In this document: positions 1 to 64,000 of the stretch, one piece after another | Layout of the letters: every line of letters starts with the position of its first letter | Numbering within the stretch: position 1 is the stretch's first letter | NCBI GenBank assembly: GCA_009103225.1 | Contig: RHPI01001428.1 | Coordinates: 62,001-126,000 of the forward strand | Source of the DNA: Chlorokybus atmophyticus | Taxonomy: Eukaryota; Plantae; Mesostigma and Chlorokybus algae | DNA length: 64,000 nucleotides | Reading direction: 5' to 3' | Notes under the pieces: generated by a model | Told to the model about the DNA's origin: nothing | Database searches by the model: none | What the model saw: only the letters and a program-made list of their open reading frames with translations | Translations under genes and position numbers: made by a program

Positions 1-2201
1 GAAACTCACATTCAATGAGGACATTGGATGCCATTGGGGGGGGAATGTCACGGGATGCCGACCCGATAATAATGCTACAATAGCCACAAAACACACTTCA
101 TGCTTTTGCGGCCTAGGGGTATGTTACACCGCCCCGGCTCTCATTCACTTGGTTAATTGCACGCATATATTATGGGCCCCTTGCCAAGCCTTGATTGTTT
201 AATATCTGATCCTCGGTGTGCTGCTTGGTGTGCTAAGCTATGCGTTGAGTGTTATGCTGTGTGCTCGAGTGTGTTTTTTTTTTGTTGCATCTATTAACTG
301 ATTAGCCTATGCTCATGCCCTTTTTGATTGATGCATGCTTGCCTTTTGCTTGTGTTGATGCTTGAGCTTGTACCACACCACGCGGTGTGTGTCTTGCATT
401 TTCACATTTGCATCCATACCACCGAAAAGCTATGTGTTATGCGAAATTGCACACAGCCCGCTAGATTAAGCATTGCAAGTACACTTTACGCTCACCTTCG
501 TCTACTTTTGCTCATAAAGTAAATGCCATACTTGTGGACACGTTTCAAGGCTAAGTAGTTACTACAGTGAAAGTTGTGTTAATTGTATTAAGGCAATTCG
601 TCTTATAGATGCCGACAATTGTAAATCAATAACTTTTACATTTACCAGATATGCTTCCACAAATGGGCATTACATTGCCGGTGTGTGGAAGTATCATCAG
701 CAACAATTGGGCGTAATTTGCGTAAATTTGTATTGTAAAGCAATCATTGCTTCCAGTACTTTGAGTACGGCTTTTCACAATGCGCGGCACACAGATGCAC
801 GCATTGCATGATATCGGAACGGATGCATCATTTTTTTGCATCGTGCATCTCGCCTTAGCGCGGCTGATTGTAATGGGGCAATCGGCCCATGGGCATCTTG
901 GCTAAAATGAGCCGCTGTCCACGATCACGCAATGCTACCCTTTTACACTGTAGCGTGTGCACATCATCAAGTGCAAGTGTAGTATCTCGTACAATTACAA
1001 GCCACAGCCTATATTCTTTCGCTTATACTATCAACTTTTCAAAAGCAAGTTGCTAGCTAGCCTACTAGTTAACCCCTCAAGTTTTAGCCGGCGTGCGTAA
1101 TGAAAGGGCGCGAAGCTGCGGCAATGGTGGCCATGCTAATGGTCGACATTGCAAGCAGCGCCGGCTATGGAGGCGGATGTCGCATTGGTGGCAGCGCTAC
1201 CGCTAGCGGTGAGGGTGACAAGCATGGAGGATGTAGTAGTGCCACGCGTGATGAGCCGCTTGTGAGTGTGTTGCGCATCATGTGCAGGGACGCCGTTATT
1301 ATGGCATAATAATAATGAGACCATGTACATACGATATGACAGAGAAGATGATGGTTTTATATTACACGTGTAAGTATGAAAACATTGTGGCAAGACTTCA
1401 TGCATAATTTTTACATGAAAAAAGTATGCAAGCTGCAGGGGTAGGCTATAGATGGCGATGTCTGGGGTTAAGGGCGCTGGGATGTGTGAAAGTCTATTGC
1501 TGGCTAATCGAGATAGCAGAAACAGTAGTGCGCTAGGCCCCGCTCGCAGCACGTCAGGCAGGGAAAGGCAGCACATGGCTGTTGGCATGCTATCATATGT
1601 CAAACTTGAGCCAAATTACTCGGATACTACTTTATAACAACGACACGAAATGGACATGCATTCATATAAAGGTGTGGCAATTTACGTATGTTATTGATCA
1701 GTATACTCAAAGCAAATAGCTACTTTGTAATGTCGTATAGGCATTTAAATGCCTGTAAAAAACGACGGCTCCGATGACAGTAAACTGGCATCACTCGTAT
1801 CCACTTTGACTTTACATACGCACCGCATGCATTGCGAGATGGCCCTATGGCTGTTATGGAACCTTAACGCATGCTTGTGAGTAGTTCGCGCTAGGTAGTC
1901 ACCATTTTCTATGTTGTTAAGATCTAATTAAGGCCGCAGTCGTTTAATTAAAGGCACTGTTAATTAAAGGCACTGTTTCACAGTGGTTTGCCGTCTTTGG
2001 AAAGGTGTAACTGAGTTATGGCGGCGTATTTGCCGCGGGTCTCAACGGGAAGTCGTCTACCACGTCTATCACAATGTATGTGGCCCCTGAATGCCTTTAA
2101 CAGCACGCAAATGCGCTTGACATACCCAAAGTGACCTTAACAACTCACACTGGTTGAGTCTTGCACTGCAACTTGAGGGGAAAACTTAATAAATAAGAAG
2201 A

Positions 2202-2441
2202 TGTCGTGCCTGTCATGGTCGAGGGCAACCTTGTCTCGGACAGGCTGCAGAGGAGTGCTAGTGCTGCACGCATGCTAGTGCCGTGCACTGCATTGGAGTC
2301 ATGCAAGCAAAAGACAACCCCCCAATCGTGGGCATAGGCTTGAAGATGAGCCTACGCGGTGTTTAGTGCAGTGGACGAGCCGATGTTGCTCGCCACCTTT
2401 GTGTACAGACTGTGTCGTAGTGCACACAGTCAACAAGCCAC
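2202..2441 (-). repeat. Repeat A, terminal copy (240 bp); partner at 3093-3332
   Basis: Direct repeat of 3093-3332 at an offset of 891 bp, with 2 visible substitutions (CC/TT). Confidence 0.95.
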
Positions 2442-3090
2442 TACGATAGGTAGTGCTGTGGACACAGTTCTTTGCATGAGTGGATAGAATGATACACTGT
2501 TAAGTGAGGTGAATGAGTGTGCAACACGTGGATACAACACCCTGACTACTGAAACAACACACCACCGTCAAGCTCACAGCAATGGCAGGCACAGCGCACA
2601 AGAGCATGCACCGTGTCTCACGCAGTAAGGGAATTCTTGGCAACCGGGGCAGCGTGCTTCCAGTTCAAGTCGCTTCACAAGCTCTTTAGAAACAGAGTCT
2701 TTACTTCTTAGTACTCCTAGTACTCACAGTACTCACTTACAGTGTCACCAGCCAGTCTGGTGACGTGACTTCCTACTTATACATGTCAAATCATGACTGT
2801 GCAGTGCCACGCGGGCACTAGGCCAACGGTCACATCGAGGCCTCATGCTATTTCGGAAATCTCCTAAGACTTGATATAGCACATGTGTTCTTAACAGACT
2901 TGCAACTGATCAGCTACGCGCGGTCCCTACAGACAGGTCTATAAAGTAGCCCTAGCTACAGGCTACATGAGTGATACAGTAGCTAGCAGTAGGCTGGGGC
3001 TCGCGCGGTCTTCATGCTGGTAGCCCGGGCGTGGGGCTGGGTGTAGGCATGCTTGAGAAGAACTGGCATGCGAGGGTAGATGGCATGACA
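2428..3090 (-). repeat. Repeat B, internal/3' copy (~663 bp); partner at 12675-13346
   Basis: About 99% identical to 12675-13346 (about 5 substitutions and one 9-bp indel in a CACAGTACT repeat). Overlaps repeat A by the 14-mer AGTCAACAAGCCAC. Confidence 0.95.
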
Positions 3091-3092
3091 GC

Positions 3093-3332
3093 TGTCGTGC
3101 CTGTCATGGTCGAGGGCAACCTTGTCTCGGACAGGCTGCAGAGGAGTGCTAGTGCTGCACGCATGCTAGTGCCGTGCACTGCATTGGAGTCATGCAAGCA
3201 AAAGACAACCCCCCAATCGTGGGCATAGGCTTGAAGATGAGCCTACGCGGTGTTTAGTGCAGTGGACGAGCCGATGCCGCTCGCCACCTTTGTGTACAGA
3301 CTGTGTCGTAGTGCACACAGTCAACAAGCCAC
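3093..3332 (-). repeat. Repeat A, internal copy, directly after the polypurine tract
   Basis: Matches 2202-2441. On the minus strand it follows AGGGGGGG (3339-3332) and joins B through a GC dinucleotide (3091-3092). Confidence 0.95.
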
Positions 3333-3339
3333 CCCCCCT
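3332..3339 (-). other. Polypurine tract (AGGGGGGG)
   Basis: Short purine run about 40 nt after the pol stop codon, immediately followed by TGG at the start of repeat A. Confidence 0.6.
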
Positions 3340-3377
3340 GAGATTCTGGGGTAGCCCTCTGCTCCAGAACTCAGTTC

Positions 3378-6300
3378 CTACCGACTGTGTGGGGGACCGT
3401 TGATGCGGCAGTCATCGCACCAGTACTCCCACAAGGGTACTGCGTCCAGTGGAGGGTCAAGGCAGTAGCAGTGCATGCCTTGATTACAGCCGTCGCATAA
3501 CATCATCAATGGGTCGTCGTCGGCGCTGCCACACTTCTCGCATCGGGTGCTGCGCAGCGGACGCGGGTGCTGGATCTTGGTGAAGCCAGCAATGTAGGGG
3601 AGATGACAGGGCGCGCAGTTGACCATGTTGTCCTTCATGCGCTCGCCTCGTTGTCCCAACAGGTCCAGTACCCCTGTGGGGTGCACCTTCAATACCTTGT
3701 AGACAGCACGCCCGACGGAGGTATCGAGGGTGTCGCGTGTAGACGCCATACGGTAGACGAAGTCTCCTGACTCGAAGCGGCGCTCCCGCTCCTTGTAGAA
3801 ACCACTGCGCACACGCTCGTAACGCAGCGTGTCGCGGTGCTGCGCGATGCGCAGGTTGTTGAAGGCCATGGGGACTGTGTGTTCGAACAGCGCACTGCGC
3901 ACTGTCAGATCATACAACATCTCGTCGGGGTTGTCGAGATTGTCCACCACTCTGTCGACCTCCTGCTGTGCGCGGAAAGGGAGCAATGGCTGCCTTCCGA
4001 ACAGTAGATAGTATGGGCTGTACTCTCGCAGGGCTGCCTGCTTGGACAGCCGGTAGCCCATTGCTACCCATGGGAGGTGATCATCCCAGGTATTCTTCTC
4101 GTAGGCAAGGACGTACTTGCGCAGTGCCTTCTTGATGGTCTGCACGGTACGCTCGGCGAGGCCGTCGGCCTGCGGGTGGTCGCGTGAGGTGCGACGGTGG
4201 TCGATGAAGCATCTGTCGATAAGCTTGTCGAAGGCTCCTCTGAACTCCGTACCCTGGTCGGTGATGACTTCAGCGCAGCTGCCGAAGCGTCCGAGTACAT
4301 GGGAGAGGAAAGCCTGGGCTACTCCCTCACTGCTCTTGTCGGGCAGGGGCACCAGCTCCACCCACTTGGAGAAGTGCTCGATCATGACGAGGATGTAGCG
4401 GTTGCCTCGCGCTGAGGGCGCTAGGTCTCCGAGGATGTCCAGTCCCCAGCGGTAGAACAACCCGGAAATGGGAAGGGGATGCAAGGTGGCATTGCGCGTG
4501 TTGAGGCTGGCGCGAACCATGTCACACTGCTGACAGTTGCTGACGAACTCCCGCACCTGTCTGTGCACCCCATACCACCAGTACTGGGTCCTGACCAGGC
4601 TGACCGTGCGCTTGACACCGAAGTGCCCGAGCTCGGTGTGAAGGGAGGAGATGATGCCTTCACGTGCAGCTGGTGTGGGGACCTCCTGATCTGCATCTTG
4701 TATCCGTCGATACAGCCTGTCGTTGGCCCAGCGGTAACGCTGAGTGCGTTGTCGGACGCGGTCCTTCTCGCGTGCGCTCATGCCTGCTGGAAGTTGTCCA
4801 GTCTGAAGCAGTGCGAGGGATGGCTCGTCCAGCCAGATGTCTTGTCGTGTGTCGGTGGGTGCCAGCTCCTCATCATCCACCTCAGGGTCGGCAGCGATTG
4901 CTTCTTCTGATAAAGGATCGGTGGTGGTGATGGCGGGCTCGAGAGCGGGCATGTCCCCGTCTGCTGCTGCCTCAGCGATCTGAGTCCTGCGTCCTGAGCG
5001 TAGCGCAGCGACAGCGAACATGGTGGCCACACCTGCAGGTGCAGCTGTAGGACCCAACTCATGTCGGGCGCCTGTGGCGTCGTTGGTGCTGAGGTGGGGG
5101 TTACGGCTGAGGCCATCCGCATCCTGGTTGGCAAGGCCTGCGCGGTGTTCCACCTCGAAGTCGTACTCCTGGAGCAGCAGCGCCCATCGTGCTAACTTTC
5201 CTGTCAAGTGCTGGTTGTTCATTAGCCACTTGAGGGGTTGATGGTCAGTGACCAGTTGGAACTGCCGTCCAAACAGAAAGGGTCGGAAGAAGGAGATGGC
5301 CCACACTGCGGCGAGACACTCCCCTTCGTAGCTGCTGTAGTTGGCCTCAGCACTGTTGTTGCTGCGGCTGGCGTACGACACTACGCGCTCCTTCTTGTTG
5401 TTGTCATGCTGTACGAGCACGGCCCCCATGCCGAGCTTGCTCCAGTCTGTGTGCAGGATGAACGACCTGGTGTAGTCAGGGCGTTGCAGAATGGGAGCTG
5501 TGGTGAGGCGGAGCTTCAGCTCCTGAAAGGCCTCCTGTTGTGCCTCCTTCCACAAGAACTCGGTGTCCTTCTTCAGTAGTTCGTTGAGAGGCCTTGCGAT
5601 CTTGGCAAAGTCTTTGACAAACCGGCGGTAATAGTTGGCAAGGCCGAGGAAGGCCCGCAGCCGCGTGAGGTCTGTGGGGGCAGGGATAGCCACCAGTGCC
5701 TCCACTTTGGCCTGCTGTACGTACACACCATGGGGCACAATCATGTGTCCTAGGTAGGGTACCTTGTGGGTGAAGAAGGTGCACTTGTCAGGGTGCACCG
5801 TCATCCCGACTTTCTTCAGCCTCTGTAGCACCTCTTCGATGTGCTGGAGATGCTCCTCATTGCTGTGAGTGAAGATGAGGATGTCGTCGATGTAGCAGCG
5901 CGCGAAGTCCAACCCCTTGAGGGCTTTGTCCATGACGCGCTGGAACTTGGCCGGAGCGTTCTTCAGTCCGAAGGGCATGACCTTCCACTGGTACAGCTGC
6001 CGGTTTCCCCAGAAGGAAGTCTTGTGCTTGTCCTCCTCCTTGATGGCGATCTGGTTGTACCCTTGGCGCATATCCAAGATACTAAAGACCGTGCATTCTC
6101 CTAAATCGTCAAAGATGCCTTCTGCGGTAGGCATTGGATACCTGTCCTGCTTGGTCTTGTCGTTTAGGGGGCGATAGTCGCCACACATGCGCCGGTCTGT
6201 CCAGTTGCCTGATAAATCTTTCTTCAGGGGCACGACGGTCGCGGCCGCAAAGTCCAATGTGGACTCCTCGATCAGGCCTGCATCTAGCAGCGCCTTGCAC

Positions 6301-9300
6301 CTCTGTTCCACCAAGTCTTCTTCTAGCTTGGAGAGGCGGTACTGTCTTCTGAACACCGGTTCGGTGTCCACTAGTTCAATGTCCATCTGGTATGCCGAGC
6401 ATATGCCCAGCTCCTTCACACTGAAGCTGAATTGGCTCCTCCACCTGTTGAGGAGAGCCTCGAGTTGCTCTCGAGTCTGGCCTGTGGCCAGCGGTCCAAT
6501 GCCGTGGGACCATGAGGTAGCGTTGGCGACCACTGGAATGTCTTCCACAGTGATTGCTGCCTGCTCCTCCATGTGGGCGGTCTCGAGGGCGGTGTGTGCT
6601 GCTTTGGTCTCTGGAAAGCGAGCAATCCACCCCCCAGCCAGGTGTTCAAGCTCCTGGAAGGACACATGGCGGTCCTGGAGAGCAAAGCACATTTCCAAGT
6701 ACCACACCATGCTGTTCTGATCCATGGCGCGTCCTAACAACTGACATTGTTGACTGGTTGTCAGCGTGGAGCCTGTGATGCTGCTTGGAAAGAATCCCAT
6801 AGCACGCTCGCGCTCGCGGGCATTGGGTTCTTCCAGCTGTCCAGTGTTGGAGTCCAACACCATGCCGTCGCCTGCATTGCGGAACGCGTAGGAGCCTGGA
6901 TAGGATACTAGTGTGGGTAGCGCGCGGCGCGGCTGACCAGGCTGGTTGCACTGGTAGAAGTGGTGGTGGTCAAGGCGTGTGACTGGTTGCGCTGTGCGTC
7001 CAGGGTCCAGGATGTCATCGACGACGAGATTTCGTGGCCGATTGCTGTATAGGTACTCTGCCAGAAACAGGTCTTCCACAATGGCCAGGTTGGTCCACTT
7101 GGCGCGGACGCGGTGTGCACGAGATCCATGACGCGCGGCGTTGATTTTGAGAGGATGCCCCAGCAAGGAGCATACTTGCCGATAGGCCTTGGCGACGTGA
7201 TGCCGCTTGTCATCCTCGGAGTGCACATTCTCGATGATGTACCCCAAGGGCCTAGCGATCTGACTGATCTGTAGGAGTTTGATGACTCTCATTAGCTCCC
7301 AGAACAGCTGTGAGCGAGGATCCGAGAGCCCTTGGCCTCTGCCTGCCCTGGAGTGCCCTTGACACTCCCACCCTGCTATCAGCAGGTCAATGTTGCCGAC
7401 TGCCTGCAGGTGATCCTTGGTAATCCAGCGGATGTCCTGCGGTAGAGCCTTCTGGCTCCCTTGCAGTGCCGACAGTGGTAGCTGCTGCGGGTAGCGCTGG
7501 TGCAGCTGTCGTAAATGATGGCTCAGAGCCTCCTGTGCATGAGGGTCAGGGTCACAGTAGAGGTACTTGGTGACTGTTGTTCCTGTGTTGAGGACAGCCG
7601 CAAGCCCACTGCCTATGCCTCCGAACAGCTCCAGCACGGTGATGCCTTGTTGTCGGCGGAACATGTGGAACTCCACAACTCCCGTAGCTATGTGGTACTG
7701 CTCCTGCACTGTAGCCTGGTCTTTGTAGGCAGGGAAGTGTGCAGTGAGCTGAGGCCTGGTCAGCAGCATGTGTGCTGCTACTTGTGCGCTCCAGCGACGC
7801 TCGGATGGCTCCTGAAAGGCCACTTCTTTGGTGACAGTCTCCTGAGACTCATCGTACGGTGTAGGAGAGTCCTCTTCAGCGTTTAGGCTCGGGCTCGAGC
7901 TCGTTGCAGTTGTCCTCGGCTGCGTTCGGGCACGAGGCACACGTGAGCTTTTTGTAAGACTGTAGGTGGCTGCTGCAGCCGATCTTCGTTGCGAGCGGTC
8001 CTTGGCCACCAGTTCGAGAGGTAGGAATCCCTGCTCCTCTCCATCGTCCTCATCCCAATGTGGTCGAAACCATGCCTGCTCAGTCCAGCAGTCCAGCCCC
8101 ATGCCGACAGGGAAGTTGCAGTCCTGTCCCAACAGTAGGTCAAAGGACCCGGCATCGGTGACCACACACCTTTGTACAATCTCGGTGCTGTGGGAAGGGT
8201 TTAGTCCGGTGAGGCGGATGCTCACAGCCTGCTTGGTAAGGCCGAGCACCTTGTCGCGGTTGCCGGTTGCGGTGTCCAGCTGGTAGGGACAGGGAAGCAG
8301 CTCAGCGCTGGTGATGCCGAGATCTCGTGCGAGGTAGCGCCCAATGATGACAGGCTGTGCTCCAGTGTCCAGCATCACGCGTTTGGGTGCCCGCCCATTG
8401 ACGGTCACGTGCTTGCCTTGGTTGGCGATCATGGCTGCATTGGCGTTGATGCGCAGCCTCTTGAAGCGACGGAACCTCTTGCGTGGAGAGACTGTTGCTT
8501 TACTCTCATCTGCGGGGCCTGACCGTAGGGCAGCCAGGGCTCCTCTGCCTGATGGATCTTGTGGGCCTCCTTGTCCTCGGCTTTGTCCAAACCGTCCTTG
8601 TCGCGGTTGCTGGTACACGCGTGGTGGCCTAGGCACTGGAGGTGCTGCTGCAACCTGTCCAAGTGGAGGTGCAGGAGGGTTGACCCTCTGTGCAGCTGTT
8701 GTCATGCCAGGAGGAGTGGCCAGTGGCTGTGGCGGGAACCCTGGAGGACCTGGTGTTTGCGGGACTGCCTCTCGTGCAGCCTGCTCCTCTGCATAGGTCC
8801 ATCGCACAGCATGGGCTGCCTCTCTGACTAGTGTACCTTCCCATGTAGCCGTCGCATTGTTGTCCACGTCTATATAGCGATGGTTCTGAGGCATGGGCTG
8901 CAGGTACACTGCGCGTAGGAGCCGCGCTCTCATGTCGTGGGTGATGGTGGGCACCCTGAGGATCCCTGCCATGTAAGCATCCCATCTGCCGTTGACCACT
9001 CCCACTTCCAGCACTGTTATTGCTCGTGTGCGTACAGTGAGGCGGGTCTCTGGCTGTTGGACATGCTGCTCGTAAGCAGCGGCGATGCGCCTGCGCTGAC
9101 GTCCTGCCTCCACTCCTGGCAAACTCAGTATAGCCTCCAGAGCTCCCTCCAGAGTGTCAGTGGCGGCGGAAGCCACTTCATCATAGGCTTGCCGTATGGA
9201 GCGAAGGAATGCGTCCACCCACGCTATTCTGGCGCCGAAAGCGAACAACGGGACTGCGGGATGGTTGGTGACCAGCCACGTCACTAACCGTGCGCGTGCC

Positions 9301-12300
9301 GCGTTGCCATTGTCTCGCATCCCAAGCATCTGCCGAAGTCCAATGCCTTCTTGCCGATGCAGCATGGTTGCTTGTCGCAACAGAGCAGTGCGTAGTTGTT
9401 GCTCTCCAACCAGTCCTGCTCCATCTCTTTGTGTACACCCTTGTGGTGTAAGGTAGCCCCTCCCTGGCTCCCTTTGGTCCTCAGGTAGATCCTCCACCAG
9501 CGCAGGCAGCAACGGGGCGATCACCCCCCTGATTTGTTGAGCCAACGCCCTCGCTTGGTCAGAGTTGGTCTCGACGAAGAGCGGAGTGGTGCTGGAGGAT
9601 GGACCAGCAGTTGGTGACTGAGGTATTGGTGCACGCGTAGCTTCAAGAGCTTGTTCACGTGCAGCAATGGCGGCAGCTTGATCCTGTCGCCAATGATATG
9701 CTTGTTCCAGTGCGTGGTAGCGCTGATGAAGGCGAGCGGTTGTAGGAGGTCCGAGTGCTTCATCAGTGCCCAAAGGCAGGTCGGCTGCGTCGGCGATGCG
9801 CTGCTGGACGGCGTCTCGGCGGTCCCGATACGTGTCCAACGGGCTGGGTTCAAAGGTGGTGGTTGGCATGCGTGCAGGCTGGCGCGGGGCGGTCTGCATG
9901 TTGTTGTGCAACGCCCAGAACAGCTGCAGAGCCAACTCCAACACTACAGGTGGGCTGTAGCTGATCAAAAACACCCTGTCACGCATCGGAGGTGCAGTGC
10001 CAGCAAGGATCTCATCTTCTAACTGGTGTTGAGTGAGTGCTGGAAGGGTGTGAACCTCTGGTAGCGGGAAGACGCGATCATCGCGGGCGACACGCGTGGT
10101 GCGCTCCCCCCCCCGACCGAAGGCGATGGTAGTGGGGTCTGCTCCGCGCAGGATGGTTTCCCATGCTCGCTCAGCTTGCTGACCAGTTGGGACAGCCTGA
10201 GTGACGTCGAGAGCGGGCAGAGTGGCTGCGCGCGTCGCTGCAGAGACAGCGGGCTCGACGATGGCCATTGTGGCAGTTGCGACGGTATCGGTCGGTGGTG
10301 CGAGAGTTGTCTCAACGCCTACGGACAGAGGCACTGCTGCAGTGGGAAGTGCACCGCCCACTGGTGCAGATTCGGTAGAGATGGCGGCTGTTGCCATTGT
10401 GCTCACCAGTGTCGGCGTCACGGTGTCCATCGGTGTACCAGGTTGTGGTGCAACTGGAGTGGGTGCTGCTGACGTTGGTGGAGTCGACGTTGTAGCCGGT
10501 GTGGCTGTTGCTGCGGAGGCAGCACCACTGGTGGCTTCGGAGGAGGTGCCTGCTGATGTTGTTGCAGCTTCCCCTCGTGCTCGTCGTGATGGTTGCACGC
10601 GGGACGGAGTGTTCCTGTCTCTCTCGCGTTTTGCAGCCATCAGCGCCCATCGGGCAGTGTAGCAGGCGCGGTAGTCCTGCTCCTTGTCTTCCTCCAAGCG
10701 TGCCATACGTGCCATGAGGGCTGCCATATGGTCATCAGCTGGTGGGTTGGCTGAAGCCTTGGCGGCAACAGCAGCAGCGCGCGGACGTGTCTCTGGTCCC
10801 TTACGCTGAGGAGGTCTGTTCTTCCCCCTGTAGCCTTGCTCTTCCTTGCGAACACTGGCGTTGTTGTTGTTGTTACTGCCACCAGCGTTGTTGCTGTTGT
10901 GGGCTCCAGTGTTGTTGCTATTGTAGCCACTGAAGTGGTTGCCAGTGTGGCCTCCAGTGTTGTTGCTGTTGTAGCCACTGAAGTTGTTGCCAGTGTGGCC
11001 TCCAGTGTTGTTGCTGTTGTAGCCACCGGAGTAGTTGTGGTTGTAGCTGTTGGCGGGCCTCAACTCTGGGAACTTGAGCCAGCAGACTGACTCCAAATGA
11101 CCAGTCTTGTGACAGTGGTCGCAAACCAAAGTTGAGTATTCTTCGGTGCACTCCTTTTGGTAGTGCCCATGCCGTCCACAGCGATGACACAGCACAGGGG
11201 CAGCAAGTGCAGCATGAGCTGACCGTTTCCCTTTGTCGCGTGCTGGTGGAGCGTCCCGGCCACGGTCGCGGCGAGGAGGCTCAGTTGTCGTGCTGACTAC
11301 AGGCCGTACGGCGCTGCGGTTGGTGTCCAGCACTGCCTTCTCATACACCAAGCGCTTGTGGATGGCTTGTGCAGTCTCGAAGGCTTCTTTGAGGGTGTAG
11401 CCAAGGGGCCTGCTGTAGTTCAGAGTCAGGCGTGTCGACTCGCTCAGAGCAGCATCCAACTCATTGACGTATATCACTGCAGCAGCCTCCTCACTGACAA
11501 TCTTGTAGTCAGTGTCCTTCAGCAGACCTTCCAGTCTGGAGTACAAGCGGAGGGGATCCTCATTGGGCTTGCGTCGGAAGCGTCTCAGCTCCTCAACCTT
11601 GCTGGTGGTCTGAGGAGGGAAGGTACGGCGCAGGGCAGCGTACAGGTCCTTGAGTGGAGAATCAGAGATGGCAGCACCTACGGTGATGGCTGGTGCGCGC
11701 AGTGCTACTGACCCGAGGGTGAAAGCGCTGCCTCCTGCACGAGAGCCAGGTGTTGCTGGAGGTAGAGGAGTACCCCACTCTGCGGCTGCCGCTTGCTGTA
11801 CAGCTCTTTGTTCCTCAATGATGATGGCAGAACGGTCAAGGATGCGGACTCGACGTGTGGCCTCCTTGGACTCAACTTCTGCAGGGGTCAAGTTGACAAG
11901 TACCAACTCTGGTTCCTCCTCCTCTGCCTGCTTGAGAGCTGCAGCTATGGTCAAGCCTGTTACTGCAACTGAAGTGGCAGGTGGAATGACACCTGCTGGA
12001 CGGTGCAGGGCTGCAGATGCTATGGTGCTGGCAAGCTCGCCATAGCCGTCTACTCGATGCAGTTCAGCAACGGACTTCCAGACATCGTGTGCTTCATGAT
12101 CAAGATACTGAGCAGCAATGTGGAAAGAGATCTCATCTGACCAGTCTTTGTTCTTCAGTGCTTGCTGCCGCATCTTGGAGTGGAACTTGATGATGAACTC
12201 ATCCAGCGAGGTGGTGCCGGCACGTCCGGAGAAGCGCAGGGATGTGGTTGAACTGGAAGATTCCATCTCGTTGTCGTCGCTGTCCGATGATAGTGGAGAA

Positions 12301-12473
12301 GCTGGATGACGAGGAGTAGAGTGGAGCGGGGTGAAGCTGGAGATGGAGCGCGAGCCTCTGCTGCTGCGGTCGATGCTTCCGTCACTGGTCCGCTCGTAGG
12401 TGAGATTGGTGGTTGGGCTCCAACTGCTGAGGTCACCCTCGTCTATTGGGGAGAACGGGGTGGGCCTGCTCAT
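3378..12473 (-). CDS. 3031-aa Gag-Pol polyprotein: Gag, two CCHC knuckles, aspartic protease, C5-cytosine methyltransferase, RT, RNase H, integrase, C-terminal PHD finger
   Basis: CHRCGRHGHYQKEC and CDHCHKTGHLESVC (~11085-11195); LDTGA protease (DTG at 8361-8369); DNMT motifs LELFGGIG, GWECQG, IENV, AHRVRAKWTNL (~6700-7660); RT CGDYRPLN and YIDD (5883-5894); RNase H TDWS; integrase HHCC and D,D-E; C4HC3 PHD (3408-3542). No stops or frameshifts. Confidence 0.95.
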   Translation of the reverse strand: MSRPTPFSPIDEGDLSSWSPTTNLTYERTSDGSIDRSSRGSRSISSFTPLHSTPRHPASPLSSDSDDNEMESSSSTTSLRFSGRAGTTSLDEFIIKFHSKMRQQALKNKDWSDEISFHIAAQYLDHEAHDVWKSVAELHRVDGYGELASTIASAALHRPAGVIPPATSVAVTGLTIAAALKQAEEEEPELVLVNLTPAEVESKEATRRVRILDRSAIIIEEQRAVQQAAAAEWGTPLPPATPGSRAGGSAFTLGSVALRAPAITVGAAISDSPLKDLYAALRRTFPPQTTSKVEELRRFRRKPNEDPLRLYSRLEGLLKDTDYKIVSEEAAAVIYVNELDAALSESTRLTLNYSRPLGYTLKEAFETAQAIHKRLVYEKAVLDTNRSAVRPVVSTTTEPPRRDRGRDAPPARDKGKRSAHAALAAPVLCHRCGRHGHYQKECTEEYSTLVCDHCHKTGHLESVCWLKFPELRPANSYNHNYSGGYNSNNTGGHTGNNFSGYNSNNTGGHTGNHFSGYNSNNTGAHNSNNAGGSNNNNNASVRKEEQGYRGKNRPPQRKGPETRPRAAAVAAKASANPPADDHMAALMARMARLEEDKEQDYRACYTARWALMAAKRERDRNTPSRVQPSRRARGEAATTSAGTSSEATSGAASAATATPATTSTPPTSAAPTPVAPQPGTPMDTVTPTLVSTMATAAISTESAPVGGALPTAAVPLSVGVETTLAPPTDTVATATMAIVEPAVSAATRAATLPALDVTQAVPTGQQAERAWETILRGADPTTIAFGRGGERTTRVARDDRVFPLPEVHTLPALTQHQLEDEILAGTAPPMRDRVFLISYSPPVVLELALQLFWALHNNMQTAPRQPARMPTTTFEPSPLDTYRDRRDAVQQRIADAADLPLGTDEALGPPTTARLHQRYHALEQAYHWRQDQAAAIAAREQALEATRAPIPQSPTAGPSSSTTPLFVETNSDQARALAQQIRGVIAPLLPALVEDLPEDQREPGRGYLTPQGCTQRDGAGLVGEQQLRTALLRQATMLHRQEGIGLRQMLGMRDNGNAARARLVTWLVTNHPAVPLFAFGARIAWVDAFLRSIRQAYDEVASAATDTLEGALEAILSLPGVEAGRQRRRIAAAYEQHVQQPETRLTVRTRAITVLEVGVVNGRWDAYMAGILRVPTITHDMRARLLRAVYLQPMPQNHRYIDVDNNATATWEGTLVREAAHAVRWTYAEEQAAREAVPQTPGPPGFPPQPLATPPGMTTAAQRVNPPAPPLGQVAAAPPVPRPPRVYQQPRQGRFGQSRGQGGPQDPSGRGALAALRSGPADESKATVSPRKRFRRFKRLRINANAAMIANQGKHVTVNGRAPKRVMLDTGAQPVIIGRYLARDLGITSAELLPCPYQLDTATGNRDKVLGLTKQAVSIRLTGLNPSHSTEIVQRCVVTDAGSFDLLLGQDCNFPVGMGLDCWTEQAWFRPHWDEDDGEEQGFLPLELVAKDRSQRRSAAAATYSLTKSSRVPRARTQPRTTATSSSPSLNAEEDSPTPYDESQETVTKEVAFQEPSERRWSAQVAAHMLLTRPQLTAHFPAYKDQATVQEQYHIATGVVEFHMFRRQQGITVLELFGGIGSGLAAVLNTGTTVTKYLYCDPDPHAQEALSHHLRQLHQRYPQQLPLSALQGSQKALPQDIRWITKDHLQAVGNIDLLIAGWECQGHSRAGRGQGLSDPRSQLFWELMRVIKLLQISQIARPLGYIIENVHSEDDKRHHVAKAYRQVCSLLGHPLKINAARHGSRAHRVRAKWTNLAIVEDLFLAEYLYSNRPRNLVVDDILDPGRTAQPVTRLDHHHFYQCNQPGQPRRALPTLVSYPGSYAFRNAGDGMVLDSNTGQLEEPNARERERAMGFFPSSITGSTLTTSQQCQLLGRAMDQNSMVWYLEMCFALQDRHVSFQELEHLAGGWIARFPETKAAHTALETAHMEEQAAITVEDIPVVANATSWSHGIGPLATGQTREQLEALLNRWRSQFSFSVKELGICSAYQMDIELVDTEPVFRRQYRLSKLEEDLVEQRCKALLDAGLIEESTLDFAAATVVPLKKDLSGNWTDRRMCGDYRPLNDKTKQDRYPMPTAEGIFDDLGECTVFSILDMRQGYNQIAIKEEDKHKTSFWGNRQLYQWKVMPFGLKNAPAKFQRVMDKALKGLDFARCYIDDILIFTHSNEEHLQHIEEVLQRLKKVGMTVHPDKCTFFTHKVPYLGHMIVPHGVYVQQAKVEALVAIPAPTDLTRLRAFLGLANYYRRFVKDFAKIARPLNELLKKDTEFLWKEAQQEAFQELKLRLTTAPILQRPDYTRSFILHTDWSKLGMGAVLVQHDNNKKERVVSYASRSNNSAEANYSSYEGECLAAVWAISFFRPFLFGRQFQLVTDHQPLKWLMNNQHLTGKLARWALLLQEYDFEVEHRAGLANQDADGLSRNPHLSTNDATGARHELGPTAAPAGVATMFAVAALRSGRRTQIAEAAADGDMPALEPAITTTDPLSEEAIAADPEVDDEELAPTDTRQDIWLDEPSLALLQTGQLPAGMSAREKDRVRQRTQRYRWANDRLYRRIQDADQEVPTPAAREGIISSLHTELGHFGVKRTVSLVRTQYWWYGVHRQVREFVSNCQQCDMVRASLNTRNATLHPLPISGLFYRWGLDILGDLAPSARGNRYILVMIEHFSKWVELVPLPDKSSEGVAQAFLSHVLGRFGSCAEVITDQGTEFRGAFDKLIDRCFIDHRRTSRDHPQADGLAERTVQTIKKALRKYVLAYEKNTWDDHLPWVAMGYRLSKQAALREYSPYYLLFGRQPLLPFRAQQEVDRVVDNLDNPDEMLYDLTVRSALFEHTVPMAFNNLRIAQHRDTLRYERVRSGFYKERERRFESGDFVYRMASTRDTLDTSVGRAVYKVLKVHPTGVLDLLGQRGERMKDNMVNCAPCHLPYIAGFTKIQHPRPLRSTRCEKCGSADDDPLMMLCDGCNQGMHCYCLDPPLDAVPLWEYWCDDCRINGPPHSR

Positions 12474-12662
12474 ACAGCTGGTCCAGAGGTGAAAGGGTAG
12501 AGTGCTTGTGCTCTACCGTCTATCCTGATGCTGTTACCACCCAACACACTAGTGCTTGTGCGCACTATGTGATGACAATGATAATGAATGCCCAGCGATG
12601 TATCCCTGGGTGCAGACTGAACTATCTGATGCAGATTGCAACACACTCACTTGTGCAAAGAG

Positions 12663-12677
12663 GGTGACACTGTAAGT
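12663..12677 (-). other. Self-complementary primer-binding site (ACTTACAGTGTCACC)
   Basis: Perfect 15-nt reverse complement of 12991-13005 inside the 5' repeat. No tRNA-type PBS follows the 5' repeat. Confidence 0.75.
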
Positions 12678-13346
12678 CAACAAGCCACTACGATAGGTAG
12701 TGCTGTGGACACAGTTCTTTGCATGAGTGGATAGAATGATACACTGTTAAGTGAGGTGAATGAGTGTGCAACACGTGGATACAACACCCTGACTACTGAA
12801 ACAACACACCACCGTCAAGCTCACAGCAATGGCAGGCACAGCGCACAAGAGCATGCACCGTGTCTCACGCAGTAAGGGAATTCTTGGCAACCGGGGCAGC
12901 GTGCTTCCAGTTCAAGTCGCTTCACAAGCTCTTTAGAAACAGAGTCTTTACTTCTTAGCACTCCTAGTACTCACAGTACTCACAGTACTCACTTACAGTG
13001 TCACCAGCCAGTCTGGTGACGTGACTTCCTACTTATACATGTCAAATCATGACTGTGCAGTGCCATGCGGGCACTAGGCCAGCGGTCACATCGAGGCCTC
13101 ATGCTATTTCGGAAATCTCCTAAGACTTGATATAGCACATGTGTTCTTAACAGACTTCCAACTGATCAGCTACGCGCGGTCCCTACAGACAGGTCTATAA
13201 AGTAGCCCTAGCTACATGCTACATGAGTGATACAGTAGCTAGCAGTAGGCTGGGGCTCGCGCGGTCTTCATGCTGGTAGCCCGGGCGTGGGGCTGGGTGT
13301 AGGCATGCTTGAGAAGAACTGGCATGCGAGGGTAGATGGCATGACA
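12675..13346 (-). repeat. Repeat B, 5' copy (672 bp), carrying the element promoter
   Basis: Direct repeat of 2428-3090; begins TGTCATGCC on the minus strand. Confidence 0.95.
13032..13037 (-). promoter_or_regulatory. Putative TATA box (TATAAG) of the Gypsy element
   Basis: Its first T lies 32 nt upstream of position 13005, the predicted transcript 5' end that pairs with the PBS. Confidence 0.5.
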
Positions 13347-15685
13347 AAGAAGAGTTGAATGTAGCGCTGATGTTCTTATATGTACACGAAGATTGTGTCA
13401 TTTTTAACAACTTATATTCATACATCAAGTTTATATGAAGAAATTGTCACAATAAATCTTCAAAGTTCTTGTTGGCCCAAGTTGTAATGATTCTGGCACC
13501 GGGTAGCCTGCCAACAGCCGCGTAATCCGGCTCCACTACTTGCACAAGTAGTGGCACATTCAGCAAAGTTGAACGGGCAAATCACCATTGCAGCGGCTAG
13601 AGCCCCTTCTAGTATAGGCTTTCCAATGAGGCAGATGCTAAGCATGCAAGTACGCACACGAGCACACGTACACACAGTAAAACATCTCAATAAAAGCCAA
13701 GGTAGTGGCTTGGCCTCGCTCCGTGTACTGATTATGTGCATGTAGGGCGGAGAGGCAGCCAGCAAGACATAACAAATAGCATGTGCAAGTAGCTGCTTTG
13801 TTGCAGCAAGGTATAGTATGATGCATTGATGATACACAAGCTCATTTATTCATTACTTACCACTTCATACACATTTCTGAACACTTTTCCTACACATGGA
13901 TGCACATGCCATTAAAACCACCTCGATAGGTTCCCTGATCAAGCTGTTACGAGAACGTTTTCGCAAAAGATAGAGGGTCTCAAAATGTAAGCAAACATCA
14001 TACATACTTAGATACGTGCCCCCGTGTGGTAATAGATTGCCTTGTGCTGCTTTTGTGCATGCTTGTGCTTGAGTGCATGCTGGTGAATTGTGTGCTTCAA
14101 TGTGCTCGAGTGTACAAAAGATGGTATGCTTGCAGGATTGCATGCATAGTGTCACAAGCATTAGTCATGCATGTTGTGACGCATACCAAGCATGCAAGCA
14201 GTCAGTGGCAGTCGCATATCATTTCACCGGGCTAAAGCTATGTACTTCTTCACTAACTACAACTACTTTGGCTACCCCGTTAGTCATGCATGCATGCGTG
14301 TATGCTCAATCATTACCTGTCCATGGCACCAGCACAAGCGTCAGGATAACGTAGTATGGACGCAGAGCAGCGTTACAGCAGGACAATGCAGCGTGCGAAT
14401 GCGCCCCCCTCTCCTCTCTCTTTCTCTCGCCCCACTCCTCCACTCTCTCTCTCCCCTCCCTCTTCTCACGCCCCCTCTTCCTCTTCCCACGTCCGCCTCT
14501 GCCTTCTCATGGTTGTGCTGTAAGCCTTGCCGTTCTGTGTGTGAGGCAGGGCCCCTCTGCCCCGCCCCTTCTCACACAAACCTACTTGTAATTTAATACC
14601 AGCACAGCAAGGGTCCAATTACGTGTTTCCATCCCTAACAACCGCTCACAGCAACAACATACAGCAGCGTGCTATTGCACACAGTCACTGACATACGACA
14701 ACTGCTCACGACGCTCCGGCCGCACCCGCCAGCACAGCGTCCTCCTCGGCAGTCGGTGGGACCGTCTGCAGCGGCGCCCAGACCCCTTTCTGCTCTGGCT
14801 CTCTCTGTGTCCCGGCACAGCCGACGCGCAGTGCAAGTCCGCACTGCACAGTGGTGCTGCAGCGTTGTGTCGTTGCTGCCGGTTAGGTGTGGGTGGTGAG
14901 TGCGTCTTGCATCAGATTCACGGACAGTCTCGCCGCATCTTTTGCACAACCTGTCCACTTTATGTCTTCAAAGCCACCTCAAGCTTATGTAGACGTCGCA
15001 AGCAACTCAAACCAGGCGGCACCGTGCATGGGAACATGTGCATGTTACTTGGCAACCATTACAAAGCCACCCTCGTCACGTCCCCAGGCATCCCTTTGAC
15101 AAAATGCATGACGCCATTGCTTGATGCAAAGTGAATGTGCATGTTGTGGGTGTTGCAAGCTTGCTAAGACATCAAGCCTATAGACACTCATACACAACTT
15201 GTCAGCTGCAACTTGAGTTACTCATACCTAAGCCCTTGACGGGGTGTTAACCTAGCTCACACAAACCCGCAACGCATACAACACACTGCGATGCGGAGAG
15301 AGGGTGCAGCGACCTGAAGAGAAGCTACCAATGCAAACTCTAAACTCAAATCATTGAGGAGGTGTACATACAGCGCAGCTGAGCTGCCGCGAGGAGAGGC
15401 GTGCACTGCGCGGATCCAAAACAGGGGGATGGGGCTGAGTGAGGGAGCGGCCTGCTACGGTGCGGGGAACGTGTCGGTGCGGACGATCGCGGTGGTGGTG
15501 GTGGTGGTGGTTGCGTGCGGGTGTTGGTAGTAGCGCTGCGTCCCGCCGGCTATGACCCGCTGTCTGGTGAAGGGGAGGCGTCGGAGGGTGTCTCGCATCA
15601 TGTCCAGCAGCTCCGTGAAGAAGCGCGCGACGGTGTCCGCGAGCAGCCGCATCCTGTCTTGGAACGCGCGCAGTGCACGGTCGGT

Positions 15686-16877
15686 TCAGCTGGTGACACC
15701 TCCTCCTCGCACGGTCCCCCCGCTGGTGGTCGCGCTCGATGAGGCGGAGGCAGAGGCGGCGAGCTTGGCGGCCTCGTCGTCCTTGAGCACCAGGCGCAGC
15801 AGCCACAGTGAGATGGCGAGGCCGATGAAGTGCGCAGCGACGGTGTTGGCGCTGGCCTGCACGAGGAAGACGTCGAGCGCAAGCACGGGGGAGTACGCGC
15901 CGGCGCCGCCGCCCACGAGCGGGCTGGCCGGGGAGGTGAGCGTCTTGGCCACCAGCAGGCCCACCACGGCCTCGGCGCCAAGCACGGAGCTGGCAAGACC
16001 CACCATGTTGATGTAGATGCCGTTGGTCAAGTTGCGGATCACGTCCGCGCGGTTAGGACCCTGCGAGCATGCGCGTTGCAAGAATGCATGCACAACACAT
16101 GCACAGCGTGCATACACGGCTGCATGCACGCACAAATATGCACACGCCCATGTTCTCCAGTGTTGGATATTGCTGCGCAATATTGTGCCATCAGCCAAGC
16201 ACAAACACCCACATGCACACACGCACCTGTTTGGGCTTGGTGACTTTGAGGTGCAGGCGCTGTGCGAGGCGGGTGTAGCCGAATGCCCAGAACACGGACA
16301 GGAAGGCTGCGGCCAGGCCCGCTGCGGTGAGGTATAGCCCTGCGACGGATCCAAAGGTGTTTGCTGATGCTCTCTGCTGCGGGTTGAGCTGCTGTCCCTG
16401 CGTGCCGAACGCGATGGAGAACACCAGCACCACCGCGGACACCACGGAAAGCACCAGCTGCGACCAGAAGGACAGGTATCCCAGCTTGTTGAAGGCCTGC
16501 GCCGCCTTGCCCACGCGCCTAGCCACCGCCTCAAGCAACTCACGGGACGACGGCTCCGCCGGCCCGCCTGACGCCGACGCTGGGTAGGAGGGCGTCCCTG
16601 CGGCCGACGACGCCGAGGACGGCGTCCTGCGGGGCCTCCTTGACGGCAGCCAAGGGAACCCTCCTCCCGCTCCTCCTCCCGCTGCGGCGGCGGCGGCTGT
16701 GGTGAAGAGCGAGGGCAGGCGTCGGTGACTGCGCGGCGGTGGCCGCCGCCGCAGCAGCGGGCATGCGTTGCGTCTCTGCTGCTGCCCGGGCACAGGCAGG
16801 AGCAGGCTAGGAGACCCCCGGAGGCTACCGCCGCTGGTGCTTGCCGTGGCGGCGGCCGCGACCACGAGCGACGCCAT
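15686..16877 (-). CDS. TIC21: Chloroplast inner-envelope protein TIC21/PIC1 (DUF3611); exons 16877-16227 and 16060-15686, 341 aa
   Basis: Ala/Ser/Arg-rich transit-peptide-like N-terminus; FWSQLVLSVVSAVVLVFS, AAAFLSVFWAFGY and SPVLALDVFLVQASANT match plant TIC21; in-frame GT-AG intron 16226-16061. Confidence 0.88.
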
Positions 16878-17128
16878 GTGCGCGACCCTCGTCCTCCCGC
16901 AGCCGCGCAACACCCGACAAGCTGTCAAGTCTCCCCTGGTGCTTGGGCGTGTGGTCTTTGTCCTTTTCTGCCCTCACACAGCTACCGCCGCCGCCGCCGG
17001 CCACGTGCGCACCCACCCCGACGCCGACGACAAGTTGGAGGTCCAGGACGCTGACTGTGATCCTCTCCCCTCACAGCCATGCAAAATCTCTGCCGCCTAC
17101 ACCAGATCTCCGATATCATCACCCCGCC

Positions 17129-17150
17129 AAACCCTAACCCTAACCCTAAA
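17129..17150 (+). promoter_or_regulatory. Interstitial telomere-type repeat / telo-box (AAACCCTAACCCTAACCCTAAA) in the divergent promoter between TIC21 and the AUG3-like gene
   Basis: Three CCCTAA units, including the plant telo-box AAACCCTAA, between two head-to-head start codons. Confidence 0.45.
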
Positions 17151-17206
17151 CCCCCCTCCCCTTTGAATTGAATTCTCAACAGTCGGGGCTTCTCGTCGTT
17201 GGCGGC

Positions 17207-20200
17207 ATGGGCGTCGCTGCCGCCGGCCCGGTCCGAGAAGGTGGGCCAGGCCTGGCGGCTGCTCTCAGGGACGCATGCCCAGCGCGATACGCCGCAGCAG
17301 CAGAATGGCTAGGGGCTCTGCTGACGCCAGCAGCAGCGCCGCGGCAGCAGCAGGGAGAGGTGGAGCCGGCGGCGGCGCTGCTAACGCACGTGGCCGCCGC
17401 ATGCGCTGCGGGAGGAGGGAGCACCGCACCACCGTCTCTGCTCACCGACCAGCAGCTGAGCGAGTGAGTGAGCTGCGATGCCCTCACCGAGGCGTTGCTC
17501 AAAATACATACTGCGCTGCATTGTGTGCTGTTGGGGCCAGGCCAATTTTGTTGCAGTGAATGTGGTTGTTGCTTCGAGGCTGCCACGGTGATCAATCCGC
17601 AATAAGGCATCACAAGACATGTGTATAGTTGATCCTGTTCTTACCCACGATGCATGGCGCTCACTCGTCACTTGCCATTGCAGTTTCGAGCAGCTGGAGG
17701 CGCAGGGCAAAGTGCTCAGGGTGAGTACTGACAAGGATGGTAACATTGTCAAGGAGTCCTGCTTTTATACGTGAGGGATGCCTGTGTGCTCTTCTTCTCG
17801 TGACGCGCACACAAAGGGACATCACATGCGCGTGCAGGGTGCCGAGCTGGAGGCGGCCATCAGCAGGCAGGCAAGGACAGCCTCGAGCGGTAGCCGCGTC
17901 GGAGGCGTGGGTGACGACAGCGATGATGATGATGATGATGACATCAGGTGCGTCCATGTGTGCGTGTGTGGTTGTGAGGACAGAAAGAGGGAAGGGGAAG
18001 GGTCCGGTGACGACATCCTCTCGGCAACAGAGAGCGCAGGTGCAGGGGGTTGGTGCGTGGGGTTGTGCCCGCGCCCCAGCGCCGTGGTGCGCCCCTCTCC
18101 CACTCCCTCACTGCGACTGTGTGCTGTACAAACAATTAGCCAACGAACACAACTCCTTGTATCTGAGGACCCCTGATGACTGACAGTAGCTTTGGTCATG
18201 TTGGCGTTTCACGCACACGCGCTGCACGAGTGACCCAGTCTATCAAACATGACACAGGGAGCTGGTGTCGAGGGCGCGTGAGGAGGCGGCAGCATTGAGA
18301 ATGCGAACACGTACCGTGCTTGCAGCACGGTGTCAAGGCGTGGCATCGTGCCGCGAGGCCATGGCAGCGGACCGCCTGCGCCGCTCCGCCGCGCTTGCAA
18401 ACGCACGCCGCGACCTCCGCGTTACCCAGGAGCGCGCTTTGCGTCGCGACAGCGCCTTTGCTGACCTCCTCGACCGCCTCGTCACGGCCACCCACGACAT
18501 GGCGCGCATGCTGGGCTCCGCAGGTGCAATGCCGATGTTGTTGTGTTCAACGGACATGCTGCGCAGGGACGAGCTGGTACTTACAGGCACTCGCGTGCAG
18601 GTGCTCAGTCGGGCGTGGTTGGCTGCGATTTGAGTGCGTACGCTGCGCGTGACACGGACTGCACGCGAGAACTGCACCGCAGACACCTCGCGTCTGCTGC
18701 GGCTATTATGGACGGAGGCACGGAGGTCGCTTGCGCTGCACCGGCAGGTTGGCTTTGGCCCCACAATACATCCCCTGGACTGTTGAGGTGAGGCTTTGCA
18801 ATGCCACATGATCCTCTCTCATCTCATGCCTTGCAGGAGAGGACAGGCAGGGAGGAGCGCGAGCAGCCCGGGAGCGGGAAGAGCACGAGCTGACGCGCTT
18901 GGTGTCCATGTGAGTGATACAGCACTTCTCTGTTGGTTGGAGTAGCCGGTATCAACGATTGTTGTGATGTGACACGCACAGATGGGAGGTGAGTTTGGCG
19001 CAGCATGTGGACGCCAAGGTGTCCCTTGCCAAGGAGCGCGCGCGGCTCGACCTCCTCAGGACCGATTGCCACCCGCAGCATCGCCTGTCTGCAGAGGGCG
19101 TGGAGGAGCGGCTCGAGCGCGTGCGGGCAGAGACCCGCGCCCTCCACACGCAGGTTTGATGCTGAGCCTGTTGCTGCAACCACATGCTGGGCCACGTGCG
19201 ATGGCAACCCACCATGCGCCCGCAGGTCCTGCCAATACTGTTTCGGGAGGTTGCGCGACTGCAGCGTGTGCACGCCCTCCTAGGTGAGAGCGGATGTGGC
19301 GGTGGGGTATAATTGCAAGTAGGAGCGCATGCATGCAGTTGCTGAGACGGCAAAGCTGTGCAGGGGAGTACAGAAGAGTGGAGACGACACAGCGCGCGCG
19401 TCAGTCAGAGCAGCAGCAGGTAAGCATGAAAGCAGGACGATGGCTGCTTCATGCTTGAGCGCGTCCCTTGAAGTGTTGTTCCTTTTTGCGTCGGCAGTTA
19501 GAGGAGCAGTTGGCAGCGCAGGCGGCGCGCAACGGCCTGCTTGCGGCGGCGTGCTCGGCCGACACGCGCCGCCTGCACCACGCCGCTCACCTACTCACCG
19601 ACACTCGCAACGCCCTCGCCGAACTCGCCGCCAACAACGCCGCGCGATCGGTGAGCACAATCGTGCGCGCGTGCGACAGTGTGACGGCAACACACTCGCC
19701 GTTGCGTGAATTCTTCTCGCCTTGCAGGAGTTGTATAAGGATCTGAGGGAGCGCGCGGAGAGGGGGGTGCAGCGCAGCCGAGGGGGCAGCAGAGGCAAAG
19801 CGGATGCGTTTTTGCTGCGGCTTCACCGCATAGTCAACGACAGTGGCAGCGACGACGGGCGGGAGTCGCCCAACGAGTACGTGAGCGCACGCGTGCTGGC
19901 GCAGCAGTGCGCGAGCGCGAGAGAGGAGGCCCACAGGCTGGCGGGAGTGCTGCGTACCGACGTGCCAGAAGAGCGCCGTTGTGCTCACCAGCAGCTGTGA
20001 GAGCCCTGTTGCTTGTTGACTTCCCACGTAGCACTCTCATTCATGCACTGGTAAGGTGTGTTTGTGTTGCTGATATTCTTACTCACAGCTTGGAGAGGGT
20101 GCGTGCGACTGCTGCTCTGCTTGGCGTATCGCCTTCAGAAAGACATCACACCAACCACCAGCAGCAGAAGCTGCGCTTGCTGCCGCAGGTACGGTACTGT

Positions 20201-20805
20201 TGCAAGCAAAACCCTAGTGCATATCATCTGATGGTTTGCAACCAGCGCCATGTGAGTCAAAAGTTCCCTTCGCGCCACGCCCATATGCTGCGCAGTGGGT
20301 TAACGATCTGCGTATGTTGGCATCTGTTGTCCATGTTGTGTGACCGTGTGCATGTGCGCACGCGCGCATTACTCTATCAACACAGTCACGTGAACGTTTT
20401 TACTACACCTACATCCACATTATACAAATGCATTTCTCCAAGATCTTCAACAAAGCATCTCAATGCAATTGTTCACATACATGTCAGTTGGGTATCCATA
20501 ATGGTCCTCTTCACACAACAGTACGCGTGGTGACCAGCCACGAGTGAGTCGTTATCAGCTACCCAAGTCCGGTCTTTGTGCTGCAGGCTCTGGGCGAGGA
20601 CGACATCATGGTTGCTGTGGAGTCTGCGCGCGAGGCTCTGGGTGCGCGCGTGGACGGGCTGACGAAAGACCTCGCGCAGAAGCGCCGCCTCCACCAGCAC
20701 GAGGGCGAGGGACAGCTGGAGCGCAGGGCGTGGACGCTACTACTCAACCGCCCCGAAGACCTCGCGCGACGCGTAGCAGACCTCGCGCAGAGAGCTGGCC
20801 GCTGA
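17207..20805 (+). CDS. AUG3: Multi-exon AUGMIN subunit 3 / HAUS3-like coiled-coil protein (exon boundaries approximate)
   Basis: GC-rich exons between GT-AG introns encode helical segments. EYVSARVLAQQ...VPEERRC and QLERRAWTLLLNRPEDLARRVADL resemble plant AUG3 (YVSAP...[30 protein letters not shown]), compared from memory. Confidence 0.6.
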
Positions 20806-21652
20806 TGAGGTGTATGCCAGTCTTGTGGCGGCAGGAAGGAAGAGTGCAGGACACGAGTCTCAGCAGCTGACGAGCCAGCAGGGTTTGTAGGTTGGTGCAT
20901 GGCATGCCATTGCAGGCCAGGTTTGAAAGACCAGCAGCCAAGCTTATGGTAGCACCTTGTGGCATGTTGATCGTACCAGTCTGCTGTGCAAGGGCAAACA
21001 TGATGCGTATATACGCGGATATTTCGGATACATATGTGCAACAGCAGTCGGCACGCCAGCTGGGCATGCTTGCGGAAATGGTACGACAAGAGCATAACAA
21101 CTTTACAATACAGACACAGTCAACTGTCCATCAAGCTAACAGGAGAAACTGTGATGAGGGTTGTGATGTGATGTTGTTGCTCTATGAAAGGTAGCAGCAC
21201 AACTCCATCCTCAACCGTGTTGGCTGTGGACAAGGGCAGGATTGGGGCTTGCACCATTGGTGTGATTTGTCTCCAGGTTTCCACTGCGAACGGTCAGTGC
21301 AATACAGCACGGATAGCTGTGGCGGCACGCCCGAGGAGGGAAACGGTTCCTTCATTGCTCGTGGTGTAATGCTGGTATTCTTCTTACGTATGCCGCAGCA
21401 AGGTATGCATGGCACACACAGCTTGTGCTGTCCAGTCAGCTACAACAAGCTGAATCCTGTACAACGCCATCCCAATGTGGAGAACTGCCAACTAGGACCG
21501 TCCCGCCCACCCCTCCTGCTGCTCTAACCCTCTCTGTGTGCATACACCCACTGCTCTAGAGTAAAATAAAATACACTACTGATGCTGTACACTATCCAAT
21601 TGCGGCGCGTGCCCCAAACTATTCCTACACAACACGTCACACCTCAACGGTG

Positions 21653-23197
21653 TCATGCGAGCGAGGAGAACCAGTTGTGGATGGCGTCGCTGATGCGCCA
21701 GAGCGTGCCGCGGCGCTCGTCGCCTCCGCCCACCACCGTCAGAGCGGACGAGGAGGAGGAGGAGGGCGAGCGCGCGTAGGAAGGGGAGGTGCGATGAGTA
21801 GTGTATGGCGTTGCGTGCGGGAGAGGGGGGAAGGTGGCGGGCAGGCGCGCGAGCTCTCGCGCCATGGCGTAGGGTCTCGCCTGCAGTCCGAACGGCGCCT
21901 TGAGGTTGTACAGCAGCACGCGGCGGTTGATCGCGAACAGCTCGCCCTCGAGACGCGCCAACTCGGCACGCCAACGCGCCGCCGCCCACGCGTCGTCCAC
22001 CGCGTCGGGCTGCCGATGCTGCTGTTGACGCAGCCTGGCCTGCGCGATCAGGGCGTCGCGCCAACGACGGATGTCGCCGCTGATGTCGCGCTGAAGCTGA
22101 ACCTGCTCGACCACCCCAACCAGTGAGAAACGCGCATGTGGGGTGTGTCTCTGTAGGCGAAAGAACATTCCCATGTGTGCACCCACACATGGGGGCCTGC
22201 CTGCCTGCGTGCGTGTGCGTGCGCACGTGCGTGCACGCGTGCTTGTGAGCATGTGCAGATGCGTGTGGGTGTCGGTACAGTTGCGCACGCGCATGCATGC
22301 GGGCGCGCAAGTACGTGCGCATGTGCGCATGCGTGCGCACACGTGGGCGTGCGCGTGTGTGCGTGTGTGCACCCGTCCACAGGTGCGAGTGCGTGCATGC
22401 ATGCACATCTGTGTAAGATTGCATACCCACTCAGGAGCGAAGCCGCTGTTGCCCACGACGCGCCACGCCATGTCCTCCGCCGGATCTGCGCCAGGCCAAT
22501 ACGCTCAGCCATGTGATGATACAGCAGGCGTGCGAGCTGGCTGCTTACCCACGTGCGGGTTGGTCACGAGCACCAGCGGCTGCAGCAGAGCAGACGAATG
22601 AGTTACGCAGTCAGTACCAAGTATAATGTCAGGATGAGTGTGATGCTGGTGGCTGGGTGCAGGATATCCGACTTGACACGACACAACCAACTGATGGACA
22701 GACTGGTTTCGCACGTGCTGCTGCTGCTGCTGCATCCGCACCATGACCAATTCACATGTTGCCATATATGCAGTTGTAGTATGACACGAATGAGTGGACA
22801 GATGCAGCATGCATACAACCACTCAATGTGACTCGCTCGTCAGGGGAATGCGTGCCGTAGCGGAGATGAGTTGGTTCGTTTGTACCTTTCCCTTTCCTCG
22901 TAGGTTTGTAAAGTCCCCCTCTCTCATGGCCTGCTGTATGCGCTGCTCCACCACACCGCTGCGAGACTGACCACCCTCGCCGCCACCCTCGCTACCGATC
23001 AGCGCCGCCGCCGCAGCCGCCTGCTCCTCCTCGCCTCCTCCTCCTCCTCCTCCTCCTCCTCCTGCTGCTGCTGCCTTGTGGGTGTTGCTGTTGCTGTTGC
23101 TGCTGGCGACGAGTGAGTCTCTGAGCTCTTTGGCGATGCGTCGCTGCAGCACAACGCGCCGCGCAGCAGCCACGCGCTCAGCAACAGACGACGCCAT
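21653..23197 (-). CDS. DUF1992 / DNAJC28 conserved-domain protein, about 4 exons
   Basis: Spliced VVEQRIQQAMREGDFTNLRGKGK|PLVLVTNPHV|DPAEDMAWRVVGNSGFAPEW|VQLQRDI gives the typical DUF1992 signature, with GT-AG junctions in frame. Confidence 0.75.
22201..22410. repeat. Largely alternating purine-pyrimidine (GT/GC/AT) low-complexity tract in an intron
   Basis: GTGCGTGTGCGTGCGCACGTGCGTGCACGCGTG-type sequence over about 200 bp. Confidence 0.7.
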
Positions 23198-25078
23198 GAC
23201 GGCGATCTTCCACGCCTGCGGCGCAGGCGTGGAAGCACCGCAGGCGCCGCCTCCGCCTCCGCACGACGATGCAAGCGTAACATGCTTATACCTGGGCTAA
23301 TGGCCATCAACAGCATGAGTAGACAAGTTGCATCACAATGTGTGCTGCAAGTTGTTGAGTGTCTCTGTTGTGGTGGTGGAGCAACGTCCAGGTAGTTGTA
23401 ACATTGTTATCAAATAAAAGTAGATAAACAGCAATCTCAATAAACATAAGCAAATACCGCTACGTGTCACGTATTGCACACAAGTCGAAACGCGCCTGCT
23501 GTTTGATGTGCACGTAATTGGAGTAATGGGTTTTATGTATGCGTGCAAATTAACCGGTAGTGTATTGTGTGTATGGAAAGAGGTTTGAGAGTGAGCCTAA
23601 ATCCACAAGCGCCGCTTGGCAGTATGTGTTGTTGCTTAGGCTGCAAGGTGATGTTATTCCACTCGGATGATACCAGTAGTCGCCGAAGAAAACTGCTTAA
23701 TAATGAACAGAGGGCAGTAGTTGTTAAATAGATAAGCATATTGCATTAAATGCTTACTATATGAGAATATTATTAAGTACATCACCCCATTTATAAATTT
23801 AAGCTATCTAGTACTTATGTGCTTTTAACACACAAATGTTTCATTGCATGAACATTTGTGTGTTAAGCCATGCACAATCAGCATGATTACGAATTTTGAT
23901 ACATTATAAGCGTCATACCAAATGATTTGCAATGTACAAGTGATATACATGTAAGGCAAGTGTAGAAGTTGATTTTGAATTTCGCACTTAGTATACCACA
24001 ATTGTGTTTGCAAACACAATTGCAAACGCAAATGTAATTACAATGTTGATTTGCAATACTGACCTTTGTATCATCAATCTTCATATGTAATATCACATAT
24101 CCCTTTAATCAACTAAAAATGATATTGGTAACCATAGTCGAAATGGCACTCGATGAGAAATGCAGTTGTATTATGATAATGATATTATCTAACATAATGT
24201 CATTTGAACACGTGTATTGCTTAAGCGTATATCCAACTTGTGCTGATAAAAAAATGTAAAAACCGTGTATATACGAGATGACAAACTTGTGTTCAATGCA
24301 TACGTGGTATTTGCAAATTCAAAATGAATCAGTGCAAAGCCGCAATATGCACTTCACAGATATTTGAACGAGGTTGATGACAGGAAACAAGATGAGAACT
24401 TACGGATGCTGAAAACACGACATGGCACTACCGCACGTAACTTGACAAGGTTGCATTTGCATCAACTACGGCATGTATTAGTTTAATGTAGTACTTGCTA
24501 TTATGACTAATCAAAAACAGGATATATAGTACAAAAAAGTACTTGTCTCGAACGAGTACAAATCGACAACATCTACAAGCTCATTGAGGTTTCAGACCCT
24601 ACAGACTCTGATATATCAGAGCCTCTTGTCATGGCTCATGATTTGTGAGTTGAGTCATGAGCTATGACTCATGGCTGAGAGTCGTTGCACTGTACCCATC
24701 CCGAGTCCTGAAACGAGGGAGCCGGTGGGTACAGGTGTTGTAATAGCGTCAATAGTAATGACTCATAGGCCATGAGTTATAGCTCTCACCCCGAGGCGAC
24801 CATAATAGATGTGCGAAGATGCCATGCTGATGGTGCGAGTCAATGTCGCAACAAACCATGCTGACATCGCGGGAAGCAAGCTCCTGTGTGCTTGCTTGTC
24901 GTCCGCCTGCTTCGCCTCAACCGGGGCGGCAGCGGCGGCGGCCATGCCGCTTCACGGCGCCGCCCGCCTGTGCTGTGGCACGCCTAAAACTTCATCAGTG
25001 TCATCGCACCCAAGGTTGACAGCAGCTAGTAGCTGCAGCAGCAGCAGCAGCCCAAGTGGTCGTTGGTGAGGCCCGTCC

Positions 25079-34311
<9,233 letters not shown>

Positions 34312-36362
34312 CACAGGGCTAAAGTCTTGTGCCCATTGCTTACCTCGTGATTAAGCATCCCATTGCGGATTTATGTGTGCATGATAGTTGAACTGCACGT
34401 GCGCATACGCAATGATATATGTGCACATAAACATGGCCATCGTTAAGGTTCTACTTGACAGCAATGGCCACAGCTTTGGTTTACAACGACGGGGCGAGCA
34501 ATCATGCATATGTCAAGCAAAGTTGTTGAAGTGGGTTTATGGACACACCCCACATCGCATTTTGTGTACATGGTGCATGTACTATGCATATGCAAGACTG
34601 ATTAGTTGAATTACAATGGCAAGCACACAACATTAGATAGTGTTTACACAACAAGACTAGGGCGTAGGTTGAGGGTGTGAGTGTCACAAGCAACAGCAAC
34701 GTTGGGGTTGAATAGTAAGTCACACACAATTGTACAGCAAGAAGCAAAGGAAATGGCGTGCCAGGGCCCCACAGCACCTTGTAGCAAAGCACATACACGC
34801 AATGTTGCTATTGATATATTGATAGCTATCCATGTAGCTATCAGTAGCCAACCCAACGCCTCACTAGTCATGTTGCTGAGTGCTTGCCCCGAGCTTTTCA
34901 CATGCTTCCACACCGCCCTGGTTGTATGCCCGGCTATCTAGCATTGCCGCCGAGCTAGCAATAGTTGCTCATCCACTTTTGCTTGTTTCAAAAAACTTTC
35001 TCAGGATATGATGTTTGCTGCAGCACTTCATAATCAACAGCGCATCAGGATCTTGATGGTCTGCTGGTACCAGCCACACATTGTGAGCTAATCAACATTG
35101 TACGGTTGCCATGTTTGATCCGCTGGCAATGTTCTGGCCAACATTTCCAAGCTATGTGGTGTCCTTGTTTGCAGTAATGTAAGAATCTATACTAGTGATG
35201 TTTTGTATTGCAAAACCGGTCAAGTCTACATCATCATACGCGTCTGCCTGCGAACAATTATCTCGATACAGCACCCGTATATGGTAGTCTCTACATCCAA
35301 AAGTTGTCGCACCGTATTTGCTACCGGGGTTGGTGGCAAAGACGGTTGTTGAAAGCGCATTTGTACACATTGTGGCGTTTTTCAATGCGCTTGCAACCCA
35401 ACCACCCCGTATACATTGTATCCCATATGCTGATATGCAATCAGTGAATTAATCAACTTTATTAACCTCATTACCCCTCGCAGTGAGCTCATTCCTCCGT
35501 CATGTTAAGTTTAAAGGTACGTGCTCGAGGGCGTACGCGATGAAATTGTGTACACCTTAGAGAGCGGCAGGCTGCTGCTCGCAAAGCTTGATGAGACAAA
35601 CGAACAGGATCAATTCATACAGGGTAACAAGTTCAAACACACGCTACAACAAGTGCTTTGAAAAACCGTTTGAAAGCATTGTATCAAGTTCGTCCTATAC
35701 AGTTTCCTGGCCGCAATTAACGAACATATGCATTGGAATACACGTGCACATCTCACGGCAATCACTTGTGGGATGAATGCTATACCTTGATCTTAACAGG
35801 GGGTAAGTAGCTGCTAGCAATAATATACGCATCCTTGCAACCTGTGGCACGAAAATGAGCTAAAACATTGTAAATGAAGCATATGCATGCAATATAAAGT
35901 TCATGTCATGAACAAAGTAACGGCAAGACAAGTTTGAGGTAGTGAAATAATTCAGTGTCACATAGGCATGCATAACCAATTTGGCTTCGCACAATGTGTA
36001 CACTAGCCATGTACGATAGTTCAAATACAATGTTCGCTGGGGGCATTAAGGCCTATAACATCATGTTGCCCCATAAGTTGTGGGGCAGCTGAAGATGTCA
36101 TTGTTGTTAACAATAAATTGTGCAGTAGCAATGCTTGTTAGCCAAGCAACTGTCCATAAAGGTCTAAGCATCTGTAAGACGTGTATATGTGTGTATGCGT
36201 ACAGAATAATCAGTTGACGCAGATGCACGCAAACAGCAAGTAGTTCTTGTAAGAAACAATAGGTGTAAATGTAGGGTAAAAATAAAGGCATGAGCAAGTA
36301 AGAAACTATGTGCCCTAACCAAGTGCATGAGGCGAGGAGGTGAGCAGAGGTTAGTTGAAAGA

Positions 36363-36505
36363 TGTATACATATATATATATATATATATATGTGTATATG
36401 TATATATATGTGTATATATATGTATGTAAATATATATGTGTATGTATATATGAATAAATATATCTATATACGCATGTATATAAGTACACACATATATGTA
36501 TATAT
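36363..36505. repeat. (TA)n/(TG)n compound microsatellite
   Basis: Visible TATATA/TGTATA run. Confidence 0.85.
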
Positions 36506-36736
36506 GTGGGGCGTGTATCTGCAATTCCATGCATGTTATTGTCTGGTTGTATCTTCATAAGTATCCTACCTATATAATTATTCACACTTGCACCATGCAG
36601 ATTGCAAATACAAAGTTGGTGTTATTGATATTAATATATGTCCTATGGAGATTTTACATTGCAATCTTCGTTGTCGTGCAAGTCTGCATTGTGGGCATGA
36701 CTCGTGAAGCAATAAACATGTAGCCGACTTTGTCAC

Positions 36737-37238
36737 TGTAACAATTGGGGCCAGACCACTAAGCTATGGTAGTAAAAGACATTACCACGAGCAAGGTCTA
36801 TCACAATTTATCCCAATTCATGACATTCCTCCCCAATTTAACCCATGAGTTCCTCACAATCCAATGAGGCACTAGCCCACGTCGCCGTGTTCGCGGCCGT
36901 ACTACGATCGGTCTGCCCGCGGCCTGTTGGATCCGGCCCACAGACGGTCCTGACCGACCGAACAGTTATCCTCACCGCGCGACCTGCTATCGCAGCGCGA
37001 CCGCTCACGCGGCCTTAGGTTGAACTGGCTCGGCGCGCAGGTCGTGATCCCGCGCCCAGCCTAGGGCAAGCCGCCCCAAATGTTTTTGTTTTCGCCTTGG
37101 ATCTGCCTCAGTCCCCTACGGAAATTGAACCTCAGACGTCAAGCTCCATTACCATTGTAACAATTGGGGCCAGACCACTAGGCTATGGTAGTAAAAGACA
37201 CTACCATGAGTGAGGTCTGTCACAATTTATCCATAACA
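36737..37238 (-). mobile_element. TRIM-like mini LTR element: ~83-89 bp LTRs (37156-37238 and 36737-36825), ~330 bp non-coding interior
   Basis: 77-bp direct-repeat core with 6 transitions; TG...CA ends on the minus strand; TGGTAATGGAGC PBS-like motif after the 5' repeat; GGGGAGGAA PPT before the 3' repeat; no TSD found. Confidence 0.5.
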
Positions 37239-38040
37239 CTCTGTGTGTCCCTTGTAGCTGGTCCACTTTAAGTAGACTGATTGGGAGAAGCTTCGCTATC
37301 CTGCTCAGCTCCCTCCTTGTCACTCTCAGTGAGTTTGTAGCTCTCAATGGTATCCGAGTCTCTCACTTTGTCATCACTCGATGGTTCGTTCGTATGATGA
37401 CGAGGAGTCAGGGACGGCGAAGTACTTGTCACCTCCCTTTCATTGGTCAGCCATCTGCCCAAGGATTTGCGTTAGCAAGTGCACGAATACACAGATTGTG
37501 CACTGCAAAATTGGCCAATGCTAGTGATTTTGTCTCGCCAAGTCTCAAGGGGTCAACGTGGGGTACACAGCTCAAGTAAAAGCTCTCCACACACTTCTCA
37601 ACTAGACACTCACTCTGCAACAATCCGCACGCGAATCCACGCGACGGTTCACGAGCTATGGCTGCCCAAAGTTTTCACTTTGTACAGCCCAGCTCAACTC
37701 ACAAAGGTAATTAACACACGGGGTGTTAAAATCTCGTTAATTCGACCTTACAGGCCAAAATCGACTAGTTATGAGTCGTGAGTTTGGTATCGGCCGCTCA
37801 GATGGACTCTGGCGGCCTCACCGCACTTACTGACAGTTGGAGCAGCTAATGTTGCCACCGGATTGCCCCAAAGGGATTAGTATTATTTTTTGTCAATTAT
37901 ATAACCCTTCACACCACCACGAATCCACGTGGTGGCAAGCACACACAAGTGAAACAATATATGCTATTCACTAGGTGATGTGCTGAGATGCACTGCTTTG
38001 GGGGGTAAACTGCCTGAGTGGCCGCCTCCCCTAACAGCAA

Positions 38041-38125
38041 ACTAGGGTAGGCAAGGCAAGCTAGGCTAGGCTAAGCAAGGCAAGGCAAGGCAAGGCAAAG
38101 CAAACTAGGCTAGGCAAGCTAAGCA
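38041..38125. repeat. Degenerate pentanucleotide repeat (GCAAG/CTAGG)
   Basis: gcaaggcaagctaggctaggctaagcaaggcaaggcaagg. Confidence 0.7.
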
Positions 38126-38999
38126 CCAGCAGCAGCGCTAGTTACAACAACTATCCAATAACTACCACTAGTTGCCGCCGCCTGCCGCATGCCGCTGCAG
38201 TCGTTGCTGGCTGCCGCCGCCCCTCCCACAGGCCCCTCGCCGCCCGTGCTCCCATATCAATGAAAGGAGGGGTGCTACCGCCCCCTCTGATCCCCCACCC
38301 CAACACCGCCACCAGTCACGCCTTCGACACTGCCGCCGCTAGGGGCAACTGCCGGAGCAAAAAATCCCTCCCCTGGCTGCGTTAGCAGTGCCGCCATACA
38401 GCTGATATCGACACGACTCATGTGTCATGTTGATGTCAGTGTTACAAATAAGTAAGCTTGCATTAAGGCCTTAACACTGGGTTAATGGCCTTAATATAGC
38501 TCAATTGACTGTATATACTCGTTAGGACCCTTATTTAATCCTAAATAAGGGCGGGGAACTCTACAGAGGTAGCACTCCGTTACACCACCTATGAGAGCAC
38601 AAAAATAGACTCGTAAAATTCCCGCTATGACGATGCTGATAGGGCACGACGTAGTCGATTACGCATGCAAGGCCCCTTCACAATAAGGTCAGTAGGGACA
38701 CGAGCAAACTCACGCTACTTCATTCACTTGTGCACAAGGTCTTCTTTGACACAAGTATAGGCCACTGCGCGCGAGCATTGCTACTATGGGTGAATGCGTG
38801 CATTCTCAATATATGTGTGCACTGCAACTCTAGTATAGCCATAACCGTTGCGCACGGTGTTGAAATCATGTGAGCACGGGCTCACTGCGCATTCATTGGC
38901 CGGTGTTAACCACCAAGTTTATGGCCAACGGAGGTCATTAAATCCGTAAGTCCGTAGTCCGTAAGTCCGTAGTCCGTAAGCTCGTAAGTGCATTGCGAC

Positions 39000-39039
39000 C
39001 TTCAATCGGGAATAACTTGCGAAAATAGTGTCCAAAGGG

Positions 39040-39124
<85 letters not shown>

Positions 39125-39437
39125 NACCCCTAGCAAAAGCTATAAGCAATATTGCGTTTGTGCAGGTTTTGAATCTCGAATTCAGCACTTTCATGCACCA
39201 AGCTTGCGATTTGATTTATTACAGCAGCAGCAAACACATGATGGTGCTCTGGGCTATAGCTTCAACGAGTGCAAGTAAACAGCTACTGGGTTGTTACAAC
39301 ACAGCTACCGAGATGTGCTACCACATGAATGGCCGCCTCGTCTTGCTGAGGGCTTACGGCAATAAGCACGCAAGTGCCCCGACTCCCCACAAATGTTCCA
39401 AGTGCAAGAATTGCGTTGCCCCCCCCCCCCCCCCCCN

Positions 39438-39527
<90 letters not shown>

Positions 39528-41638
39528 GGGGTACTAGCTCCGCCCCTCGTTGAGAGTGTAGGCCGCCTTTGCCTTGAGCTGCGCCGCAGCCGTCTCTGTA
39601 ATCGCCTTAAGGCGCTTTACCTTTGCCTCGTCCGCAGCTACAGGGTCTCTTGTGAGCTCCGCCACCTTCCATCCATGCTTGCTGGCCACTTCCACATGGT
39701 AGAGCTGCTGGCGCATTTTGTCCAATGGTGCACACAGCACGCGTGAGCAACGTTGGTTGCGGGCATTAAGCTCATAGCCATTGGGTTCAGTGCCAAGCGC
39801 ACCAACATGTACATCACCACTCCACGTGTAAATGCAAATGCAAACCTATTGTGCCTTTTACGTTGCTGCGAATGGTCATAATGTGACTACCAAGGTGGAC
39901 ATGCAAGGGTAGTAAATGCGGGCCCTCCCCCCCCACCGAACATGGGGGGGAGGAGGGATGCGGTACAATTGTAGATAAATAGATGACTGTGTATCTATAT
40001 AGATGCCTCTACATTGGTTACGGGCCCGCGCCTTCGTAAGGCCTATCATGCGTGCATGTGCATGTGTGCACAATAGGCCTTATGAGCAAAGTCCACACCC
40101 TCATGCTTGTCCATATATGCTCGTGCAAATGGCCGTGCTCGACAGAGAATGAGCCCACCTTTCATGTTCTCTTCTCGGCCTTTGGTGAAGAGGGCATCAT
40201 CGGCGAGGTGAGTGGGGACATGGTCGAAGGAGGTTGCCGCCAAGGCCATGAAAGCCGCCACATCGATGTGTTGCCGAGCCTGCTTCTTCATGTTCTCCTT
40301 CCAAGGGAACACGGGATTGCTAATGCGAGTGGCTAACACGTCCGCACGAGCATTGGGTGTAGCGGAGTCGCTTTTATTGCGGCGAAGGGTGCTCACGAGT
40401 GCCGGGTGGTTGGGCTCCTCCATAGGCTCATCACGAGGGAAGGCGGCGCCTTCCACCGCTTGAGGCGCATGTTCCCCGCCTCCAACCTCCTCGCCGTGGC
40501 CTGCGTGGGTGTCATGAACGGGGTGGAAGCGTCAGAGTGCTGGCTTGCCTCCCTCTTCTTATGCTTGTAAGTGAGGAAGGGCGGGACCTCATTGTCCTCA
40601 CCCTCGTCGTCACCACTACTACCCTCTTTGTTCACCTCTTCTTTCACCTCCACGGGAGGGCGCACCCTTCTCTCCTCACTCGCCGCTCTTCTCTTCTCCT
40701 TTTCTTCAAGGTGCGGCGACGCGACAATAGGTTGGCGCGGACTTGTAGCCCGCGCCAACCGTCAAGCGTCGAACGGCCATGGTGGAGGTCGACCTCCTAT
40801 CTTACCTCAAATCACACTTGTCACTCATGCCAAGGATGGCACCGCCGTGCTAGGGTTGTAAACGATTAGAGAAAGAGCTTGTAACTAACAACTCACGCCT
40901 AGCGAGTGCTTGTGCCCCCCCCNNNNNNNNNNNNNNNNNNNNNNNNNNNNNNNNNNNNNNNNNNNNNNNNNNNNNNNNNNNNNNNNNNNNNNNNNNNNNN
41001 NNNNNNNNNNNNNNNNNNNNNNNNNNNNNNNNNNNNNNNNNNNNNNNNNNNNNNNNNNNNNNNNNNNNNNNNNNNNNNNNNNNNNNNNNNNNNNNNNNNN
41101 NNNNNNNNNNNNNNNNNNNNNNNNNNNNNNNNNNNNNNNNNNNNNNNNNNNNNNNNNNNNNNNNNNNNNNNNNNNNNNNNNNNNNNNNNNNNNNNNNNNN
41201 NNNNNNNNNNNNNNNNNNNNNNNNNNNNNNNNNNNNNNNNNNNNNNNNNNNNNNNNNNNNNNNNNNNNNNNNNNNNNNNNNNNNNNNNNNNNNNNNNNNN
41301 NNNNNNNNNNNNNNNNNNNNNNNNNNNNNNNNNNNNNNNNNNNNNNNNNNNNNNNNNNNNNNNNNNNNNNNNNNNNNNNNNNNNNNNNNNNNNNNNNNNN
41401 NNNNNNNNNNNNNNNNNNNNNNNNNNNNNNNNNNNNNNNNNNNNNNNNNNNNNNNNNNNNNNNNNNNNNNNNNNNNNNNNNNNNNNNNNNNNNNNNNNNN
41501 NNNNNNNNNNNNNNNNNNNNNNNNNNNNNNCCACCACCACCACCACCACCACCCAAAAGTGCCCAAGGCACTAGTAATTAACGAGACCCGGAGTTTCATA
41601 GGCGCGCAATTCATGCGCTTTATGAACTCGTATAACTT
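39000..41638 (-). mobile_element. 3'-truncated tyrosine-recombinase (DIRS order) retroelement, copy 1: repeat A, ORF1 and gag only
   Basis: Homologous to 48216-53796 and 59881-61740: FPWKENMKKQARQHIDVAA, VEVASKHGWKVAELTRDP, GHLRAYCRKPS. Repeat A spans the 608-N gap. Confidence 0.8.
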
Positions 41639-44027
41639 TACTGCAAGACATTAACATCCGACAGCGCACTCATGCCGTGTCCACTGCTTCTTTGCCAATG
41701 CGCGGTCACATACCACTGATAGCACTTAGCTCATGCATTAAAGCTTGCAAGGTTGTGTTGACCTTCAAAGCCAAAACTCCTTCAAAATGCTGGACTTATC
41801 TTGTTATTGCAAAAAGCGTGCCCAATATAATGGCTTGCACCTCCGTGTTAATGTTTATATGTAATGAGCCAGCACAGCTACGTTAATGTTAATGTGCGCT
41901 TGGCACTCTTAGGCTCGTAAAACAAAAGTAATAACATGTAGCAAATGATTTTTGCTGCAAGTCAATAACATGCAATAGCGCACAATCTTTACTGACAATG
42001 ACATCGGTACGCACAACATTCGTGGTGGATTTAAAAAATGCGTGCTGGGAAGCTGTTATTGCTCATCATATAGCACCTCCACCTGTATAAGTGTATAGGT
42101 CAATTCCAAGCACAACCAGTGCATCCACATGCAAAGCTCGATATGCGCACAACATTGCTAACAATGCGATTACCGTACAAGTATGTGCACACATAAGTGT
42201 CAGAGATTGTATCTTTTGCCGCTTACCTGCACATGTCTCCCAGTGCTTGCGGTAATGCAGCAGCTAGCAAATGGCAACAACTGCCATAACAAATAATTAG
42301 CGCATGTGTACATAATCTTGCTGATATTGCAAGTAAACATGAGGCTGCTATTAAGAAGGTTGTTATTTTCCATAACCAACTCGTCAATCATTGATCATTT
42401 ATGTTAAAGTGAATGCTGTTGCTGTGAATGAGATGTTGTGCAACCGTGCGTCTCATTGCAGGTATTAATGGGTGGACACGCAACGCAGCCTTGATGTGCG
42501 TATAAGAGTGTGGTATCCATGTTCAGAAACTTGCATGTCAACTCCACACTCATATCCGCATCCATATGCTCAACAGCAATGTGCAAGTCCGGCACGGATG
42601 ATACCAAGGAACATCCCAGTTCAGCATCACACACCTTGCCATTGTTAACACAATTCTCAACCACATGCGCACGCCTCTCGAGTTTGCTTGCATTCCACCC
42701 AACACCACGATCAGCTACCTTCAGCTTGCCTTTACGTTTGAAGATGGGGACATATTACCAAAACAATATGCAGGGTGTTGATATTTATGCCGTCATGTTA
42801 TAAACTGCCGGCCATTGCCCACTTATCTACATGCAGACGTCCATAGCTAGTTTAGGGTAAAAATTCAAGTAGCGCGTGAGAGAGAGAGAGAGAGATGAGA
42901 GGCGTGTGTGTGTGAAAAAGGGACATGGAGGCAATGTGTTGATGACTAGAACAATTAGGTTTTAAATTGTGCACAAGGGATAACTTGTGCTACATGTTAT
43001 AGCAGGGACAGAAATGTGCTAAGCTGTGCGTGTGCATTTAGAGGTGTGTGTGGGATGCATGAAGCCATATGAGAGGGAGGGGAATGTGCTCACTTTAGAC
43101 CAGCAATATAGCGTAAAGGTGCGCGTGTGAGAAAAAAGGGGGAAGGGGGAACATTCTGGCATGCGTAATCACGTGAAGTTTGCAATGGGCTTTATATAAT
43201 GAGCTGCTCACACTTGTTCTTCAACCACTCACGTTTTTGGGTGTGCCATGATATATGGTAGCCCTTCATGGTCTTCAATGAATACAAAAACATAATAATG
43301 GGCAATATTGCAACATCGCGCTGTGCTTCAGCATCGTCACATATAGCAACACAAGGCCACACATGTCTTTACTAACTTTACTTACTGACTTGCGCAAAAA
43401 CCTTTTTCAATCCTGCAACAATGGGAAACAACACAGCCGCTAAGTTTTCCAACTCCTACATAGCCTTCACATCAGCCAGCAATCTGTCTAGCATGGTGCA
43501 ATGCGGCTTAAAGGTGTACAGCCTTTGAAAACACCTTACTCCAAAATGTTTAATTGCCATGTAGCCCTCATTCTTGCAAATTATATATAAAAGCCACGGT
43601 ACACCAACTACATGCGTCGCATGCGTAGCATGTTATTATGCATGACATGTTTCTAGCACAAATGCTAACGTATCATACTACCTACCGTTGTCTATTGAGA
43701 TTGCACAATAACAACAATGACAAGCACAAGTGTGGCACTGACAATAGAGCAGAGTGGATCTTACTATATTACACTACGTACAGTATTTTATATAGTACAC
43801 TAGTGAGTGCTAGTCAACACTAGTCAACGCTAGTCAAAGTTAACACTAGTCAACACTAGTCACCGGTCACAGTCAAAGTCAAAGGTCAAAGTCAATGTTG
43901 ACCATAGTGGACTGTAACTCTTATAACGACAACTGACTGTAACTCCCAAGGTGAAGATGGTTGTAGAAGTTTAGCTAAGGCGCCTGATAAAGTACCTTTA
44001 ACACTCCCACGCAAGCATCTTTTACCT

Positions 44028-47000
44028 TCAACTCTGAGCCCCAAGCAACAAGTTTGGAACTTGGTTGGTGGTAGTGGTTTTGTCATGCAGTCCGCGAGCA
44101 TGTCCTTCGTGCTGCAATATCTGAACTCTACCTCGCCTCGTGCAACTCTCTCTCTCTCTCACTAGGTGGTGCATGATGTCGATGTGCTTCGACCTGGCAG
44201 ATGTAATGGGGTGCATGCTCAACTTGAGCGCTCCTTGGTTGTCACACATAATTGTGACACGGCTCAATGCATATCCCAAGTCAGTAACCAACTTGCGAAG
44301 CCACAATGCTTCCTTCACCGCAGATGAAGCCGCATGTACTCGGCCTCAGTGGTTGATGCAGCAGCTATTGATTGTAGTCGGCTGTTCCAACTGACGACGC
44401 CTCCTCCCATAAGGAAAGTGTATCCTGTGGTAGACCTCCTCGTGTCGAGGTCCCCCGCATAGTCCGCATCACAGTAACCATGTACTATGATGTCCTCTGT
44501 CCTCCCAAAAGTAATGCCCACGTCCAGGGTGCTACCAAGGTAGCGAAGAACTCCTTTTGCCGCCTTCCAGTGCTCTATGGTTGGTGCTAACATGTGTCTC
44601 ACCAAGACTCCCACAGCTTGTGCCATGTAAGGCCTCGTGCTGATGGACAAGTAAGTGAGGCTCCCAATCAGCTCATCATATGAATATGTAGCCTTGTCAA
44701 GCACCATGGTAGTGTCTTGTGCCTTGAGCAGATGTACTCCCACGCTCAGTGGTGGTGCCTTGCCCTTGGCGCTTTGCAACTTGAACTTCTTGAGTACATC
44801 CAGGACCATCCGTTTTTGAGTGACCTTAATTGTCCTTGTAACTCTGTTTCTGGTGATGATAACGCTGAGGAACATGAGTGCATTGCCAAGATCTCGAATC
44901 TTAAAAGCGGATTGCAGTGTCACTTTCATGTGTGACATTGCTGCAGTGTCATGTGATGCCAAGATGATGTCGTCCACGTATACCAGCAACCACACTTGGC
45001 CGTCGTCACTGATGAAGAGCCCAGGATCTAATAGTGATTGCTGAACGCCCACTTTCTCTAGCTTCTTGCTGAGCCGTATGTACCAGACTCTTGGCGCTTG
45101 CCTTAGCCCATAAAGAGCCTTGTGTAGCAAGCAATCTTTGCTTGAGCCTCCCTCCTCGTAACCTTGAGGCTGCTGCATGTATATCTGCTCATCCAACTCT
45201 CCATACAGAAAGCAGTCTTCACGTCCAGGTGGTGCAGCTCCAAGTCCCCTACAGCAACCTTTGCAAGCAGTGCCCTAAAGGTTGTGTGCTTACTAGCAGG
45301 CGCAAACACCTCCTTGCAATTAACGCCCTCCTCTTGTTGGAAACCCTGGACCACAAGTCGCGCCTTGTAGCGCTCAGTGTTGCCCTTGCCATCATGCTTG
45401 ATCTTGTACACCCACTTGACAGGTATAGGCTCGACGCCTTGTGGAACCTGATCAAGTACCCAAGTCTTGATGGCGTGTAGCGAAGCAATCTCCTCATCCA
45501 TGGCCTTACGCCACAACTTAGCATCAGAAGCTATAATGGCCTCATGGTAGGTGCTTGGCTCCTTCTCCTCAGTGGTTTCAGCACTCATAGCCTAAAATCT
45601 TTGGTAAAATCATCATCGCGCTCTGATTCTCACAGGGTAGCGCCTCTGCTGCTCATCTACGGGTGCAATCTTGTCCTTCTCAACAAATGTAGCGAATCAC
45701 CAGGGACCTCCACATTGACAGGTGGTGCGGTGATGACATCCGGCTCATTAGCAATGTCAATGTCCATGGTTGCAGAAGGTGTTATTGGTGAAGTCGCCAC
45801 CATCTTCTCGTCGAAGACAACATCCCTTCGAACCACGATTCTCTCGCTGTCCTCCTTAATCAGGATCCTATATGCCTTGGAGTTTGGCTCGTACCCCACG
45901 GAGATGCCTGTCTCCCTCACATTCTCCAGCTTTCTCCTCAGCTGCGTGGGGATGTGTGGACACGCCTTGGCTCCAAAGACACGCATCACCTCAAGCTTCT
46001 CACCGTAGAACAACTCCCACGGGGTCTTGGCTTTGTTGCTCGTAGGTGACATGTTGCGAATGTAGTTGGCCATGACAAACGCCTCAGCCCACAAAGCTTT
46101 GTCCAGCTTTGTATCTGTAAGCATGGCACGCACGCGCTCCACAAGCGTGCGGTTAAGACGCTCTGCAGCACCGTTTTGTGCAGGGGTGTAGGGTGCAGTA
46201 GTCTCATGCTTGATGTCGTGCTCATCCAGGTAGTTTTTCAAGGTGTGGTTGAGGTACTCAAAGCCCCAATCACTTCTCAATGCCAACACCTTTGTCTTTG
46301 CTTGTGCACCCAGCTAAGTGAGTATCCTCTTGACTATAGCAGCAACATCCGACTTCGCAGCAACGATAATGATAGCAGACAGCTTGCTGAAGTCATCTAT
46401 GAAAGTGACAACGTACCAACTCCCTCCAGTGGACGCAATTGGCATGGGACCGCACACATTCATGTGCACGAGCTGCAAGGGTGCTGTACTGGTGCGCGAA
46501 GAGGTAGGAAAAGAATGCCTAGGCATTTTGCTCAGCACGCACGTCTCGCACATATCACCTTGCAACACCTGCATTAATGTCTTCCGCTTCAATTGATCCC
46601 TTCCACCATGTCCTAAGCCACCAGTCTTGCCAGGTTGTCCCATCCAAGACGTTCAACTCTTTTGTGCCAAAGATGAGCTGTGTCTGATGCAGTGACTGTC
46701 GCACACAATGCATGCTCGCGATCCAATATGATGCAGTACAAGCTCTGTCGCATTGTGCCCTCCACAACAACAATGTTGTTCACCTTGACTTAACACTTTT
46801 TAACAGTGAAGTTAACTTTGGCGCCTGCGCTTGTAGCTCTTCGAACGGAGGACAGGCTCGAAGCTAATCCTGGCACGTGGATCACCTCCTTCAGGGCCAC
46901 TTCGTGTGTAGCGCTCGCCACCACAGTGTGTAAGATGACGGTGCCCACTCCCACAACTTACAAGTGCAGCTTGTTGCCAAAGCTCACTTTCACACCAGCA

Positions 47001-47890
47001 GCATCACCATCATCATTGCTTAGGGCATGATATTCCTGGAACTCATGTCTGTGTGGGGTCATATGCTATGTGCACGCAGAGTCGAACAACCAAGCGCTCT
47101 CGATAGCAGTGGTGCTATCAGTAAGTGCTACAGCTGGTCTATCAGAAAGTTGTTTCTGTTGCTGATTGCGCTTCAACTTCGGTAATCCTTCTTCAAGTGT
47201 CCCTTCTTGTCGCAGTAGTAGCAGGTACGCGTCTCCTTCTACCCACCACCGTTGTTGACTAAAACGTGGATTGCATTGTGCCGCAAATGCCACAGCTTTA
47301 GCCTCGTCCTGGCGTGAAGTGGATGCGCGTTGCTCGACTTGCAATGGGCGTGGGGTGATGATCTCGAGGGTGAGCTCCTCACTAGCTGACTCCATAATGG
47401 TGACAGTCATCTCGAACTCCCAACCTTGGGCAAGCCAGCAAGGATGACCCAGACCACTTCCACCTCCGTCACTTCATGTCCAATGGCAAACAAGTCGTCC
47501 CACAGCTGCCTGGCTCGTGAGATGAACTTGATGACAGGTTTAGCAACATCCTTCTTTAAAGCATTCAACTGCTTCCTCAACTGCAATTTCCTAGCATTGT
47601 TCTTAGCCTTGTAAACCTCAGAGAACTTCTGCCACAATTCTCCAACAGACTTGCACCGTGCAACAAGCGCTAAGTGATGCTGTACCACATTCAATCCTAT
47701 CAACGCAAGTGCCTGATTGGACTTTTTTTTTGTGGGTGCGTCCTCCAAGTCGAGAGCGCTCTGTGGGATCCACCACTGACCATAGCTTTTTGTGTATGAG
47801 TAGCATCTGCATCCGAATGCTCCATGTCCCAATGGACCAGTTGTCGAGGTCCAGCGGCTCGATGTTGACCTTGTCATAGCTGGTTGCCAT
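44028..47890 (-). pseudogene. Frameshifted Copia gag-pol (Gag, protease, integrase, RT, RNase H)
   Basis: Fragments WLFDSACT (protease), VVTFIDDFSK and NGAAERLNRTLVERVRAML (integrase), YKARLVVQGFQQ and LLVYVDDIIL (RT), YCDADYAGDLDTRRSTTGY and CDNQGALKL (RNase H), spread over several frames. Confidence 0.92.
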
Positions 47891-47971
47891 GCCCTTCCGA
47901 TACTAGCCTGCAATGAAGACGGCGCCTTCCCAAGCTACACAAACTTGTACTTGCTATGCTAGCGCTAGTGT

Positions 47972-47983
47972 GGGCCCATAACC
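47972..47983 (-). other. Copia PBS GGTTATGGGCCC (internal fragment of initiator tRNA-Met type)
   Basis: Directly follows the 5' LTR; same motif at 58681-58692. Confidence 0.8.
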
Positions 47984-48756
47984 TGTTAAGATTGCACAGT
48001 AGCAACAATGACAAGCACAAGTGTGGCGCCGACATTAGAGCAAAGTAAATCTTGCTGTATTGCTCAACATACAGTATTATGTAGTACACTAGTGAGTGCT
48101 AGTCAACACTAGTCAACGCTAGTCAAAGTCAACACTAGACAACACTAGTCAACGGTCGAGGTCAAATTCAAAGTCAAAGGTCAAAGTCAACGTTGACCAT
48201 TGTGGACTGTAACTCACCCACGAGTTATATGCGACACACAGCTCATGCTGGGGGGGCGCTATGGGTCAATAGCACGGTGGCTATGCTTAGCACCCAAGTG
48301 CATTACGATACAAATGAACAAGGGTATAGACACAGGCTGAGTACGCACAAGTCTGCACTTGGATGCTAGGCTACAACTCTGGGAACTATGTATTCACGTC
48401 AGGTGCGAAAGTCACGCGCTTCTTTAGTCTTCAACTTGGTGACGGCGCCATCGCCGCTAATGCAGAGGTTGAAGCTTAAGAAGCCTGTACACCTGCAAAA
48501 TAAACCACACTTGCCACCCACGCCAAGGATGGCGCCGCCGTGCTAGGGTTTTAAGCGACTAGATAAGGAGCTTGAGACTCACAACTCACGCCTAGTGAGT
48601 GCTTGTGCCCCCAAGTGCCCAAGGCACTAGGGGCACAAGAGTCTCATAACTCATTAACGAGTTCTTGAGTTCATGGGCGCGCATTTTATGCGCTTCATGA
48701 ACTCATATAACTCACACACGAGTTATATGCGACACACATCTCATGTTGGGGGGGCG

Positions 48757-49215
48757 CTATGGGTCGATAGATGGATAAAAACAGTAAGAGCACATACCAC
48801 CTAAGCTGAGGCTGCGCATTAATGTGTGCAACTCAGGCAACGCCGCGCGCACATAACCCTCAGCTGCAGTGGAAGACTTCCAGCGCCCAAACTGCTGCCA
48901 CAGGTGCTGAGGCACACCAGCCTTCACGGCTTGGGTCGCAGCTCCCAAAAGGGCAGAGTGTGTGCTCAAACGTGTGGGGTCCTCCCCTGCCGCCGTAATG
49001 GCTGCTTTCTCCCAACCCAGGTTGGTGCCGTATCGCACTATGATGTTGCGCATAACGCACGATCGGCCTGCGCGAAAGACAATGTCCTGCGCGTTAACCT
49101 CCGCCTGGTCGGAATACCGCATCATACCCGCAAACCGCAGCAGCACCGCCACCGTTCGCAACCTGGCCACCAAGTCCCACCCGTTGCGAGCAAAGTGCGA
49201 GACCATGGCTCGCAA
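48757..49215 (-). pseudogene. Tyrosine recombinase of YR copy 2, internally deleted, with the HxxR arginine lost (HSALLG)
   Basis: FAGMMRYSD...LSTHSALLGAATQA...GRWKSSTAAEGYVR; the region between box I and box II is much shorter than usual. Confidence 0.8.
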
Positions 49216-49659
49216 GAGCTCAGGCGTGTAGGCGTCCTTCTTCCGCGTGTTTTATGGTAGTAGCCTAGCATCGACCTCATGCACCACCGCAACAAGTGCA
49301 TGCGCAGTGGGAGAGGCCTGGCCTGCCATGGTATGCGCAACATGTATGGCCGAACAGGCATGTTTCACAGGTGCCGGTGGTGGAATCCACCAACATCTTG
49401 TTTAGGAAAAGGGCCACTGTGCCAGGGTCTGCGGGTACGGCAGCCCAGCTACGAGGCGTGCAGAACTTCAAAGCGGCGCCGGTAGCTCTCATGGCCGCGC
49501 AGGGTGCTAGTAGCACGTGACGCCGCTGCAACTGCAGGGTATAAGGTGCGCAGGCGCTCAATCTCATAATCACCGGGGACGTTGAGCATGAGCGACTGCA
49601 GGCTACGCTCGATAGCAGCTGCACATAGCATGTGTTAATGGCCAGGACGCAGTCAATTC

Positions 49660-50074
49660 GCGATGCCCATATGCGACTATTGGGCAAGCCCCCCCGAAGT
49701 TCCGTGGCTTGAGGGTTAGGCCACAAGCAAGCTGGGCCTTTGGGTAGGCTCACAACATCTGTAATCAACGATGCCCACACCCCACCGGGGCAGAGCACGG
49801 GCCACCAAGTTTGAGTTGTCCACTCGGGTACAATGAGGCAAATGCGAGCCTTGCATTCGCGGGCATGGCGCAGAACAGTGCCAACACGGTGTGGTGGGGG
49901 ATGGCACCAGTAGTTGCAACCACTCCAGTCACAATGAAAGGCATTGCCGGATGAGCCCGGACGAGGCAACACCGAGTTGAAGGCCACACACACTGTGTTG
50001 GCATCCGTAGCGAAGCGGTCTATATAGAAAGAGCCCCACTTGCGGGCGAGCAAGCGGACCCATGTGGTTTGCAA
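49660..50074 (-). pseudogene. DIRS-type N6-adenine (Dam-like) methyltransferase domain
   Basis: FYIDRFATDANTVCVAFNS...WCHPPP...LIVPEWTTQTWWP, at the usual position after RNase H. Confidence 0.7.
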
Positions 50075-50116
50075 GGTCCAACCATTCCTATTTCATGCTA
50101 TGGAGAGCGTGTCCGC

Positions 50117-51573
50117 CTACTCATTGAGCTCACGTGGTATCCACTCCACATGCGGGCGGATGCAATGGCGGTGACAATGTAAAAAATTATGGCATACCAC
50201 TTGCTGCAAGTGCCCGGCCTCACTGCCCCCTTTACGCATATTGTAGTACACATTGCGGGCATCGCCATAGCACAGCACCGTGCGTCCATGTAGCTCTTCC
50301 TCGACAGCGAGCAGGGCACGCTCAAGTCCCAATAACTCGCGGTATGTTAATGAAGTCAAGCACTCATCCGGTGAAAACTGCGCCATTCACCACGGGGGTA
50401 GCTGTGCCATGGCGCTCTAGTCCCCAACCAGTGCCGCTAGCATCCACAGATTGCACTATGTCCGGCTGCACAGTAGGCCACATGGGTGCCATGTTAAGCT
50501 CCTCAAAGTGGTCTCTCAGCCACGATAACTCCGGGATCTCAGGTTGGCATAGCACTATGTGAGAGCTCCATGAGCGGCGGGTCTCAATCAAGCGGCGTGT
50601 ATGCCAATTCGTGAGTTTGACGGCAGTGCCCAACACCATGAACATAGTTTGCAGCTTGCCACAGATGCGGGCCAGCAATTTCACTGGCACATGGCGCCTA
50701 TCACCAAATGCGCGTAGCAAGTCTCTGAGCAAACCATCGCGCTTGTTGCCGGGGACACGAACAGTGCCAACATGTGTATTCCACACAAAGCTGAGGAAGA
50801 CAATGACTCTGCTGAGCACAGTCTGTGCCTTGGTGTTGATCACTAGCCCGCACCTTGCTGCATCTACTTGCACCACAGCCAGGCTAGAAGCATGCATTGT
50901 CCGTGAACGAGCAGCAAAAAGAAGTTGGCGATGGCAATACTCGGATGCCTTGCACACGCTAACGTCGCACCAACTGCTTCATACCTTTGTGAACACGAAG
51001 CAAGCCGTGCACAACCCGAATTTGAACGAGCAAAAGTTGTACACTTTGCCCGCTAAATGAGAACCCCAAGTAGCCCCAAAAGGCGGGGTGAATGTCCACA
51101 TGATGGTATCCAGACTTAAAGTCCGTGGAGAACAACAAATCCTCGGTTTGTAGCAAGTCTGTGATGCTGCGCACATCTTCATACTTTAATGGGGTGTTCA
51201 CAAAGTAGGAGTTGACATAGCGCAAGTCCATGATGAGGCGCAACTTGCGGCCATCATCTACCACATTGAGTGGGCTCACAACGAGGGGGGTGGTGACACA
51301 CTCTTGTGCAGCCCTTCTATGCACCAAGTTCGCAATGGCCGCTGCAGTAAAGTCCGCAAACTCATGCACACCTTTATGATTAATGAATGCCCATTCGAGC
51401 GGTGGATCTTGAGCCCACAACACAGCTTGTACCCGTAACACCCATAACAAAATCATAGTAGATACACAGAACTCACGCCATGCGGGCAAGGCCTCCTGTA
51501 AGCGGTGCCTCATATATGGACCTTCCACAACCAAGTTGCTAGGTGCTCGTGCAAAGTCATGATGCTTCATCAC
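50117..51573 (-). pseudogene. RT/RNase H of YR copy 2 (frameshifted)
   Basis: KLRLIMDLRYVN, DFKSGYHHVDI, VDASGTGWG, RELLGLERAL. Confidence 0.85.
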
Positions 51574-54500
51574 TAGTCCTCCACTAGCTCTGACTCAATG
51601 GCAGTGTAGTCAAGGGCCACAGTGTACACTGCTTCTATTTCTGCCCCCCGTATGTGCTATAAGTGAGTGCATGCACTCTCATCTTGTATCAGTCATAACT
51701 TTTGCATACGATGTCCGAAGGGGACATTCAAGGTGTTAAAACGAAGCGCTATGCAGCGCTCATACCGACAAGCGGCTTTAATAATAGGAAAGGAATTCAA
51801 CAAAAAGAAAGAAAATTGTTTTCTAAAAACGGCCTCACACAAAAGTTATGCACAAACAGTGTGCGACCATAGCAAACCGTTTTTTTTTCACGTTCTTTAG
51901 CTCTATGTGAGCGTCACTGCGTCACAAGGATGCACCCAAAGTTTCATCCCACTCAAAGGTTGTGTGAGGCCTCAAACGAAGTTACAGGCAACAATTGCAC
52001 AGAAGGGTACAGCTGCTAGGCTATCACAAAGTCACCACAGCTATAAAGCTGTTCTACCGGCCCCCATGGTCAGCGGAGGCCTTACGGCAGTAGGCACGCA
52101 GGTGCCCAGGCTCCCCGCAGTTGTAACAAATGCGGGCATCATGCTGACCCCCAATAGAAGCCGCTTGGGACTGCATGGGAGCGGTCCTGTAGCTGGTGTG
52201 CCCCGCACCAAATGCATAGGACCCGGAGTAGCGAGGGGGGTACTGGCCCGGCCCCTTGTTGGGAGTATAGGCAGGCTTTGCCTTGAGCTTGGGCTGCGCC
52301 GCAGCCACCTCCTTGATTGCCTTCTTAAGGCGCTCCCCCTCCATGTCATCCGCGGCCAGAGGGTTGCCCTGCAGTTCCTTCACCACCTTCCAACTGTGCT
52401 TGTTGGCCACTTCCACATAGTAGAATTGCTTGAACACTTCATCGAGCACTAGGGCACAAAGCACGCATGAGCAACACTAGTTGCATAAGCACACAGGCTC
52501 AAAGCCACAGGGTCTAGCGCCATGCGCACCCACATGCCATCTTCAACCTTACCCACCACGTGCCCTGGATGCGGATGCAAGTGGTGTGCCCTGTTGTGCT
52601 TGTTACCTTGCTGTGAGGTAGTCACAATGTGAATACAGGGGTGGGCATGCGATGGCGTTAGGTGCGGGCCCTCCCGCCCCACGAACACAGGGGAAGGAGG
52701 GATGCAGAACAAATGCATCTCGTGCATTTATACCAATTATGGGGCAGCGCCTTCATAAGGCCCGCAACACACGCATGTGCAAGTGGGCATGGACCAAGTC
52801 CGCACCCACATAATGGTGGTCCCATGATGCTCGACCACATGACCCTATAAAAAACGAGCCCACCTCGCATGGTCTCTTTGCGGCCGTGGGCGAAGTGGGG
52901 ATCATCGGCAAGGTGAGCGGGCACATGGTGGAAGGAGCTCGCCGCCGCGCCAAGGTAAGCCGCCACATCCATATGTTGCCGAGCCCGCTTCTTCATGTTC
53001 TCCTTCCAAGGGACCGTGGGCTCACTAAAGCGGTTGCACATCGCCTCCACGCGAGCATTGGGGGTGTTGAAGTCCATCTCTCGGCGAAGGATGCTCACAA
53101 GTAGCGTTTGGGCTCGGTAGCGACGGGCTCACGAGGGATGGCAGGCGCCTTCCCACACTTAAGGCGCATATTCTCCGCCTTCAACTCCTCCAACCTCGGT
53201 GACGTTGCCTACGTGGGTGTCATGTATGGGGTAGAAGCGTTGGACAACGGGCTTGCCTCCCTCTTCCTGCGCTTGTGGGTGACGAAAGGCAGGTCCTCAT
53301 CGTCTTCGTTGTCCTCAACCTCCTCACCGCCACCGTCACCTTCCTTGCTTACCTCCTCCTCTCCCCTCTTCAGGGGGGGGCGCACCTCTTCCTCCTCCCT
53401 CATCGCTCTCCTCTCCTCCTCCTCACTCAAGGTGTGGCGCTCGAACTCGAACTCCTAGCCTGCAATAAGCGATTGGCGGCTAGCAACGCATTCGCGGCCG
53501 CGGCCGCCACCTCTTCTCCATCATCTTGGGCACTCGTTTGTGACCGTGTAACCATAATGGAGGTCCTCCTCCGTCCACACCTCCTCACCACACTTGCCAC
53601 CAACGCCAAGGATGGCGCCGCCGTGCTAGGGTTTCGAGCGATTAGATAAGGAGCTTGAGACTCGCAACTCACGCCTATTGAGTGCTTGTGCCCCCAAGTG
53701 CCCAAGGCACTAGGGACACAAAAGTCTCATAACTCTTTAACGAGTTCTTGAGTTCATGGACGCGCATTTCATGCGCTTCATGATCTCGTATGGCTCCCAT
53801 AACGACAGCTAATTGTAACTCCCAAGGTGAAGATGATCGAAGAAGTTTAGCTAAAGCGCCTAATAAAGTACTTCTAACATTGTCAAACCCACTAGTCATT
53901 AACAAAGTTGAGAGGCCATAACCTCACGAAATAATGCCGCCTACTGCATATAGTAGCACGACATGTTGCCCGATTGTATGCAACATATTCCACTGCACTT
54001 TTGTCCATTATACAAGTGCAAAAATTTGTATCTTGTCAATCATAACCAGCATCCCACCAGTACGACATGAGGGGAGGGGCGGGNNNNNNNNNNNNNNNNN
54101 NNNNNNNNNNNNNNNNNNNNNNNNNNNNNNNNNNNNNNNNNNNNNNNNNNNNNNNNNNNNNNNNNNNNNNNNNNNNNNNNNNNNNNNNNNNNNNNNNNNN
54201 NNNNNNNNNNNNNNNNNNNNNNNNNNNNNNNNNNNNNNNNNNNNNNNNNNNNNNNNNNNNNNNNNNNNNNNNNNNNNNNNNNNNNNNNNNNNNNNNNNNN
54301 NNNNNNNNNNNNNNNNNNNNNNNNNNNNNNNNNNNNNNNNNNNNNNNNNNNNNNNNNNNNNNNNNNNNNNNNNNNNNNNNNNNNNNNNNNNNNNNNNNNN
54401 GGGGGGGGGGGGGGAGGGGATCCATTTGAAAGTAAGTGCAATCAATAACAAAAGGGGAGTCTCAAATTGATGGTTGATACATTAATCAACGATGCGAATG

Positions 54501-56760
54501 CGCACTGGCTGCTCTTTGCCCAAACAACGCGTGATGGTCAATTAAAATAAGCAAGCCATTTTACTCAAGACCATGGGCTTGGGTATCTGGCGGGATTGGC
54601 GTTGCTAACCTCTATGCACATGTTGTTGATGTAACTTTTTGAGCAACCTTGCACCATAATCACATATGCGCTCAACTTGTGGCAACCCCATGCAACTCTT
54701 CCCTGAAAGTTGTTACTTCAATGGTGAGCCACGTCGCTGCGCACATGGCGATGTTCAAGCATCATCAGAGCAATGCCGTTCTTGAGCGGAAACTGCTCCA
54801 ACCAGGTGGCCACCTTGCGGTGCACCATGTGCTCCTTAATAGCTGCCGCATTACAATTCTTGATACGAGTTGCATCACCGCAAGCATGTAAGTGCCTCAG
54901 CAAACCAACTTCAACACGAAGTGAGTATTTGCATGAGATGCTTGAGGTTGAAATGCCTCCTGTAATGCAATGCTCACATGTAACGCAATATGCATAAGTG
55001 GACGACCCAACCGTGGTGGCCCATGCTCTGCATTGGTGGAGTGTGACCAACCTTATCACAAATACTGCGAGCCAACCCAATGGCCCAACCTGCTCTAAGC
55101 CTACCCCCTCAAAGCAAGGCACTGCAAAGGGGCCTGCTCAATGGCCGCATGTGGGCATTGCAGCTGGACTTGCATCTTGATCATGGACACACACTGTGCA
55201 GCTGTTGCTGAGTGTAATTGATAAGTGCTCATGCCCGACATTCTTTATTACTATGAGGTTGCGCACTTGCACGACTGTAACCAATGGTGGCAGCAGCTTC
55301 ACATGCTATATGCACACTGCGGGGCCATGAAGCCTACCGCTTTTAGGGCTACCGCATTGTGAAATTTTGCGCTTTGTGGTTGGGTATCCCCGCCGGCAGG
55401 CCGTCGTGTGACGGCGCTGTCACTCAAGGTGCAAGTGGCGTCCTCCATTTTAACACAACTACAATTAGCGGCCATATACGCTACAATGCCATAATTGGTC
55501 AGACCTCTTTGAAGTATGCATGCATTTATTGCGGCGTTGTTGGAGGCCACTTATACTAATCGCCCCGAGTACACAAAGAAGACCCCTTCACCCTTAAGCT
55601 GCTCAACGGCATAATATTGCATTTTATCCGCAATGGGCGGGACTTGGTGGTAAGACTATAAACATGTTTGTGGCTGTGCACTTATTCGCGGATATGCGAT
55701 ATTTTTACTCGTTATCGATCGACCAACCCATCATTATCTTTTGCTTGAAATGTATGAACCTTGTGATCCCGCACAACAAAATATACAAACATGGTGCGGA
55801 TGCAACCGTGCACATCACAATTGTGAGAGGGGCGTTGCGTCCGGTGATGCACACATGTAAATTGTTGTTTGGCTCGAGCTGCAACCAAGTGAGCTTGGGC
55901 AAGTTGATGTGCTTCGTTACTTGAGTGGGGGGAACATGCATCATGTGGGACACCATTGTGCCTGTTGACAATATTTGTGGTTGAAGTCAGGCAACCAACA
56001 AGGCCGCCGAGGTGGATTCATGATCATTTGGCACGCGCTCGATCACTTGAGTGGTGTGACCTAAGCAATGAAGACTAGTGCACCCCAACACGCGTGGGAG
56101 CAGATTGGCATAGGAAGTCTCTCACCACAGCTACATGCTGTGTGCGCATGGTGTTAGTGGAGTTGCACGCCCTGATGATAAGCCGTGGCTGATGTGGTAA
56201 GCACTCGCTATATACGCCTGTCACATCCCAACCCCCGAGCATGAGCTATGTGTGTCGCACATGCTTCATGCGAGAGGTATATGTCTTTATAAAGCGCATA
56301 AATTGCGGCCCAAAACTCATTTATAAGATTCTTGTGCCCTTGGTGCCATGAGCATTTGAGGGCACAAATGCTTGGCCGGCATAAAATGTGCGTCTTCAGC
56401 TTACAATATCGTTGCTTGAAAGTCTATAACAGCGGTGCCATGGTTGGTGTGGTGCGTGAGTGTGGTATACTGCAGGTGTACAGAGTTCTTAGGCGCCAAT
56501 CTCCGCGCCAGCAGCCACGGCACCATTAATGCATTCGAAAATAAGTGCGTGACAATCACACCTAATGTGAGGATGTTATGTATACAATCGTAACCTAGCA
56601 CCCTAGTACAAGTTATATATATTAACTAGCATATACTTGTACACCTATGTTGTCATGTGCTTGGGCGCCGAGTGTAGCCACGCCAACTACCGCCATGAGC
56701 ACCAAGTAAGTGTAGCACTCAATGTTAAAAACTAGTGATGCGCCTAGTGTGTGTGTATTT

Positions 56761-59071
56761 TGTTGAGCACTAGTGATGCGCCTAGTGTGTGTGTATTTGC
56801 CTCCTACATATAAGTGTGCACACACTAAGGACAAGTGCAGCAAGCACGCCAGCTATAGAGACAATGTGCGACCCACTGTATTAAGCAGTATACAGTGTCT
56901 TATATACTATGCTACTAAGCACTAGTCAACTCTAGTCAAAGTCAACACTAGTCAACACTAGTCAATGGTCAAAGTCAACGGTCAAAGTCGAAGTTGACCA
57001 TGGTTGACCATAACTGCCGTAACTGCCGTAACTCCCGTAACTCCCGTAACTCTCGTAACTATAAAGGTTAAGCTGATCGTACCAACTACATGTAGGCGCC
57101 GCCTATACATGTACTTTCAACAACCTATAACATCTAACACTCCAACGCGAGCAGCTTGACCTTGAACTCCAGGTTCATCTCGCAAGCTTACCCACATTAA
57201 CTTACTCCACTGAACACTCCCACGGATCTGTTGCTCCCACGGACTTGATGCTTGTCTCCATGACACCATCTTTCTCCTCATGCTGCCACCAGGACTACAA
57301 GGTTCCAATACTCCTTGTTTCCTCCTCATAGTTGTCGCATCAGGTTCCACCACGCCACGCCTGACCTTGCTCAGGTGGTTTCGAAGACTCCCTCGATGGC
57401 AAACTATACTATAAAGTACAATGAGTTCTCTACCTTAGCAATGCTGTACCAGAGTGTAGGCCGTGCAAGGGTTGATCAGACCCTTCTACCAAGGAAGCAC
57501 CCCTCCCATCTCCTGTTAGCTAGCTATACAACCCAGTCCTTGCATGCCAATCAAGTGAAGTGTTCTAACTAGTACCGCACCTGTGTGCTACCAAAAAACA
57601 ACTCCACAGCAATGCAACCTCTGGTGTATGCAGCTCAACACCAGCAACCACTCATAGGCTAGCAGTAACTCTCACAGACCTTTGTGTCTACGACCTCCGT
57701 CTGCGCATGTCCTTCACGCGCCCTTGCAGTGGGAGAGGACGGACGAACACCATCCACTGCAACTCCTTGAGGTCCTCACCAATGCTAGAAAGCAATCGCC
57801 ACCGTGGCGTGCTCCTCCTTGGTTGCCTCATCGTGGATCCTCTTCTGGCACTCGCGAATGAAGTGGCCCTTCATCTTGCAATAGTGACACTCTTTGTCAC
57901 GTGATGGCTTCCCACCACCTGCTTTGCTCCTGCTTCGCGTGTGTTGAGAAGATGAGGCAGAAAATGCAATAGGCTCTCCACCATTCTCTATCTCCTGAAC
58001 ATCCAACTTGCCTTCCACAGCTAGCAGCTTAGGCACTACATCAGCAAACTTCAAAACCACATCTGAGGACTCCAACACAGTCACTAGCGTAGCAAAGCTC
58101 TTTCCTAAGCCAGCTAAGACTGCCCACATCACCTCCTCTTCCTTCACATCGTGGCCAACTGCTGCAAGGTCTTGCCAAAGCTCCCTTGCACGCGAGATGT
58201 ACTTCTGGATTGGCTCTTTGTGCTCCATCTTCAGAAGTGTCAGCTTGCGTCTCAGCTGCAACTTGCGCGAGTTGCTATTGGCCTTGAAAAGGGTGTCGAA
58301 GACCTCCCACGCCTCACGTCCAGTCTTGCAATCCGCAATAAGAGGGAGATGGAAGTCTTTGACGTGCAAGCCTATCAGCGCAAAAGCTGATTGTGAGTTC
58401 TCTATCCAGGTACCAGTGTCACCTGTTCTTGGCCGCAATGATGTGGAGGAGGTGGGATCGACATAACTCCAGAGCTTCTTGCGGATCAGCACCAACTTCA
58501 TCTTCAGCGACCATGAAGCATAGTTGTGCAGATCAAGGGACTCGATGGGCATCCTATCTGTGTCAGCCATTGCTTGCTACACAATAGTACAACTCACCCT
58601 CTCCCCAAGAACACTCTACTAGTAGGCGCCTATGCTCAACACTTTCTCTCACTAGCACAAGCGATTACACAAGCGAGTGTGGGCCCATAACCTGTTGAGC
58701 ACTAGTGATGCGCCTAGTGTGTGTGTATTTGCCTCCTACATATAAGTGTGCACACACTAAGGACAAGTGCAGCAAGCACGCCAACTATAGAGACAATGTG
58801 CGACCCACTGTATTAAGCAGTATACAGTGTCTTATATACTATGCTACTAAGCACTAGTCAACTCTAGTCAAAGTCAACACTAGTCAACACTAGTCAATGG
58901 TCAAAGTCAACGGTCAAAGTCGAAGTTGACCATGGTTGACCATAACTGCCGTAACTGCCGTAACTCCCGTAACTCCCGTAACTCTCGTAACTATAAAGGT
59001 TAAGCTGATCGTACCAACTACATGTAGGCGCCGCCTATACATGTACTTTCAACAAGCTATAACATCTAACA
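56761..59071 (-). mobile_element. Young non-autonomous Gag-only Copia-type LTR element (TR-GAG-like), 2311 bp
   Basis: 379-bp LTRs 56761-57139 and 58693-59071 with 2 visible differences; TSD TATTT; PBS GGTTATGGGCCC; only gag is intact. Confidence 0.9.
57785..58570 (-). CDS. Copia-type Gag (261 aa) with CCHC knuckle
   Basis: LDLHNYASWSLKMKLVL...WAVLAGLGKSFATLVTVLE...CHYCKMKGHFIREC; stop codon immediately after Gag. Confidence 0.85.
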   Translation of the reverse strand: MADTDRMPIESLDLHNYASWSLKMKLVLIRKKLWSYVDPTSSTSLRPRTGDTGTWIENSQSAFALIGLHVKDFHLPLIADCKTGREAWEVFDTLFKANSNSRKLQLRRKLTLLKMEHKEPIQKYISRARELWQDLAAVGHDVKEEEVMWAVLAGLGKSFATLVTVLESSDVVLKFADVVPKLLAVEGKLDVQEIENGGEPIAFSASSSQHTRSRSKAGGGKPSRDKECHYCKMKGHFIRECQKRIHDEATKEEHATVAIAF

Positions 59072-59596
59072 TATTTGCCTCTTATATACAAGTGTGCACA
59101 CACACACCAAGGACAAGTGCAGCAAGCACGCCAACTATAGAAACGATGTGCGACCCATTGTATTAAGCAGTATATAGTGTCTTATATACTATGCTACTAA
59201 GCACTAGTCAACTCTAGTCAACATTGATCAAAGTCGACACTAGGCAACACTAGTGAATGGTCAAAGTCAAAGTTGATCATGGTTGACCGTAACTGCCGTA
59301 ACTCCCGTAACTCTCGTAACTCCCGTAACTATAAAGGTTAAGAATGTTGAGAACTACTCATAGTAGCACGATACCGATACGGTACCTGATACGTTTGGGG
59401 TTAGGTACGGGTATTAATACGGCATAAAATTTTAGCAAAACGGCTGATACGCCCATTGAACAGTACATGTTATGCAATGTGCGTATCATATGCATATCAT
59501 CTTGCAGCCAATGTAGCAACAACAACTTAACATGTGATCATTAACACAATTCGTATCACACAATGTCTGATACACAACACTCTATTGCAACTCCGT

Positions 59597-59818
59597 TTAA
59601 AAAGGTAAGATGTCATCATCATCCACCTCTGAAGCACTGCTATCGCTATCATCATCTGACTCCTCAAAAGATGCTGGGTCCCATGCGGCAAACTGCTCCT
59701 CATATTCTATATTACTGATGAGCTCAAGCAAGCGCACATTACTGAAAACCCAAACCAAATTGCGTGCTCGTGATGTGCGCAGCTTGTTACGCTCATTGTT
59801 GTGAATGAAGTCGTATGT
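59597..59818 (-). pseudogene. C-terminal dimerisation domain of a hAT transposase, truncated by YR copy 3
   Basis: Minus-strand frame with no ATG, so absent from the ORF track: TYDFIHNNERNKLRTSRARNLVWVFSNVRLL followed by an acidic tail. Confidence 0.7.
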
Positions 59819-59823
59819 AACTC

Positions 59824-62800
59824 ACACATGTGTTATATGCGACACACAGCTCATGCTGGGGGGTCGCTATGGGTCAATAGATCTAGTCGCTTGAAACCCT
59901 AGCGCGGCGGCGCCATCCTTGGCGAGGGTGGCGAGGGTGGTTAGGAGGAAGAATAGGCGGTCGACCTCCATGACCACCACACGGTCATAAAGTGCCCGTG
60001 GCGATGGAGAGGACGTGGAAGCCATGGCCAAGGCGGCTAGGCTTGCCGCCAATAGGTTGGCGCGGGCTACAAGTCCGCGTCGCCACACCTTGAGTGAGGA
60101 GGAGGAGAGAAGAGCGGTGAGTGAGGAGAGACGGGTGCGCCCCCCCGTGGACGTGGGAGAAGAGGAGGTGAACAAGGAGGGTGATGGTGACAATGATGAG
60201 GATGAGGATGATGAGGACCCGCCCGTCGTTACTTACAAGCGTAAAAAGAGGGAGGCAAGCCCGCTCTCCAACACTTCCACCCCGTCCATGACACCCACGG
60301 AGGCCATGGCGAGGAGGTTGGAGGAGTTGGAGGCGGAAAACATGCGTCTTAGGCGTGAGAAGGCGCCCGTCATCCCTCATGATGAGCCCGTTGCGGAGCC
60401 CAACCACCCGCTACTCGTGAGCATCCTTCGCCGCGACAAAGGCGACTCCACTACACCGAATGCTCGTGCGGAGGCATTGGCCATTCGCTTTAGCGATCCC
60501 GCGGTCCCTTGGAAGGAGAACATGAAGAAGCGGGCTCGGCAACACATCGACGTGGCGGCTTACATTGCCTCGGCGGCGGCCTCCTTCGACCGTGTGCCCT
60601 CTCACCTCGCCGAGGATCCCCACTTCGCCAAAGGACGCAAAGACAACATGAAAGGTGGGCTCATTCTTTGTTGAGCATGGCCATTTGCACGAGCACACAT
60701 GTAGGACACGCTTGAGGGTGCGGACTTCACTCATGCGAACATGCACATGCGTGCATTATCGGCCTTATGAAGGTGCGGGCTTGTCGTCTACATAGAGGCA
60801 TCTATATAAATACATTGTTCCGCATCCCTCCTCCCCCCGTGTCCGGTAGGGGGGGGAGGGCCCGCACTTAACACCTTTGCATGTCCACCTCTGTATTCAC
60901 ATTATGACTATTCATAGCAAGGTAAAAGGCACAACAGGTTTGCCATTACATTTGCATGTGGGAGATGGTGATGTCAATGCGGGTGCGCCTGGCGTTAAAC
61001 CCAATGGCTCTGAGCCTATGCATGAATGGCCGCAACCAGTGTTGCTTACATGTGCTCTGTGCACCAGCATTGGACGAGGTGTGCACGCAGTTCCACCATG
61101 TGGAAGTGGCCAACAAGCATAGTTGGAAAGTGGTGGAGGAGCTCACGAGAGACCCTCTAGCTACGGACGATGCAAAGGCAAAGCGCCTTAAAAAGGCAAT
61201 CAAGGAGGCAGCTGCGGCGCAGCCCAAGCCCAAGGCGAAGGCGGCCTACACTCCCAACAAGGGGCGGGGACAGTACCCCCCCCCGCTACTCTGGATCTTA
61301 TGCATCTGGTGCGGGGCATACCAGTTACAAGACCGCGCCTATGCAGTCTCAGGTCGCATCTACGGGGGGCCAGCGCGATGCCCGCACCTGTTACAACTGT
61401 GGGGAGACAGGGCACTTGCGTGCCTATTGCCGTAAGCCCTCAGCAGGGCGTGGCGGCAACTGATTTAGTAGCGCAGCTCTGTAGCTGTTGTGACAGCCTA
61501 GTAGCTGTACACTTGCACTGTTGATGCTATAGCCCGGTGGGGCACTTTTCTGTGTTCGCAACTGCTGCTTTAGTGAATCAAATTGCGAGCTAGATGAATG
61601 AAAGTGTTGAATTTGTGATCCATTATTTACAAAACCGCAATCTTGCTTGTAACTTTTGCTGGGGGTCTCGACACGTTATGACCATTACAATGAGGCCAAT
61701 AGCGTTGTGCTGAGCAAAACAGAACCCAATTTGGACACTGTTTGCACTAGTTGTGGCCATTTTGCGGTCGTCGTGCCGTTGAGGCTCTGGCTGAGCTCCG
61801 TTGTTGAGGACACTTCGTGGTCATGTGCAGTAGCCTACACTAGCACAGAGGAGGACCTTGTTTACGACTGGATGAAGCATCATGAGTTTGCTCGCGTCCC
61901 TGCCAACCTCATTAAGGGCCTTACATGCGTCATCGACGACGTGATGCCCTGCCAGCATGGTGTGAATTCTGTGAGTCTACTATGGTGCTCTCATGGGTGG
62001 AGTACGGGTACAAGCTACCATGGGCGGATGACCCACCCCCCGAATGGGCATTCACCAACCACAAGGGTGTGCATGAGTTTGCGGACTTTACCGCGGCTGC
62101 CATCGCCAACCTAGTGCATAGTGGGGCCGCACAAGAGTGTGTGACACCCCCCCTCGTGGTGAGCCCACTCAACGTGGTCGATGATGGCCGCAAGTTGCGC
62201 CTCATCATGGACTTGCGCTATGTCAACTCCTATATGGTGAACACGCCATTCAAGTATGCGGATGTACGCAGCATCCCGGACTTGCTGCAACCTGAGGACT
62301 GATTGTTCTCTACGGACTTGAAGTCCGGCTATCATCATGTGGACATCCACCCCGCCTTTTGGGGCTACTTGGGGTTCTCATTTGCGAGCAAAGTGTTCAA
62401 CTTATGCTCGTTGCCATTTGGGTTGAGCACGGCTTGCTGCGTGTTCACAAAAATTATGAAGCAATTGGTGCGCCGTTGGCGTGTGCAGGGCATTCGCGTA
62501 TTGCCATACATCAACGACTTCCTATTTGCTACTCGCTCCAAGGCAGAGCATGCCTCCACCTTGTCCATTGTGCAAGCAGATGCCACATGGTGCGGGCTGG
62601 TGATTAATACAAAGGCGCAGATCGTGCTAAGCAGAGTCATCATCTTCCTCGGCTTTGTGTGGGATACACACGCTGGCACTGTTCGTATCCCGGGCAAGAA
62701 GCGCGATGGTTTGCTTAGAGACTTGCAACGCGCATTTGGTGACAGGCGCCATGTATCAGTGAAGTTGCTGGCCCGCATCTGTGGCAAGCTGCAAACTATG

Positions 62801-64000
62801 TTCATGGTGTTGGGCACTGCCGTCAAACTCACGACTTGGCATACACGCCGCTTGATTGAGACCCGCCGCTCATGGAGCTCTCACATAGTGCTATGCCAAC
62901 CTGAGATCCCAAAGTTATCGTGGCTGAGAGACCACTTTAAGGAGCTTAACATGGCACCCATGTGGCCTACTGTGCAGCCGGACATAGTGCAATCTGTGGA
63001 TGCTAGCGGCACTGGTTGGGAACTAGTGCGCCATGGCACAGCTACCCCCGTGGCGAAGGGCGCAGTTTTCACCGGATGAGTGCTTGACTTCATCAACACA
63101 TCGCGAGTTATTGGGACTTGAGCGTGCCTTGCTCACTGTTGAGGAGGAGCTACATGGACGCACGGTGCTGTGCTATGGCGATGCCCGCAATGTGTACTAC
63201 ATTATGCGCAATGGGGGTAGTGAGGCCGAACACTTGCAGCAAGTGGCATGCCGTATTTTCTTACATTGCCACCGGTATTGCATCCGCTTGCATGTGGAGT
63301 GGTTACCACGTGAACTCAATGAGGAGGCGGACGCGCTCTCCAAAGCACCAGATTGGAACGGTTGGACCTTGCAAACCCCATGGGTTCGCTTGCTCGCTCG
63401 CAAGTGGGGCCCCTTTGGTGTGGACCGCTTTGCCACGGATGCCAACACAGTGTGTGTGGCCTTCAACTCGGTGTTACCATGTCCGGGCTCATCCGGCAAT
63501 GCCTTTCATGCTGACTGAAGTGGTTGCAACAACTGGTGCCATCCCCCACCACACCGGGTTGGCACTGTTCTGCGTCATGCCGCGAATGTAAGGCTCGCAT
63601 GTGCCTTATTGTACCTGAATGGACAACCCAAACTTGGTGGCCCGTGCTCTACCCTGGCGGCGTGTGGGCACCATTTGTCACAGACGTTGTGAGCCTGCCC
63701 GGAGGCCCAGCTTGCTTGTGGCCCAGCCCGCAAGTCACGGAACTTCAAGGGGGCTTGCCCAACAGTCGTATGTGGGCATTGCGAATTGACTTGCGTCCTG
63801 ACCATTGACAAGTGCTGTATACAGCTTCTATTGAGCGAAGCTTACAGTCGCTCATGCCCAACGTCCCCGGAGACCACGAGATTGAGCGCCTGCGCACCTT
63901 TTACCCTGCAGTGGCAGCGGCGTCACGTGCTACCAGCATCCTGCGGGCTATGAGGGCTACTGGCGTCGCTTTGTGGAGTTCTGCACGCCTCGTGGTTGGG
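59824..64000 (+). mobile_element. YR retroelement copy 3, running off the window; terminal B repeat (59824-59880) is inverted relative to the body
   Basis: ORF1 60015-60674, gag 60956-61463 (CYNCGETGHLRAYC), RT/RH 61925-63518, MTase region to ~63810, start of YR; several stops and frameshifts. Confidence 0.88.

Follow-up and report, generated by a model that had tools for sequence, protein, structure and literature searches.

A green-lineage Ty3/Gypsy retrotransposon with an integration frame that differs from its reverse-transcription frame

An intact Gypsy-type retrotransposon of 11 kb occupies positions 2202-13346 (minus strand = sense) of the window, the stretch of 64,000 nucleotides of Chlorokybus atmophyticus DNA that was analyzed as a whole. 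Its integration frame differs from its reverse-transcription frame: the A-GC-B LTR contains a conserved CGACA-GC-TGTCA palindrome, and it is there that the ends of the integrated element lie. The element looks active and belongs to a Ty3/Gypsy clade of the green lineage, characterized by an integrase with a C-terminal PHD finger and often by a Dnmt3-like methyltransferase. Within this clade, integrated copies correspond to the reverse-transcription product in circularly permuted form. Herein, we describe how these elements are built and conserved, their two frames, their target-site duplications, and the variability of their joint, all of which are best fitted by a 2-LTR circle that was, with reasonable probability, opened by integrase at the palindrome.

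Architecture of the element and its polyprotein

In sense orientation, the element reads B (13346-12675), internal region, G-run (3338-3332), A, GC (3092-3091), B, and A, which ends at 2202. The 5' partial LTR B1 (12675-13346, minus strand) begins with TGTCATGCC, comprises distal U3, the TATA box, and R-U5, and matches B2 (2428-3090, minus strand) with five mismatches and one 9-nt indel over 672 nt. A1 (3093-3331, minus strand) is the proximal U3 of the reverse-transcription-frame LTR and ends with GGCACGACA, as does the terminal partial LTR A2 (2202-2440, minus strand); the two A copies differ by two mismatches over 239 nt. B2 is the remainder of the sole complete LTR, A1-GC-B2. Between A1 and B2 lies the near-palindrome GGCACGACA-GC-TGTCATGCC (3082-3101, central GC at 3091-3092), of which 18 of 20 positions are symmetric and which is the proposed recognition and cleavage site (att) of the integrase. 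The TG...CA termini of the element, TGTCATGCC and GGCACGACA, are the two halves of this palindrome minus the central GC, as an earlier sequence-only reading had described; the positions it gave for repeats, palindrome, ends, and flanks were all correct on rechecking.

The sense flanks are CAACTCTTCTT directly upstream and TCTTCTTATT directly downstream of the element. They contain a target-site duplication of TCTT (AAGA on the plus strand) at 13347-13350 and at 2198-2201 (both minus strand). From these flanks, its length is either 4 or 7 bp, the ambiguity noted before; 4 bp is the likely length because the four clean duplications of relatives measure exactly 4 bp.

A single intact ORF (3378-12473, minus strand) encodes a polyprotein of 3031 aa, annotated by translation, Pfam, and matches to solved structures. 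Going from the N to the C terminus, it contains a gag CCHC motif (11142-11189), an aspartyl protease (8121-8408), a Dnmt3-like C5 methyltransferase (about 7200-7439, matching PF00145), RT (5739-6197), RNase H (5163-5552), a DDE integrase of H2C2 and rve domains (4176-4673), and a PHD finger (3408-3542), all on the minus strand. As expected of Ty3/Gypsy elements, Pfam places the domains in the order PR-RT-RNase H-IN, the integrase being of the DDE (rve) type and accompanied by an HHCC zinc domain, and the DD35E triad, with its 35-residue spacing, can be read in the translation. Domains and residues together bear out the proposed identity as a Gypsy element with a DDE integrase. The methyltransferase is inserted between PR and RT, thus within the Gypsy polyprotein as in Gypsy-DNMT3 elements, and has its best solved-structure matches in DNMT3A, 3B, and 3C.

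The repeats have the arrangement A1-internal-B1-A2-B2 of split direct repeats that defines PAT and Ngaro elements (PMC4157794), and the window also contains a degraded retroelement that encodes a Dam methyltransferase. Both observations would suit movement by a tyrosine recombinase, in cis or in trans, with the split repeats as its reflection. Against this route, which is extremely improbable, stands the element itself: its DDE integrase is intact, Pfam searches (E up to 0.01) returned neither PF00589 nor any other non-Gypsy domain, and a 900-aa stretch free of Pfam matches remained so at E up to 1 (aa 451-2049 searched). In addition, TG...CA ends with 4-bp duplications are the signature of DDE strand transfer. 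Tyrosine-recombinase elements of the DIRS/PAT/Ngaro type are not known to duplicate their target site upon insertion, whereas 4-bp duplications were found at four insertions of the present group.

The reverse-transcription frame

The element lacks the two complete and identical TG...CA LTRs of a Ty3/Gypsy element: its 5' copy is devoid of A, and the TG...CA ends sit inside the A-GC-B unit. This unit directly abuts the polypurine tract and the primer-binding site (PBS) and carries no CA at its ends. The polypurine tract (AGGGGGGG, 3332-3339, minus strand) lies directly upstream of A, and a G-run is present at the equivalent place in L002, L014, L020, L031, L083, and L087, six related loci. A candidate PBS of the self-priming, Tf1-like type (ACTTACAGTGTCACC, 12663-12677, minus strand) directly follows U5. 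It is the perfect 15-nt reverse complement of offset 342-356 of B, a match reached by none of 300 shuffles. The complementary segment (GGTGACACTGTAAGT, 12991-13005, minus strand) is the predicted RNA 5' end and self-primer, and a TATAAG box (13032-13037, minus strand) is located 32 nt upstream of it. L014 has TATAAAAG at the same distance, so that in two elements the predicted self-primer site is preceded by a TATA box at 31-32 nt.

PBS complementarity inside B amounts to 15 nt in the window element, 24 nt in L002, 12 nt in L083, and 11 nt in L014; for each of these four elements, between 0 and 3 of 300 shuffles did as well. Two copies from Scenedesmus, L083 and L087, differ from each other in the length of the primer C-run as well as of the PBS G-run. 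Complementarity, TATA position, and differing run lengths of primer and PBS together point to self-priming as in Tf1. The G-run polypurine tract, the putative self-priming site, and the TATA box fix the reverse-transcription LTR as A-GC-B. The earlier distinction between this LTR and integrated ends at its internal palindrome is upheld by the positions of PPT, PBS, and repeats.

Relatives with the permuted layout and their variable joint

The permuted layout, with ends at the same palindrome, recurs in L002, L014, L031, L083, and L087, whose proteins are 42-59% identical to that of the window element. Two of these comparison elements, L083 and L087, are independent insertions in Scenedesmus sp. 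PABB004 with identical termini at the palindrome; of the others, one is a long-read and two are short-read metagenome elements. Clean and insertion-specific 4-bp duplications flank the window element (TCTT), L031 (TCTC), L083 (CGGC), and L087 (GGGC), in keeping with the short duplications (4-6 bp) of Ty3/Gypsy elements; the flanks of L014 read ATTA/ACTA. The palindrome core CGACAGCTGTCA (ACAATTGT in L031) is present in 16 related loci and occurs once per LTR wherever an LTR can be delimited.

Two loci count against a uniform picture. L002 is surrounded by older, related LTR sequence, and its junctions give no clean 4-bp duplication. L081 reads B-internal-A-GC-B with no detectable second A; it is old, with B copies that are 80% identical. 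Furthermore, in L001, L085, and L088, internal regions follow one another head to tail with one LTR between them, meaning that other multimeric forms exist.

No further copy of A or B was found within the window, and the exact family was examined in this one copy, which would also suit a conventional Gypsy element that was rearranged once or misassembled. Such an origin is hardly credible, since five further elements, drawn from different assemblies and organisms, share the layout and the palindrome ends, two of them being insertions within one genome, since a Klebsormidium element has been reported with the same layout (PMC5890265), and since the duplication flanks the permuted ends exactly. 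Of the outcomes that the sequence-only reading had named as refuting it, a one-off rearrangement and a misassembly are excluded by the layout of L002, L014, and L031; its expectation of palindrome ends with distinct duplications in independent insertions holds in the related family on which it was tested (CGGC in L083 versus GGGC in L087).

The joint between B and A is where two LTRs of the reverse-transcription frame adjoin. In the window, it consists of a single 13-mer, TGGCTTGTTGACT (2428-2440, minus strand), in which the end of B and the beginning of A overlap; the same 13-mer ends both B copies and also directly follows the G-run. In the relatives, the joints are blunt or overlap by 0-3 nt and hold 2-4 additional nucleotides that are PBS-derived or filler. 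The joint is a hotspot: across the 951 nt of their A-GC-B-A blocks, L083 and L087 are told apart only by one substitution, one C in the primer C-run, and the joint itself, which reads G in one copy and ATCC in the other. Since the two copies are nearly identical save for this joint, the comparison suggests that it is formed anew by end joining in every cycle. The 13-nt microhomology is not conserved among the relatives. Circularization on a microhomology of 10-14 nt, as proposed before, is not general; the earlier interpretation as a whole is supported in part, standing in its anatomy and its two frames and falling short in the generality of this microhomology.

Proposed integration cycle and known systems

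From the layout common to the relatives, it seems that integration in this clade proceeds from DNA that is end-joined, probably circular, and opened at the palindrome inside the repeat. In the proposed cycle, RNA would start inside B, downstream of the TATA box, and its 5' end would fold back on the PBS beside B for self-priming of the Tf1 type. The plus strand would be primed by the G-run, and ordinary strand transfers would yield a linear cDNA with two complete A-GC-B LTRs, whose outer ends would be without CA. These ends would then be joined together, most simply as a 2-LTR circle, creating a new joint in each cycle. The DDE integrase may assemble on one CGACA-GC-TGTCA palindrome within an LTR and cut both strands after CA, leaving two recessed CA-3'OH ends with 5' GC overhangs; such a CA^GC cut on both strands would produce the normal 3'-processed integrase substrate. 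Concerted insertion of both ends with a 4-bp stagger would follow. A cut in the PBS-side LTR would give B-internal-A-GC-B-A, which would preserve one intact LTR to template the next U3 as well as an upstream B for transcription. A point against the circle is that it has two palindromes, and that the other cut should give B-A-GC-B-internal-A copies.

Two other substrates would lead to the same product. If RT jumped from the end of U5 to the start of U3, a linear cDNA of the form [LTR]-internal-[LTR][LTR] would arise, of which integrase would use the first and third palindromes. The same final anatomy is predicted, the filler nucleotides and the variability of the joint could equally stem from non-templated addition as the template is switched, and multimeric head-to-tail forms are known (L001, L085, and L088). 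However, integrase would need to skip the middle palindrome, the nearest pair of the three would yield B-internal-A as the commonest, yet non-replicating, product, and a single tetramer holding both ends at palindrome cleavage has published precedent (PMC1905944); this substrate is considered unlikely. Alternatively, integration may precede joining: an intasome would form on the 5' LTR palindrome of the linear cDNA, and host end joining would later ligate the free outer ends in the chromosome. The product and the variable joint would be identical, and a nuclear pool of circles would be unnecessary. Nevertheless, the chromosome break would be held only by protein until repair, and either LTR would be usable, with choice of the 3' LTR leading to the mirror layout; we regard this order of events as quite unlikely. 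The 2-LTR circle opened at the palindrome is considered somewhat more likely than not.

Schizosaccharomyces pombe Tf1, as reportedly found by Levin and colleagues, has a PBS beside U5 that is complementary to its own RNA start and not to a tRNA. The candidate PBS of the window element lies next to U5 and is complementary to the predicted start of its own RNA, which would match Tf1/sushi-type elements; the LTRs of Tf1, in contrast, are conventional.

The layout itself is already in the literature. KnitGypsy-Dnmt3 of Klebsormidium nitens was described as having the DIRS repeat structure (A-coding-B-A-B) with Gypsy domains (de Mendoza et al. 2018, PMC5890265, Fig. 4c legend); the paper does not give its termini, target-site duplication, palindrome, mode of priming, or mechanism. 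The earlier reading had considered the route undescribed for Gypsy elements, and the layout at least is not new. Both elements combine DIRS-like repeats with Gypsy domains and share a Gypsy pol and a Dnmt3-like C5 methyltransferase inside the polyprotein. In pairwise comparison, the K. nitens protein P0097 shares 50% identity with the window polyprotein over the part that aligns. The families are different: the window shows no DNA similarity to one K. nitens locus, the contig of which ends inside the gene. PAT, Ngaro, VIPER, and TOC1 share the A1-internal-B1-A2-B2 arrangement (PMC4157794), and a split-repeat layout is expected wherever the integrated copy is a permuted circular or end-joined intermediate. 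However, they use a tyrosine recombinase, as opposed to the DDE integrase, TG...CA ends, and 4-bp duplications of the window element, and their methyltransferase, where present, is Dam-like instead of C5.

The integrases of PFV (PMC1180852) and HIV-1 (PMC1905944) cleave palindromic 2-LTR junctions to processed ends, and re-entry of 2-LTR circles into integration is described in PMC4372172. As in the proposed cycle, a palindrome in circular viral DNA is cut by integrase after the CA of each strand, creating integrable 3'-processed ends. In retroviruses, the palindrome is the U5-U3 joint itself, and the product is therefore an ordinary provirus; in the window element, it lies about 240 nt inside the LTR, and the product is therefore permuted. 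Moreover, the circle route of retroviruses is accessory or disputed, whereas it would be obligatory here.

That the whole green/streptophyte-algal clade of DDE-integrase Ty3/Gypsy elements uses an end-joined 2-LTR circle as an obligatory intermediate, with the LTR-internal palindrome as att, cut by integrase in a restriction-like manner, has slightly better than an even chance of being correct. If so, integration from a circle would generally leave split direct repeats as its footprint in the genome, whatever the enzyme class, and the 2-LTR circle, usually considered a dead end, would be a productive intermediate in nature.

Architecture of the window element

The element spans positions 13346 to 2202 on the minus strand of the window and measures 11,145 nt, as determined by self-comparison. 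Read in sense, it opens with the 5' copy of B (13346-12675), which is followed by the internal region, a G-run (3338-3332), the first copy of A (3331-3093) directly downstream of it, the dinucleotide GC that forms the palindrome centre (3092-3091), the second copy of B (3090-2428), and the terminal copy of A (2440-2202). Herein, B and A meet at a joint (2428-2440), which would correspond to the joined cDNA ends in the integrated copy. This order of repeats had been described in the sequence-only reading and is borne out at every coordinate. The two copies of A mismatch at 2 of 239 positions, and those of B differ by five mismatches and one 9-nt indel. No further copy of A or B occurs within the 64-kb window, where the exact family is represented by this one copy only, and looking up the exact polyprotein gave no match. 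The element termini read TGTCATGCC...GGCACGACA, and joining them head to tail with GC in between yields the internal near-palindrome at 3082-3101, of which 18 out of 20 positions are symmetric. In the flanks, TCTT is repeated (in sense); given the periodic flank sequence, the match may also be 7 nt long.

The internal region is filled by a single open frame of 3031 aa. It encodes a CCHC knuckle, an aspartyl protease, a C5 DNA methyltransferase, RT, RNase H, an integrase with HHCC and rve parts, and, at the C terminus, a PHD finger. The D, D, and E residues of the integrase, with a 35-residue spacing, can be read in the translation, and the closest solved structures to the methyltransferase are DNMT3A, 3B, and 3C. 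About 900 residues (aa 451-1350) are without a Pfam match, and no tyrosine recombinase was detected in the polyprotein, even at E up to 1 over the 900 residues lacking another match. Just past the zinc knuckles, the gag part contains a 24-nt (8-codon) tandem repeat (10862-11061) with an N/G/S/T-rich product. Split direct repeats of this layout characterise PAT, Ngaro, and TOC elements (PMC4157794), which use a tyrosine recombinase; the window element has a DDE integrase.

The remainder of the window contains several other features. A perfect (CT)618 dinucleotide array of 1236 bp with 100% matches (26830-28065) causes an extreme strand skew in the composition profile and may be either genuine or a product of the assembly. 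A single host gene can be clearly recognised; this fragmented member of the HEATR5/Laa1 family with long exons lies at 28608-34311 (Laa1_Sip1_HTR5 domain, E = 7e-42). Two degraded inverted copies of another retroelement (49277-53100, minus strand, and about 60000-63950, plus strand) comprise a gag CCHC knuckle, RT, an RNase H-like domain, and a Dam-type N6-adenine methyltransferase; the arms at 49862-50921 and 62522-63581 have a complementarity of 90%. A tyrosine recombinase was not detected in these copies, and the element may thus be DIRS-like or a DAM-LTR element. Copia-type fragments (RVT_2; copia gag) are located at 44315-45196 and 57785-58570 amid several short dispersed repeat families.

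The permuted layout in related elements

A protein search revealed relatives in green algae and metagenomes, namely Haematococcus, Scenedesmus, Monoraphidium, Cymbomonas, Klebsormidium, and Tetraselmis. Their loci were obtained by exact protein look-up and by scanning metagenomes with an alignment of RT-RNase H; the metagenome contigs may carry small errors. The order B-internal-A-xx-B-A with ends at the palindrome is found in L002, a long-read metagenome contig whose repeat pairs are 100% identical; in L014, with L013 and L015 apparently being the same locus in other samples; in L031, where the palindrome centre is AT and the duplication TCTC; and in L083 and L087, which are insertions located on separate contigs of Scenedesmus sp. 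PABB004. The layout of L020 is likewise permuted, with only the 3' part on the contig. Hence, the permuted layout is not a one-off of the window but recurs in relatives. The check proposed in the sequence-only reading, namely, whether independent insertions share their ends, gave a positive answer when run on the relatives: L083 and L087 have identical palindrome termini (TGTCAGC...GCGTCA) and distinct duplications (CGGC and GGGC). The core CGACAGCTGTCA (ACAATTGT in L031) is present in 16 related loci, once per LTR wherever the LTR can be delimited. All listed elements of permuted layout encode a DDE integrase and a PHD finger.

Most of these elements carry a methyltransferase between PR and RT, but the order differs between the window and Scenedesmus: in Scenedesmus (L083:9998-14278), RNase H and IN flank the Dnmt3-like domain, which is placed between protease and RT in the window (3408-8408) and its closest relatives. 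It is absent in L081. Judging from these domain orders, the Dnmt3-like module has changed position within the clade or was gained there repeatedly, and the layout therefore tracks the clade rather than the methyltransferase.

Several loci are less complete. In L081 and L066, which show A-palindrome-B past the ORF, no second A is detectable, and no repeats are detectable in L086 from Haematococcus. None of the Haematococcus loci is cleanly bounded; both L085 and L088 are incomplete head-to-tail arrays whose decisive end carries a deletion or an assembly gap. The layout comparison excludes Klebsormidium L084, which ends inside the gene, and many short-read metagenome contigs (L055, L056, L071, and L078), which have a single copy per repeat and one palindrome, or k-mer terminal overlaps. 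In L001 (1-18357), L085, and L088, a single A-GC-B LTR lies between successive internal regions arranged head to tail. The period in L001, a contig whose name ends in _c, is 8261-8262 nt, and at the left boundary of L085, a 12-nt B terminus is fused to the integrase region. These arrays may be genomic tandem arrays or multimeric intermediates, and they show that recombination or multimeric intermediates occur as well.

Both Scenedesmus insertions reside within arrays of about 150-190-nt repeats (L083:4584-4732 and 17252-17400; L087:9150-9337 and 22200-23373), so that the flanks of the two sides look alike. A tandem duplication of the last approximately 15 nt of A (ctacacRtcacgaca) is present in some copies but absent from others (L014:13020-13032, L014:13470-13501, and L020:3532-3562); copies with the duplication therefore have two nested candidate CA ends. 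L002 sits in older related LTR material and does not reduce to a simple insertion with a 4-bp duplication. Herein, the young element is located at or beside the CAGCTG palindrome in an LTR that is older and diverged and belongs to a related family (L002:8590-9370 and 18340-18810), with the junctions cccgacaGCTGTC|TGTCAGG on the left and CCCGACA|caggagcc on the right. A target preference for its own palindrome, recombination, or a contig error may account for this placement.

Two frames and a variable joint

Immediately past the 5' B, a 15-nt stretch (12677-12663) is the perfect reverse complement of B offset 342-356 (13005-12991), a complement length reached by none of 300 shuffles. A TATAAG box lies 32 nt upstream of the 13005-12991 site. 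Self-priming LTR elements such as Tf1 exhibit this arrangement, in which the PBS can pair with their own RNA. Corresponding complementarity exists in L002 (24 nt), L083 (12 nt), and L014 (11 nt), and the TATA box of L014 has the same distance from the complementary site as in the window. A tRNA-type PBS starting with TGG at the 13-mer, the short repeat that ends B and also directly follows the G-run, was set aside, as the 15-nt complement and its parallels in three relatives favour self-priming. From the G-run, the complement, and the TATAAG box, the RNA should therefore start inside B; U5 would then end at the end of B, U3 would start at A, and the three signals should fix the reverse-transcription frame as an A-GC-B LTR. 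The outer ends of this LTR lack CA. The TG...CA ends and the duplication are instead located at the palindrome, about 240 nt inside the LTR, and constitute a separate integration frame. Since the two frames differ, the integrated copy would represent a cDNA with its ends joined (B|A) and reopened at the palindrome of the PBS-side LTR.

The joint itself varies. The 951-nt A-GC-B-A blocks of L083 and L087 have only three differences: a single substitution, a one-C length change in the primer-like C-run that is paralleled by unequal PBS G-runs (8 versus 6 G), and the B|A joint, which reads CCCT-G-TGTGC versus CCCT-ATCC-TGTGC. A joint inherited by templating would match the conservation of its surroundings; hence, its variability suggests that it is made anew in every cycle by joining of cDNA ends. 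Between two and four PBS-derived nucleotides are described as left at joints (window, ACT; L002, ACTT; L083, G or GT), which would fit a U5 end on which a few nucleotides from the primer remain. Joining of the ends after integration may be an alternative. The 13-nt overlap at the joint of the window is missing from the relatives, in which B and A either abut bluntly or share 0-3 nt. The mechanism therefore does not require microhomology, and circularisation on it, as put forward in the sequence-only reading, does not hold as a general route.

Proposed opening at an internal palindrome and its implications

The 2-LTR-circle route proposed in that reading is the most economical one. Herein, linear cDNA of the form [A-GC-B]-internal-[A-GC-B] would be closed into a 2-LTR circle, and integrase would assemble on one palindrome and cut after CA on both strands. 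As the site is symmetric, 2 bp would separate the two cuts, and the resulting CA-3'OH ends would be recessed behind 5' GC overhangs, the standard substrate of strand transfer. GC would be lost on repair, and a 4-bp duplication would be made. The intact A-GC-B kept in the provirus would template the U3 of the next round, so that the palindrome is regenerated. One intasome acting on one palindrome would account for a product other than plain B-internal-A. In vitro, such cleavage of the palindromic 2-LTR junction has been shown for the integrases of PFV and HIV-1, and HIV-1 requires a tetramer assembled on the symmetric site (PMC1180852, PMC1905944). A linear three-LTR cDNA arising from end-to-end template switching may also serve as the substrate; the circle model predicts dead mirror copies (B-A-GC-B-internal-A). 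There is good support for the permutation, for the att palindrome, and for a DDE integrase being used; closure on microhomology is not general, and the circle and its enzymology are what we infer. The anatomy of the clade is hard to explain unless the cDNA ends are joined first and integrase then opens the molecule at the internal palindrome.

For Gypsy elements, the permuted layout has been noted once, in the legend of Fig. 4c of de Mendoza et al. 2018 (PMC5890265), which assigns a DIRS-like repeat structure together with Gypsy domains to KnitGypsy-Dnmt3 of Klebsormidium, and the window element hence belongs to a described, little-studied kind. Neither another mention of KnitGypsy-Dnmt3-type elements by name nor a published mechanism for the permuted Gypsy layout was found in the searchable literature. 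New within it are a palindromic att site inside the LTR, duplications of 4 bp, the predicted self-priming frame, a B|A joint that varies, and the spread of the layout over chlorophyte relatives with and without a methyltransferase.

In the textbook view, LTR retrotransposons and retroviruses integrate linear cDNA with the LTR tips as integrase substrates, and 2-LTR circles are by-products. The mechanistic hypothesis is testable and, if confirmed, would surprise specialists: it would provide a naturally occurring case where integration proceeds mainly through circles cleaved by a DDE integrase, inform the long-running debate about palindrome cleavage by PFV and HIV integrases, and explain the independent origin of the split-direct-repeat layout in tyrosine-recombinase elements. 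It would also supply an annotation rule, since LTR finders expecting two full LTRs mis-call such elements, and solo remnants would be expected as B-A rather than A-B units. As carriers of Dnmt3-like methyltransferases and PHD fingers, these elements matter for the engagement of transposons with host chromatin.
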